Shown here: piece after piece, positions 1 through 33,486 of the stretch
How the letters are laid out: each line of letters starts with the position of its first letter
How positions within the stretch are numbered: position 1 is the stretch's first letter
Assembly: GCA_015228695.1 (NCBI GenBank)
Contig: JADGDA010000001.1
Span: forward strand, 16,283-49,768
Length of the DNA stretch: 33,486 nt
Source: Alphaproteobacteria bacterium
GTDB lineage: Bacteria > Pseudomonadota > Alphaproteobacteria > Rhodospirillales > Rhodospirillaceae
Direction of reading: 5' to 3'
Notes under the pieces: generated by a model
What the model was told of the DNA's origin: nothing
Databases searched by the model: none
The model's input: only the letters and a program-made list of their open reading frames with translations
Made by a program: the position numbers and the translations under genes

Positions 1-233
1 GACGGGGACGGGGACGGGCAACCCCGCCGGGCCTCCCAGCCCAGCCCCTCCCCGGCAAGCTCCGCCCCCGTCGCCCCCGGATCGAACAGGCGGGTGAACA
101 TCACGTTGCTGTGGGCGACGAAAAGGCTCCCGTCCAGCTCCAGCGCCCGCCGGTAATGGGACAACGCCTCCGGCCAGTCCCCAAGGTCCCGGAGAACGTT
201 CCCCAGGTTGTTGTGAAGATAGGCCGTCGCGGG
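1..233. repeat. Partner copy of the 6426..6658 tract
   Basis: Same alignment as the 6426..6658 entry. Both copies encode ...PATAYLHNNLGNVLRDLGDWPEALSHYRRALELDGSLFVAHSNVMFTRLFDPGATGAELAGEG.GWEARRGCPSPSPS on the minus strand. Confidence 0.95.
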
Positions 234-833
234 AAAAAGGGCCAGGGCGCGCTCCAGGGTCTCCCGCGCCTCCAGCTTCCGGCCCAGCCGGGTCTGCGCC
301 ACCGCCAGATTGACCAGCAGGGCCGGGGAGTCCGGGGCTCCCGCGCCGGCGTCCAGGGCCTCCTCCCAGGCGTCCAGGTCCACCAGCGCCTTGACCAGGG
401 AGGTCCGCGCCGGATGGAACCCCGGATCGAGTTCCAACGCACGCCGCAGCGGGGGCAGGGCCCGGACGGGGTCTCCCGCTCCGGCCAGCAGGTCGCCGAG
501 GTTGGCGAGGGCCACGACGTGATCCGGGGCCGTCGCCAGGACGCGGCGGAGGTCCTCTTCCGCCGCCTCCGTCTCCCCGAGCGCCCGCAGCGCCTGGGAC
601 CGGTTGACGCGGAAGGCGGGAAAGGACGGCAGCCGGGACACCGCCCGGCCGATCCAGTCCACGGCCTCCCGGTGGCGGCCCTGCCGGTGGAGGGCGACCC
701 CCAGCAGATGAAGAAGGTCGGCGTCTCCGGGATGGTCGTGCAGCAGGACCCGGCACGCCCGTTCCGCCTCGTCGGGCCGCCCCGCCCGGTGGGCGGCCAG
801 AACGGCGTCGAGGGCGCCTAGGGGAAGTCCCAT
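1..833 (-). CDS. TPR-repeat N-terminal part of a SPINDLY-type (GT41-like) glycosyltransferase paralog (paralog A); the 3' end lies beyond the left window edge
   Basis: Absent from the ORF track because it has no stop inside the window. Hand translation of the minus strand from ATG 833..831 gives MGLPLGALDAVLAAHRAGRPDEAERACRVLLHDHPGDADLLHLLGVALHRQGRHREAV..., which is TPR-like and open down to base 1. The last 233 nt are nearly identical to 6426..6658 in paralog D. The start overlaps the upstream stop by 16 nt. Confidence 0.75.
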   Translation of the reverse strand, partial: MGLPLGALDAVLAAHRAGRPDEAERACRVLLHDHPGDADLLHLLGVALHRQGRHREAVDWIGRAVSRLPSFPAFRVNRSQALRALGETEAAEEDLRRVLATAPDHVVALANLGDLLAGAGDPVRALPPLRRALELDPGFHPARTSLVKALVDLDAWEEALDAGAGAPDSPALLVNLAVAQTRLGRKLEARETLERALALFPATAYLHNNLGNVLRDLGDWPEALSHYRRALELDGSLFVAHSNVMFTRLFDPGATGAELAGEGLGWEARRGCPSPSP

Positions 834-3091
834 GACGTCAGCTTTTCCCCGCGCCCGGCGGCGGCGACGGCGGCGGCGATGAAGGCCTCGAATTCGCGCA
901 CCATCTCGATGTTGTCGAACAGGATCGCCGAACGCCCGCGGATGGCGTCCTGCACCTGCCCGCGCCATTTCTCGTCGCGGGCGAGGCGCAGGGCCTTGGC
1001 CACGTAGTCGTCCACGTCGGCACAGACAAGTTCCTCGTACCCCATGCGCCGATACAGCCCGAGCGACACCCTCCCGCGCATGAAATCCCCCGGAAGCGTC
1101 ACCACCGGCGAGCCCAGGGCCAGCGCCTCGTGGGTGGAGTTGCCGCCGCTGAAATGGAAGGGATCAAGGTTGACGTCGGCGACCTTCAGCAGATTCATGA
1201 AGTCCAGCCGCGGCATCTGGGGCAGGAAGGTGATCCGGTCGGCGACCTCGGGACAGCACAGGGCCATCCGCTGGTGCAGAGCGGGTTTCCAGGCCCCCAT
1301 GGCCGAGGTGGTGATGAACAGATGACCGTCCGGGTCCTCGGTCAGAATCCGGCACACCGCCCGGTCGAAATCGGGATGGAACTTCATCAGATTCTGGGGA
1401 CAGATATAAACGTGGGCCGACGGGGGCAGGCCCAGCCGGGCGCGGTCGCCGGGAACCTCGTCCACGGGAGGACGGGGGTAGCAGGTCGGCAGATGCTTCA
1501 GACGGATCAGCGTTTCGCTGTAGTGACTGTCGCCGTCGTCCGGCTCCAGCAGGCGGGAGGACAGGAAATAGTCCATGGCGGGAATGCCGGTGGTGTCGGG
1601 ATGGCCCCAGGTGACGCACTGCACCGGGGCCAGCCGGGAAAACGCCAGGAAATAGACCTGGGCGACCATTCCGATCTCGAAATAGAACAGCGCGTCGAGT
1701 TCCTCCTCCGCCACCACCGCGCGGGCTCCGGAAAGATCGCCGGGGAGACGGCGGACCTTGTCCACCAGCCGGTCGAGGGCGTCGGATTGATCGTCGGCGA
1801 CGCCTCCCGGCCGGAAGAACACGATGTCCAGGCGGTCGCGGGACAGGTTGCGGATCAGCCCCTCGTTCAGATTGTCCAGCGTCCGGTTGTGCAGATAGGA
1901 GCCGACGATGCCCAGCCGGAGCTTTCCGCTCTTCCTCTCGCCCCGCCTCCCGCCCTGGGGCGACGGGAGGCAGTGGGGGGCCACGAACTCCAGACCGGGG
2001 ACGGTGGCGCGATAGAAATCGGCGATGCGGCGCTGAATCTCCACGTCGTTCAGATTGTGATAGGCGAGGCCGAAGCCGGTCTCGCCGACCTGCCGGGCGG
2101 GATCGGGAATGGAGAACCCCGGCTTTTGCAGCCTGTCCAGGGTCTCCACCAATTGGCGGCGATAATCGAGCATGGCTTCCATGGACGGATAGATCCGGTG
2201 CGCCAGCAGCGCCTCGCGCACGCTGAGCCCGCTCGCCTCCCGGCCCTCGTCGGCCCGGCGGCAACAGGCGCGGGCCTCCTCGATCCTGCCGAGCCGCTTG
2301 TAGGCGCTGGCGAGGTTGAACAGGGCGAGAGACGACTCCGGCGTTCTTTCCAGCACCTTCCGATAGAGCGCGATGCTTTCGTGGACCAACTCCGGCACCT
2401 GGCTGGTGTTGGCCGAGTCGATGGCGATGGCCAGATTCATCAGGGCGTCGGAGTAGTCGGGCTTGAGGGCCAGGGCGTTCCGGAAGGCGTCGGCCGCCGC
2501 CGCTACCCGCCCCAGGTCCAGATAGGCCACCCCCAGATTGCAGTGCACGGACGCATTGTAAGGATCGGCGGCGACGGCGTTGGCGAAGCAGTGAAGGGCC
2601 TCCTCGGGCCGCTTTCCGCGCAGGATGACCCCCAGTTGGGTCCAGGCGTTCACGTTCCGGGGATCGGCGGCGGCGATGGCGGCCCAGACCTCGCGGGCAT
2701 CGCCTCCCCTGGAATCGCGGAGCGTGGCCAGCATCTCCAGGGCGCCGAGCGCCCCGGCGGGGAGGGTGCCGAGCGCCCCGGTAGGGAGAGCGAGGGCTTT
2801 TTCGAAAACCTGCTCGGCCTCCTCCGCCCTGCCCTTCTCCGCCAGAAGGCACCCCAGGTTGGTGATCGCTCCCGCATGGGCGGGTTCGAGGTCGAGGGCC
2901 CGGCGGTAGGCCGCCTCCGCCTCCCCGTGGCGGCCCCGGTCGTGGAGCATCGCCGCCAACTCGAACGCGATCCTGCCGTCCCCGGTCCACGACTCGTCCG
3001 CCCGGCGCAACACGGCCTCCGCGTCGTCGCCGCGTCCCTGCCGCGCCAACCCGGCGGCCTCGACCACGACGGTCTCCGGTTTGACGGACAT
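818..3091 (-). CDS. TPR-repeat + GT41-like glycosyltransferase, divergent subtype (paralog B)
   Basis: Inner part of ORF 818..3304. I chose ATG 3091 (MSVKPETVVVEAAGL...) because AAAGG lies about 8 nt upstream and it sits 4 nt after the upstream stop. TPR repeats occupy the N-half. The C-half carries GT41-type motifs (APVQCVTWGHPDTTGIPAMDYFLSS, VYICPQNLMKFHPDFD, DPFHFSGGNSTHEALALGSPVVTLPG) and is clearly more diverged than the other paralogs. The first 71 codons of the listed ORF look like out-of-context R/G/P-rich extension. Confidence 0.85.
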   Translation of the reverse strand: MSVKPETVVVEAAGLARQGRGDDAEAVLRRADESWTGDGRIAFELAAMLHDRGRHGEAEAAYRRALDLEPAHAGAITNLGCLLAEKGRAEEAEQVFEKALALPTGALGTLPAGALGALEMLATLRDSRGGDAREVWAAIAAADPRNVNAWTQLGVILRGKRPEEALHCFANAVAADPYNASVHCNLGVAYLDLGRVAAAADAFRNALALKPDYSDALMNLAIAIDSANTSQVPELVHESIALYRKVLERTPESSLALFNLASAYKRLGRIEEARACCRRADEGREASGLSVREALLAHRIYPSMEAMLDYRRQLVETLDRLQKPGFSIPDPARQVGETGFGLAYHNLNDVEIQRRIADFYRATVPGLEFVAPHCLPSPQGGRRGERKSGKLRLGIVGSYLHNRTLDNLNEGLIRNLSRDRLDIVFFRPGGVADDQSDALDRLVDKVRRLPGDLSGARAVVAEEELDALFYFEIGMVAQVYFLAFSRLAPVQCVTWGHPDTTGIPAMDYFLSSRLLEPDDGDSHYSETLIRLKHLPTCYPRPPVDEVPGDRARLGLPPSAHVYICPQNLMKFHPDFDRAVCRILTEDPDGHLFITTSAMGAWKPALHQRMALCCPEVADRITFLPQMPRLDFMNLLKVADVNLDPFHFSGGNSTHEALALGSPVVTLPGDFMRGRVSLGLYRRMGYEELVCADVDDYVAKALRLARDEKWRGQVQDAIRGRSAILFDNIEMVREFEAFIAAAVAAAGRGEKLTSWDFP

Positions 3092-3095
3092 GGAG

Positions 3096-5309
3096 TTACC
3101 TTTCGTTCTTCCGACCATGGTCCCCGTCCTTTCCGCTCCGTCCCTCGCACCATTGCCGCCACATCCGGCGATAGCTCTCCTCGACGGCGGCGGTGACGGC
3201 GGCGGCGTCGAGAATCGGGCTGTCGCGGACAATCCCGCGCAGGCCGGCGCGATAGCGGGCCAGCCGGGGACGGTCCGTCGCCAGCGCGACGGCCAGTTCC
3301 ACATAACCGTCCTGATCGGAAGCCACCAGTTCCGGAACCCCCGCGTTGCTCAGCATGGTCACCCCATAGCGTTGACCGGCGAGGTGTCCGGCGAGGGTGA
3401 CGACGGGAACCCCCATCCACAGGGGGATGAGGCTGGACGTCGCGCCGGTCAGGGGGAAGCTGTCGAGGATGACGCCGACGCGCCCGTAGACGGTCATCTC
3501 CTTGAGCCAGCCGCCGGGAACGCCTTCCAGGTCGAACCGTCCATCCCCCAGACGGGCGAACCGCGACCGCCAGTACTTGGCCTGATCGGGAAATTCAAAG
3601 GTTTTGTGCTTCAGCAGCAGCCGCGACCCCGGAACCCGGTCGAGGATGCGCGTCCACAGGCCGAGGCTCACGTCGCCGATCCGGCTCGGCTCGGCGAAAC
3701 AGCCGAACAGGACGCCTTCCTCCTCGGGCAGCGGCGGAACCTCCGGCCAGTCGTCGCGCGGGAGGAAGGGGGCGACGACGTGGGGCATGCGGACCAGCGT
3801 TTCGGTGAAGTGATCCTCGTACCCCGGCGGAGTCAGATAGGGATCGCTCAGGATATAGTCGATGGCGGCCACCCCGGTCGTGGTGTCGTGGCCCACCAGG
3901 GTGGTGACCTGGACCGGGGCCGGCTTGCGGGCGAAGACGTGCATGCGCATCCCCACGGTGTGACCGGCGCAGTCCACCAGGATGTCGATGCCGTCGGCCT
4001 GGATCATGGCGGCGGCCTCGTCGTCGCTTTTCGGCAGGATCACGCGCCAGCGGTCGGCGAGGTCCTGAAAGCGGCGGGTGACCGCGTCCTCCTCGTCCAC
4101 CTGGGAATAGCAGGTGATCTCGAACCGTTCGCGGTCGTGGGCCCGGATCAGGGGCTCCAGGAAATAGGCCACGGCATGGTTGCGGTAATCGGGCGACACA
4201 TACCCGATGCGCAGACGGCGCTCGGGGTCCGGCGCGTTGGCGTGGGACAGGCGGGGAATGGAGCCGAGGTGGCGGGCGTTCCACTCGCGGTAGGCGTCGC
4301 GGAACACCTCTCCCTCCACCCGCCAGTCCAGGCGCAGGCAGGCGATGACGTTATGGTGAATGCCGAAGTCGTCGGGAGCCAGGGCCGCCCCCTTGCGGAA
4401 GGACTCCTGGGCCAACTCGATCTGTCCGCCGGCGTGATAGGCGTTGCCCAGGGCCTGATGGGCAAGGGCGAAGTCGGGCTTGAGTTCGACCGCGCGCGCC
4501 GCCGCCTTGATCGCGCCGGAGATCCGTCCCACGAGCCGGAGGAGACGGCTCAGATTATAAAGAATGATGGGATTATCCGGGGACAGGTCCAGCGCCCACT
4601 TCAACATCGTCTCCGCCTGCCCCGTAAGCCTCAGGTCCTGATAGACCAGCCCGAGGTTGAAAGCGGCGTCGGCATGGCGGGGCTCGATGTCGAGGGCGGC
4701 GCGGTAAGCGGCGACGGCCTCCTGGCTGCGTTGGAGTTCGTGCAGGATGCGGCCCCGGACGAAATGCGCCGGGGCGTCGGATTTCCCCATTGCGATGGCC
4801 TCGTCCACGACGGCCAGGGCCTCGGGGAGACAGTTGGCGCGGAACAGGACCGACCCCAGCCGGAAACGGACGTCGGCGGACGACGCGCCAAGGGCGATGG
4901 CCTTCCGGTAGTACTCGGCGGATTCGGCCGGCTTCTGTTCCCGATCGAGAACCTGGGCCAGGTTCAGATGGGCCTCGATCATGCCCGGATCGAGTTCCAG
5001 GGCCCGCCCGCAGGCCCGGCGCGCCTCCTCCAGGCGGTTCAGCCCCAAAAGGGCGACCGCGAGGTTAGACCAGAACTGACTCGTCTGACGCAGGGACAGG
5101 GCCTTGCCGATCAACTCGACCGCCTGTTCCCCGTGGCCGCACTGGTGCCCCAGCAATCCCAGCATGTGCAGGACATCGGGCTCGTCGGGGGAGACCTTGA
5201 GAATCCGGCGGTAGAGGGTTTCCGCCTCGGCGAACCGGCTCTCCGCGTGATAGGCGACGGCGCGGGCGTAGGCTTCCTCCAGCGACAGGCTTTCCGGCTC
5301 TCCGGCCAT
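3096..5309 (-). CDS. TPR-repeat + SPINDLY-type GT41-like glycosyltransferase (paralog C)
   Basis: Inner part of ORF 3096..6446. The start is ATG 5309..5307 (MAGEPESLSLEEAYARAVAYH...), forming an ATGA overlap with the upstream stop, with GGGAGGGG 6 nt upstream. GT41 motifs are LRIGYVSPDYRNHAV, GIDILVDCAGHT, PAPVQVTTLVGHDTTTG and LDSFPLTGATSSLIPLWMGVPVVTLAG. Confidence 0.9.
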   Translation of the reverse strand: MAGEPESLSLEEAYARAVAYHAESRFAEAETLYRRILKVSPDEPDVLHMLGLLGHQCGHGEQAVELIGKALSLRQTSQFWSNLAVALLGLNRLEEARRACGRALELDPGMIEAHLNLAQVLDREQKPAESAEYYRKAIALGASSADVRFRLGSVLFRANCLPEALAVVDEAIAMGKSDAPAHFVRGRILHELQRSQEAVAAYRAALDIEPRHADAAFNLGLVYQDLRLTGQAETMLKWALDLSPDNPIILYNLSRLLRLVGRISGAIKAAARAVELKPDFALAHQALGNAYHAGGQIELAQESFRKGAALAPDDFGIHHNVIACLRLDWRVEGEVFRDAYREWNARHLGSIPRLSHANAPDPERRLRIGYVSPDYRNHAVAYFLEPLIRAHDRERFEITCYSQVDEEDAVTRRFQDLADRWRVILPKSDDEAAAMIQADGIDILVDCAGHTVGMRMHVFARKPAPVQVTTLVGHDTTTGVAAIDYILSDPYLTPPGYEDHFTETLVRMPHVVAPFLPRDDWPEVPPLPEEEGVLFGCFAEPSRIGDVSLGLWTRILDRVPGSRLLLKHKTFEFPDQAKYWRSRFARLGDGRFDLEGVPGGWLKEMTVYGRVGVILDSFPLTGATSSLIPLWMGVPVVTLAGHLAGQRYGVTMLSNAGVPELVASDQDGYVELAVALATDRPRLARYRAGLRGIVRDSPILDAAAVTAAVEESYRRMWRQWCEGRSGKDGDHGRKNER

Positions 5310-7393
5310 CAGTTCCCCTCCCTGGCGCAGGCCTCCCGCCACAGGCCGCGGAAGGCGGCCTCCATGGCGCGGGCATGTCCCCCGGCGTCCAGCAGCGGAG
5401 AGGCCCGCAGCCGTCCGCGCAGCGTCTCCCGCAGCTCCCGCAGCCGGTCCCCGTCCCGGACCAGACCCGCCGCGATCGCCACCGAGCCGGGGCCGTCCGC
5501 CGCCACCAGCTCCGGAAGGCCCGCCGCCGTGAGCACCGCAGCCCCGAACCGCTGCCCCGCGTGGCCCCCCGCCACCGCCACCACCGGAACCCCCATCCAC
5601 AGAGGAATCAGCGCCGACGTCGCCCCGCTCACCGGCCAGGTGTCCAGAACCACGCTCACCCGGCCGTAGACCCCCATGTGCGCGCCCCAGCCTCCGGCGA
5701 GCCCCTCGAACGAGGACCGCTCCGCCACTGCCGCGAACAGAGACCGCCAGTACGACTCCAGGCGCGGCGAGTCGTAGGCTCCGTGCTTGAACAGAAGACG
5801 CGACCCCGGAACCTCCTCCAGAAGCCGACGCCACCATAGAAGCTGCTCCCCGTCGATCCGCGACGGATCGGACAGGCACCCGAACACCGGCGGACCCGGC
5901 GGAACGGGAGCCGCCTCCGCCCACTCCTCCCGAGGCTGGAACGCCGCGAACGCGCCGGGAATACGCACCACCCGCTCCGTGAACTGCCCCTCCGCCCCCT
6001 CCGGCGTCAAAACCCCGTCGGTCAGCACATGGCCGATCCACGACAGACCGGTCGTTCCCCCGTACCCCAGAACCGCCGTGACCTGCACCGGAGCCGGCCG
6101 CGCCGCCAGCGCCAGAAGCCGGTTCCCGTGGGTGTGCCCGGCGAGGTCCACCAGGATGTCGATCCCGTCCGAGCGAATCCGCTCCGCCAGGACCCCGTCC
6201 CCCATCTTCAGCGTCTCCACCCACCCGTCCGCCAGGGACCGCAGACGCTCCGTCGTCCGATCCGGGCGCGGCGTCCCCGAGTAGCACACCACCTCCACCA
6301 CTGAGCGGTCGTGCGCCCGCAGCAGGGGCTCGGTGAAGAACGCCACCGCGTGCTCCTTGAAGTCCGGGGACACATAGCCGATCCGCAACCGCTTCTCCGG
6401 GTCCCGCGCCACCGGGGGAGGCAGGGACGGGGACGGGGACGGGCAACCCCGCCGGGCCTCCCAGCCCCGCCCCTCCCCGGCAAGCTCCGCCCCCGTCGCC
6501 CCCGGATCGAACAGGCGGGTGAACATCACGTTGCTGTGGGCGACGAAAAGGCTCCCGTCCAGCTCCAGCGCCCGCCGATAATGGGACAACGCCTCCGGCC
6601 AGTCCCCAAGGTCCCGGAGAACGTTCCCCAGGTTGTTGTGAAGATAGGCCGTCGCGGGGGACGCCGCGATGGCGGCGCGGTAGACCTCGGCGGCCTCCAG
6701 CTTCCGCCCGGTCCGGTCCAGAACGATCGCGAGGCTGTTGAGAACGTCGAAATGTCCGGGGCGGAGGCGCAGCGAGGCCTGATAGGATTCGATCGCGTCC
6801 ACCGGACGGTTCGCCTCCAGCCAGACCCCTCCCAGTTCATGCAGGCGGGCCGGATCGGAAGCCGCGAGGCGGGTGGAGTGGGTCAGGTGGGCGACGGCCT
6901 CGTCGAAGCGTCCGAGCGCGGCCAGCGTCCCGGCCAGCGCGTTCCGCGCCGACCAGTTGTCCCCGGACAGCCGGACAGCCTCGGCGAGGCTGGCGGCGGC
7001 GTTTTCAAGCTCGCCCGTTTCCCGGAGGAGCAGACCGAGGTTCAGATGATACCCGCATTCGCCGGGCTCCAGGGCGATGGCCTTGCGGCACGCCTCGATG
7101 CCCTCCCGATGGCGGCCCATCCTGCGGCAGACCTCGGCATAATTGGACAGGAAGCGGGGCGGAGGCGTCTCGCACATCTCGATGGAGCGGAGGACCAGAC
7201 GTTGGGCCGTGTCCAGGTCGCCTTCGATGTGCCGCATCAGGCCCAGCATGTGCATGGCGTCGGCATGCCCGGGAACCCGCGCCAGCAGCATGCCGAGCGC
7301 GGCAACGGCGTCCTGGGTCCGGCCCGCGTTCCGATGGCCGATCGCCGCCGCGAACAGATCGTCGGGGGACGCCCCAGGGGAAGACCCGGTCAA
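5309..7393 (-). CDS. TPR-repeat + SPINDLY-type GT41-like glycosyltransferase (paralog D)
   Basis: Inner part of ORF 5309..8260. The proposed start is TTG 7393..7391, a TTGA overlap with the stop of the upstream gene, with GAGGAGGG upstream. Sensible TPR sequence begins right there (LTGSSPGASPDDLFAAAIGHRNAGRTQDA...). GT41 motifs are LRIGYVSPDFKEHAV, GIDILVDLAGHT and LDTWPVSGATSALIPLWMGVPVVAVAG. The exact start is uncertain. Confidence 0.85.
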   Translation of the reverse strand: MTGSSPGASPDDLFAAAIGHRNAGRTQDAVAALGMLLARVPGHADAMHMLGLMRHIEGDLDTAQRLVLRSIEMCETPPPRFLSNYAEVCRRMGRHREGIEACRKAIALEPGECGYHLNLGLLLRETGELENAAASLAEAVRLSGDNWSARNALAGTLAALGRFDEAVAHLTHSTRLAASDPARLHELGGVWLEANRPVDAIESYQASLRLRPGHFDVLNSLAIVLDRTGRKLEAAEVYRAAIAASPATAYLHNNLGNVLRDLGDWPEALSHYRRALELDGSLFVAHSNVMFTRLFDPGATGAELAGEGRGWEARRGCPSPSPSLPPPVARDPEKRLRIGYVSPDFKEHAVAFFTEPLLRAHDRSVVEVVCYSGTPRPDRTTERLRSLADGWVETLKMGDGVLAERIRSDGIDILVDLAGHTHGNRLLALAARPAPVQVTAVLGYGGTTGLSWIGHVLTDGVLTPEGAEGQFTERVVRIPGAFAAFQPREEWAEAAPVPPGPPVFGCLSDPSRIDGEQLLWWRRLLEEVPGSRLLFKHGAYDSPRLESYWRSLFAAVAERSSFEGLAGGWGAHMGVYGRVSVVLDTWPVSGATSALIPLWMGVPVVAVAGGHAGQRFGAAVLTAAGLPELVAADGPGSVAIAAGLVRDGDRLRELRETLRGRLRASPLLDAGGHARAMEAAFRGLWREACAREGN
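6426..6658. repeat. 233-nt near-identical copy of window positions 1..233 (inter-paralog tract)
   Basis: Base-by-base comparison gives 231/233 identical. The mismatches are at window positions 43 and 153 (6468 and 6578). Identity stops abruptly at 233/6658. The left end is truncated by the window edge. Confidence 0.95.
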
Positions 7394-9453
7394 GACCGTC
7401 CCTCCTCGCACCAGTGTCTCCAAATCCGCCGGAACGCGGCCTCCCACTCGCGGGTGACGCCCGCGGCGTCGCACAGGGCCGAGGCCCGCATGGCCGGACG
7501 CAGGCTCCGCCGCAGCCGCTCCAGGCGCGGAGCGTCCGCCAGAAGGGCGCATCCCGTCTCCAGGAACACCTCGTCGGTCTCGGCCACCAGATCGCCAAGA
7601 CCAGCGTTGTTCAGGATCGAGGCCCCGAACCGCTGCAACGTATGCCCCCCCGCGCGGGTGAGAACCGGGACTCCCATCCACAGGGGAATCAGGCTGGAGG
7701 TGGCTCCGGACGAGGGGAACGTGTCGAGCATCACCCGCACCCTCCGATAAACGTCCATGTTCTTGAACCATCCGCCCGGCAGTCCCTCGAACAGGGCCCG
7801 GTCGGCGAGCGGGGCGAAGCGGGCGCGCCAGTGCTGTTCCATGGCGGGATGGCCATAGGCCTTGTTCTTGAACAGGATGCGGGCGCCGGGCGCCGCGTCG
7901 AGGAGACGCTTCCACAGATCGATGGTCTTGAGGCTGATCCGGACCGGATCGCCGAAGCAGCCGAACAAAAGCTCGTCGGGCACGTCGGGCGCGGGATCGG
8001 GCCAGAACTCCTTGGGCTCGAAGGGCGCGAACACTCTGTCCAGGCGGATCAGCTTCTCGCTGAACTGGCTGTCGAACCCCTCGGGCGTCAGATAGGCATC
8101 GCTCAGGAAATAGTCGATCTCGGCGACCCCGGTCGTCCCGCCGTGTCCCAACGGGGTCGTCACCTGAACCGGCGCGAGCCGCCGCTTGAAGGCGGCCAAG
8201 CGATTTCCGCCGCTGTGACCGCTGCAATCCACCAGGATGTCGATTCCGTCGGCCCGGCACATGTCCGCCAGTCCTCCGTCATGGATGCCCCGGCTGTCGC
8301 GCCAGCAATCGACGCTTTCACGGAACCATCCGGTCACCACGTCCTCGCTCAGGACCTCGTTGTAGCAGACCAGTTCGAACGAGGAGCGGTCGAAATGACG
8401 GAACAGCGGCAGCAGGAAGTAACTGACCGCATGGTCCTTGAAGTCGGCGGACACGAACCCGATCCGCAACCGCCGTTCCGGGTCGCGGGTATTGGTCAGG
8501 GAGGGGAAGTGGGCCGGAACCGTCCTCGACTGCGCCCGGTCCCAGGCCAGGGCCTCGTGGAGCAACGTGGCTCCGGTGACGTCATGCACATGGGTCAGGG
8601 CGAAAATCAGATTGCTCCGGGGAACGGCCAGATCGGGGTTCACCTCCGCGGCGCGGCGGAAAAGATCAACGGCGCCCTCGATATCGCCCTGCAACTGATA
8701 GACGTTGCCCAGATTGCTGAGGGCGGCGTCGTGCCTCGGGATCAGGGCCAGACAGCGCCGGAAGACCGCCGTCGCCTCGTGCAGCATCCCCCGCGAGCTG
8801 TAGACCAGCCCCAGATTGTTGAGGGCGTCGGGGAAGTCCGCCCGCAGCGCCAGCGCCTTCTGGTAACACGCGGCCGCCTCGTCGAGCCGCCCGGCCTTGC
8901 GGTGCAGTTCCCCGAGGCCGTTCAGACCCTCGGGGAAGTCGGGATGGATCCGCAACGCCTCCTCGTACATCACGACCGCCTCTTCCACGCGGCCGAATTT
9001 CTCCAGGGTCAGTCCGAGGTTGAAGCGGTACAGGTGATTCCCGGGAGCCACGGACAGGGCCCGCTCCCGGCATGCCATGGCCTCGTCCATGTGGCCCAGG
9101 TCCTGGAACAGGTTGCCCAGATTGTTGAAAACCTCGCCGTCGGCCGGAGCCAGGGACAGGGCCGTCCGCGCCGAGGACAGGGCCTCGTCGCGCCGCCCCA
9201 GGGCCTGAAGGGCCAAGGCGAGGTGCTGGTGGTAGACGGGCCATTGCCCGCTGATCCCGATCGCCTCCGTGATCAGGGATACGGCGGCGGAATGATTCCC
9301 GGTCTGATAGGCGAGGAGACCCAGCAAATGGATGGCGTCGGCATGCCTCGGCTCAACCTCCAGAATCTTCCGGTACAGGATTTCGGCATCGCCGAACCGG
9401 CCGTTGTTGTGATGATGGACGGCAAGCGCGAGGGCTTCGGGAATCGTGGGCAT
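7390..9453 (-). CDS. TPR-repeat + SPINDLY-type GT41-like glycosyltransferase (paralog E)
   Basis: Inner part of ORF 7390..9747. The start is ATG 9453 (MPTIPEALALAVHHHNNGRFGDAEILYRKILEVEP...), 2 nt after the upstream stop. GT41 motifs are LRIGFVSADFKDHAV, GIDILVDCSGHS, LAPVQVTTPLGHGGTTG and LDTFPSSGATSSLIPLWMGVPVLTRAG. Confidence 0.9.
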   Translation of the reverse strand: MPTIPEALALAVHHHNNGRFGDAEILYRKILEVEPRHADAIHLLGLLAYQTGNHSAAVSLITEAIGISGQWPVYHQHLALALQALGRRDEALSSARTALSLAPADGEVFNNLGNLFQDLGHMDEAMACRERALSVAPGNHLYRFNLGLTLEKFGRVEEAVVMYEEALRIHPDFPEGLNGLGELHRKAGRLDEAAACYQKALALRADFPDALNNLGLVYSSRGMLHEATAVFRRCLALIPRHDAALSNLGNVYQLQGDIEGAVDLFRRAAEVNPDLAVPRSNLIFALTHVHDVTGATLLHEALAWDRAQSRTVPAHFPSLTNTRDPERRLRIGFVSADFKDHAVSYFLLPLFRHFDRSSFELVCYNEVLSEDVVTGWFRESVDCWRDSRGIHDGGLADMCRADGIDILVDCSGHSGGNRLAAFKRRLAPVQVTTPLGHGGTTGVAEIDYFLSDAYLTPEGFDSQFSEKLIRLDRVFAPFEPKEFWPDPAPDVPDELLFGCFGDPVRISLKTIDLWKRLLDAAPGARILFKNKAYGHPAMEQHWRARFAPLADRALFEGLPGGWFKNMDVYRRVRVMLDTFPSSGATSSLIPLWMGVPVLTRAGGHTLQRFGASILNNAGLGDLVAETDEVFLETGCALLADAPRLERLRRSLRPAMRASALCDAAGVTREWEAAFRRIWRHWCEEGRS

Positions 9454-9455
9454 CG

Positions 9456-10715
9456 TCAGGGAGCATCCTGGTCCTGTGAGAGGGAAACGCGGCACTTCTC
9501 CGCGAGAAGACGCCAATTCCCGTCCGGTGAGACCACCGCCTCGCCGGTCTGCGGATCGCGGACGGACAGCGCGCCAAAACGCCAGACCCGTTGCCACAGG
9601 GCGGGATCGGCGGCCATCCTGGTCAGGGCGTACCGGCGCATCCGCCCCGCCACCAGCCTGCGTCCGACCAGGGCGTAGAGCAGGCCCACCCCCCCCGCCA
9701 ACCCCGCGGCGGTGGCCGTGGGCAGCAGCCAGAACGCCGCACCCCACGCCACCACGACCAGGATAAAGGCCCGGGTCGCGTAGAATTCCACGTTCAAGGG
9801 CGTGTGAACCACCCGCAGGGACGATTCCTTGACCTCCACCGTGATCCGTCCCCGCTCGCGGGCGGCCATGAGGAGGGCCAGCAGTTCGGGATCGCCGGGC
9901 TGGAGGGCCTCCGCCCTCTTCCGCAACTCATAGGTCTCGGGAACCCTCGGCGTCCCCTCCTCCGCCCGCTCGAAACGCTCCAGCGCCAGAACCGGCTGTC
10001 CGAGGTCGAGCCGCGCGAGACCGGAGGCGTTGAGAAGGGGCGCGGACTCGGGAAACCGGTCCAGAAGGGCCTCGGCCTCGGCCGCCGCCTCGGCGAACCG
10101 GCCCTGGCGATGGATGATCCGGGCGAGCCGCGCCACGACCGCCGGATCGTCCGGGGTCAGGGCGGCCGCCCGCCGCGCCTCCGCCTCCGCCTCTCCCAGC
10201 AGACCCTGATCCAGGAGCGCGTCGCAGAGATGGACCCGCGCCCCGGCCATCCCGGGATCGATGTCGATCGCGCGCCGGAAGGAAAGGGCGGCCTCGGCGA
10301 AGCGTCCCTGGGCCGACATGACCAGCCCGATGTTGTCGTGGCTGGCGGCGGCCAGATCGGGATCGATCTCCATGGTCCGCAGAAAGGCCTGCTCCGCCCG
10401 GGCCGGCTGTTTCATGCTGAGATAGACGTTGCCGAGATTGCTGAGGAACACGGCTTTGGAAGGCAGCAGTTCGACGGCCCGGCCGATCAGACTCTCCGCC
10501 TGCTCCAGATGCCCGGTGGCGTGGGCCACCAGCCCCAGAAGGTGCAGGGCGTCGGGACAGTCGGGATCGCGGTCCAGGACGGTGCGATAGACATGCTCCG
10601 CCTGGGCCAGATCGCCCTCGGCGTGAAGCAGAAGCCCCCGGCGGATCGTGTCCGCGATCGGCTCCTCGCCGTCGGGGGGGGACTCCGGCGGAGCGGGCTG
10701 GTTCATCGGCTGCAC
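9456..10715 (-). CDS. TPR-repeat protein with two C-terminal transmembrane helices and no glycosyltransferase domain
   Basis: ORF 9456..10715. The start is GTG at 10715 or ATG at 10706. TPR repeats run through about residue 250. A hydrophobic pair (AFILVVVAWGAAFWLL, AAGLAGGVGLLYALVG) lies at about 9666..9770, followed by a roughly 70-aa tail. Confidence 0.8.
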   Translation of the reverse strand: MQPMNQPAPPESPPDGEEPIADTIRRGLLLHAEGDLAQAEHVYRTVLDRDPDCPDALHLLGLVAHATGHLEQAESLIGRAVELLPSKAVFLSNLGNVYLSMKQPARAEQAFLRTMEIDPDLAAASHDNIGLVMSAQGRFAEAALSFRRAIDIDPGMAGARVHLCDALLDQGLLGEAEAEARRAAALTPDDPAVVARLARIIHRQGRFAEAAAEAEALLDRFPESAPLLNASGLARLDLGQPVLALERFERAEEGTPRVPETYELRKRAEALQPGDPELLALLMAARERGRITVEVKESSLRVVHTPLNVEFYATRAFILVVVAWGAAFWLLPTATAAGLAGGVGLLYALVGRRLVAGRMRRYALTRMAADPALWQRVWRFGALSVRDPQTGEAVVSPDGNWRLLAEKCRVSLSQDQDAP

Positions 10716-10728
10716 GGCCCGGCCCGCG

Positions 10729-11619
10729 TCATTTGACCCACGTTCCTTTCCGCACCGCTTGGCTCAGGTGGCGGACGTAGGCCCCGTAGCTGCTGTTGCC
10801 GATTCCGGCCACGCACCGGTGCAGGCCCTCGTCGTCGATGAATCCCATCCTGTAGGCGATTTCCTCCAGACAGGCCACGGTCAGCCCCTGGCGGTCCTCG
10901 ATGGCCTGCACGAAGATGGCCGCCTGCAACAGGGACTCATGGGTGCCGGAATCAAACCAAGCGTACCCGCGTCCCATTTCCTGCACCTGGAGCCGATCCT
11001 GCTTGATATAGGCCCGGATGAGGTCGGTGATTTCGGTTTCGCCCCGGGCGGACGGGACGAGTCCGGCGGCGGCCTCCACCACCTCGGGACCGAAGAAGTA
11101 AAGCCCGGTCACGGCCTCGTTGGAAATCGGCGTCCGGGGCTTTTCCACCACGTCGGCCGGCCGTCCGTCGGCGTCGCGGATCAAAACGCCATAGGCCTCC
11201 GGGGTCCGGGTCAGATAGGTGAAGATGGTGGCTCCGGCCTCCTGCGAGCGGGCGGCCTTCAGCAGTTCCGGCAGTCCGTGGCCGAAGAAGATATTGTCGC
11301 CCAGCACCAGGGAGCACCGGTCCCGGCCGATGAAGTCCCGCGCCAGGACGAAAGCCTGGGGCAACCCCTCAGGCTTGGCCTGAACCGCGTATTCGATGGA
11401 CAGCCCCCACGGCGAGCCGTCCCCCAGCAGGGCCTTGAAGTTCCCTTGATCCTCGGGCCGGGTGATCACCAAAATCTCGCGGATACCCGCCAGCATCAGG
11501 ACGGACAGCGGGTAATAGACCATCGGCTTGTTGTAGACGGGCAGCAACTGCTTGCTGACCCCCAGGGTCACGGGCCAGAGCCGCGTCCCCATGCCTCCGG
11601 CCAGAATGATGCCCTTCAT
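10729..11619 (-). CDS. rfbA: Glucose-1-phosphate thymidylyltransferase
   Basis: Inner part of ORF 10729..11916. ATG 11619 forms an ATGA overlap with the upstream stop. The 296-aa product begins MKGIILAGGMGTRLWPVTLGVSKQLLPVYNKPMVYYPLSVLMLAGIREILVI and also contains LGDNIF and YAWFDSGTHESLLQA, the classic RmlA signature. Confidence 0.95.
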   Translation of the reverse strand: MKGIILAGGMGTRLWPVTLGVSKQLLPVYNKPMVYYPLSVLMLAGIREILVITRPEDQGNFKALLGDGSPWGLSIEYAVQAKPEGLPQAFVLARDFIGRDRCSLVLGDNIFFGHGLPELLKAARSQEAGATIFTYLTRTPEAYGVLIRDADGRPADVVEKPRTPISNEAVTGLYFFGPEVVEAAAGLVPSARGETEITDLIRAYIKQDRLQVQEMGRGYAWFDSGTHESLLQAAIFVQAIEDRQGLTVACLEEIAYRMGFIDDEGLHRCVAGIGNSSYGAYVRHLSQAVRKGTWVK

Positions 11620-13736
11620 GTCGCCGTCCCCCCCTGCCGGGCGCACCATTCGCGCCACATGGAGCGATAGGCGCCTTCGGCGGAGCGGGCGAAGCCCGCC
11701 ACGTCGCAGACCGCGCCGGAAGCCATCCTTCCCCGAAGGCTCCCGCGAAGCGCGGCCAACCGCCCCCCATCGCCAGCCAAGCCCGCCGCCTTGTCCACGT
11801 ACCCATCGAACGAATGGGCGATCAGATCGTCGAGACCGACCGCGCGCAGAATCGAACGGCCGAAGCGGCCTGCGGAATGCGCCCCCGCCAGCGACACCAC
11901 CGGGACGCCCATCCACAAGGGAATGAGTGTCGACGTCGCGCCGGTGATCGGAAAGGTATCAAGGACCAGCGAGACCTGTCCATAGAAATCCATGTGGCGC
12001 GGCCACCCGCCGGGCACGCCTTCCAGGATCAGGCCGTCGCCCAGGGCGGCGAAGCGGCGGCGCCAGTACGCCTCCTGCCCGGCCTCGCCGAACGCGCCGT
12101 GCTTGAGCACGATCCGCGCCCCCGGCAACCGTTCCAGAAGCCGGGACCAGACGGCGACCACCCCGTCGCCGATCCGGGCGGGATTGGCCATGCACGCCAG
12201 CAGCGGCGCTCCTCCCGGCGGCGGGGAAACCTCGGGCCACGAGGGGTCCGGGCGGAACGGGGCGAAAATGGGCAGACGGATGACCGTCTCGGAGAACTCC
12301 CCGTCGTGGCCTTCCGGGGCCAGCGCGGAATCGGCGAGGACGTAATCCATGGCCGCCAAACCCGTCGTCCCCCCATGACCCAGAAGCCAGGTCACCTGGA
12401 CCGGCGCGGGGGCTCGGGCGAGGGCCGCGAGGCGGTTGCGGCCGGAATGTCCGGCGCATTCCACCAGGATATCGATCCCGTCGGCCTGAATCTGTTCGAT
12501 CAGGGCCTCGTCCCGCAGGCCTTGGACCTCCCGCCATCGATCCGCGCCCGCGCGGACGGAGTCCGTGACCTCGTCGCTTTGGGGATGATCGTGATAGCAG
12601 CAGACCTCCACCCGATCCCGATCGTGGGCCGCGACCACTCCGGGAAGGAAGAAGCCGACCGGGTGACGCCTGAAATCGGGGGAGAGGTATCCCACCCTGA
12701 GGCGGCGGAGGGGATCGGGGGTGTTCAGGCACATGCAGCGGGCCGCCCGCCCGTGCGCCCCATCCCAGGACCGGGCCTCCTCAAGCAGCGAGGCCGCCGT
12801 GGCGTGGGGCTCGCCCTGAAGCGCGAGCAGGAGATTGCTATGGACCGCCGGATCGGGCGCGAGGCGGAGCGCGGCCCGGTAGGTCTCCACCGCCTCCCCG
12901 GCCCGGCCCAACGCCGCGAGGGAACCGGCCAGATTGGACAGAACCGTCGCCTGAGCGGGCTCCCTGTCGAGGATGGAGCGGTAGAGTCCGGCGGCTTCGA
13001 CGTTGGCGCCCTCCGCCGACAGCAGATTCGCGAGATTGTTGACGGCGCTCGTCTCCCCGCTGAAGGCGACCGCCCGGCGCAGAATATCGATGGCCGGTTT
13101 CACCTTCCCGGATTTCGCCAGGGCGTCGGCCAGACAGAGGCAGGCGTCAAGGTCGTCCCCATGGCGGGCCAGCACGTCGGTGCAGATCGCGATTGCCCGC
13201 TCGAACTGCCCGTCGCCCGTCAGCGCCATGGCGAGATTGACCGACGCGCCCCGCATGTCGGGAGCCTTGAGCACTACGGCCTTGAACATCTCCCCGGCCT
13301 CGCGCCACTCCCGGCGATGGAGATGGATCGCGCCGAGATTGTTGCGGGCGTTGAGATTGCCGGGGTCCCGGCGCAGCGCGCGGCGGAAGCAGTCGGCCGC
13401 CTGATCCGGGTCCCCCCTGGCGATCAGCGTCGCCCCGAGATTGCACCAGGCGTCGGCCCGATCGGGATCGAGGGCCAGGGCGCGCCGGATCAAGGCCTCC
13501 GCCCCGTCGAGATCGCCTCCCAACTGGCGGCAGACCCCCCGGTAGTGCAGGGCGGCGGCATGGGTCGGCAGCAGGGCGGAAAGCCTCTCCAGGATATCCC
13601 CGGCTTCCGCCGGCCTTCCACCGGCAAGACACGACACCGCAAAGCGGACAAGCTCCGCCGCGACGGGGGCGACGGACTCCGTGTCGCCGGACGACAACCG
13701 TTGCCGAATCGCGGCCAACGCCTGTTCGACGCTCAA
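11616..13736 (-). CDS. TPR-repeat + SPINDLY-type GT41-like glycosyltransferase (paralog H)
   Basis: Inner part of ORF 11616..13952. The proposed start is TTG 13736..13734, a TTGA overlap with the slt stop, with GGGAGGCGGGGGAAGG immediately upstream. GT41 motifs are LRVGYLSPDFRRHPV, GIDILVECAGHS, PAPVQVTWLLGHGGTTG and LDTFPITGATSTLIPLWMGVPVVSLAG. The start is uncertain. Confidence 0.85.
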   Translation of the reverse strand: MSVEQALAAIRQRLSSGDTESVAPVAAELVRFAVSCLAGGRPAEAGDILERLSALLPTHAAALHYRGVCRQLGGDLDGAEALIRRALALDPDRADAWCNLGATLIARGDPDQAADCFRRALRRDPGNLNARNNLGAIHLHRREWREAGEMFKAVVLKAPDMRGASVNLAMALTGDGQFERAIAICTDVLARHGDDLDACLCLADALAKSGKVKPAIDILRRAVAFSGETSAVNNLANLLSAEGANVEAAGLYRSILDREPAQATVLSNLAGSLAALGRAGEAVETYRAALRLAPDPAVHSNLLLALQGEPHATAASLLEEARSWDGAHGRAARCMCLNTPDPLRRLRVGYLSPDFRRHPVGFFLPGVVAAHDRDRVEVCCYHDHPQSDEVTDSVRAGADRWREVQGLRDEALIEQIQADGIDILVECAGHSGRNRLAALARAPAPVQVTWLLGHGGTTGLAAMDYVLADSALAPEGHDGEFSETVIRLPIFAPFRPDPSWPEVSPPPGGAPLLACMANPARIGDGVVAVWSRLLERLPGARIVLKHGAFGEAGQEAYWRRRFAALGDGLILEGVPGGWPRHMDFYGQVSLVLDTFPITGATSTLIPLWMGVPVVSLAGAHSAGRFGRSILRAVGLDDLIAHSFDGYVDKAAGLAGDGGRLAALRGSLRGRMASGAVCDVAGFARSAEGAYRSMWREWCARQGGTAT

Positions 13737-15784
13737 CCTTCCCCCGCCTCCCGGAATGACAGATCGCTCCGGCGCTTGATGTCGTTTTCCAGCGATTGGC
13801 CGACCTGGGCCGCGTCGAGCCTTCTCCGGTAGACCTGGAGGCATTCGAGCACCCGCTGGACGTAGTTGCGCGTCTCGCTGTAGGGGATCGTCTCGACCCA
13901 GTCGATCGCGTCGATATCGGGTTGTCTCGGGTCGCCGAACTCCCGGACCCACTGGCGCGCCCGCGCGGGACCGGCGTTATAGGCGGCGATCGCCAGAACG
14001 TAGGACCCCTCGAACGAGCCGATGAGATGACCCAGGAACGCCGTCCCCAGCCTCACGTTGTATTTCGGGTCCTGCGTCAGACGCTGCTTGGCGAAGGGAA
14101 GATCGAGGCTCTTGGCCATCTGCTGGGCGGTGCCGGGCAGAAGCTGCATCAACCCCAGGGCCCCGGCGCTGCTGACGGCGGCGGGAAGGAAGTTGCTTTC
14201 CTGACGGATCACGGACAGGACCAGGGCTTTCTCGGGGAGTTCCCCGGAAGCCTCGTCGATCACGGGAAAGCCGGCCTCGATCAGGGCCACGCCCTTCTGG
14301 GCCGCCCGCCGCGCCGCCGCGACGGTGGTGTCGGGACGGCCGTCGCGGGCCGCGAGCTTGACGGCAAGAACATGCTGGCCGGGAGTCCTGGCCAGTTCAA
14401 CCAGCCGCAGGACAAAGGGCCGGATCTGGTCGCGGGCGCCGACCTCGGCCAGCATCTCCACCACCCTGACCAGTTCGCCCCGGCCGAAGTCGGCGAGGTC
14501 TTCCTTCGTCGGAACGGGATCGCCCGGCAGGGACCAGGGCCGTCCGCCGCCGAGACGTTCCGCCGCAAGCTGGCCGTAATAGGACGTGAGGTGGTCCGCC
14601 GCGATCCGGTACCATTTTTCGGACTCGGCCTTGTCGCCCATCTCCTCGCTGGCGCGTCCGGCCCAGTAGGCCCCGCGCGAGCGGCTCATGGGGGAGGCGA
14701 CTCCGTCGAAGGCGCGCTTGAAATGCTTGAGCGCGGCGCCCTTCTCGCGCAGGGACCGAAGGGCGATCCATCCCGCGAGCCACTCGGCCTCGGCCAATTG
14801 CGCCCCCTCCAGCGGGCCGTGGGTCCGGGCGGCGTCGTAGGCCTGGGAGACATGCCCCATCCGAAGGAGTTCCCGCGCGAGGACGGACCGTTCCTTCCAC
14901 CAGAGCTGGGGACTTCCCTTGTCTCCGCCATTCCCCGGCAGGAGGGCGGCGGCGTCGATGTAAAGCTCCTTCTTGCGGCGCCAGCGTACCCGTTCGAAGC
15001 GCAGTCCGGGATCGTTCCTGAGTTCCGCCGGCACCTTGGCGACCGCCCCCTCGGCCCCCGCCTTCTGCCCGGCCAGGAGCATCCGGGCCTGGGCCAGCGA
15101 CCGGTGCCCCGGATCGACCCTGGACAGCATCCGGCCCGCATGGTCGAACCGCTGGTCCCACAACAGCCTGTCGAGGCGCGCCAGATGATCTTCCTTGCGC
15201 AGGCGGTGCCCGTGCAGTTTCAGAAACTGGCTCTCTTGGGTCGAGCCGAAGACGTCGTTGACCCAGGCGTCGCGGATCACCGCGGTCGCCTTATCCTCCC
15301 GTCCCGTGCCGGACAGGGCGCGCGCCCAGGCCATTTTGCCGTTGGGGGTGATCGGAGGATGCTCGATAAACCAGGCGAGAAGCGCCTCGTTCGGCTCCGT
15401 CAGCCCCAGGGCGTCCTCGGCCCGCCGCGCCAAGGCGTTCGGCTGGGGCCAGTCGGGGTTGTCGTGGGCAAACTCGGAAATTTCCTGGAACGACGCATCG
15501 GAACGGGGATTGACGTATTCCATCCACCGGAGCGTCTTGGCCAGAAGCTTGTCGTGGGCCTTGCGGGCCCAGGCGCGGGCCTCGCCCCATTTTTCCTTGT
15601 CGGCGGCGGCGAAGGCCGCGCGGTAAGCTTTCCGGTCGTCCTCGGACAGGGACCCCGCCCTCGCGGCCCCGGCAAGGCCCCCGGCAAGAACGGCGATCAG
15701 CAGAATGAACGACGCGGCAAGAACCTTCGGCTTCGGCACGATGGAGCCTCGCGGTGGGGGGCTGAAATCGGGAGCGCCCGCCAT
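13733..15784 (-). CDS. slt: Soluble lytic murein transglycosylase (Slt70-like), exported
   Basis: Inner part of ORF 13733..16369. The start is ATG 15784 (MAGAPDFSPPPRGSIVPKPKVLAASFILLIAVLAGGLAGAARA, signal-peptide-like), or the GTG a few codons downstream. The C-terminal lysozyme-like domain carries VIRQESNF, GLMQLLPGTA and AAYNAGP. Confidence 0.9.
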   Translation of the reverse strand: MAGAPDFSPPPRGSIVPKPKVLAASFILLIAVLAGGLAGAARAGSLSEDDRKAYRAAFAAADKEKWGEARAWARKAHDKLLAKTLRWMEYVNPRSDASFQEISEFAHDNPDWPQPNALARRAEDALGLTEPNEALLAWFIEHPPITPNGKMAWARALSGTGREDKATAVIRDAWVNDVFGSTQESQFLKLHGHRLRKEDHLARLDRLLWDQRFDHAGRMLSRVDPGHRSLAQARMLLAGQKAGAEGAVAKVPAELRNDPGLRFERVRWRRKKELYIDAAALLPGNGGDKGSPQLWWKERSVLARELLRMGHVSQAYDAARTHGPLEGAQLAEAEWLAGWIALRSLREKGAALKHFKRAFDGVASPMSRSRGAYWAGRASEEMGDKAESEKWYRIAADHLTSYYGQLAAERLGGGRPWSLPGDPVPTKEDLADFGRGELVRVVEMLAEVGARDQIRPFVLRLVELARTPGQHVLAVKLAARDGRPDTTVAAARRAAQKGVALIEAGFPVIDEASGELPEKALVLSVIRQESNFLPAAVSSAGALGLMQLLPGTAQQMAKSLDLPFAKQRLTQDPKYNVRLGTAFLGHLIGSFEGSYVLAIAAYNAGPARARQWVREFGDPRQPDIDAIDWVETIPYSETRNYVQRVLECLQVYRRRLDAAQVGQSLENDIKRRSDLSFREAGEG

Positions 15785-15896
15785 TCTAGGGAATTCCGCC
15801 CCGTGGCCGCAAGACCCGAAGACCCTTAAGTCTTGCCCCCCTGCCGGGACGGGGCTATCTTCGCCCGGCCATTGACCATCCGAGGCCGCCGCGGAC
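15785..15896. promoter_or_regulatory. Divergent intergenic region between slt (-) and the GT2 gene (+); presumed promoters
   Basis: This is the only non-coding gap between the two divergent transcription units. I could not assign any specific -35/-10 motif. Confidence 0.3.
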
Positions 15897-16895
15897 ATGG
15901 ACACAGAACCCCAAATCTCGGTCGTGATCCCGGCCTTCTGCGAGGCTGAAAGCCTTGAGGAACTGGCGGAACGCATCGCGGCGGTCCTGGAGGGACGGTC
16001 GTTCGAGGTCATTTTCGTGGACGACGGCTCCACCGACCGCACCCCGGAGGTGCTTCGCGGCCTGGTGGAGCGCATGCCGGAGGTCCGGGCGATCACCCTG
16101 CGCCGCAACTGCGGCAAATCGATCGCCCTGATGGCCGGATTCAGCCGCGCGGGCGGGCGGGCCGTCGTAACCATGGATGCCGATCTCCAGGATAATCCGG
16201 AGGACATCCCCTCCCTGCTCGCCGGTCTCGACCAGGGTTTCGACCTCGTCAACGGCCGCCGCCAGCGCCGCCATGACGGCATTGTCCGCACCCTCGGCTC
16301 GCGCCTGTTCAACGCGGCCGTCTCCCGCGCGACCGGTCTCGTCCTGCATGACTTCAACTGCGGCTTCAAGGCGTTGCGGGGAGAGGTCGCCTCGATGCTC
16401 TGCGTTTACGGCCAGTATCACCGCTACATCCCCCTACAGGCCCACCTGATGGGGTTCAAGGTGACCGAGGCCGAGGTGAGGAACAGCGCCCGCAAGTTCG
16501 GGACGTCCAAGTTCCGGGCCATGCGCTACGAGGGCCTGTTCGATCTGCTGTCGATGCTGTTCATCCATCGTTATGGCCTCAATCCGCTGCACTTCTTCGG
16601 CACTCTGGCGCTGTTGATGATCGTTCCCTCCGTCCTGATTTTGGGATACCTCGGGTTTGATTATCTGCTCCAGGTTCTGGACGTGGGAGAGGGGCACGTA
16701 CCCTTGAACCGTCCGCTGTTTTCCCTGTCCCTGACGACGCTTCTCATGGGGATGCTGGTGTTTCTGAGCGGTTTCATCTGCGATTTCACGCTGCACCACC
16801 ATATCCGCAACAACATGTCCGAGATTCTGGGACTGGTGACGCGGACCCCGGAGAAGACGGCAGCCCAGCCCGATCGGACCCACCATGACGCCTGA
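15897..16895 (+). CDS. GT2-family glycosyltransferase, polyprenyl-phosphate sugar transferase type (GtrB/ArnC/DPM1-like) with C-terminal TM helices
   Basis: ORF 15897..16895 with an ATG start. Motifs are ISVVIPAFCEAESL, VDDGSTDRT and the DxD motif MDADLQD. Two hydrophobic helices lie near the C-terminus (LHFFGTLALLMIVPSVLILGYL, LSLTTLLMGMLVFLSGFI). Confidence 0.9.
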   Translation: MDTEPQISVVIPAFCEAESLEELAERIAAVLEGRSFEVIFVDDGSTDRTPEVLRGLVERMPEVRAITLRRNCGKSIALMAGFSRAGGRAVVTMDADLQDNPEDIPSLLAGLDQGFDLVNGRRQRRHDGIVRTLGSRLFNAAVSRATGLVLHDFNCGFKALRGEVASMLCVYGQYHRYIPLQAHLMGFKVTEAEVRNSARKFGTSKFRAMRYEGLFDLLSMLFIHRYGLNPLHFFGTLALLMIVPSVLILGYLGFDYLLQVLDVGEGHVPLNRPLFSLSLTTLLMGMLVFLSGFICDFTLHHHIRNNMSEILGLVTRTPEKTAAQPDRTHHDA

Positions 16896-17694
16896 AACGG
16901 ACCCCCTGGCCGAAACCCGGACGTTCTGGAACGCCTCGCCATGCAGCGGGCAGAGCGGCTTCACGACCCGCTACCGGCAGCGTTACGCGGTCGAGCCCTG
17001 GATTCCCTCCTTCGTCAAGCGGATCGCCGCCTATCACTCGGATATCCTCGAAGTCGGCTGCGGGCAGGGGACCGACGGCCTGCTGATGTGTCAGAATCTT
17101 CCGCCGGGGGGACGCTATGTCGGCGTGGATTATTCCGACGTCAGCGTGGCCCAGGCAAAGGCCGCCAGGGCCGAACTGGGCGCGTTTCCGGTCGAGCCCG
17201 AGTTCCGGGTCGGCAACGCCGAACAACTCGATATCCCCGACAATTCGGTCGAATGCGTCTATTCCCTAGGGGTCCTGCACCACACCGCCGACGACCGCAA
17301 GGCCTTCGCCGAGGTGCGCAGGGTCCTGCGCCCCGGCGGGTTCGCCTATATCGTCCTCTATCGCAAGTGGTCGGCAAAGGTCGCGATCGCGAAGGCGCTC
17401 CGCGGTCTCCAGCGGTTCGTGGACCGGATCACCGGAACGGAGCGCACCCTGTACCGGATGGTCCAGGGCCGTCACATGGAGCGCGTCTTCGGCACGATGC
17501 TCCTCGAATGCTTCGGCGTCCCGTACATGAACTGGTACGACAGGGCCGACATGTACCAACGCTTCCGGAACTTCGACATTCTGGCCCTGTACCCGATGGG
17601 CTACAACATCCCCTACATGAACCCCAAGGGCGACGCCCGCAACCCGCTCGGTTATTTCTGGGTGATCGAACTCCGCAAGCCGCCGGCCGCCTGA
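16885..17694 (+). CDS. Class I SAM-dependent methyltransferase
   Basis: ORF 16885..17694 overlaps the GT2 gene by 11 nt. Motif I is ILEVGCGQGTDG and the post-I/II-like region includes LRPGGFAYIVLY. Confidence 0.85.
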   Translation: MTPETDPLAETRTFWNASPCSGQSGFTTRYRQRYAVEPWIPSFVKRIAAYHSDILEVGCGQGTDGLLMCQNLPPGGRYVGVDYSDVSVAQAKAARAELGAFPVEPEFRVGNAEQLDIPDNSVECVYSLGVLHHTADDRKAFAEVRRVLRPGGFAYIVLYRKWSAKVAIAKALRGLQRFVDRITGTERTLYRMVQGRHMERVFGTMLLECFGVPYMNWYDRADMYQRFRNFDILALYPMGYNIPYMNPKGDARNPLGYFWVIELRKPPAA

Positions 17695-17703
17695 GATGGT
17701 TTC

Positions 17704-17728
17704 CCGGTTGCCGAACCGGCGGATTTTT
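17704..17728 (+). terminator. Possible rho-independent terminator after the methyltransferase gene
   Basis: The stem is CCGGTT (17704..17709) paired with AACCGG (17714..17719) around a 4-nt loop, followed by CGGATTTTT. The stem is short. Confidence 0.45.
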
Positions 17729-17771
17729 AATACGCTGGGGCTTCCCGCATCGCAGTCCATGGAGGGTGGTC

Positions 17772-17891
17772 ATGCCCAAAGGCGTCCAGAAGAGCAGCAA
17801 GGAAAAAAAGAAACCGAAGGCAGACAAGCCGAAGACGATCGCGGCCGCGCCGTCAACCAAGGGAACGGCGACTCCGGCCAAGTCCCATTAG
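17772..17891 (+). CDS. 39-aa lysine-rich small protein (MPKGVQKSSKEKKKPKADKPKTIAAAPSTKGTATPAKSH)
   Basis: This is the last 40 codons of listed ORF 16941..17891. GGAGGG lies 6-7 nt upstream of ATG 17772. The gene sits in an otherwise non-coding gap, and its composition is quite unlike the shadow-frame sequence before it. Confidence 0.5.
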   Translation: MPKGVQKSSKEKKKPKADKPKTIAAAPSTKGTATPAKSH

Positions 17892-17934
17892 TCCGTTGCC
17901 TGTGCGGACCGGATCCCGCCGGCGGTAGGGCACC

Positions 17935-18705
17935 ATGGGGACGCCGGATCGGAACGCCCGCAGGCTCTACGGAGACGTCGGGGTCGAGGTCGTTGACGCC
18001 GGGTTTCTTGTCGTCCTCGACCGGCGTCCGGTGCGGACCCCGATGCGCGCGCTTCTGTGCCTGCCCAACGCCTCCCTGGCGGACGCCGTCGCCTCCGAAT
18101 GGCGCGCCCAGGGGGAGGTTGTTCGCCCGTCGTCCATGCCTCTGACCCAGCTTGCGAACACCGCCATCGACCGCCTGACGGACGCACCGGTCCGCGCGTC
18201 GATGATTTCCGAGATCATGCGGTTCGCCTCGGCCGACCTTCTCTGTTACCGGGCGGATCATCCGCCGGAGTTGGCGGAGCGGCAGGCGGCGGCGTGGCAG
18301 CCGGTCCTCGACTGGCTGGAGGCCCGCTTCGGCGCTCCGTTGACGGTGACGCCGGGACTCCTGGCCGTTTCCCAGCCCGAGCCCTCCCTGCTGGCCCTGC
18401 GAAGGGTTCTGGAGGCGTGCGGCGGCTTTCCCCTGGCGGGGGTGCAGAGCGCGGCCACCGTCTGCGGCTCCCTGGCCCTGGCCCTGGCCCTGAGGGAGGG
18501 CAGGCTGTCCGCCGAGGAGGTCTTCGCCGCGTCCCATGTGGACGAACACTTCCAGGCGGAACAGTGGGGCGAGGATGCGGAGGCCGGACGGCGGCGGGAC
18601 CACCTGCGCGACGACGTCCGCGCGGCCGCCCTGTTCCTGTCCCTGGCCGAGCCGAACCGGCCGCGCCCGCCCGACGAGGAACCCGCCGCCGATCATCGTC
18701 AATGA
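17935..18705 (+). CDS. ATP12-family F1-ATPase assembly chaperone
   Basis: ORF 17935..18705. The pattern VVLDRRPVRTPMRALLCLPNASLADAVASEWRAQGEVVRPSSMPLTQLANTAIDR is typical of ATP12/ATPAF2 proteins. Confidence 0.85.
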   Translation: MGTPDRNARRLYGDVGVEVVDAGFLVVLDRRPVRTPMRALLCLPNASLADAVASEWRAQGEVVRPSSMPLTQLANTAIDRLTDAPVRASMISEIMRFASADLLCYRADHPPELAERQAAAWQPVLDWLEARFGAPLTVTPGLLAVSQPEPSLLALRRVLEACGGFPLAGVQSAATVCGSLALALALREGRLSAEEVFAASHVDEHFQAEQWGEDAEAGRRRDHLRDDVRAAALFLSLAEPNRPRPPDEEPAADHRQ

Positions 18706-18713
18706 CCGCCGGA

Positions 18714-19307
18714 TTATTCGGAAGGGGCGGCGGCCTCCGCCTCGGCGGCCCGGCGCAGCCGGCGGGCGCGTATCTGCCCGCGAATCAGCGCGAACAGTCC
18801 CACCAACGCCAGAAGTCCCGCCAACACCATCAACGCCGTGGACTGATGCTCCCCCAGGAATTTCTCCATGGCGTGGCCGAAAAAATAGCCCCCAGCGGAA
18901 AACGAGGCCGCCCACAGAGCGGCGGCGCAGGCGTTGAGGACGAGGAATTTCAGACGCGACACCCCGCTGATGGCGATCACGAACGGGCTGATGTTGCGGA
19001 TGCCGTAGACGAAGCGGAAGGACAGGATGTAGAGGGTTTCATAGCGGCGGACCAGCTTGAACGCCCACTCGATCTTCTGACTCATCTGGGGCCAGCGGTT
19101 GAGGAGGGAGACGCCGTAGCGGCGGCCGATGGTGAAATAGAACTGGTCCCCGAGGAAACTGCCGGCGAATCCGGACACGCCCACCAGATAGATGTCCATG
19201 TATCCCTGATAAGCGGCGATCCCGGCCAGGATGACGACCGTCTCGCCCTCCAGGAAGGTCAGCACCAGGATTGCCAGATAGCCGTAGGTATCGAGGTATT
19301 CCTGCAC
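18714..19307 (-). CDS. DedA-family inner-membrane protein
   Basis: ORF 18714..19307 with a GTG start and GGAG 10 nt upstream. Motifs include YGYLAILVLTFLEGETVVILAG and GDQFYFTIGRRYG, with multiple TM segments. Confidence 0.9.
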   Translation of the reverse strand: MQEYLDTYGYLAILVLTFLEGETVVILAGIAAYQGYMDIYLVGVSGFAGSFLGDQFYFTIGRRYGVSLLNRWPQMSQKIEWAFKLVRRYETLYILSFRFVYGIRNISPFVIAISGVSRLKFLVLNACAAALWAASFSAGGYFFGHAMEKFLGEHQSTALMVLAGLLALVGLFALIRGQIRARRLRRAAEAEAAAPSE

Positions 19308-19326
19308 GACGCGCTTACTCCGGATG

Positions 19327-20418
19327 TCAGGCCGTTGTTGTTCGGTTCAGACGGGTGACGTGGCCCATCTTGCGGCCGGGACGCGCCTCCGTCTTCCCGT
19401 ACAGATGGAGCCGGGCTCCCGGTTCGGCCAGAATCTCCGGCCAGAGATTGAAATCGTCCCCGATAAGGTTCGTCATGACCGCGTCCGAATGACGCTCCGG
19501 CGACCCCAGGGGCAGGCCGCACACGGCGCGGACGAACTGTTCGAACTGATCGGTCAGGCAGGCATCCATGGTCCAGTGGCCGGAGTTGTGCGGACGCGGG
19601 GCCATTTCGTTGATCAAAAGGCGGTGGTCACGGGTGACGAACATCTCGACCGCGAGCAGGCCGACCAGATCGAGCGCCTCGGCCGACCGGCGGGCGGCCT
19701 CGATCGCCTGGAGAGCCAGGGATGGAGCCAGGACGGCGGGGGCGGTGGTGGTGTCGAGAATGTGGTTCGCGTGCCGGTTCTCGACCGGATCGAAAGCCGC
19801 CCAGGCGCCGTCGATCCCACGAGCGACGATCACCGAAATCTCGCGCTCGAAATCGACGAATCCCTCCAGGACGCCGACGTCCGCGCCGAAGCCGCGCCAA
19901 GCCCCGGCAAGGTCCGTTCCCGGATCGACGCGGACCTGCCCCTTGCCGTCATACCCGAGCCGGGTCGTTTTGAGAATGGCCGGAGCGCCGACTTCCGCCA
20001 CGGCCCGGCTCAGGGATTCGGGACCGTCCACCTCGCGCCACGGGGCCGTTTCCAGCCCGATGCCGTTGAAGAAGGCCTTCTCCCGCAGCCGGTCCTGGCT
20101 GATTTCCAGCGCCCTCGCCCCCGGACGCACCGGCACGAGGTCCGCCATCAGGCGAACGGCATCCGCCGGAATATTCTCGAACTCGAAGGTGACGACGTCC
20201 ACCTGGGCCGCGAACGCCCGCAGGGCCTTTTCGTCGTCGTAGGCGGCCACGGTGGCGGCGTCGGTCACGCGGGCGGCCGGGCTGTCGGCCTCGGGGCAGA
20301 ACACATGGCAACGGAGGCCGAGCCGCGCGGCGGCAAGGGCGGTCATCCGGCCGAGTTGGCCGCCGCCCAGGATTCCGATGATGCTCCCCGGAGGGAAAAC
20401 GGCGTCCTCGTGGGGCAT
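19327..20418 (-). CDS. purK: N5-carboxyaminoimidazole ribonucleotide synthase
   Basis: Inner part of ORF 19327..20541. The start is ATG 20418 (MPHEDAVFPPGSIIGILGGGQLGRMTALAAARLG...), 1 nt after the purE stop. It has ATP-grasp features and the C-terminal motif GRKMGHVT. Confidence 0.95.
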   Translation of the reverse strand: MPHEDAVFPPGSIIGILGGGQLGRMTALAAARLGLRCHVFCPEADSPAARVTDAATVAAYDDEKALRAFAAQVDVVTFEFENIPADAVRLMADLVPVRPGARALEISQDRLREKAFFNGIGLETAPWREVDGPESLSRAVAEVGAPAILKTTRLGYDGKGQVRVDPGTDLAGAWRGFGADVGVLEGFVDFEREISVIVARGIDGAWAAFDPVENRHANHILDTTTAPAVLAPSLALQAIEAARRSAEALDLVGLLAVEMFVTRDHRLLINEMAPRPHNSGHWTMDACLTDQFEQFVRAVCGLPLGSPERHSDAVMTNLIGDDFNLWPEILAEPGARLHLYGKTEARPGRKMGHVTRLNRTTTA

Positions 20419-20419
20419 G

Positions 20420-20911
20420 TCACGACGGGTCCACGGGAAACTCGGCCACACCCGCCGTGTTGTTCGCGCGCCAGGCGTCCAGGGCCGCCGCCACCTCGGG
20501 ATCGGACAGCGCCAGCACCGCCGCGGACAGCAGGGCGGCATTGACCGCCCCGGCCTTGCCGATGGCCAGGGTTCCGACCGGAATCCCCGCCGGCATCTGC
20601 ACGATCGACAACAGACTGTCCATTCCGCTCAGGGCCTTGCTTTCCACGGGAACGCCGAACACGGGGAGCGCGGTCATCGCCGCCGTCATCCCCGGCAGAT
20701 GGGCCGCGCCCCCCGCCCCGGCGATGATCGTTTTGATCCCGCGCCCACGGGCGTCGCGGGCGTAGTCGTAGAGCCGTCCGGGCGTCCGGTGCGCCGAAAC
20801 GATCCGGGTCTCGTGGGCGACCCCCAGCGCGCGTAGGGTCTCCGCCGCGTGACGCATGGTGTCCCAGTCGGACTGACTGCCCATGATGATGCCGACGACC
20901 GGTCGTTCCAA
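20420..20911 (-). CDS. purE: N5-CAIR mutase (class I PurE)
   Basis: ORF 20420..20911 with a TTG start and GGGGAG 6 nt upstream. Motifs are [18 protein letters not shown] and [10 protein letters not shown]. Confidence 0.95.
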
Positions 20912-21044
20912 CGTCGTCTCCCCGCAACAAGACCCCGGAAAAAGGAACGCGCATTATTGGGTACCGAAGAGGCGGACGCAAGAACGCCTTTCGGGCCGGC
21001 ATTCGTTCGGGTTCAAAACGCCGCTGAGGATCGCAACACCATAG

Positions 21045-21078
21045 GCGGCAAAGCGTTTCTCGCGGCAAAGCGTTTCTC
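21045..21078. repeat. Perfect 17-bp tandem duplication (GCGGCAAAGCGTTTCTC x2)
   Basis: Read directly: 21045..21061 equals 21062..21078. It lies in the gap between the purE upstream region and the 3' end of the AAA ATPase gene. Confidence 0.9.
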
Positions 21079-21092
21079 AAGGTCGGCCCGGG

Positions 21093-22265
21093 TCACGGTC
21101 TCGGCCCCAGCAAGGCCATCATCTCGGTGAGCCCGATGGCTTCAAGGCCATCTTTCAGCGGGTATCGTTCGGTACCAGGGTAGACCACGAAACGGGCGTC
21201 AGGCTTGATGTCGTCGCAGGCCAGCCAGAACCCCTTCGACGGTTGCGGCGCCAGGCTGCGTTTGATCTCGATGGCCCAAAGCCTGCCTGGTCCGATGGGC
21301 AGGATCAGGTCGATTTCAGCCCCTGCCGATGTCCGATAGAATCCCGCCTGAGCGTTGGAGGGGGCTGCTGCCAGCAGGTTCTCGATGACGTAGCCTTCCC
21401 AACTGGCCCCCGCCACTGGATGACCCAGGAGGTCGTCAAGGGTCTCCAGCCCCAGCAGTGTATGCACAATGCCGCTGTCGCGGACGAAGACTCGGGGGGA
21501 CTTGACCATCCGCTTTCCGGTATTGGACATCCACGGCGTCAGCCGCCGCACCAGCAGCAGGTCGACCAGGAGGTCGAGATAGCGGGCCACGGTGACGCCG
21601 GCGACCTCCAGGCCCTGGCCGATGCGAGCGGCGTTGAGCAGCCCCCCTTGTTCGTGGGCCAGCATGGTCCAGAAGCGGCGTAGGGTCTCGGCCGGCACAC
21701 GCGGCCCGAGTTGGGGGATGTCGCGCTCCAGATAGGTGCGGATGAAGGCCTGGCGCCACTCGGCGCTGTCGCGGTCATCCCGTGCCAGAAAACTGTCCGG
21801 GAAGCCGCCGCGCAGCCAGTGGCGATCCATGTCCCCGACGCCTTTCACCACTTCCCGCGCGTCAAAGGGCGTAAGTTCGAACGTGGCGATGCGCCCGGCC
21901 AGTGTCTCCGATGATTGCTTCAGCAGTTCGATGGACGCCGACCCAAGAAGCAAAAAGCGCCCGGAGCGCCTCCCTCGTCGTCTGCCCGCATCGATTAACC
22001 CGCGCAATGCCTTGAACAAATCAGGTGCACGCTGTACTTCATCGAGAATGACCAGCTTGTCTTCGTGGGCTGACAAGTAGAGTTCGGGTTCCGCCAGCTT
22101 GGCCAGATCGGAAGGCGCCTCGAGATCGAGGTAGATGGACGGGCGGCTCTCGCCGATTTCCAGCGCGAGCGTGGTCTTGCCACTCTGGCGTGGTCCGAGC
22201 AACGCTACCGCCGGATGGCGTTGGAGCAGGTTCTCGATGGCTGGGCGGTGACGGCGCTCGATCAT
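21093..22265 (-). CDS. AAA-type ATPase of the DUF4143/COG1373 kind
   Basis: Inner part of ORF 21093..22343. The start is ATG 22265 (MIERRHRPAIENLLQRHPAVALLGPRQSGKTTLA). Walker A is GPRQSGKTT and Walker B is LVILDEVQ. The C-terminal region is typical of DUF4143 proteins. Confidence 0.85.
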   Translation of the reverse strand: MIERRHRPAIENLLQRHPAVALLGPRQSGKTTLALEIGESRPSIYLDLEAPSDLAKLAEPELYLSAHEDKLVILDEVQRAPDLFKALRGLIDAGRRRGRRSGRFLLLGSASIELLKQSSETLAGRIATFELTPFDAREVVKGVGDMDRHWLRGGFPDSFLARDDRDSAEWRQAFIRTYLERDIPQLGPRVPAETLRRFWTMLAHEQGGLLNAARIGQGLEVAGVTVARYLDLLVDLLLVRRLTPWMSNTGKRMVKSPRVFVRDSGIVHTLLGLETLDDLLGHPVAGASWEGYVIENLLAAAPSNAQAGFYRTSAGAEIDLILPIGPGRLWAIEIKRSLAPQPSKGFWLACDDIKPDARFVVYPGTERYPLKDGLEAIGLTEMMALLGPRP

Positions 22266-22456
22266 CCTTGCAATTATGATATCGCATGGCAGAGTTGCAA
22301 GGATGAATTGGTGGGCGAGTGAATGACGGGAGGAGCATGGCATGGACGACTGGGATGTGCCCGGCGGTATCGATCTGAACGGCCCCCTGCCTCATCACAA
22401 GATTCTGGCCATCGAAGTGTCGGGCGGGGCAATGTCACGACGGTGACCTCCCGCGA

Positions 22457-22846
22457 TTATCGTTCGGCCAGCCAGTCGCGGACCTCGGGCAACAGCGCCT
22501 CGATGTCGGCCAGTGCGGCCTCGACGTCGCCCGGATCGGGCATGGCCGGGAACCAGCCGCCGGGGCTGGGGTAGCGCCACGCCGTGGCCGCCGCCGACAG
22601 GTTATCCAGGCCCAACAGATCTTCCTTGAAAACATGGCCGTCGGGAAGGGAGCCGGCGGCCTGCCCGATCTTGTGGGTGCGGCCGACGGCAAGCCCTTCG
22701 CCTTCGCAGACCGCCCGCGTTATCTTCTCCGCCGCCTGCTGGGCATGGAAGATCGCCTGATCGGACATTTCGGGAAGCAACCGCCGCGCGGCTTCAATGT
22801 TGCGCTCGGCGGCAATCATCAGGGCGGAGAGGCGCCGGTCTGTCAT
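22457..22846 (-). CDS. HEPN-domain protein (putative toxin partner of the upstream nucleotidyltransferase)
   Basis: ORF 22457..22846 forms an ATGA overlap with the NTase gene. The 129-aa helical protein has a FHAQQAAEK...GRTHKIG HEPN-like pattern. Confidence 0.7.
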   Translation of the reverse strand: MTDRRLSALMIAAERNIEAARRLLPEMSDQAIFHAQQAAEKITRAVCEGEGLAVGRTHKIGQAAGSLPDGHVFKEDLLGLDNLSAAATAWRYPSPGGWFPAMPDPGDVEAALADIEALLPEVRDWLAER

Positions 22847-23388
22847 TGGCTGACCGCCCGACCGCGCCAGCGGTCACGGAAAGGGGAGCCGGGGCTGGCA
22901 TACAGCAACCGGCCCTCGCTGTCTGCGGCATGGGCAATTGTGCCGGGCCGTTGCCGTTCGGCCTCGAAATCGGCAAGGCGGCAGGGCACGACATCGACGC
23001 CGATGCCGCAGCCCGCCACCGGCGCATAGGCGGCGTAATAGTCCGGGGGACCGCTTTCGTCGTCGGGCAGGATGACCAGAAGGTCGAAATCACTGTCCGG
23101 GCGTGCCGATCCGGCGGCGCGGCTGCCGAACAGGAAAAGCGCCACCGGACGGAGCGCCGTCTTGAGGCGTCCGACCAGGAACGACAACGCCGCGTCCTCG
23201 TTGCGGAACGGGCCGATGTTGCGGATCGCGGTGTCGCCACCAGTTCCCGAAACCAGAGACGGCCGCGTGCGGATGAATTCCAGCACGGCCGCCGTCATGC
23301 CCGGATCATCCTTGATGGCGTTGACGAGTTCGCGGACGGCCTGTTGCCGATCGGGTTTCACCCGGAAGGTGATCGTGGGGGTGGACAT
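22843..23388 (-). CDS. Minimal nucleotidyltransferase (MNT-like) with an N-terminal extension of about 85 aa
   Basis: Inner part of ORF 22843..23601. The start is ATG 23388 (MSTPTITFRVKPDRQQAVRELVNAI...) with GGAG 8 nt upstream. The NTase motif is LFGSRAAGSARPDSDFDLLVIL. Confidence 0.8.
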   Translation of the reverse strand: MSTPTITFRVKPDRQQAVRELVNAIKDDPGMTAAVLEFIRTRPSLVSGTGGDTAIRNIGPFRNEDAALSFLVGRLKTALRPVALFLFGSRAAGSARPDSDFDLLVILPDDESGPPDYYAAYAPVAGCGIGVDVVPCRLADFEAERQRPGTIAHAADSEGRLLYASPGSPFRDRWRGRAVSQ

Positions 23389-23494
23389 GGAGGACGCTCC
23401 GACCTTGTGACACAGACTTTCACATATGTAATACGCTGTCGTGACACAGGCAAGAGCTCGTATGGCCATGGCAACTGCGCTCGGTCGACCGGCC

Positions 23495-23870
23495 ATGACC
23501 AGGAACGCAAGGGAGTATGAGAGCACGAAGAACTTCATCCAGACCGGCCACATGATCACCGTCCCGGCCCCGGCTGTCGGCATCGCCTCGGGCCAGGGCA
23601 TGATCCGTCGGCGGGCTGTTCGGCATCGCCGCCACCAACACGCCGGAAGCGGCCAATGTGGAAATAGCGACCACCGGGGTGTACGATTTGCCGAAGGCTC
23701 CAGCGACGGTGTTCGCCCTGGGCGACCGGGTGGCCTGGGATGACACCGCCAAGGTGATCGCCCCGCCTGCTGCCGGGCTGTATCCGGTCGGCGTCGCCAT
23801 TACCGCCGCTGGCAATGGCGCCGTCGCCGTGCGGGTGCGTCTGGATGGGGTGGCGACGGCTGCGGCGTAA
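23495..23870 (+). pseudogene. DUF2190-family (phage head-associated) gene disrupted by a 1-nt frameshift
   Basis: ORF 23441..23743 gives ...STKNFIQTGHMITVPAPAVGIASGQGMI, and ORF 23658..23870 gives VEIATTGVYDLPKAPATVFALGDRVAWDDTAKV.... Dropping one C at about 23605/23606 joins them as GMIVGGLFGIAATNTPEAANVEIATTG..., a full DUF2190-like sequence. The second frame is closed by TGA at 23601. Confidence 0.65.
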
Positions 23871-23899
23871 CCTCCTTTCGAAGCGCCACGGCACATAGC

Positions 23900-24871
23900 C
23901 TAATCGGCCCATTTTGGCTTTCGTGTCCGTGGCCCGAAGACATTCGAAAAGAGAAGGACCTCTCCCTGTGCGCCGGGCAACCGAGACGTCTGTAATACCG
24001 GCGACACGCCTGCATGTTCACAAATCAACGCCTCTTGACCACTTTTTTGAGCGAACACCGCTTCATAGGCGAAGCGACATATCTGGCGGTTCATCATTTC
24101 TACGCTCTCGGAACTGGACAAGTCGCCATATCCAAAACCATGTATTGCAAATTGCTCTCGCATAGACGAATGCCCATAAATCACGCAGTCTGGGGCCACA
24201 GGAAAAATGAAAACGAGGGGTGTTCCTGGTCGCCATACATATGGCCGCATTTCGGTTTCTGGAACGGACGGATCAAACCAGATTACCGGGTTATCGCTGG
24301 TCAGGAGGGGGATGTCGGTCTTGTTGTGCAATGCGCCCAGGCCGATCTCAGAGAATACGCGGTCGATACCATCCATGAGCGGTTTCATCTCCAGAAGGGA
24401 CTGATGCGGATCAATTGCAACCTCAAGATGATCAAGGATGTCGCCATGGCCCGGCGGCTTGGGGGGAAGCAACCCGCTGGCATCCATAACCCGTGTGGTA
24501 GACATCACCTGCTCTGCCCGTATCCTCTCGATCATATCCCTCGCAGCTGGCACGCGCGCTCTCTGAAGCGCAATGAAATCGAGAAGCACCCCGAGGCTTT
24601 CAGAATCACCGATGTCATCTCCTCGACGGAGGCCATCGACCAACGGAGGCCATTTCGACTCAAGCTTTGAGAATAAGTCCTCCAAGCAGTTGTCTCGACC
24701 GCCATCCTCAGACGGTTGGGAATAGTAGTATTTGTGAAATCCGAAATTGTCCGGCGATTGGCAAATGATTTTCTCTGGCTCATCCTTTCGATACACACGA
24801 AGTCGCCCCTGACCATCACAAAATGGTCTGAGGTAGGCCCTCGGCACATAATGGTGACGCTTCTTGTTCAT
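23900..24871 (-). CDS. DUF4238-domain protein
   Basis: ORF 23900..24871 with an ATG start. The N-terminal HHYVPRAYLRPF motif is typical of DUF4238. GC is markedly lower than in the surroundings (by eye). Confidence 0.85.
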   Translation of the reverse strand: MNKKRHHYVPRAYLRPFCDGQGRLRVYRKDEPEKIICQSPDNFGFHKYYYSQPSEDGGRDNCLEDLFSKLESKWPPLVDGLRRGDDIGDSESLGVLLDFIALQRARVPAARDMIERIRAEQVMSTTRVMDASGLLPPKPPGHGDILDHLEVAIDPHQSLLEMKPLMDGIDRVFSEIGLGALHNKTDIPLLTSDNPVIWFDPSVPETEMRPYVWRPGTPLVFIFPVAPDCVIYGHSSMREQFAIHGFGYGDLSSSESVEMMNRQICRFAYEAVFAQKSGQEALICEHAGVSPVLQTSRLPGAQGEVLLFSNVFGPRTRKPKWAD

Positions 24872-25029
24872 TTCGCCGCAGCACCACCGGGCAGTACGAG
24901 TGACAAATGGTCTCGCAAGATATAGCTATCAATCGTGCTGTTCAAACTCGCAGATTGCCTGTTGCAGAGCGCTCGAACTGGCGGCATGGCTTCCGAGGGG
25001 AACGTATCGGCAAGGCATGGCGCCGCCGA

Positions 25030-25245
25030 TCAGGTTGCGTGTTCCCCTTCGTTGAAGGCCGAATCCGTGATCCGCTTGAGGAGTTCGGCGTAGTGGCCGA
25101 GGGTGCCGACGTGGCCCCAGTTGATCTCGTCCGGGGCGTACCCGAAGTGGTCGGCGCTGGCGGCCGCGAGGCGCGCCAGCATGGCGTCGATCTCGGCCTT
25201 GCGGGCGATGAAAGCGGCGAGGGCGGAATTCTTGGTCTTGGGCAT
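25030..25245 (-). CDS. 71-aa hypothetical protein (MPKTKNSALAAFIARKAEIDAMLARLAAASADHFGYAPDEINWGHVGTLGHYAELLKRITDSAFNEGEHAT)
   Basis: Inner part of ORF 25030..25443. The start is ATG 25245 with GGAG 7 nt upstream. It has helical, non-shadow composition. I have a vague recollection of similar small ORFs in alphaproteobacterial mobile regions, which is unverified. Confidence 0.5.
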   Translation of the reverse strand: MPKTKNSALAAFIARKAEIDAMLARLAAASADHFGYAPDEINWGHVGTLGHYAELLKRITDSAFNEGEHAT

Positions 25246-25511
25246 GGTGGGCTCCGTTCGTGGTGCCCACATGACGGCGTTGAACCACCGCCCAAGCAAG
25301 TCCAATCTGCTGACACAACGTTGACATGGCGACTTTCCGTGCCCCCCGGATGTGGGCCTCGGAGCAACGCCCCTCGCCGCGAACACCATGGCAACATCGG
25401 CAGATTTCCATGTCGCATCCGTGTTGCACGGAATCGCCGTCACCGTCCGTAACTGTTTGGAATCGCGCGGTTTCGCGTTGTGTTCTTTTGCAACACGATC
25501 CCGGACATAGA

Positions 25512-25542
25512 AATGGCGCTAAGTCTTTGACTTAGCGCCATT
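25512..25542 (-). terminator. Hairpin immediately 3' of the tRNA remnant, probably the native tRNA terminator
   Basis: A perfect 13-bp inverted repeat: AATGGCGCTAAGT (25512..25524) and ACTTAGCGCCATT (25530..25542) around a 5-nt loop. On the minus strand it starts 4 nt after the CCA end and is followed by TTCTATGT. Confidence 0.6.
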
Positions 25543-25545
25543 AAT

Positions 25546-25591
<46 letters not shown>

Positions 25592-25977
25592 ACGAAGTTC
25601 ATGCCTTGTTCTAATCGCTTGTTCTGATTGCCGGAATCCGGCATGTCTTTGAATGTCTTGAGTTATTCAAAACATTTTCTTGCCTCTCGACACAAGCGTT
25701 CGCCGCCCAGAGCCATCCGAATGCCCTCCGCACACGGAGTTGGCACGGAGTCGGTGATTATCCGGTAGAGTTGCAGTCAATCGACGAGAGGGTGCCCCAC
25801 GCCAACGATCCGCCTTCATGGCGGTGGACCAGAGAGTGGGGTTGGGGTAAGAATTTATTTAGGGACCGCAATGACACTGGTGCCAGGACCGCATCCTGGC
25901 GCAGGGAAATAACAATCGCAGCAATACATAAGGCTTGTCTTGTGAACTTGGCCTTATGATTAAGGGAACGACCAATC

Positions 25978-26964
25978 ATGGCAACTGCGGATCACGTCAA
26001 GGCACTGATTCGAAGTCACTCGGAGGGTGACAACGAACGGTTCTATGCGGTCGCCTTGCAGGTCGCCGCCCAGGCTGCCCGTCAGGGCCACACGAAGTTC
26101 GCCCAGGAACTCCGCGATCTGGTTGATCGCTCGAAGGTGCGCGGTGAGGCCCCTGCTCCCGGACAAAGGACGAAGCCGATCCCGATCGTCCAGCCGCGCG
26201 GCGAGCTCGCCGGACTCCTCTCGGCGGCTTTCCCAACGATCCGACTGGCCGACATGGCTCTTGACCGGCAGGTTCGGACGCGCCTTGAGCGCATCCTTCT
26301 GGAACAGCGCCAGCGCGAGGAACTCAGAGCCCACGGTATGTCACCAATTCGCAAGCTTCTCCTCATAGGCCCTCCCGGCACCGGCAAGACGATGACCGCC
26401 TCGGCGCTGGCCGGCGAACTGGGCGTTCCCCTCTTCACGATCCAACTCGACGGGCTGATCACCCGCTATCTTGGAGAGACCGCCGCCAAGCTGAGACTGA
26501 TTTTCGAGGCGATCCAGCAGACGCGGGCCGTTTACTTTTTTGACGAGTTCGATGCCCTGGGCAGCGAGCGCGCAACGAAGAACGAGGTCGGAGAAATCCG
26601 ACGGGTGTTGAACTCGTTCCTTCAGTTCCTGGAGCAAGATGATTCGGACAGCATCGTCGCGGGGGCGACCAATCACCCGCAGATCCTGGACCGGGCCTTG
26701 TTTCGCCGTTTCGATTCCGTGATCGAGTACAGCCTGCCGTCGCCCGATATCTCGGAGCAGGTCATGCGGGACCGCCTGGCGTTGCTCGATACGTCCCAGG
26801 TGAACTGGCCCAACGTGGTGGAGGCGGCAAAAGGACTCTGCCACTCCGACCTCACCCGCGCCTGCGAACGGGCCGCCAAGAACGCCATCCTCCAGCGCCA
26901 TACCTGCGTCGACAGCCAGGAGTTCGTTGAAGCGCTGCAAGAGCGGCGCGCCACGCATCGGTGA
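25978..26964 (+). CDS. AAA+ ATPase (classic-clade AAA; IetA-like)
   Basis: ORF 25978..26964 with AAGGGA 10 nt upstream of the ATG. Walker A is LLLIGPPGTGKT (26368..26391), Walker B is VYFFDEFD and sensor-1 is GATNHP. The gene is followed 21 nt later by an S8 protease gene. Confidence 0.9.
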   Translation: MATADHVKALIRSHSEGDNERFYAVALQVAAQAARQGHTKFAQELRDLVDRSKVRGEAPAPGQRTKPIPIVQPRGELAGLLSAAFPTIRLADMALDRQVRTRLERILLEQRQREELRAHGMSPIRKLLLIGPPGTGKTMTASALAGELGVPLFTIQLDGLITRYLGETAAKLRLIFEAIQQTRAVYFFDEFDALGSERATKNEVGEIRRVLNSFLQFLEQDDSDSIVAGATNHPQILDRALFRRFDSVIEYSLPSPDISEQVMRDRLALLDTSQVNWPNVVEAAKGLCHSDLTRACERAAKNAILQRHTCVDSQEFVEALQERRATHR

Positions 26965-26985
26965 TTTCGAGGAGGTTCCAGAACG

Positions 26986-29514
26986 ATGGCGGCGCCGCGA
27001 AACCGAAAACACCTTCTCGTGCCCACCCCACCTCGCGCCGAGGATTATCGCCCGCATCCCAAGAAGGTTGACCTGCCTGTCTATTCAGGACCGATAGACC
27101 GCGCAGCCCATGCGGCCGACCTTCGCGGAGCCCTGGCGGATATCCGACAAGAGGCGGAGGCCGACAGACAGACGTCTGGCATTGCCGTAGCCGGCGCGCC
27201 GTCCGGCATCACGGTCGAATTCGAAAGCCCACCCGGCTTCGACCTGAAGCTCGAGTCTCTTGAAAGCAAGAGACAGGGCATTGAGCTGCTGAATGTCCGC
27301 AGTAGTCCTTCTGGAGAAGATGGAGCGCGCATCCAGTTCGCAGCCATCTTCATTCCCGATGGAGCCCTGAAGCATTTCTTTGACCGCTTCGAACAGTACG
27401 CCGAGCAAACGACCAGGAAAGGAGAGCCCCGCCACAAGGATCTCGTGGACAGGATCGCGGCGCTGCGCAAGGCAACCCTGCGTGCGCTGTGGACCGATAC
27501 CGAGGATGCCTATCCTGCCGACGGGGAGACAATCTGGTGGGAAGTCTGGCTGCGCCGGCACGATGGGGCGGAACTTGCGCGTCTCCTTGATTTCGCCCAG
27601 CAGACCAACCTCGCGGTCAGCGAGCGCCGCCTCGGCTTCGACGACCGGATTGTGATCCTGGTGAGAGGGTCGGCGGTCCAGCTTTCCGCATCCCTGAACG
27701 TTCTCAACGAGTTTGCGGAGTTGCGCCGTGCCAAGGAGAGCGCCGCCTTTTGCGTCGACGATCTGTCTCCCTCGGAACAGGCCGACTGGGTGGACGATCT
27801 CAAGAACCGAACCGTCCTGCCCGACGAGAATGCGCCGGCGCTCTGCATTCTCGATACCGGCGTCACGCATGGGCACCCCCTGCTGCAGGATATCCTTGCC
27901 CCCGAAGACGCCACGGCCGTCGATCCCGCCTGGGGCGCACACGACCACGACGGGCACGGAACTGAAATGGCCGGCCTTGCGGCTTATGGCGATCTGGCCC
28001 AGGCGCTGGCATCCGGTGCGCCCGTTCACATCCGACACCGCCTGGAATCCGTGAAAATCCTTCCGCCCAGAGGCGCCAACCTCCCGGAACTCTACGGCGC
28101 GATCACCGCTCAGGCAGTGGCGCGTCCGGAAATCCAGGCGCCCCGAAGGCCGCGCGCCTTCTCGATGGCCGTGACCGCAACCGACGAACGTGATCGCGGA
28201 CAGCCGACCTCCTGGTCGGCCGCCATCGACGCACTTGCCGCAGGCCGCTCCTTCGACCCGTCAAACCAGGGTCTCGTCTATCTCGACGACGACGCCGCGA
28301 ATGCGCCCCGTCTTTTTGTCCTGAGTGCCGGGAATGTAGATCCCGCCCATCTGCAGCAGGACCATCTCGGCCGTAGCGACATCGAGGCCATTCACGACCC
28401 GGCCCATGCCTGGAACGCCCTGACCGTAGGAGCGTTCACGGAGAAGGCATCCATCACCGACGCATCCTACGCAGGCTGGTCGCCCGTGGCACCACCCGGA
28501 GACCTCTCGCCATGGAGCACGACCTCCGTCACCTTCCAGGAAAGCTGGCCTCTCAAGCCGGACGTGGTTTGCGAGGGCGGCAATCTCGCCATGAACGGGA
28601 CGCACATCGACTTCCCCATACCGGACCTTTCGCTGCTCTCGACCCATCATAAGCCCGCCGAAAAGAGCTTCACCCTTTCCTGGGCGACGAGCGCGGCAAC
28701 GGCTCAGGTCGCACGCATGGCGGCGACGATCAGCGCCGAGTATCCGCATCTCTGGCCGGAAAGCGTTCGTGCTCTGCTCGTTCAGTCGGCAAGATGGACC
28801 AGGGCGATGCGCGCGCATCTCGACGGCGCGGGCGGCAAGAAGGCCCGCGCGAGACTAGTCCGCCGCTATGGCTACGGCGTACCAGACCTTGCCCGCGCGC
28901 TACGTAGCGCGGGTGACGCTCTCACCCTGATCGCGCAGGCATCCATTCGTCCCTTCGCGGACGGGAAGATGCGCGAGCTTCACCTGCACGAGCTGCCGTG
29001 GCCGAAGGCCGCCCTGGCAGAAATGGGGGAGACCCCCGTTCGGCTACGGGTCACCCTTTCGTACTTCATCGAACCCAACCCGGGACGGCGGGGCTGGAAG
29101 AAGCGCCATCGCTACGCCTCGCACGGCCTGCGGTTCGACATGAAACTGCCCACCGAAAGCACCGACGAATTCCACAAGCGCCTCAACCAGAAGGCCCTTG
29201 AGGAGGACGAGGGGAAACCGGACACCAGCGGCGGTCTCGCCGACTGGTTCATTGGCGAGGCGCGCAACAAGGGATCCCTTCATTCGGACATCTGGGTCGG
29301 CACGGCAGCCGACCTTGCCGAGCGTGGCGTCATCGGAGTATTCCCCGTCTCCGGCTGGTGGAAAGACCAGCCAAAACGTGACCGCAGCCAGTTCGGCGCC
29401 CGCTACTCCCTGATCGTCACCGTCGAGACGGACGCAGAAGGCGTCGATATCTGGACGCCGGTCGCACAAGAAATCGGCGTTCCGGTCGAAGAGGCGATAA
29501 TCGAGATTGGATGA
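26986..29514 (+). CDS. Subtilisin-like S8 serine peptidase with large N- and C-terminal extensions (IetS-like)
   Basis: ORF 26986..29514 with GAGGAGG 10 nt upstream. Catalytic triad candidates are D290 in CILDTGV (27853..27855), H324 in DGHGTEMAG (27955..27957) and S569 in SWATSAATAQ (28690..28692). The oxyanion Asn is in LSAGN. Confidence 0.9.
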   Translation: MAAPRNRKHLLVPTPPRAEDYRPHPKKVDLPVYSGPIDRAAHAADLRGALADIRQEAEADRQTSGIAVAGAPSGITVEFESPPGFDLKLESLESKRQGIELLNVRSSPSGEDGARIQFAAIFIPDGALKHFFDRFEQYAEQTTRKGEPRHKDLVDRIAALRKATLRALWTDTEDAYPADGETIWWEVWLRRHDGAELARLLDFAQQTNLAVSERRLGFDDRIVILVRGSAVQLSASLNVLNEFAELRRAKESAAFCVDDLSPSEQADWVDDLKNRTVLPDENAPALCILDTGVTHGHPLLQDILAPEDATAVDPAWGAHDHDGHGTEMAGLAAYGDLAQALASGAPVHIRHRLESVKILPPRGANLPELYGAITAQAVARPEIQAPRRPRAFSMAVTATDERDRGQPTSWSAAIDALAAGRSFDPSNQGLVYLDDDAANAPRLFVLSAGNVDPAHLQQDHLGRSDIEAIHDPAHAWNALTVGAFTEKASITDASYAGWSPVAPPGDLSPWSTTSVTFQESWPLKPDVVCEGGNLAMNGTHIDFPIPDLSLLSTHHKPAEKSFTLSWATSAATAQVARMAATISAEYPHLWPESVRALLVQSARWTRAMRAHLDGAGGKKARARLVRRYGYGVPDLARALRSAGDALTLIAQASIRPFADGKMRELHLHELPWPKAALAEMGETPVRLRVTLSYFIEPNPGRRGWKKRHRYASHGLRFDMKLPTESTDEFHKRLNQKALEEDEGKPDTSGGLADWFIGEARNKGSLHSDIWVGTAADLAERGVIGVFPVSGWWKDQPKRDRSQFGARYSLIVTVETDAEGVDIWTPVAQEIGVPVEEAIIEIG

Positions 29515-29632
29515 CACTCGAAGTGAGCTACGTCCCTTTTGCTTGCCCCAGGCAAGTTGAGACTTGCCTGCCTAGCTTTGCTTCGGAGTCGGTGGGGTCA
29601 GCGATCGCAACCGTTTTAGGCCGCAAGAGACG

Positions 29633-32600
29633 TCATCTGGTCTTCAGTCGAAACGTTCCGTGTGCCCGCCAGAGCGCCTGCAGGGTCGGGATGTTCTCGC
29701 GCCCCCCGTCACCGCTGGTCAGTACGGCCAATGCGCTCCCCTTTAACCCTACGTTCTCAAGAATGCGCAGGTCTGGAGCGACCTCTTTCCCCAAGCGCTT
29801 GAGATAGGCAAAGGTTTCTCCGCAATCATCCACTGTCGCAGCAACAATTCGGTCCTCAAGGCAACGAATTTCTTCCGGTGTTGTGTTCTGTACGGCCTCA
29901 AGCAGCACAATGTCGCCGCTTCGGATGACCGGATAGGCGCTATCATCGGTCACACGGGCAGCCACGAGATTCTTCTCCAGTATCTTGCTGGCATCGATCA
30001 GGCAGGCTTCTTCCTTCCCGCCAAAGTTTTCCTGATCATAGAGGACTCCAATGATCGGCAGCAGCCGGGTCTTTGCCCTCGGCAACACCAATGTCGGCGG
30101 CACTCTCTCCGTTCCGGTCCGGTCGCAGGCGAGAACGACACGTGACGGGTCACGCCGGTCTCCCAGCAGCAGCCGTAGGTAAATCTTGCCGTCGCTCAGC
30201 GCGACCACCGGATCGCCGTCGTCGGCCTCCTGGTCAAGAGATACGATGACCACCTGCCCCTGAAGGGCGAAGGAGCCGAGCCCCGGCGACCTGACACCAT
30301 ACAGGGCGACTTCGCCCAGCTTGCTCATGTCGAAAGACTCGTCCGCCTGCGCCAGTGCCAGCACGTTCACGCTGCTCCGGGCGCTCACTTCCCCAAGCAA
30401 CGGGAACTGCTTTAGGGCGAGCATTGCCAGCGCGGGGGCGGGCGGCGTATCGATGAGGAAAAGGTCCCGGTCTTCTCGCGTCAGCCGTCCCATGAAACGC
30501 GCATACGCTGCGGAACAGCTTCGCAACAACCGGTCAATCTGGTCGAAGACCTCCGAGACCTGTCCCGCCTCGAAGGGCGTGATTTCATGCAGGCGATGAT
30601 GCGCTTTGTTGATGATGGTGTAGAAAGGCGCCGTGTCGCGCAGCGCCATGTGCGAGAGCAGTGTCTCAAATGGCGTTTCGTCAAACGGCCGCTCTCCATT
30701 GTTCCGCGCCGAGCGGAGAGCGTTGACCAGATCAGCCAGCGTCGGCTTATGCAGGACCATGGGGTCAGTCGCCAGCAGGTCCCAAAGCCGGTTCTCGACA
30801 TACAGCCTGACTTTGCTCACAAATTGCTGTGCTTTTGCTGCATTGTTATCATCGGCTTGCCAGTCTTTTCGCAGTTCGAAAATCTCTTCGGCCGCAGGGC
30901 TGAGCGCTGCCGTCAGACGCGAGCTTGAGATCGGATTTATCACCAGGGCGTGCCATGAGGGCACGTCGGTGGATTGCCGGGGAAGTTTGTCCCTTATGGC
31001 TGCGAGGAACCGGTAATCATTAGAGGTGATCACCGGGCGCATATCTTGTGCCGGCATCTGAGGAATTGCCGCTGCCAAGTTCTCCGCGTTTATTGGATCA
31101 AAGTGCGTCTGGGGATCATCAAGCAGCATGCAGTCGATTCCGCCCGCGTTCGACCGGACGCGTTCCCACAGGCTGAAGACGAAGGCCCACACACACGCCC
31201 GCAGCAAAGAGGCGTTCATGATCTCGTGTGCCGACACCTGCATGTCACCAATCCCTGCGCGCAGGCCAATGCCCTTTTCTTCCGTGGCGTCGAATCCGCT
31301 GTAGCTCGGGCCGCCGCGATAGTGCGGACTGTAGATCCTTCCAAGCCACTCTTTCGTTCCCCGGTCGAGAATCTGAATCAGACCGGACACTTGCTGAAAC
31401 ACCAGCGCCTCAAAGCCCGCGAACTCATCCATCGCGTCGGCGGCCCGATCAATGAGCCCGAGCCGTTCCATGAGAGCTGCGTACTGCTTACGGGTTGTTT
31501 CGAGCTCGTCGAGCTGACGCAGCAGGGATACGATGGGCGCCGTGTTCTCAACACACATCCGCAGCGTCTCGATCTGGTCGCGCAGGGGCAGCTTGTCCGG
31601 CTGAGTGTCCCCTACGCCGGAGACCTTGGCGCTTCCGGTTTCAGGCTGACTTGGCGCTCCGATATAGCGCTCGACGAACTTCTTGAGGGCATCCGCGCTG
31701 GCGGAGCGATGTCTCGAGATCCGGATCGCCTGAACGATGTTCCCGACTCGTGTAGCAAGCATCCCCGCCTTGAATTCGTCCGGCCAGTTCACCGACTTTG
31801 CCGCAGGCATGTCGGGCAGCGCGGCGGCGGTAACCGCTTCCTCCCAAAGAACCACAGCATTGCGTTTCAAAGCCTGAATCCGGCCCTCGAATGTCCGGTC
31901 AGCCAGTAGTTCTTCCAGATATGCCTTGCGATAGATTTGCAGCAGGCCGGCAGGAGGGGCCTTGTCCGCGAACGCTCGCAGGTTTTCCGGCAGCCTCTCC
32001 AGGAATTCACGGGCTGCATCCTGTTCCCACTCCTGGACGCCTTTCGCAGCGTCCGCATCGGCCTCGGCACACAGCCACAGCGCTTCTTTTACGCCCTTAT
32101 CCACCAGTGCATCAGGCGGAACTTTCTCCAGGTCTGTGCCGCAAACCGGGCAGTTCTCCAGTTCAGCGCCGTCATGATGTTCGCGATGCCACGCGGCAAC
32201 CCTCGCATAAAGCTGCCACCTTGCTGCCTCCTGCTTGTTTCTCAGCCGCTCCGTGACGGCTGCTGCGCGCGAGACCATATCCTCTATCAGAGACTCCCCC
32301 GCGCCAATGTCACCATCGGTAACGCCACGCAGACTCTTGATGAGGGCAACCGACGGCAATCCGCCCAGCGCGCCCGGCTTGAGCAGATCAGTGGCAGCAC
32401 GCAACTGTTGCAGTATGCTGTCAACATCCTGCCTGGAGGCCAGTTGCAGCGCTTGCCCCAGGATCGTTTCTGCGGCGCTCTCAAGGCCTTTCTTCTTTTC
32501 CTCAAGCCACTTTCGCGCATCCGAGATCGAGTTTTTGGACTGACCCTTGCTCGCCTCTTCATCCGGCGCGACCACGCTAGCCGGGTCGCTGAGGTCCGGC

Positions 32601-33442
32601 TGAGCGGACCATGCATCCTGAATGGTCTGCCGCTTTCGCTTGAATTCTCCCAGCGTCTGGCTCGCGTCCGTCTGAGATTTCTTTCGCTCATCGGTCCTGA
32701 ACCGCTTGACCACTCTCGTGGACCTGCGGCCCAGGTCCTCCAGCGGTTTCAGGCCGGTTAGCTGGGCGACGGCCTGCGCAAATGTCGTCTTCTCGTCAAA
32801 GCGCATATGTGCGGCAATTCCGGGCAAGAGCGTTCCCGCCTCGACAGCAACCTCGGGAATGGAGAGGTCTTCAAGCCCGGTCACGGACATGCTGATCCTG
32901 CCGCGCTCGTTCACGCCCAGGGCCCGCCGCACGACGCATATGTCGTTCGATCCTTCTGCATGGAATGTCAGTTGCGCCCAGGTGTCGATTCTAGGCTGAT
33001 CACCAAGGGCTTCAAGTTCTGCACCCGATGGGATCGGGACAATCGGTGGAAGCGAAAAGCCGTGTTCTTTGCCCTGAGTCTCATCTTCGCCGTCACCTGC
33101 CGTCCGGAACACCTCCATCGGCTCATGCACGTCGTCAGGCATATGCTGCGAGCGCAACGCTTTGCCTGTCAGGCACCAGATGATCACATTTTGCAGGGCG
33201 GTCTTGCCGGCACCGTTGAAGCCGCTGATCAGGGTTACGTCGCGCTCGATGTCAAGCGCGAAATCATCAGGGGCCTCGCCCTGCGCGTTGCAATGCCTGT
33301 GCAGCCCGGCAATCCGGTGCGCTTCGACGCGTCTCAGTCTCCACAGCCGCTTTGGCGCGGGGGAAGCACCCTTTATCTCTTTTGGAGCAGGGGCCTCCTC
33401 AGCGAGCGCCTTCAGTATGTCCTCGATTTCGCGGGCCTGCAC
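29633..33442 (-). CDS. Giant SMC/Rad50/RloC-like ABC ATPase with a mid-coil CxxC motif, fused to two C-terminal LexA-type (S24) peptidase-like modules
   Basis: ORF 29633..33442 (1269 aa). The listed start is GTG, and the frame stays open to the right window edge (..FYSRHRDLWPRSKT upstream), so the true start may lie beyond 33486. Walker A is GFNGAGKT (33200..33223), CPVC lies at 32141..32152 and Walker B-like CMLLDD at 31115..31132. The S24-like modules lie at about 30038..30325 and 29657..29980. Confidence 0.85.
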   Translation of the reverse strand: MQAREIEDILKALAEEAPAPKEIKGASPAPKRLWRLRRVEAHRIAGLHRHCNAQGEAPDDFALDIERDVTLISGFNGAGKTALQNVIIWCLTGKALRSQHMPDDVHEPMEVFRTAGDGEDETQGKEHGFSLPPIVPIPSGAELEALGDQPRIDTWAQLTFHAEGSNDICVVRRALGVNERGRISMSVTGLEDLSIPEVAVEAGTLLPGIAAHMRFDEKTTFAQAVAQLTGLKPLEDLGRRSTRVVKRFRTDERKKSQTDASQTLGEFKRKRQTIQDAWSAQPDLSDPASVVAPDEEASKGQSKNSISDARKWLEEKKKGLESAAETILGQALQLASRQDVDSILQQLRAATDLLKPGALGGLPSVALIKSLRGVTDGDIGAGESLIEDMVSRAAAVTERLRNKQEAARWQLYARVAAWHREHHDGAELENCPVCGTDLEKVPPDALVDKGVKEALWLCAEADADAAKGVQEWEQDAAREFLERLPENLRAFADKAPPAGLLQIYRKAYLEELLADRTFEGRIQALKRNAVVLWEEAVTAAALPDMPAAKSVNWPDEFKAGMLATRVGNIVQAIRISRHRSASADALKKFVERYIGAPSQPETGSAKVSGVGDTQPDKLPLRDQIETLRMCVENTAPIVSLLRQLDELETTRKQYAALMERLGLIDRAADAMDEFAGFEALVFQQVSGLIQILDRGTKEWLGRIYSPHYRGGPSYSGFDATEEKGIGLRAGIGDMQVSAHEIMNASLLRACVWAFVFSLWERVRSNAGGIDCMLLDDPQTHFDPINAENLAAAIPQMPAQDMRPVITSNDYRFLAAIRDKLPRQSTDVPSWHALVINPISSSRLTAALSPAAEEIFELRKDWQADDNNAAKAQQFVSKVRLYVENRLWDLLATDPMVLHKPTLADLVNALRSARNNGERPFDETPFETLLSHMALRDTAPFYTIINKAHHRLHEITPFEAGQVSEVFDQIDRLLRSCSAAYARFMGRLTREDRDLFLIDTPPAPALAMLALKQFPLLGEVSARSSVNVLALAQADESFDMSKLGEVALYGVRSPGLGSFALQGQVVIVSLDQEADDGDPVVALSDGKIYLRLLLGDRRDPSRVVLACDRTGTERVPPTLVLPRAKTRLLPIIGVLYDQENFGGKEEACLIDASKILEKNLVAARVTDDSAYPVIRSGDIVLLEAVQNTTPEEIRCLEDRIVAATVDDCGETFAYLKRLGKEVAPDLRILENVGLKGSALAVLTSGDGGRENIPTLQALWRAHGTFRLKTR

Positions 33443-33486
33443 GGTCTTGGAGCGCGGCCAGAGATCGCGGTGACGAGAATAGAAAG

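Follow-up and report, generated by a model that had tools for sequence, protein, structure and literature searches.

A conserved operon of TPR-fused GT41 glycosyltransferases with a variant donor pocket in a Magnetospirillum-like bacterium

What might a bacterium do with a whole series of TPR-containing glycosyltransferases encoded side by side, and which sugar would they transfer, and to what? The locus that raises this question lies in a 33,486-nucleotide stretch of DNA (‘the window’) from a Magnetospirillum-like bacterium, in which the original prediction placed six TPR plus GT41 paralogs in one operon. We find the operon and, in H, E, D, C and B, the two-part architecture, whereas A, cut by the window edge, shows 277 aa of TPRs only. 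The features are, from the upstream end of the operon:

15740..15896, no strand: intergenic region between slt and the divergent plus-strand GT2 gene, from the gene map
13733..15739, minus strand: slt, Slt70-like soluble lytic transglycosylase, 668 aa (alternative ATG at 15784)
11616..13736, minus strand: paralog H, TPR plus Arg-type GT41, 706 aa (PF13844, 1.2e-33)
10729..11619, minus strand: G, rmlA, glucose-1-phosphate thymidylyltransferase, 296 aa (TIGR01207, 411 bits, cutoff 360.65)
9456..10706, minus strand: F, TPR-only family member, 416 aa (Pfam: TPR alone)
7390..9453, minus strand: paralog E, TPR plus Arg-type GT41, 687 aa (PF13844, 1.3e-30)
5309..7393, minus strand: paralog D, TPR plus Arg-type GT41, 694 aa (PF13844, 9.8e-39)
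5324..6661, minus strand: D-side copy of the A/D conversion tract, about 1338 nt, comprising the final TPR, the linker and the complete catalytic domain
3096..5309, minus strand: paralog C, TPR plus Arg-type GT41, 737 aa (PF13844, 4e-42)
818..3091, minus strand: paralog B, TPR plus divergent GT41, 757 aa (PF13844, 1.5e-16)
1..833, minus strand: paralog A, N-terminal 277 aa, TPR alone (Pfam), cut by the window edge

The genes slt-H-rmlA-F-E-D-C-B-A form one minus-strand operon, with a GC3 frame plot in support and junctions that range from −16 to +22 nt: H starts with a TTG codon that shares bases with the slt stop (−4 nt, TTGA), rmlA overlaps the H stop (−4 nt, ATGA), and the others measure +22 nt (rmlA/F), +2 nt (F/E), −4 nt (E/D, TTGA), −1 nt (D/C), +4 nt (C/B) and −16 nt (B/A). 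Between operon genes there is no minus-strand terminator-like site, the sole one lying inside slt. The operon begins at slt, upstream of the limit first proposed for it; the region 15740..15896 is presumed from its position only to hold the operon promoter, and a sigma-70 consensus sought there was not detected. A polyprenyl-phosphate GT2 and a methyltransferase gene are transcribed divergently. The slt product matches Pfam SLT (1.5e-26), with NCBIfam Slt70-like matches below their cutoffs, and its N-terminal hydrophobic signal sequence is a signal peptide. In the window lineage slt heads the transcription unit, upstream of H, but it is probably an incidental passenger of the array because it is not conserved at the equivalent position in Paramagnetospirillum marisnigri. 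The nucleotide-sugar gene that had been foreseen in the operon is rmlA, whose enzyme makes dTDP-glucose, and the foreseen TPR membrane-type protein is F, which is probably membrane-associated, to judge from a hydrophobic segment in the hydropathy profile (aa 309–334). This segment falls within a C-terminal part of about 130 aa that is conserved in the P. marisnigri ortholog, and the TPR arrays of F, C and A are co-linear (38% identity between those of F and C).

A sister assembly (L005, 99% identical) carries the array past the window edge: positions 8212–10179, 99% identical to A, encode a complete 655-aa TPR plus GT41 protein, and a seventh paralog, Z (694 aa), follows. The array consists of seven GT41 paralogs (H, E, D, C, B, A and Z), five of them complete and one cut in the window. 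For H, the exact 706-aa protein was already on record.

Membership of family GT41 is solid. Profile searches, which the original prediction had proposed, found both TPRs and Glyco_transf_41 (PF13844) above the gathering score in H, E, D, C and B (E-values for PF13844 from 1e-16 to 4e-42). Paralog C matches SPINDLY (SPY; 7y4i) across the full catalytic domain at E=2e-95 and a Thermobaculum GT41 at E=2e-93, and its AlphaFold model (pLDDT 90.2) superposes on SPY with a TM-score of 0.92, an rmsd of 1.8 Å and 36% identity. Four sequence motifs described as recurrent do recur in H, E, D and C (17–19 of 19 positions in the longest), but are weak or absent in B and lacking in the visible part of A. 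The window enzymes join a GT41 domain of the SPINDLY/OGT type to a TPR array, which aligns co-linearly with the TPRs through which SPY and OGT bind substrates. Neither a signal peptide nor a convincing TM segment was found in the operon GT41s. To our knowledge all characterised GT41 members glycosylate proteins, and a protein-glycosylation system with several TPR ‘readers’ is therefore the sensible reading of the locus.

Comparison with characterised relatives shows where the window enzymes depart from the family. Arabidopsis SPINDLY (7Y4I, 8DTF), a protein O-fucosyltransferase, has the same TPR superhelix and two-lobe GT-B domain and is the best match in both sequence and structure; it is, however, a single eukaryotic gene rather than a seven-gene bacterial operon with rmlA, and five of its pocket residues differ, so that GDP-fucose seems an unlikely donor for the window enzymes. 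Human and Drosophila OGT, XcOGT (2JLB) and TtOGT (5DJS, deposited as the engineered K341M mutant) share family, TPRs and GT-B fold (TM 0.82–0.89), but OGT has an intervening domain that is missing here, and the Arg-type window enzymes lack both the Lys and the ribose-binding Asp/Glu that are retained in OGT, XcOGT and wild-type TtOGT. XcOGT and TtOGT are bacterial like the window enzymes and are without an established physiological substrate; they are encoded by single genes, not arrays.

The canonical active site is absent from all seven paralogs. In six of them (H, E, D and C, with A and Z read from L005) a co-varying signature replaces it: relative to SPY, N661 becomes Ala, Gly or Ser, L663 Pro, K665 Arg, Y744 Ile, Ser, Val or Leu, and E752 Ile, the Arg and the last Ile aligning without gaps to K665 and E752. 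The equivalents of SPY D491 and H495 are kept in all six. Within the window the pockets comprise His358, Arg521 (12174–12176), gate Ile597 and Ile605 in H; His341, Arg505 (7939–7941), gate Ser581 and Ile589 in E; His348, Arg512 (5858–5860), gate Val588 and Ile596 in D; and His378, Arg543 (3681–3683), gate Leu620 and Ile628 in C. In SPY, K665 (hOGT K842) is indispensable and Y744 serves as the gate for the donor sugar, Y744A and Y744C nearly abolishing fucosyl transfer (PMC9715652); XcOGT D471, the equivalent of the ribose-site acid, hydrogen-bonds the UDP ribose, and mutation of the ribose-binding acid inactivates hOGT (PMC2556091). SPY K665M, hOGT K842M and His mutants are likewise inactive (PMC9715652, PMC2556091).

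These changes are characteristic of a group. Among 178 Lys-type domains, 161 have Asn661, 160 an aromatic gate (Tyr 133, Phe 24, Trp 3) and 169 Glu or Asp at the ribose site, while the 26 window-type Arg domains carry Pro at position 663 together with an aliphatic or Ser gate, and 24 of them Ile at the ribose site. Across the Arg subtype 58 columns are invariant, among them the substituted Arg and the residues of the Ile-Pro motif. On sequence grounds, the six Arg-type catalytic domains appear to form a GT41 sub-lineage of their own, marked by a reshaped donor pocket. Loss of the catalytic Lys/His had been named as evidence against the glycosyltransferase assignment; the Lys is indeed Arg in H, E, D and C (and in A and Z), and B keeps its Lys but has Arg for His. 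Since orthologs share the changes and purifying selection acts on them, they point to variant chemistry rather than dead enzymes. The label ‘SPINDLY-type’ stands for family, fold and TPR fusion, but H, E, D and C would not be SPINDLY-type in function because other residues also stand in for Tyr744, the fucose gate, and for the ribose-binding acid. The exchange of Lys for Arg retains the positive charge and might leave specificity unchanged.

Paralog B had been singled out as a divergent subtype, and rightly: our clade survey places it in a separate, widespread ‘x-H-Q-K-F-N’ clade that keeps the Lys. It has Lys570 (1382–1384), gate Phe647 and Glu655, with Arg403 (1883–1885) replacing the His of SPY H495 and hOGT H558. 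Its PDB matches are TtOGT, XcOGT, SPY and HMW1C, and it is closer to TtOGT and XcOGT. B and ApHMW1C both have Phe at the sugar gate (F517 in the latter), a likeness that goes with a weak match (E~1e-16) and with 70 bits against a cutoff of 1000 for the NGTferase profile.

The six-fold expansion first proposed is a set of seven genes that is ancient and stable, not recent. Synteny in relatives, suggested as a check, was found in P. marisnigri, which has 1:1 orthologs of all seven paralogs in the same order with the signature conserved. Between the two species dN/dS is 0.16–0.28 for seven operon genes (H, rmlA, F, E, D, C and B), and the catalytic halves are 60–78% identical vs 52–63% for the TPR halves. 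A and D are a special case. Positions 1–236, the A-side start of the tract common to A and D, differ from 6426–6661 by four mismatches, two of them internal; the full 1338-nt extent comes from L005, and P. marisnigri has an equivalent A/D tract of 1301 nt. The A and D catalytic halves are 99–100% identical within each genome, a figure that assemblers could slightly inflate, and about 70% identical between species, whereas the TPR halves of A and D are 37–43% identical to each other and 54–57% to their own orthologs. Two to four mismatches in two assemblies, and the presence of the tract in three independent assemblies, speak against an assembler artefact. That the near-identical catalytic module occurs in both species on anciently diverged TPR modules indicates gene conversion.

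The donor may be hinted at by the neighbours. Both the window lineage and P. marisnigri, which count as one event, have rmlA at the same place within the operon, and in an unrelated MAG rmlC (TIGR01221, 222 bits, cutoff 156) and an SDR gene directly follow two window-type GT41 genes, so that the rml link comprises two evolutionarily independent operons. Another locus of the same MAG has no rml gene in its 14 kb. Across 77 Lys-type control loci (776 kb in total), neither rmlA nor rmlC has a homolog. The window holds rmlA without rmlBCD; with rmlA alone, the transferred sugar may simply be glucose, or the gene may have another purpose. Ile in place of the ribose-site acid is compatible with a deoxyribose nucleotide, without being proof of one. 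As a precedent in chemistry alone, EarP (GT104) is a cytoplasmic bacterial GT-B enzyme that transfers rhamnose from dTDP-L-rhamnose onto EF-P; it belongs to a different family, modifies Arg (N-linked), has a single substrate and lacks TPRs.

We lean towards reading the locus as an array, fixed long ago and transcribed as one unit, of seven GT41 enzymes that glycosylate proteins in the cytoplasm, targeted by their TPRs and probably using a dTDP-sugar. That they are instead ordinary SPINDLY- or OGT-like enzymes using GDP-fucose or UDP-GlcNAc, with pockets altered by neutral drift and rmlA as an unrelated passenger, strikes us as unlikely. The very high similarity to SPY, an Arg whose positive charge could still contact the phosphates, and the source annotation of relatives as ‘protein O-GlcNAc transferase / SPINDLY family’ all suit such enzymes, but five pocket positions shift together and are fixed across orthologs, the gate Tyr is gone in all seven paralogs, the ribose-binding acid is Ile, and rml genes recur with the Arg subtype only.

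It is distinctly unlikely that the acceptor is a giant secreted repeat protein rich in Ser, Thr and Asn, glycosylated by the array in the cytoplasm and then exported, after the manner of HMW1C, EtpC and TibC. HMW1C-like NGTs (ApNGT, 3Q3E; Yersinia HmwC) are cytoplasmic GT41s that glycosylate secreted adhesins in this way, although their N-terminal domain is all-alpha and not made of TPRs. Next after the array in P. marisnigri, in the same orientation, a gene encodes an 1822-aa product that has a signal peptide plus S/T/N/G-rich repeats of about 72 aa; its homologs carry the autotransporter beta-domain PF03797, and the one in Magnetospirillum sp. SS-4 lies about 2 kb from a TPR-GT41 gene. Yet this context comes from two cases only; the SS-4 neighbour and the extra upstream GT41 of P. 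marisnigri are both Lys-type (‘NNFAK’), and neither is an ortholog of the Arg-type array; and in the window lineage Z is followed in the sister assembly by a GIY-YIG gene, with no autotransporter before the contig end. No conserved candidate substrate gene adjoins the array.

Flagellins, pilins and surface proteins, the targets first suggested, find no support in the window. Caulobacter crescentus FlmG, likewise alphaproteobacterial, is a soluble protein O-glycosyltransferase whose N-terminal TPR domain is the flagellin binder and whose GT-B domain is C-terminal, an experimental precedent for TPR-borne target specificity (PMC7591256), and by the same two-module logic the paralogs might serve multiple flagellins or sugars. 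We give this little chance: the slt product does resemble a flagellar lytic transglycosylase model, below cutoff, but its adjacency is not conserved, and the likeness to FlmG is one of module layout, FlmG being a single enzyme that uses pseudaminic acid in a context of flagellar and nonulosonic-acid genes, none of which, nor any flagellin gene or such a pathway, occurs in the 33-kb window or the syntenic loci. Slimmer still is the chance of a non-protein acceptor, a rhamnose- or glucose-containing polysaccharide or glycolipid made by a synthase complex that the TPRs would assemble at the membrane via F. A probably membrane-associated F, the divergent polyprenyl-phosphate GT2 and methyltransferase genes, and the classical tie of rml genes to O-antigen and exopolysaccharide synthesis would fit, but the operon contains no Wzx/Wzy, ABC exporter or initiating phosphoglycosyltransferase, the TPR arrays align with substrate-binding ones, and we know of no characterised GT41 that acts on such an acceptor. 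Catalytically dead TPR scaffolds or regulators, finally, are barely credible: mutants at the canonical residues are inactive and none of the seven paralogs has the full set, but the catalytic halves are better conserved than the TPR halves, dN/dS is low, the invariant columns include the replacement residues, and it is specifically the catalytic module that gene conversion preserves.

Returning to the TPR-targeted array, we infer the protein acceptors, the identity of the donor, the role of F and a distinct target for each TPR array. The N-terminal TPR superhelix of each enzyme would select its own protein target or site, and the C-terminal GT-B domain would move a sugar to it from a nucleotide-sugar donor. 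Given the remodelled pocket (Arg, a small residue and Pro, an aliphatic gate, Ile), the donor of the six Arg-type enzymes is most likely neither GDP-fucose nor UDP-GlcNAc, and the leading candidate is a dTDP-activated hexose or 6-deoxyhexose supplied by the RmlA of the operon. A and D, with an identical catalytic module on different TPR modules, would perform the same chemistry on two targets. The Arg-type array points to an uncharacterised form of intracellular protein glycosylation.

At about 68% GC the window yields many long spurious open reading frames, and genes were resolved by third-position GC and a frame plot. These place positions 1–15,800 in a single minus-strand transcription unit, with start and stop codons overlapping or nearly abutting at every junction (−16 to +22 nt):

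13733–15739, minus strand: slt, lytic transglycosylase
11616–13736, minus strand: H, TPR + GT41
10729–11619, minus strand: G, RmlA
9456–10706, minus strand: F, TPR only
7390–9453, minus strand: E, TPR + GT41
5309–7393, minus strand: D, TPR + GT41
3096–5309, minus strand: C, TPR + GT41
818–3091, minus strand: B, TPR + divergent GT41
<1–833, minus strand: A, only TPRs visible, cut by the window edge

A promoter and terminator scan, uninformative at 68% GC, placed no minus-strand terminator-like site between the operon genes and a sole one inside slt. The original prediction had counted six TPR + GT41 genes in an operon spanning 1–13736; from the gene map, Pfam and a motif check, the window shows five, as Pfam finds only TPRs in the visible 277 aa of A (and likewise in F), and the unit begins at slt, beyond that end. 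G encodes a genuine RmlA, which scores 411.4 bits on TIGR01207 (cutoff 360.65) over profile positions 1–285 of 286. The slt product has a signal peptide; slt was rejected as a functional part of the GT41 system since its adjacency is not kept in Paramagnetospirillum marisnigri. Divergent from slt, on the plus strand at 15897–17694, lie a polyprenyl-phosphate-type GT2 gene (ArnC/GtrB-like, 158 bits, below cutoff) and an overlapping SAM methyltransferase gene, a pair that is kept in a sister assembly (L006). The far part of the window, 21093–33442, is a defence island of lower GC (0.53–0.65):

21093–22343: PDC-S01 candidate ATPase (DUF4143), E = 3e-92
22457–23601: HEPN + nucleotidyltransferase pair
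23900–24871: DUF4238 protein, GC 0.53
25978–26964 and 26986–29514: IetA/IetS pair, E = 4e-74 and 1e-39
29633–33442: SMC/LmuB-like protein, 1269 aa, weak C-terminal S24-peptidase match

The finding is real and, in family terms, ordinary, the enzymes being GT41; what is new is their donor pocket, the link to dTDP-sugar genes and the modular evolution of the array, with function inferred. As predicted, H, E, D, C and B all match PF13844 above its gathering cutoff of 25 (116.7, 106.6, 133.4, 144.6 and 60.2 bits, respectively), with no match in the truncated part of A that lies in the window. Multiple TPR families match the first ~250–345 aa of every paralog, leading straight into the catalytic domain as in OGT and SPY, and the last of these TPRs align with the C-terminal TPRs of Arabidopsis SPINDLY (SPY). 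Paralog C aligns to SPY residues 295–848, the whole two-lobe GT-B catalytic domain (E = 2e-95), and also matches a Thermobaculum GT41 (2e-93), human OGT (hOGT, 2e-74) and the bacterial homolog XcOGT (2JLB). An AlphaFold model of its catalytic half (pLDDT 90.2) superposes on SPY with a TM score of 0.92 and an rmsd of 1.8 Å, and gives TM scores of 0.89 to TtOGT (5DJS), 0.84 to XcOGT and ~0.82 to hOGT. H, E, D and C contain the four recurring motifs ascribed to all paralogs; B matches them weakly, and the part of A inside the window has none. The view of B as a divergent subtype thus stands: it is a distant GT41, aligning to TtOGT 162–490 and XcOGT 201–524 at E ~1e-24, and to HMW1C-type enzymes at ~1e-16. 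Neither B nor C belongs with the HMW1C-like N-glycosyltransferases, however, scoring 70 and 24.5 bits against a cutoff of 1000 (NCBIfam NF049992) and carrying TPR N-termini instead of the all-alpha N-terminal domain of that group. No GT41 paralog has a signal peptide or a convincing transmembrane segment.

The active sites of these enzymes are non-canonical. In published work, SPY K665 (hOGT K842) is essential and binds phosphate (PMC9715652), H495 mutants are dead (SPY and XcOGT structures), SPY Y744 (hOGT C917, F517 of the N-glycosyltransferase ApHMW1C) gates donor-sugar size (PMC9715652), and XcOGT D471, equivalent to SPY E752 and hOGT D925, hydrogen-bonds the nucleotide ribose (PMC2556091). 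HMMER alignments, free of gaps in these regions, map the positions as follows.

Residues of the paralogs at SPY active-site positions
SPY D491 ... H495: kept in H, E, D, C (and A, Z); Arg403 at the His site in B
SPY N661: Ala, Gly or Ser in H, E, D, C (and A, Z); Gln in B
SPY L663: Pro in H, E, D, C (and A, Z); Leu in B
SPY K665: Arg in H, E, D, C (and A, Z of the sister assembly); Lys570 in B
SPY Y744 (gate): Ile, Ser, Val and Leu in H, E, D and C, respectively (and one of these four in A, Z); Phe647 in B
SPY E752: Ile in all Arg-type paralogs ('GATSxLIPLW'); Glu655 in B
(Z, a seventh paralog beyond the window; Arg-type, with Arg at the K665 site)

Of the conserved catalytic Lys and His by which the GT41 assignment was to be judged, the His survives in H, E, D and C, which keep the SPDF..H motif, and the Lys in B, whereas Lys has become Arg in the former four and His has become Arg in B. 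The Met at the Lys site of the deposited TtOGT chain, 5DJS, is not natural but an engineered K341M mutation.

Across homologs the pocket changes co-vary. Lys occupies the K665 site in ~80% of the homolog domains that have Lys or Arg there, and the 178 Lys-type domains mostly keep Asn661 (161/178), an aromatic gate (160/178: Tyr 133, Phe 24, Trp 3) and an acid, Glu or Asp, at the ribose site (169/178). In contrast, among 26 non-identical Arg domains of the window type the ribose site is Ile in 24 and the gate is Tyr in none. Arg also occurs in a distinct second subtype, x-R-H-E, which retains the acid. The SPINDLY-type O-fucosyltransferase signature (Y744, N661 and K665) is found in neither H, E, D and C nor B, and the contrast with the SPINDLY type is real, since many bacterial homologs carry the full D-H-K-H-Y-T signature. 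Paralog B belongs to a large, separate clade of >1000 homologs with the signature x-H-Q-K-F-N. B and its P. marisnigri ortholog are the sole members of the clade with 'LHNRT' in place of 'LRxHT'. In B a His stands two residues before Arg403, as if the Arg and the catalytic-site His had traded places. The segment is aa 397–405 of B, 'GSYLHNRTL', with Arg403 at window 1883–1885, and ~118 of 120 clade members read 'YLRxHT'. The catalytic half of B is the most conserved among the paralogs, at 78% identity between species.

A clue to the donor comes from gene neighbourhoods. The rmlA gene lies inside the operon both in the window lineage and in P. marisnigri. An unrelated alphaproteobacterial MAG has rmlC (222 bits, cutoff 156) and an SDR epimerase/reductase gene immediately after two GT41 genes of the window type. 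A metagenome scan with an Arg-type profile returned almost exclusively canonical Lys-type loci, which served as controls: 77 loci were purely Lys-type, amounting to 776 kb with 33 loci of 10 kb or more, and not one has an rmlA or rmlC homolog. Two independent events against zero in the controls make the rml link suggestive rather than conclusive. Together with two losses in the pocket, those of the ribose-binding acid and the fucose-gating Tyr, this link leaves a dTDP-sugar as our best current guess for the donor of the Arg-type enzymes. On a bolder reading, taken up below, the donor would be a sugar such as dTDP-L-rhamnose, a 6-deoxy-L-hexose donor that parallels the GDP-L-fucose of SPINDLY, and the Lys-to-Arg and Glu-to-Ile changes would fit the pocket to a 2'-deoxyribose nucleotide. 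The literature searched holds no paper linking GT41 to dTDP-sugars, and nothing relevant on GT41 with rhamnose, on OGT-like genes of Magnetospirillum or on GT41 with autotransporters; one paper, on the Klebsiella O-antigen, names both TPR and dTDP-rhamnose but is unrelated to GT41.

The array is old, stable and under selection, as judged from its orthologs, their identities and dN/dS. The nearest named relative of C is a P. marisnigri protein (66% identity), and the locus of that species has the identical order H-rmlA-F-E-D-C-B-A-Z plus one extra Lys-type GT41 upstream, so that the proposed check of synteny and copy number finds the array order shared, with one additional gene. Every paralog has a 1:1 ortholog there, the catalytic halves being 60–78% and the TPR halves 52–63% identical, while paralogs compared with one another are 45–51% and 25–43% identical, respectively. 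For seven operon genes (H, rmlA, F, E, D, C and B) dN/dS is 0.16–0.28, with dS near saturation. The window can be extended with two sister assemblies ('Alphaproteobacteria bacterium' in their annotation) from the MAG lineage to which it belongs. The first (L005), 99% identical over shared genes, has the order E-D-C-B followed by a complete A (655 aa, TPR + GT41) and the seventh paralog Z (694 aa). A gene for a small GIY-YIG nuclease-domain protein follows Z on the opposite strand (L005 12540–12830) and marks the operon end in the window lineage. The second (L006) reproduces purK ... GT2 and the adjoining slt-H-rmlA-F-E-D, breaking inside D.

The catalytic modules of A and D are nearly the same sequence. 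They share a tract of 1338 nt in L005, with two mismatches, both at the tract boundary, and of 1301 nt in P. marisnigri, with four mismatches; its start falls within the final TPR in each genome (aa 200/245 and 218/256). Yet between species the same region is only ~70% identical, and a windowed DNA comparison puts the TPR-coding sequence upstream of it at ~50% identity between A and D. An identity made purely by the assembler is argued against by the window itself, where positions 1–236 match 6426–6661 with two internal mismatches. On these sequence comparisons, a single catalytic module has evolved in concert in A and D, where it is carried by two TPR modules of ancient divergence. The contig of L006 stops inside D (12061–13122, ~aa 354), within the tract duplicated in A, and this end suggests that the 1.3-kb repeat broke the assembly; the left edge of the window likewise lies within the copy in A.

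F has a TPR array co-linear with the arrays of C (38% identity) and A (37%), and the C-terminal ~130 aa of F, hydrophobic segment included, are kept in P. marisnigri. F looks like a family member whose catalytic half has been replaced by a membrane-associated domain, and may, we infer, act as a tether or adaptor. A synteny search anchored on F in GTDB reference genomes gave just two TPR matches at 27% identity, both spurious.

The P. marisnigri locus offers one candidate substrate. Directly downstream of the P. marisnigri array is a gene for an 1822-aa autotransporter-family protein (L003 19569–22208, LWQT01000028.1) with a signal peptide and ~72-aa repeats ('GGAIGT', 'GNIDNLSGTASRGD', 'SAGANNSEVQFDGN') dense in Ser/Thr and N-x-S/T sequons, a candidate glycosylation substrate. 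In Magnetospirillum sp. SS-4 a homologous autotransporter (1166 aa) lies ~2 kb from a TPR-GT41 gene (L007 1261–8841, CACVCH010000071.1); that enzyme is Lys-type, has Y and S instead of the D/H pair, and has a methyltransferase alongside. The SS-4 autotransporter is preceded by a 595-aa multi-pass membrane protein without a Pfam match. No autotransporter gene is seen after Z in the window lineage, up to the end of the L005 contig. The window and the syntenic loci contain no flagellar or Pse/Leg genes, the gene context expected of an FlmG-type flagellin glycosyltransferase.

The GT41 family has 46,228 representatives at 50% clustering. Fusion proteins with 2–6 GT41 catalytic domains are common, as are small tandems, and multiplicity is therefore not unique to the window. 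The giant fusions, up to 3,855 aa with 2–6 catalytic domains per polypeptide (L004 6282–14433; P0265–P0270), are 'arrays' in fused form, and one, from the same MAG as locus L008, is all-Arg-type. An exhaustive profile search ranked by summed score returned multi-domain giants as the best 150 matches listed, with no window-type single-domain protein among them. In the literature searched, a seven-gene array with this active-site signature and A/D conversion is undescribed.

We tentatively propose, while regarding it as rather unlikely in full, that enzymes of the 'P-x-R ... GATSxLIPLW' type form an unrecognised functional class of GT41, namely cytoplasmic protein O-glycosyltransferases using dTDP-sugars, in a combinatorial array whose A/D module is kept identical by conversion. 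The array would then combine several sugar-specific catalytic modules with target-specific TPR modules in a natural combinatorial system, and gene conversion would actively preserve the identity of the catalytic module shared by two different TPR readers, A and D.

O-GlcNAc transferase and SPINDLY, both central regulators, in animals and plants, belong to GT41, a family whose very large bacterial branch is, to our knowledge, essentially uncharacterised. The coherent five-position signature predicts a new donor class within the family, for which the rml genes offer a built-in hint. The A/D pair is a natural experiment on specificity, with an identical catalytic module on anciently diverged TPRs in two species, and its pattern directly supports the idea that the TPRs choose the target and the GT domain the sugar. 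The whole array is present in a close relative, P. marisnigri SP-1, where genetics and glycoproteomics would be feasible provided that the strain is cultivable; if the donor prediction is true, these enzymes would be useful parts for protein-glycosylation engineering.

Follow-up and report, generated by a model that had tools for sequence, protein, structure and literature searches.

A truncated gene for a single-chain fusion protein

The window, i.e. the whole stretch of 33,486 nucleotides that was analysed, carries at one end a minus-strand open reading frame with a stop codon at 29633-29635, which stays open to position 33484, the window edge. Since its homologues are 1,332-1,358 aa long and the closest one (P0001, 90% identity) has 1,338 aa, the window lacks residues 1-55 of a protein of ~1,338 aa, and neither the corresponding 55 codons nor the promoter is contained in it. 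The 1269-aa product given in the original prediction is therefore an artefact. Residue numbers used here refer to the translation of window positions 29636-33484 on the minus strand; full-length numbers are obtained by adding 55 (the offset found by comparison with the homologue) and those of the original prediction by subtracting 14. The product is composed, in this order, of a Rad50/SMC-type ABC ATPase, an orphan helical domain of ~140 residues and two beta modules resembling the C-terminal domain (CTD) of LexA. The features are as follows.

29633..33486, minus: 5'-truncated gene of the Rad50-like ATPase / S24 fusion, residues 56 to ~1338 of the full protein present (open frame and homologue lengths)
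33350..33484, minus: residues 1-45, C-terminal part of a conserved ~100-aa N-terminal extension (alignment consensus conserved family-wide)
32735..33349, minus: residues 46-250, N-terminal lobe of the ABC/Rad50 head (Pfam AAA_23 and SMC_N; Rad50 profile matches)
33200-33223, minus: residues 88-95, Walker A GFNGAGKT in the N-terminal lobe; N90, G93 and K94 invariant
31385..32734, minus: residues 251-700, long helical, coiled-coil-like insertion (predicted from helical composition and apolipoprotein-type matches)
32141-32152, minus: residues 445-448, CPVC zinc-hook motif inside the insertion, midway between the head lobes
30920..31384, minus: residues 701-855, C-terminal lobe of the ABC/Rad50 head (second stretch matched to Rad50 C-lobes); N757, R762, D789 and D796 invariant
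31199-31216, minus: signature-like NASLLR in the C-terminal lobe
31097-31129, minus: residues 786-796, Walker B/D-loop MLLDDPQTHFD, 690 residues downstream of Walker A
30467..30892, minus: residues 865-1006, orphan helical domain, ~140 residues, strongly conserved (AF2 pLDDT 88.4, pTM 0.83)
30806-30808, minus: invariant R893 of the helical domain
30596-30601, minus: invariant H962/H963 of the helical domain
30041..30409, minus: residues 1026-1148, module 1, LexA-CTD-like pseudo-protease (profile and hhalign to LexA)
30377-30388, minus: cleavage-site-like strand V-S-A↓R of module 1, with the invariant Ala1035 at 30380-30382
29651..30007, minus: residues 1160-1278, module 2, S24 peptidase domain with intact dyad (Pfam PF00717 and invariant dyad)
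29939-29941, minus: Ser1182 of module 2, in DDSAYP
29798-29800, minus: Lys1229 of module 2, in AYLKRLG

Every sequence feature listed in the original prediction was present where it had been placed, and the central claim, that a Rad50-like ATPase is fused to LexA-type modules, holds according to Pfam, profile searches and AlphaFold with Foldseek. The N-terminal extension (residues 1-45) had no match in the Pfam scan.

Conservation was assessed in 72 full-length members, with identity down to 18%, and in 104 close homologues. Among the 72 members 19 of 1,283 columns are invariant, almost all of them occupied by residues of catalytic motifs; the set includes K94, N757, R762, D789 and D796 of the ATPase head, C445 and C448 of the hook, R893 and H963 of the helical domain, and A1035, S1182, P1185 and K1229 of the C-terminal modules. 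A search with a C-terminal profile yielded at least 274 clusters at 50% identity, from Proteobacteria and Planctomycetota. All full-length matches were 1,254-1,387 aa long with the matched region at the C-terminus; the architecture is fixed and the fusion is thus obligate.

The ATPase head, the hook and the helical domain

The head was recognized by the Pfam family AAA_23 (30.1 bits, cut-off 27) as well as by SMC_N, and the PDB sequences best matching the family profile were Rad50 heads, over both lobes (E=2e-12 to 1e-10). Walker A, Walker B and the D-loop are invariant in the family; the signature-like motif has the form NASxLRA. The distance of ~690 residues between Walker A and the Walker B/D-loop, noted in the original prediction, is 690. 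The coiled coil that carries the CPVC motif is predicted from helical composition only; the motif is the same as the CPVCG hook of Rad50, and both of its cysteines are invariant (72/72), so that the CxxC conservation to be looked for among homologues was indeed observed.

As in Rad50 and SbcC, a long helical insertion with the hook motif at its centre divides the ABC head; the protein differs in its degenerate signature, in the N-terminal extension and C-terminal domains, in its mobile and patchy occurrence and in lacking a partner, as neither Mre11/SbcD nor another nuclease was found as a conserved neighbour at 55 loci. Orthology with Rad50/SbcC is not indicated by the NCBIfam Rad50 equivalog, which scored 23 bits (cut-off 1,087).

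RloC and PrrC are likewise single-chain ABC ATPases, the state of which is believed to control an output domain at the C-terminus; they are linked to defence and, in the case of RloC, have a Rad50-like CxxC hook. The analogy with RloC drawn originally stands for the ATPase and the hook; it fails for the anticodon-nuclease domain, which is absent, and Pfam and NCBIfam gave no AAA_13 or RloC-type match. Instead, the C-terminus is helical with tandem S24 modules, and the protein is much longer than PrrC.

With Lamassu (the SMC ATPase LmuB and the effector LmuA, with or without LmuC) the protein shares an SMC-family ATPase found in defence islands and, in concept, an ATPase sensor controlling a separate output module, which is a protease in some Lamassu subtypes. 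One of several PADLOC LmuB models matched residues 235-817 weakly (41.6 bits, E=2.3e-11), the others having E≥6e-4, while none of the PADLOC models matched the C-terminal 428 aa. Unlike Lamassu, it is a single polypeptide with a Rad50-type hook and with neither an LmuA nor an LmuC gene; in an all-vs-all comparison of ±3 neighbours at 55 loci we found no conserved partner gene at all. The family has no curated name, in agreement with the earlier statement that no named defence family has this fusion.

A helical linker of about 200 aa had been proposed to follow the Walker B motif. This region is in fact made up of the C-terminal head lobe and the conserved 140-residue domain, whose invariant residues R893, E897 and H962/H963 are located on different helices. 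No fold match to this domain was detected by Foldseek in the PDB or BFVD (E>0.3), and no sequence match in Pfam or among PDB sequences. HEPN was considered and rejected: Foldseek matches to HEPN toxins were sub-threshold (probability 0.13-0.21, E>1), the Rx4-6H motif is absent, Pfam was without a match and hhalign against the HEPN protein of the window itself gave a probability of 0.9%. Pfam, PADLOC, and fold and sequence searches against PDB/BFVD revealed no recognizable toxic or nuclease effector in the C-terminal part; the helical domain may itself be an effector, or else serve in docking.

Two LexA-like modules, one with an intact dyad

The AlphaFold (AF2) model of the last 428 residues (mean pLDDT 88.3) shows the helical domain and, after it, two beta modules. 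In the Foldseek comparison with the PDB the top 24 matches of this model were all LexA, CI or hybrid repressors (probability 0.99-1.00), and the UmuD fold was also matched; the best E-value was 2e-4, and CTD-only targets had TM ~0.6 and rmsd of 3.2-3.7 Å, the tool not reporting which module was aligned. By these data the C-terminal modules have the LexA-CTD beta-fold. The S24 fold expected in the original prediction is therefore present, and the Pfam family Peptidase_S24 (PF00717) exceeded its cut-off in the whole-protein scan with a modest score (26.1 bits against 23.3, residues 1169-1232); module 1 alone scored 13.9 bits. Precomputed PF00717 assignments were found for ~45 of 120 homologues among the matches listed.

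The distal module keeps both catalytic residues, as had been claimed (S1168 and K1215 in the earlier numbering, here S1182 and K1229): they are invariant in all 104 close homologues and all 72 distant members, and P1185 in 72/72. The invariance of the dyad is far beyond chance. Module 1 was matched by profile to the LexA CTD of Pseudomonas aeruginosa (E=2e-4) and to Escherichia coli LexA (E=3.6e-4, hhalign), its serine being replaced by glycine (or by other residues across the family) and its lysine by arginine (R1104). Thus, of the two self-cleaving modules predicted, the LexA-like fold stands for both and the catalytic residues for one; the distal module alone is predicted to be catalytic, and the proximal one seems to be a pseudo-enzyme carrying the substrate loop. 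Aligned by hhalign, the two modules have no significant mutual similarity (E=0.034).

One could suppose that these modules are catalytically silent structural or dimerization domains and that the resemblance to the dyad is a relic, considering that the Pfam score is merely 3 bits over threshold and that the module 2 profile did not retrieve LexA from PDB sequences. Yet serine, the adjacent proline and lysine account for three of only 19 invariant columns in a family reaching down to 18% identity, module 1 has lost exactly these residues, and the motifs of module 2, G-D-S-A-x-P (family consensus) and Y-L-K-R-L-G, the dyad being kept as GDSA and YLKR in 72/72 members, agree with the canonical S24 motifs G-D-S-[MA] and φ-x-φ-K-[KR]-L. 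We regard this supposition as scarcely credible.

The likeness to LexA, UmuD and lambda CI (family S24, clan SF) comprises the beta-fold, the Ser-Lys dyad in its motifs (G-D-S-[A/M] and φ-x-φ-K-R-L) and an [L/V]-A-A strand aligned with the VAA↓G cleavage site of LexA. Ala1035 is present in 72/72 members and is paired by hhalign with LexA Ala84, the P1 residue of that site; the family form of the strand is [L/V]-[A/S]-A↓x, with the consensus L-A-A. In the search for an Ala-Gly or Cys-Gly scissile bond, the strand aligned with V-A-A of LexA was found to reside in the inactive module 1, with F, R, A or L at P1', where LexA, CI and UmuD have glycine; the putative scissile site is thus non-canonical. 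The loop after the strand has lower pLDDT (69). Only ~20 residues precede the Ser strand of module 2. Small residues are also conserved in another motif, G-E-A-V (residues 1158-1161, Ala in 62/72), which may be an alternative scissile site. The layout recalls the CTD dimer of LexA-type proteins, with the difference that enzyme and substrate loop appear to be split over two non-identical modules, and that a 1,000-residue ATPase takes the place of the DNA-binding wHTH/HTH N-domain.

The invariant dyad would also suit a protease effector whose target is a different protein, be it a host factor or a repressor or structural protein of a phage; module 1 would then be a pseudosubstrate inhibitor or a scaffold resembling a dimer. 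To our knowledge, S24 enzymes cleave almost exclusively themselves or a dimer partner, which speaks against such a role, as does the invariant alanine at the LexA P1 equivalent, most simply explained by a real scissile site. On the other hand, no other effector domain was found in Pfam and PADLOC searches, the non-Gly P1' would be in keeping with a pseudosubstrate that binds and is cleaved poorly, and Lamassu-family systems, which can have protease effectors, provide a precedent (bioRxiv 10.1101/2022.05.11.491447). We consider cleavage of another protein quite unlikely.

In a RecA-triggered switch along the lines of the original model, the S24 module would behave like that of LexA, CI or UmuD: RecA-ssDNA filaments, formed when DNA is damaged or a phage replicates, would serve as co-protease, and self-cleavage would then activate or inactivate the ATPase. 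The S24 fold and dyad are conserved in the family, and all characterized S24 autoproteases of the LexA/CI/UmuD fold known to us respond to activated RecA. Complexes of RecA filaments with LexA or CI (8gms, 8gmu, 8trg and 8s7g) were among the top Foldseek matches, so the fold is compatible with interaction with RecA. Against this model, the protein has a DNA-sensing ATPase of its own, which would make an external DNA-damage sensor redundant, and its P1' residue is not glycine. No SOS boxes were found upstream at 30 loci, which shows only that the gene is not obviously regulated by LexA. A RecA trigger has, in our view, a real but minor chance of being correct.

Genomic neighbourhood and a possible mode of action

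In the window the gene adjoins an IetAS pair (IetA, 3.6e-74; IetS, 1e-39), the downstream gene being the convergent IetS. The location in a defence island beside IetAS is thus confirmed; the description of the island as tRNA-borne is unsupported within the window, as neither a tRNA nor any other Rfam family was found there. Homologues, too, lie amid defence and mobile-element genes, on ICEs, plasmids and islands. Their defence neighbours include IetAS, TIR proteins, type I/III RM, GajB-like (Gabija-like) helicases, DRT reverse transcriptases, Septu PtuAB, SoFic, Shedu and PDC candidates; integrases and relaxases are frequent. The fusion gene was found on 24 plasmids, and none of 50,697 phage records contained it.

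Such surroundings could also befit a housekeeping or mobile-element factor of DNA metabolism (Rad50/SbcC-like end processing, maintenance of ICEs or plasmids) with its level limited by autoproteolysis. The best ATPase matches are heads of the DNA-repair protein Rad50, integrases and relaxases often adjoin the gene, and some homologues lie in ordinary chromosomal contexts without defence neighbours, which counts against an immune reading. In addition, the L-A-A neo-C-terminus that a cut would leave resembles the degron through which ClpXP recognizes cleaved LexA, suggesting control of turnover. However, a conserved nuclease partner is missing at the 55 loci, the gene occurs patchily among Proteobacteria and Planctomycetota, with a variable position inside elements, and the gene occupies the cargo region of islands rather than core transfer genes; moreover, bona fide defence systems recur beside homologues in independent lineages (raw counts, without a background rate). 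A role outside immunity appears very unlikely to us.

The reading that we tentatively prefer, at somewhat short of an even chance, is a stand-alone, horizontally mobile immune-type sensor in which the ATPase gates inter-module autoproteolysis after Ala1035. The Rad50-like ATPase, with its two lobes, the long coiled coil and the CPVC hook, would be the sensing part; the hook should dimerize the protein, and the ATPase would probably recognize a DNA structure made by the invader, for instance DNA ends or intermediates of replication. The C-terminal head lobe carries the helical domain, pseudo-protease module 1, with Ser and Lys lost and the LexA-type cleavage strand kept, and S24 module 2, with the dyad intact and no long cleavage-site region of its own. 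Active module 2 would then cut the strand of module 1 after Ala1035 (~Ala1090 in the full protein), either in the same polypeptide or between the subunits of a hook-linked dimer, as UmuD2 does; head movements dependent on ATP or DNA would set the moment at which the strand gains access to the active site. Being irreversible, the cut would act as a switch that splits the ATPase and helical part (~120 kDa) from the tandem S24 part (~27 kDa) and thereby releases or activates an output.

The idea that proteolysis links a signal of DNA damage or infection to the onset of immunity is shared with CapH/CapP and other protease-gated defence regulators; there, a metallopeptidase cleaves a separate repressor, leading to transcription, whereas here an S24 Ser/Lys enzyme is joined to the sensor. 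In the defence catalogues and literature searched, no description was found of a Rad50-type DNA-sensing ATPase and a LexA-type protease switch combined in one chain.

Extent of the gene and its place in the island

The target gene lies at the right end of the window on the minus strand and ends at 29633. The GTG at 33442, listed as its start, gives the 1,269-aa product of the original prediction; still, the frame is open through the final complete codon in the window, almost all of the best 120 homologues are 1,332–1,358 aa long, and the closest homologue (P0001, 90% identity, 1,338 aa) aligns to the target from P0001 residue 56. Thus, judging from these comparisons, the gene is cut by the window edge, and its first 55 codons and its promoter are both located beyond it. 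Residue numbers below refer to the translation of 29636–33484 (minus strand, 1,283 aa); 55 is to be added for full-length numbering.

The GC content of the window falls from about 0.69 to 0.55–0.63, with 0.55 around 24–26 kb. The island has the following features.

Features of the island in the window
19327–20911, housekeeping genes purK/purE, left edge of the island
21093–22343, PDC-S01-type AAA_14/DUF4143 ATPase (3e-92)
22843–23601 and 22457–22846, MNT/HEPN pair
23900–24871, DUF4238 protein
24907–25452, orphan 181-aa ORF, no Pfam or PADLOC match
next in order, IetA and then IetS
29633–33486, minus strand, target gene, convergent with IetS

The proximity of an IetAS pair was correctly noticed in the original prediction, as IetA and IetS do adjoin the target gene. 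The island had also been described there as tRNA-borne, a description that we had to drop: scans of the window detected neither a tRNA nor any Rfam RNA, and at the left edge (∼20911–21093) we saw neither a tRNA nor an integrase gene nor evident att repeats. By analogy with a homologue locus (L007), the integrase of the island is probably situated to the right of the window.

Elsewhere in the window we observed an array of at least five paralogous tandem genes with TPR and Glyco_transf_41 domains (O-GlcNAc-transferase-like; 818–13952, minus strand), interrupted by a TPR-only ORF (9456–10715) and an NTP_transferase gene (10729–11916). Beyond the array there are genes for an SLT transglycosylase (13733–16369) and a GT2 protein (15897–16895).

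Domains of the target protein

Single-sequence searches of the PDB with the N- or C-terminal half of the target produced no useful match, therefore profiles were needed. The features on which the analysis relies are these.

Features of the target product (residues)
88–95, Walker A motif GFNGAGKT
445–448, CPVC, inside ∼450 helical residues separating the ATPase lobes
757–762, signature-like NASLLR
787–796, Walker B/D-loop LLDDPQTHFD
865–1006, helical domain (AlphaFold model)
1026–1148, module 1, beta (AlphaFold model)
1160–1278, module 2, beta (AlphaFold model)

A profile of 72 diverse members of the family (full-length homologues of the target) found the Rad50 heads of Thermotoga and Pyrococcus, with matches in both lobes (E=2e-12 to 1e-10), and SMC, RecF and PtuA as weaker matches. 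The target itself was matched by Pfam AAA_23 with 30.1 bits (cut-off 27), and SMC_N also matched its Walker A region; the Rad50-like ATPase, first recognized from the sequence alone, is confirmed by these searches. Residues N90, G93, K94, N757, R762, D789 and D796 are invariant family-wide. The CxxC pair, whose conservation had been in question, is invariant as well; we take CPVC to be the same motif as the Rad50 zinc hook.

While the head lobes and CPVC are alike in Rad50 and the target, the target has no Mre11/SbcD neighbour and stays far under the NCBIfam equivalog cut-off (23 bits versus 1,087), and we rejected it as a Rad50 orthologue. One of the PADLOC LmuB models matched residues 235–817 (E=2.3e-11); PADLOC matches to PbeC, DndD and PtuA were restricted to the P-loop. 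Overall, the target could not be placed in Rad50, Lamassu or RloC.

The C-terminal 428 residues were modelled by AlphaFold with a mean pLDDT of 88.3 (104-sequence alignment). The top Foldseek matches of this model in the PDB were only the catalytic domains of LexA, lambda CI and UmuD (probability 1.00, best E-value 2e-4); catalytic-domain-only entries gave a TM of ∼0.6 and an rmsd of 3.2–3.7 Å. Together with the Pfam Peptidase_S24 match to module 2 (26.1 bits, cut-off 23.3), this bears out the S24 fold initially proposed, and most of the tests for S24 membership were positive. The module 2 motifs D-D-S-A-Y-P (family consensus G-D-S-A-x-P) and Y-L-K-R-L-G correspond to G-D-S-M and T-V-K-R-L of S24, and no substitution of S1182, P1185 or K1229 occurs in any of the 104 close or 72 distant members. 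The predicted Ser/Lys dyad is thus conserved, which is to be held against a rival reading in which the S24-like domains are inert. Searches of module 2 also included a profile search of the PDB, where LexA was absent from the matches, and an hhalign match to a single LexA sequence, which covered 13 residues and was discarded as spurious.

Two LexA-type modules had been predicted; both are LexA-CTD-like, but only module 2 has the dyad. The module 1 profile matched the P. aeruginosa LexA CTD (E=2e-4) and E. coli LexA (E=3.6e-4), while at its catalytic positions Ser is replaced by Gly or is variable and Lys is replaced by Arg (R1104, 68/72). The two modules have no significant similarity to each other by hhalign (E=0.034), which argues against a recent tandem duplication. 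The first strand of module 1 aligns with the cleavage-site region of LexA (V-S-A-R in the window over V-A-A-G in LexA; family consensus L-A-A-F/R). A1035, aligned with the P1 residue of LexA, is invariant in all 72 members, being one of only 19 invariant columns protein-wide, and is followed by a loop with reduced pLDDT (69). From these alignments we characterize module 1 as a pseudo-S24 that keeps a LexA-type cleavage strand. Only ∼20 residues lie ahead of the Ser strand of module 2; the conserved G-E-A-V preceding this strand (Ala in 62/72 members) is a second, weaker candidate for a cleavage site. A rival reading is that the module 2 protease acts on a hetero-substrate, to be weighed against a candidate site present in the chain itself and, at A1035, invariant.

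The helical domain was modelled confidently (pLDDT 88.4, pTM 0.83) and has invariant residues R893, E897 and H962/H963. It had no Pfam family match, no PDB sequence match and no fold match by Foldseek against PDB and BFVD (E>0.3). HEPN toxins appeared only as sub-threshold Foldseek matches, and hhalign did not relate the domain to the HEPN protein encoded in the window; with Pfam, PDB, BFVD and hhalign all negative, we rejected assignment to HEPN or any known family. An orphan domain, it is the sole unassigned part that could serve as effector or docking surface, and it may be a new effector.

Distribution and neighbourhoods of the family

The C-terminal part, run as a profile against 1.84 billion representatives, collected no fewer than 274 clusters at 50% identity (204 at E≤1e-10). 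All full-length matches are 1,254–1,387 aa long with the match always at the C-terminus, from which we conclude that the fusion is obligate and old; shorter matches resemble contig fragments. Carriers are Alpha-, Beta- and Gammaproteobacteria, including P. aeruginosa (45 contigs), other Pseudomonas, Burkholderia and rhizobia, as well as Planctomycetota (Gimesia, Phycisphaerales). Source annotations read ‘AAA family ATPase’, ‘ATP-binding protein’ or, wrongly, RecF, LexA or EcfA2. Of 72,556 plasmids, 24 carry a member, and most of these 24 are conjugative or mobilisable; of 50,697 phage records, none has one.

The P. aeruginosa copy is ICE cargo, adjoining a TraI_2 relaxase and an integrase at tRNA-Lys; downstream of it are two CAP12-PCTIR TIR genes, then ParDE. 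In a P. veronii IncP plasmid a pair of SLATT and reverse-transcriptase genes precedes the homologue, and in M. extorquens pCMU01 (L044, 13710–17618) Shedu and an S8 peptidase are near it. Among 119 neighbouring genes (±3 positions, 24 genomes) PADLOC identified PDC-S31, SoFic, PDC-S04, TmtA, type I/III RM, GajB-like and DRT RT genes, and Pfam identified integrases and transposases. A scan of metagenome loci, with an alignment of one subclade as query, added 71 neighbours of distant members, with two Septu pairs, methyltransferases and one further IetAS pair. IetA/IetS are located directly downstream of a metagenome homologue of ∼25% identity (L069:7001–10665), and the 90%-identical homologue has an integrase on one side and, on the other, the IetAS pair known from the window; the association may be either a coincidence of islands or a recurrent link.

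All-versus-all BLAST of neighbours at 55 loci detected no partner conserved beyond near-identical elements. In 5 of the 55 loci a gene for 260–300 aa is immediately upstream on the same strand, with a weak DUF2971 match in two; this gene might serve one subclade as an accessory partner.

Upstream genes for 260–300 aa
L011:6994–7893
L019:6282–7181
L020:6282–7181
L028:6359–7144
L038:2858–3664

In Oceaniradius stylonematis two overlapping ORFs (194 and 207 aa; L001:8797–10001) precede the homologue and a 79-aa ORF (L001:14001–14240) follows it, all on its strand; these three small ORFs had no Pfam match and were not seen at other loci.

Judging by plain counts of neighbours and by the lack of a conserved partner, the target gene behaves as single-gene cargo travelling with defence systems. 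This company has to be set against the rival reading of a non-immune role in DNA metabolism; at least one homologue locus, in Rhizobium viscosum, is of ordinary look. That the protein fits no named defence family, as first stated, holds: the C-terminal part is not represented by any model in PADLOC v2, and the protein as a whole falls under no curated family of NCBIfam or Pfam. The architecture is undescribed in the full text searched, with a passing mention possible in the ABC-ATPase survey of Krishnan et al. 2020 (NAR 48:10045). On its domain composition we class the target as a putative new variant of SMC-family, ATPase-gated defence, distinguished by a LexA-type autoproteolytic module.

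A possible proteolytic switch

Invariant residues are present in each of the four parts: hook ATPase, helical domain, module 1 and module 2. We propose that the hook would dimerise the protein, that the Rad50-like ATPase would sense DNA, and that module 2 would cut the module 1 strand after A1035, within the chain or across the dimer; UmuD2 cleaves across its dimer. Engagement of the ATPase heads would gate access of the strand to the module 2 active site, and cleavage would irreversibly split off the tandem S24 modules from the ATPase with its helical domain.

A rival reading, that of the original prediction, is self-cleavage dependent on RecA*, the RecA-ssDNA filament. In textbooks, S24 autoproteolysis is the switch behind the SOS response and prophage induction, and to our knowledge all studies of it have dealt with small repressors cleaved under the action of RecA*. 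Upstream of 30 homologues we saw no consistent SOS box (CTG-N10-CAG; GTTC/GAAC-N7 direct repeats).

The cut after A1035 (window 30380–30388, residues 1033–1035) is predicted to leave a C-terminus V-S-A, or L-A-A in most members. Cleaved LexA exposes a ClpXP degron on its N-terminal fragment, and L-A-A resembles both this degron and the ssrA tag. One could speculate from this likeness that the switch might time its own removal via ClpXP.

The complete reading is of a bacterial single-protein immune sensor of a class not recognized before, in which detection of invader DNA by the zinc-hook ATPase would lead, independently of RecA, to the irreversible cut of module 1 by module 2, freeing the helical domain (invariant R/E/H-H) or the ATPase as an effector of a new type, with L-A-A as ClpXP timer; we put it forward tentatively, as a reading that is rather unlikely to be correct in full. 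Testable predictions for the family bear on K94, C445/C448, A1035, S1182 and K1229, and the ICE-borne member from P. aeruginosa offers an experimentally tractable copy.

The family is large and widespread, with members on ICEs and plasmids in Pseudomonas aeruginosa, Burkholderia, rhizobia and Planctomycetes, and would hard-wire the S24 switch to a DNA sensor of the Rad50 type. If the model is true, there would be a second trigger route for LexA-type cleavage and a new output logic for SMC-family immunity (Lamassu, Wadjet, RloC).
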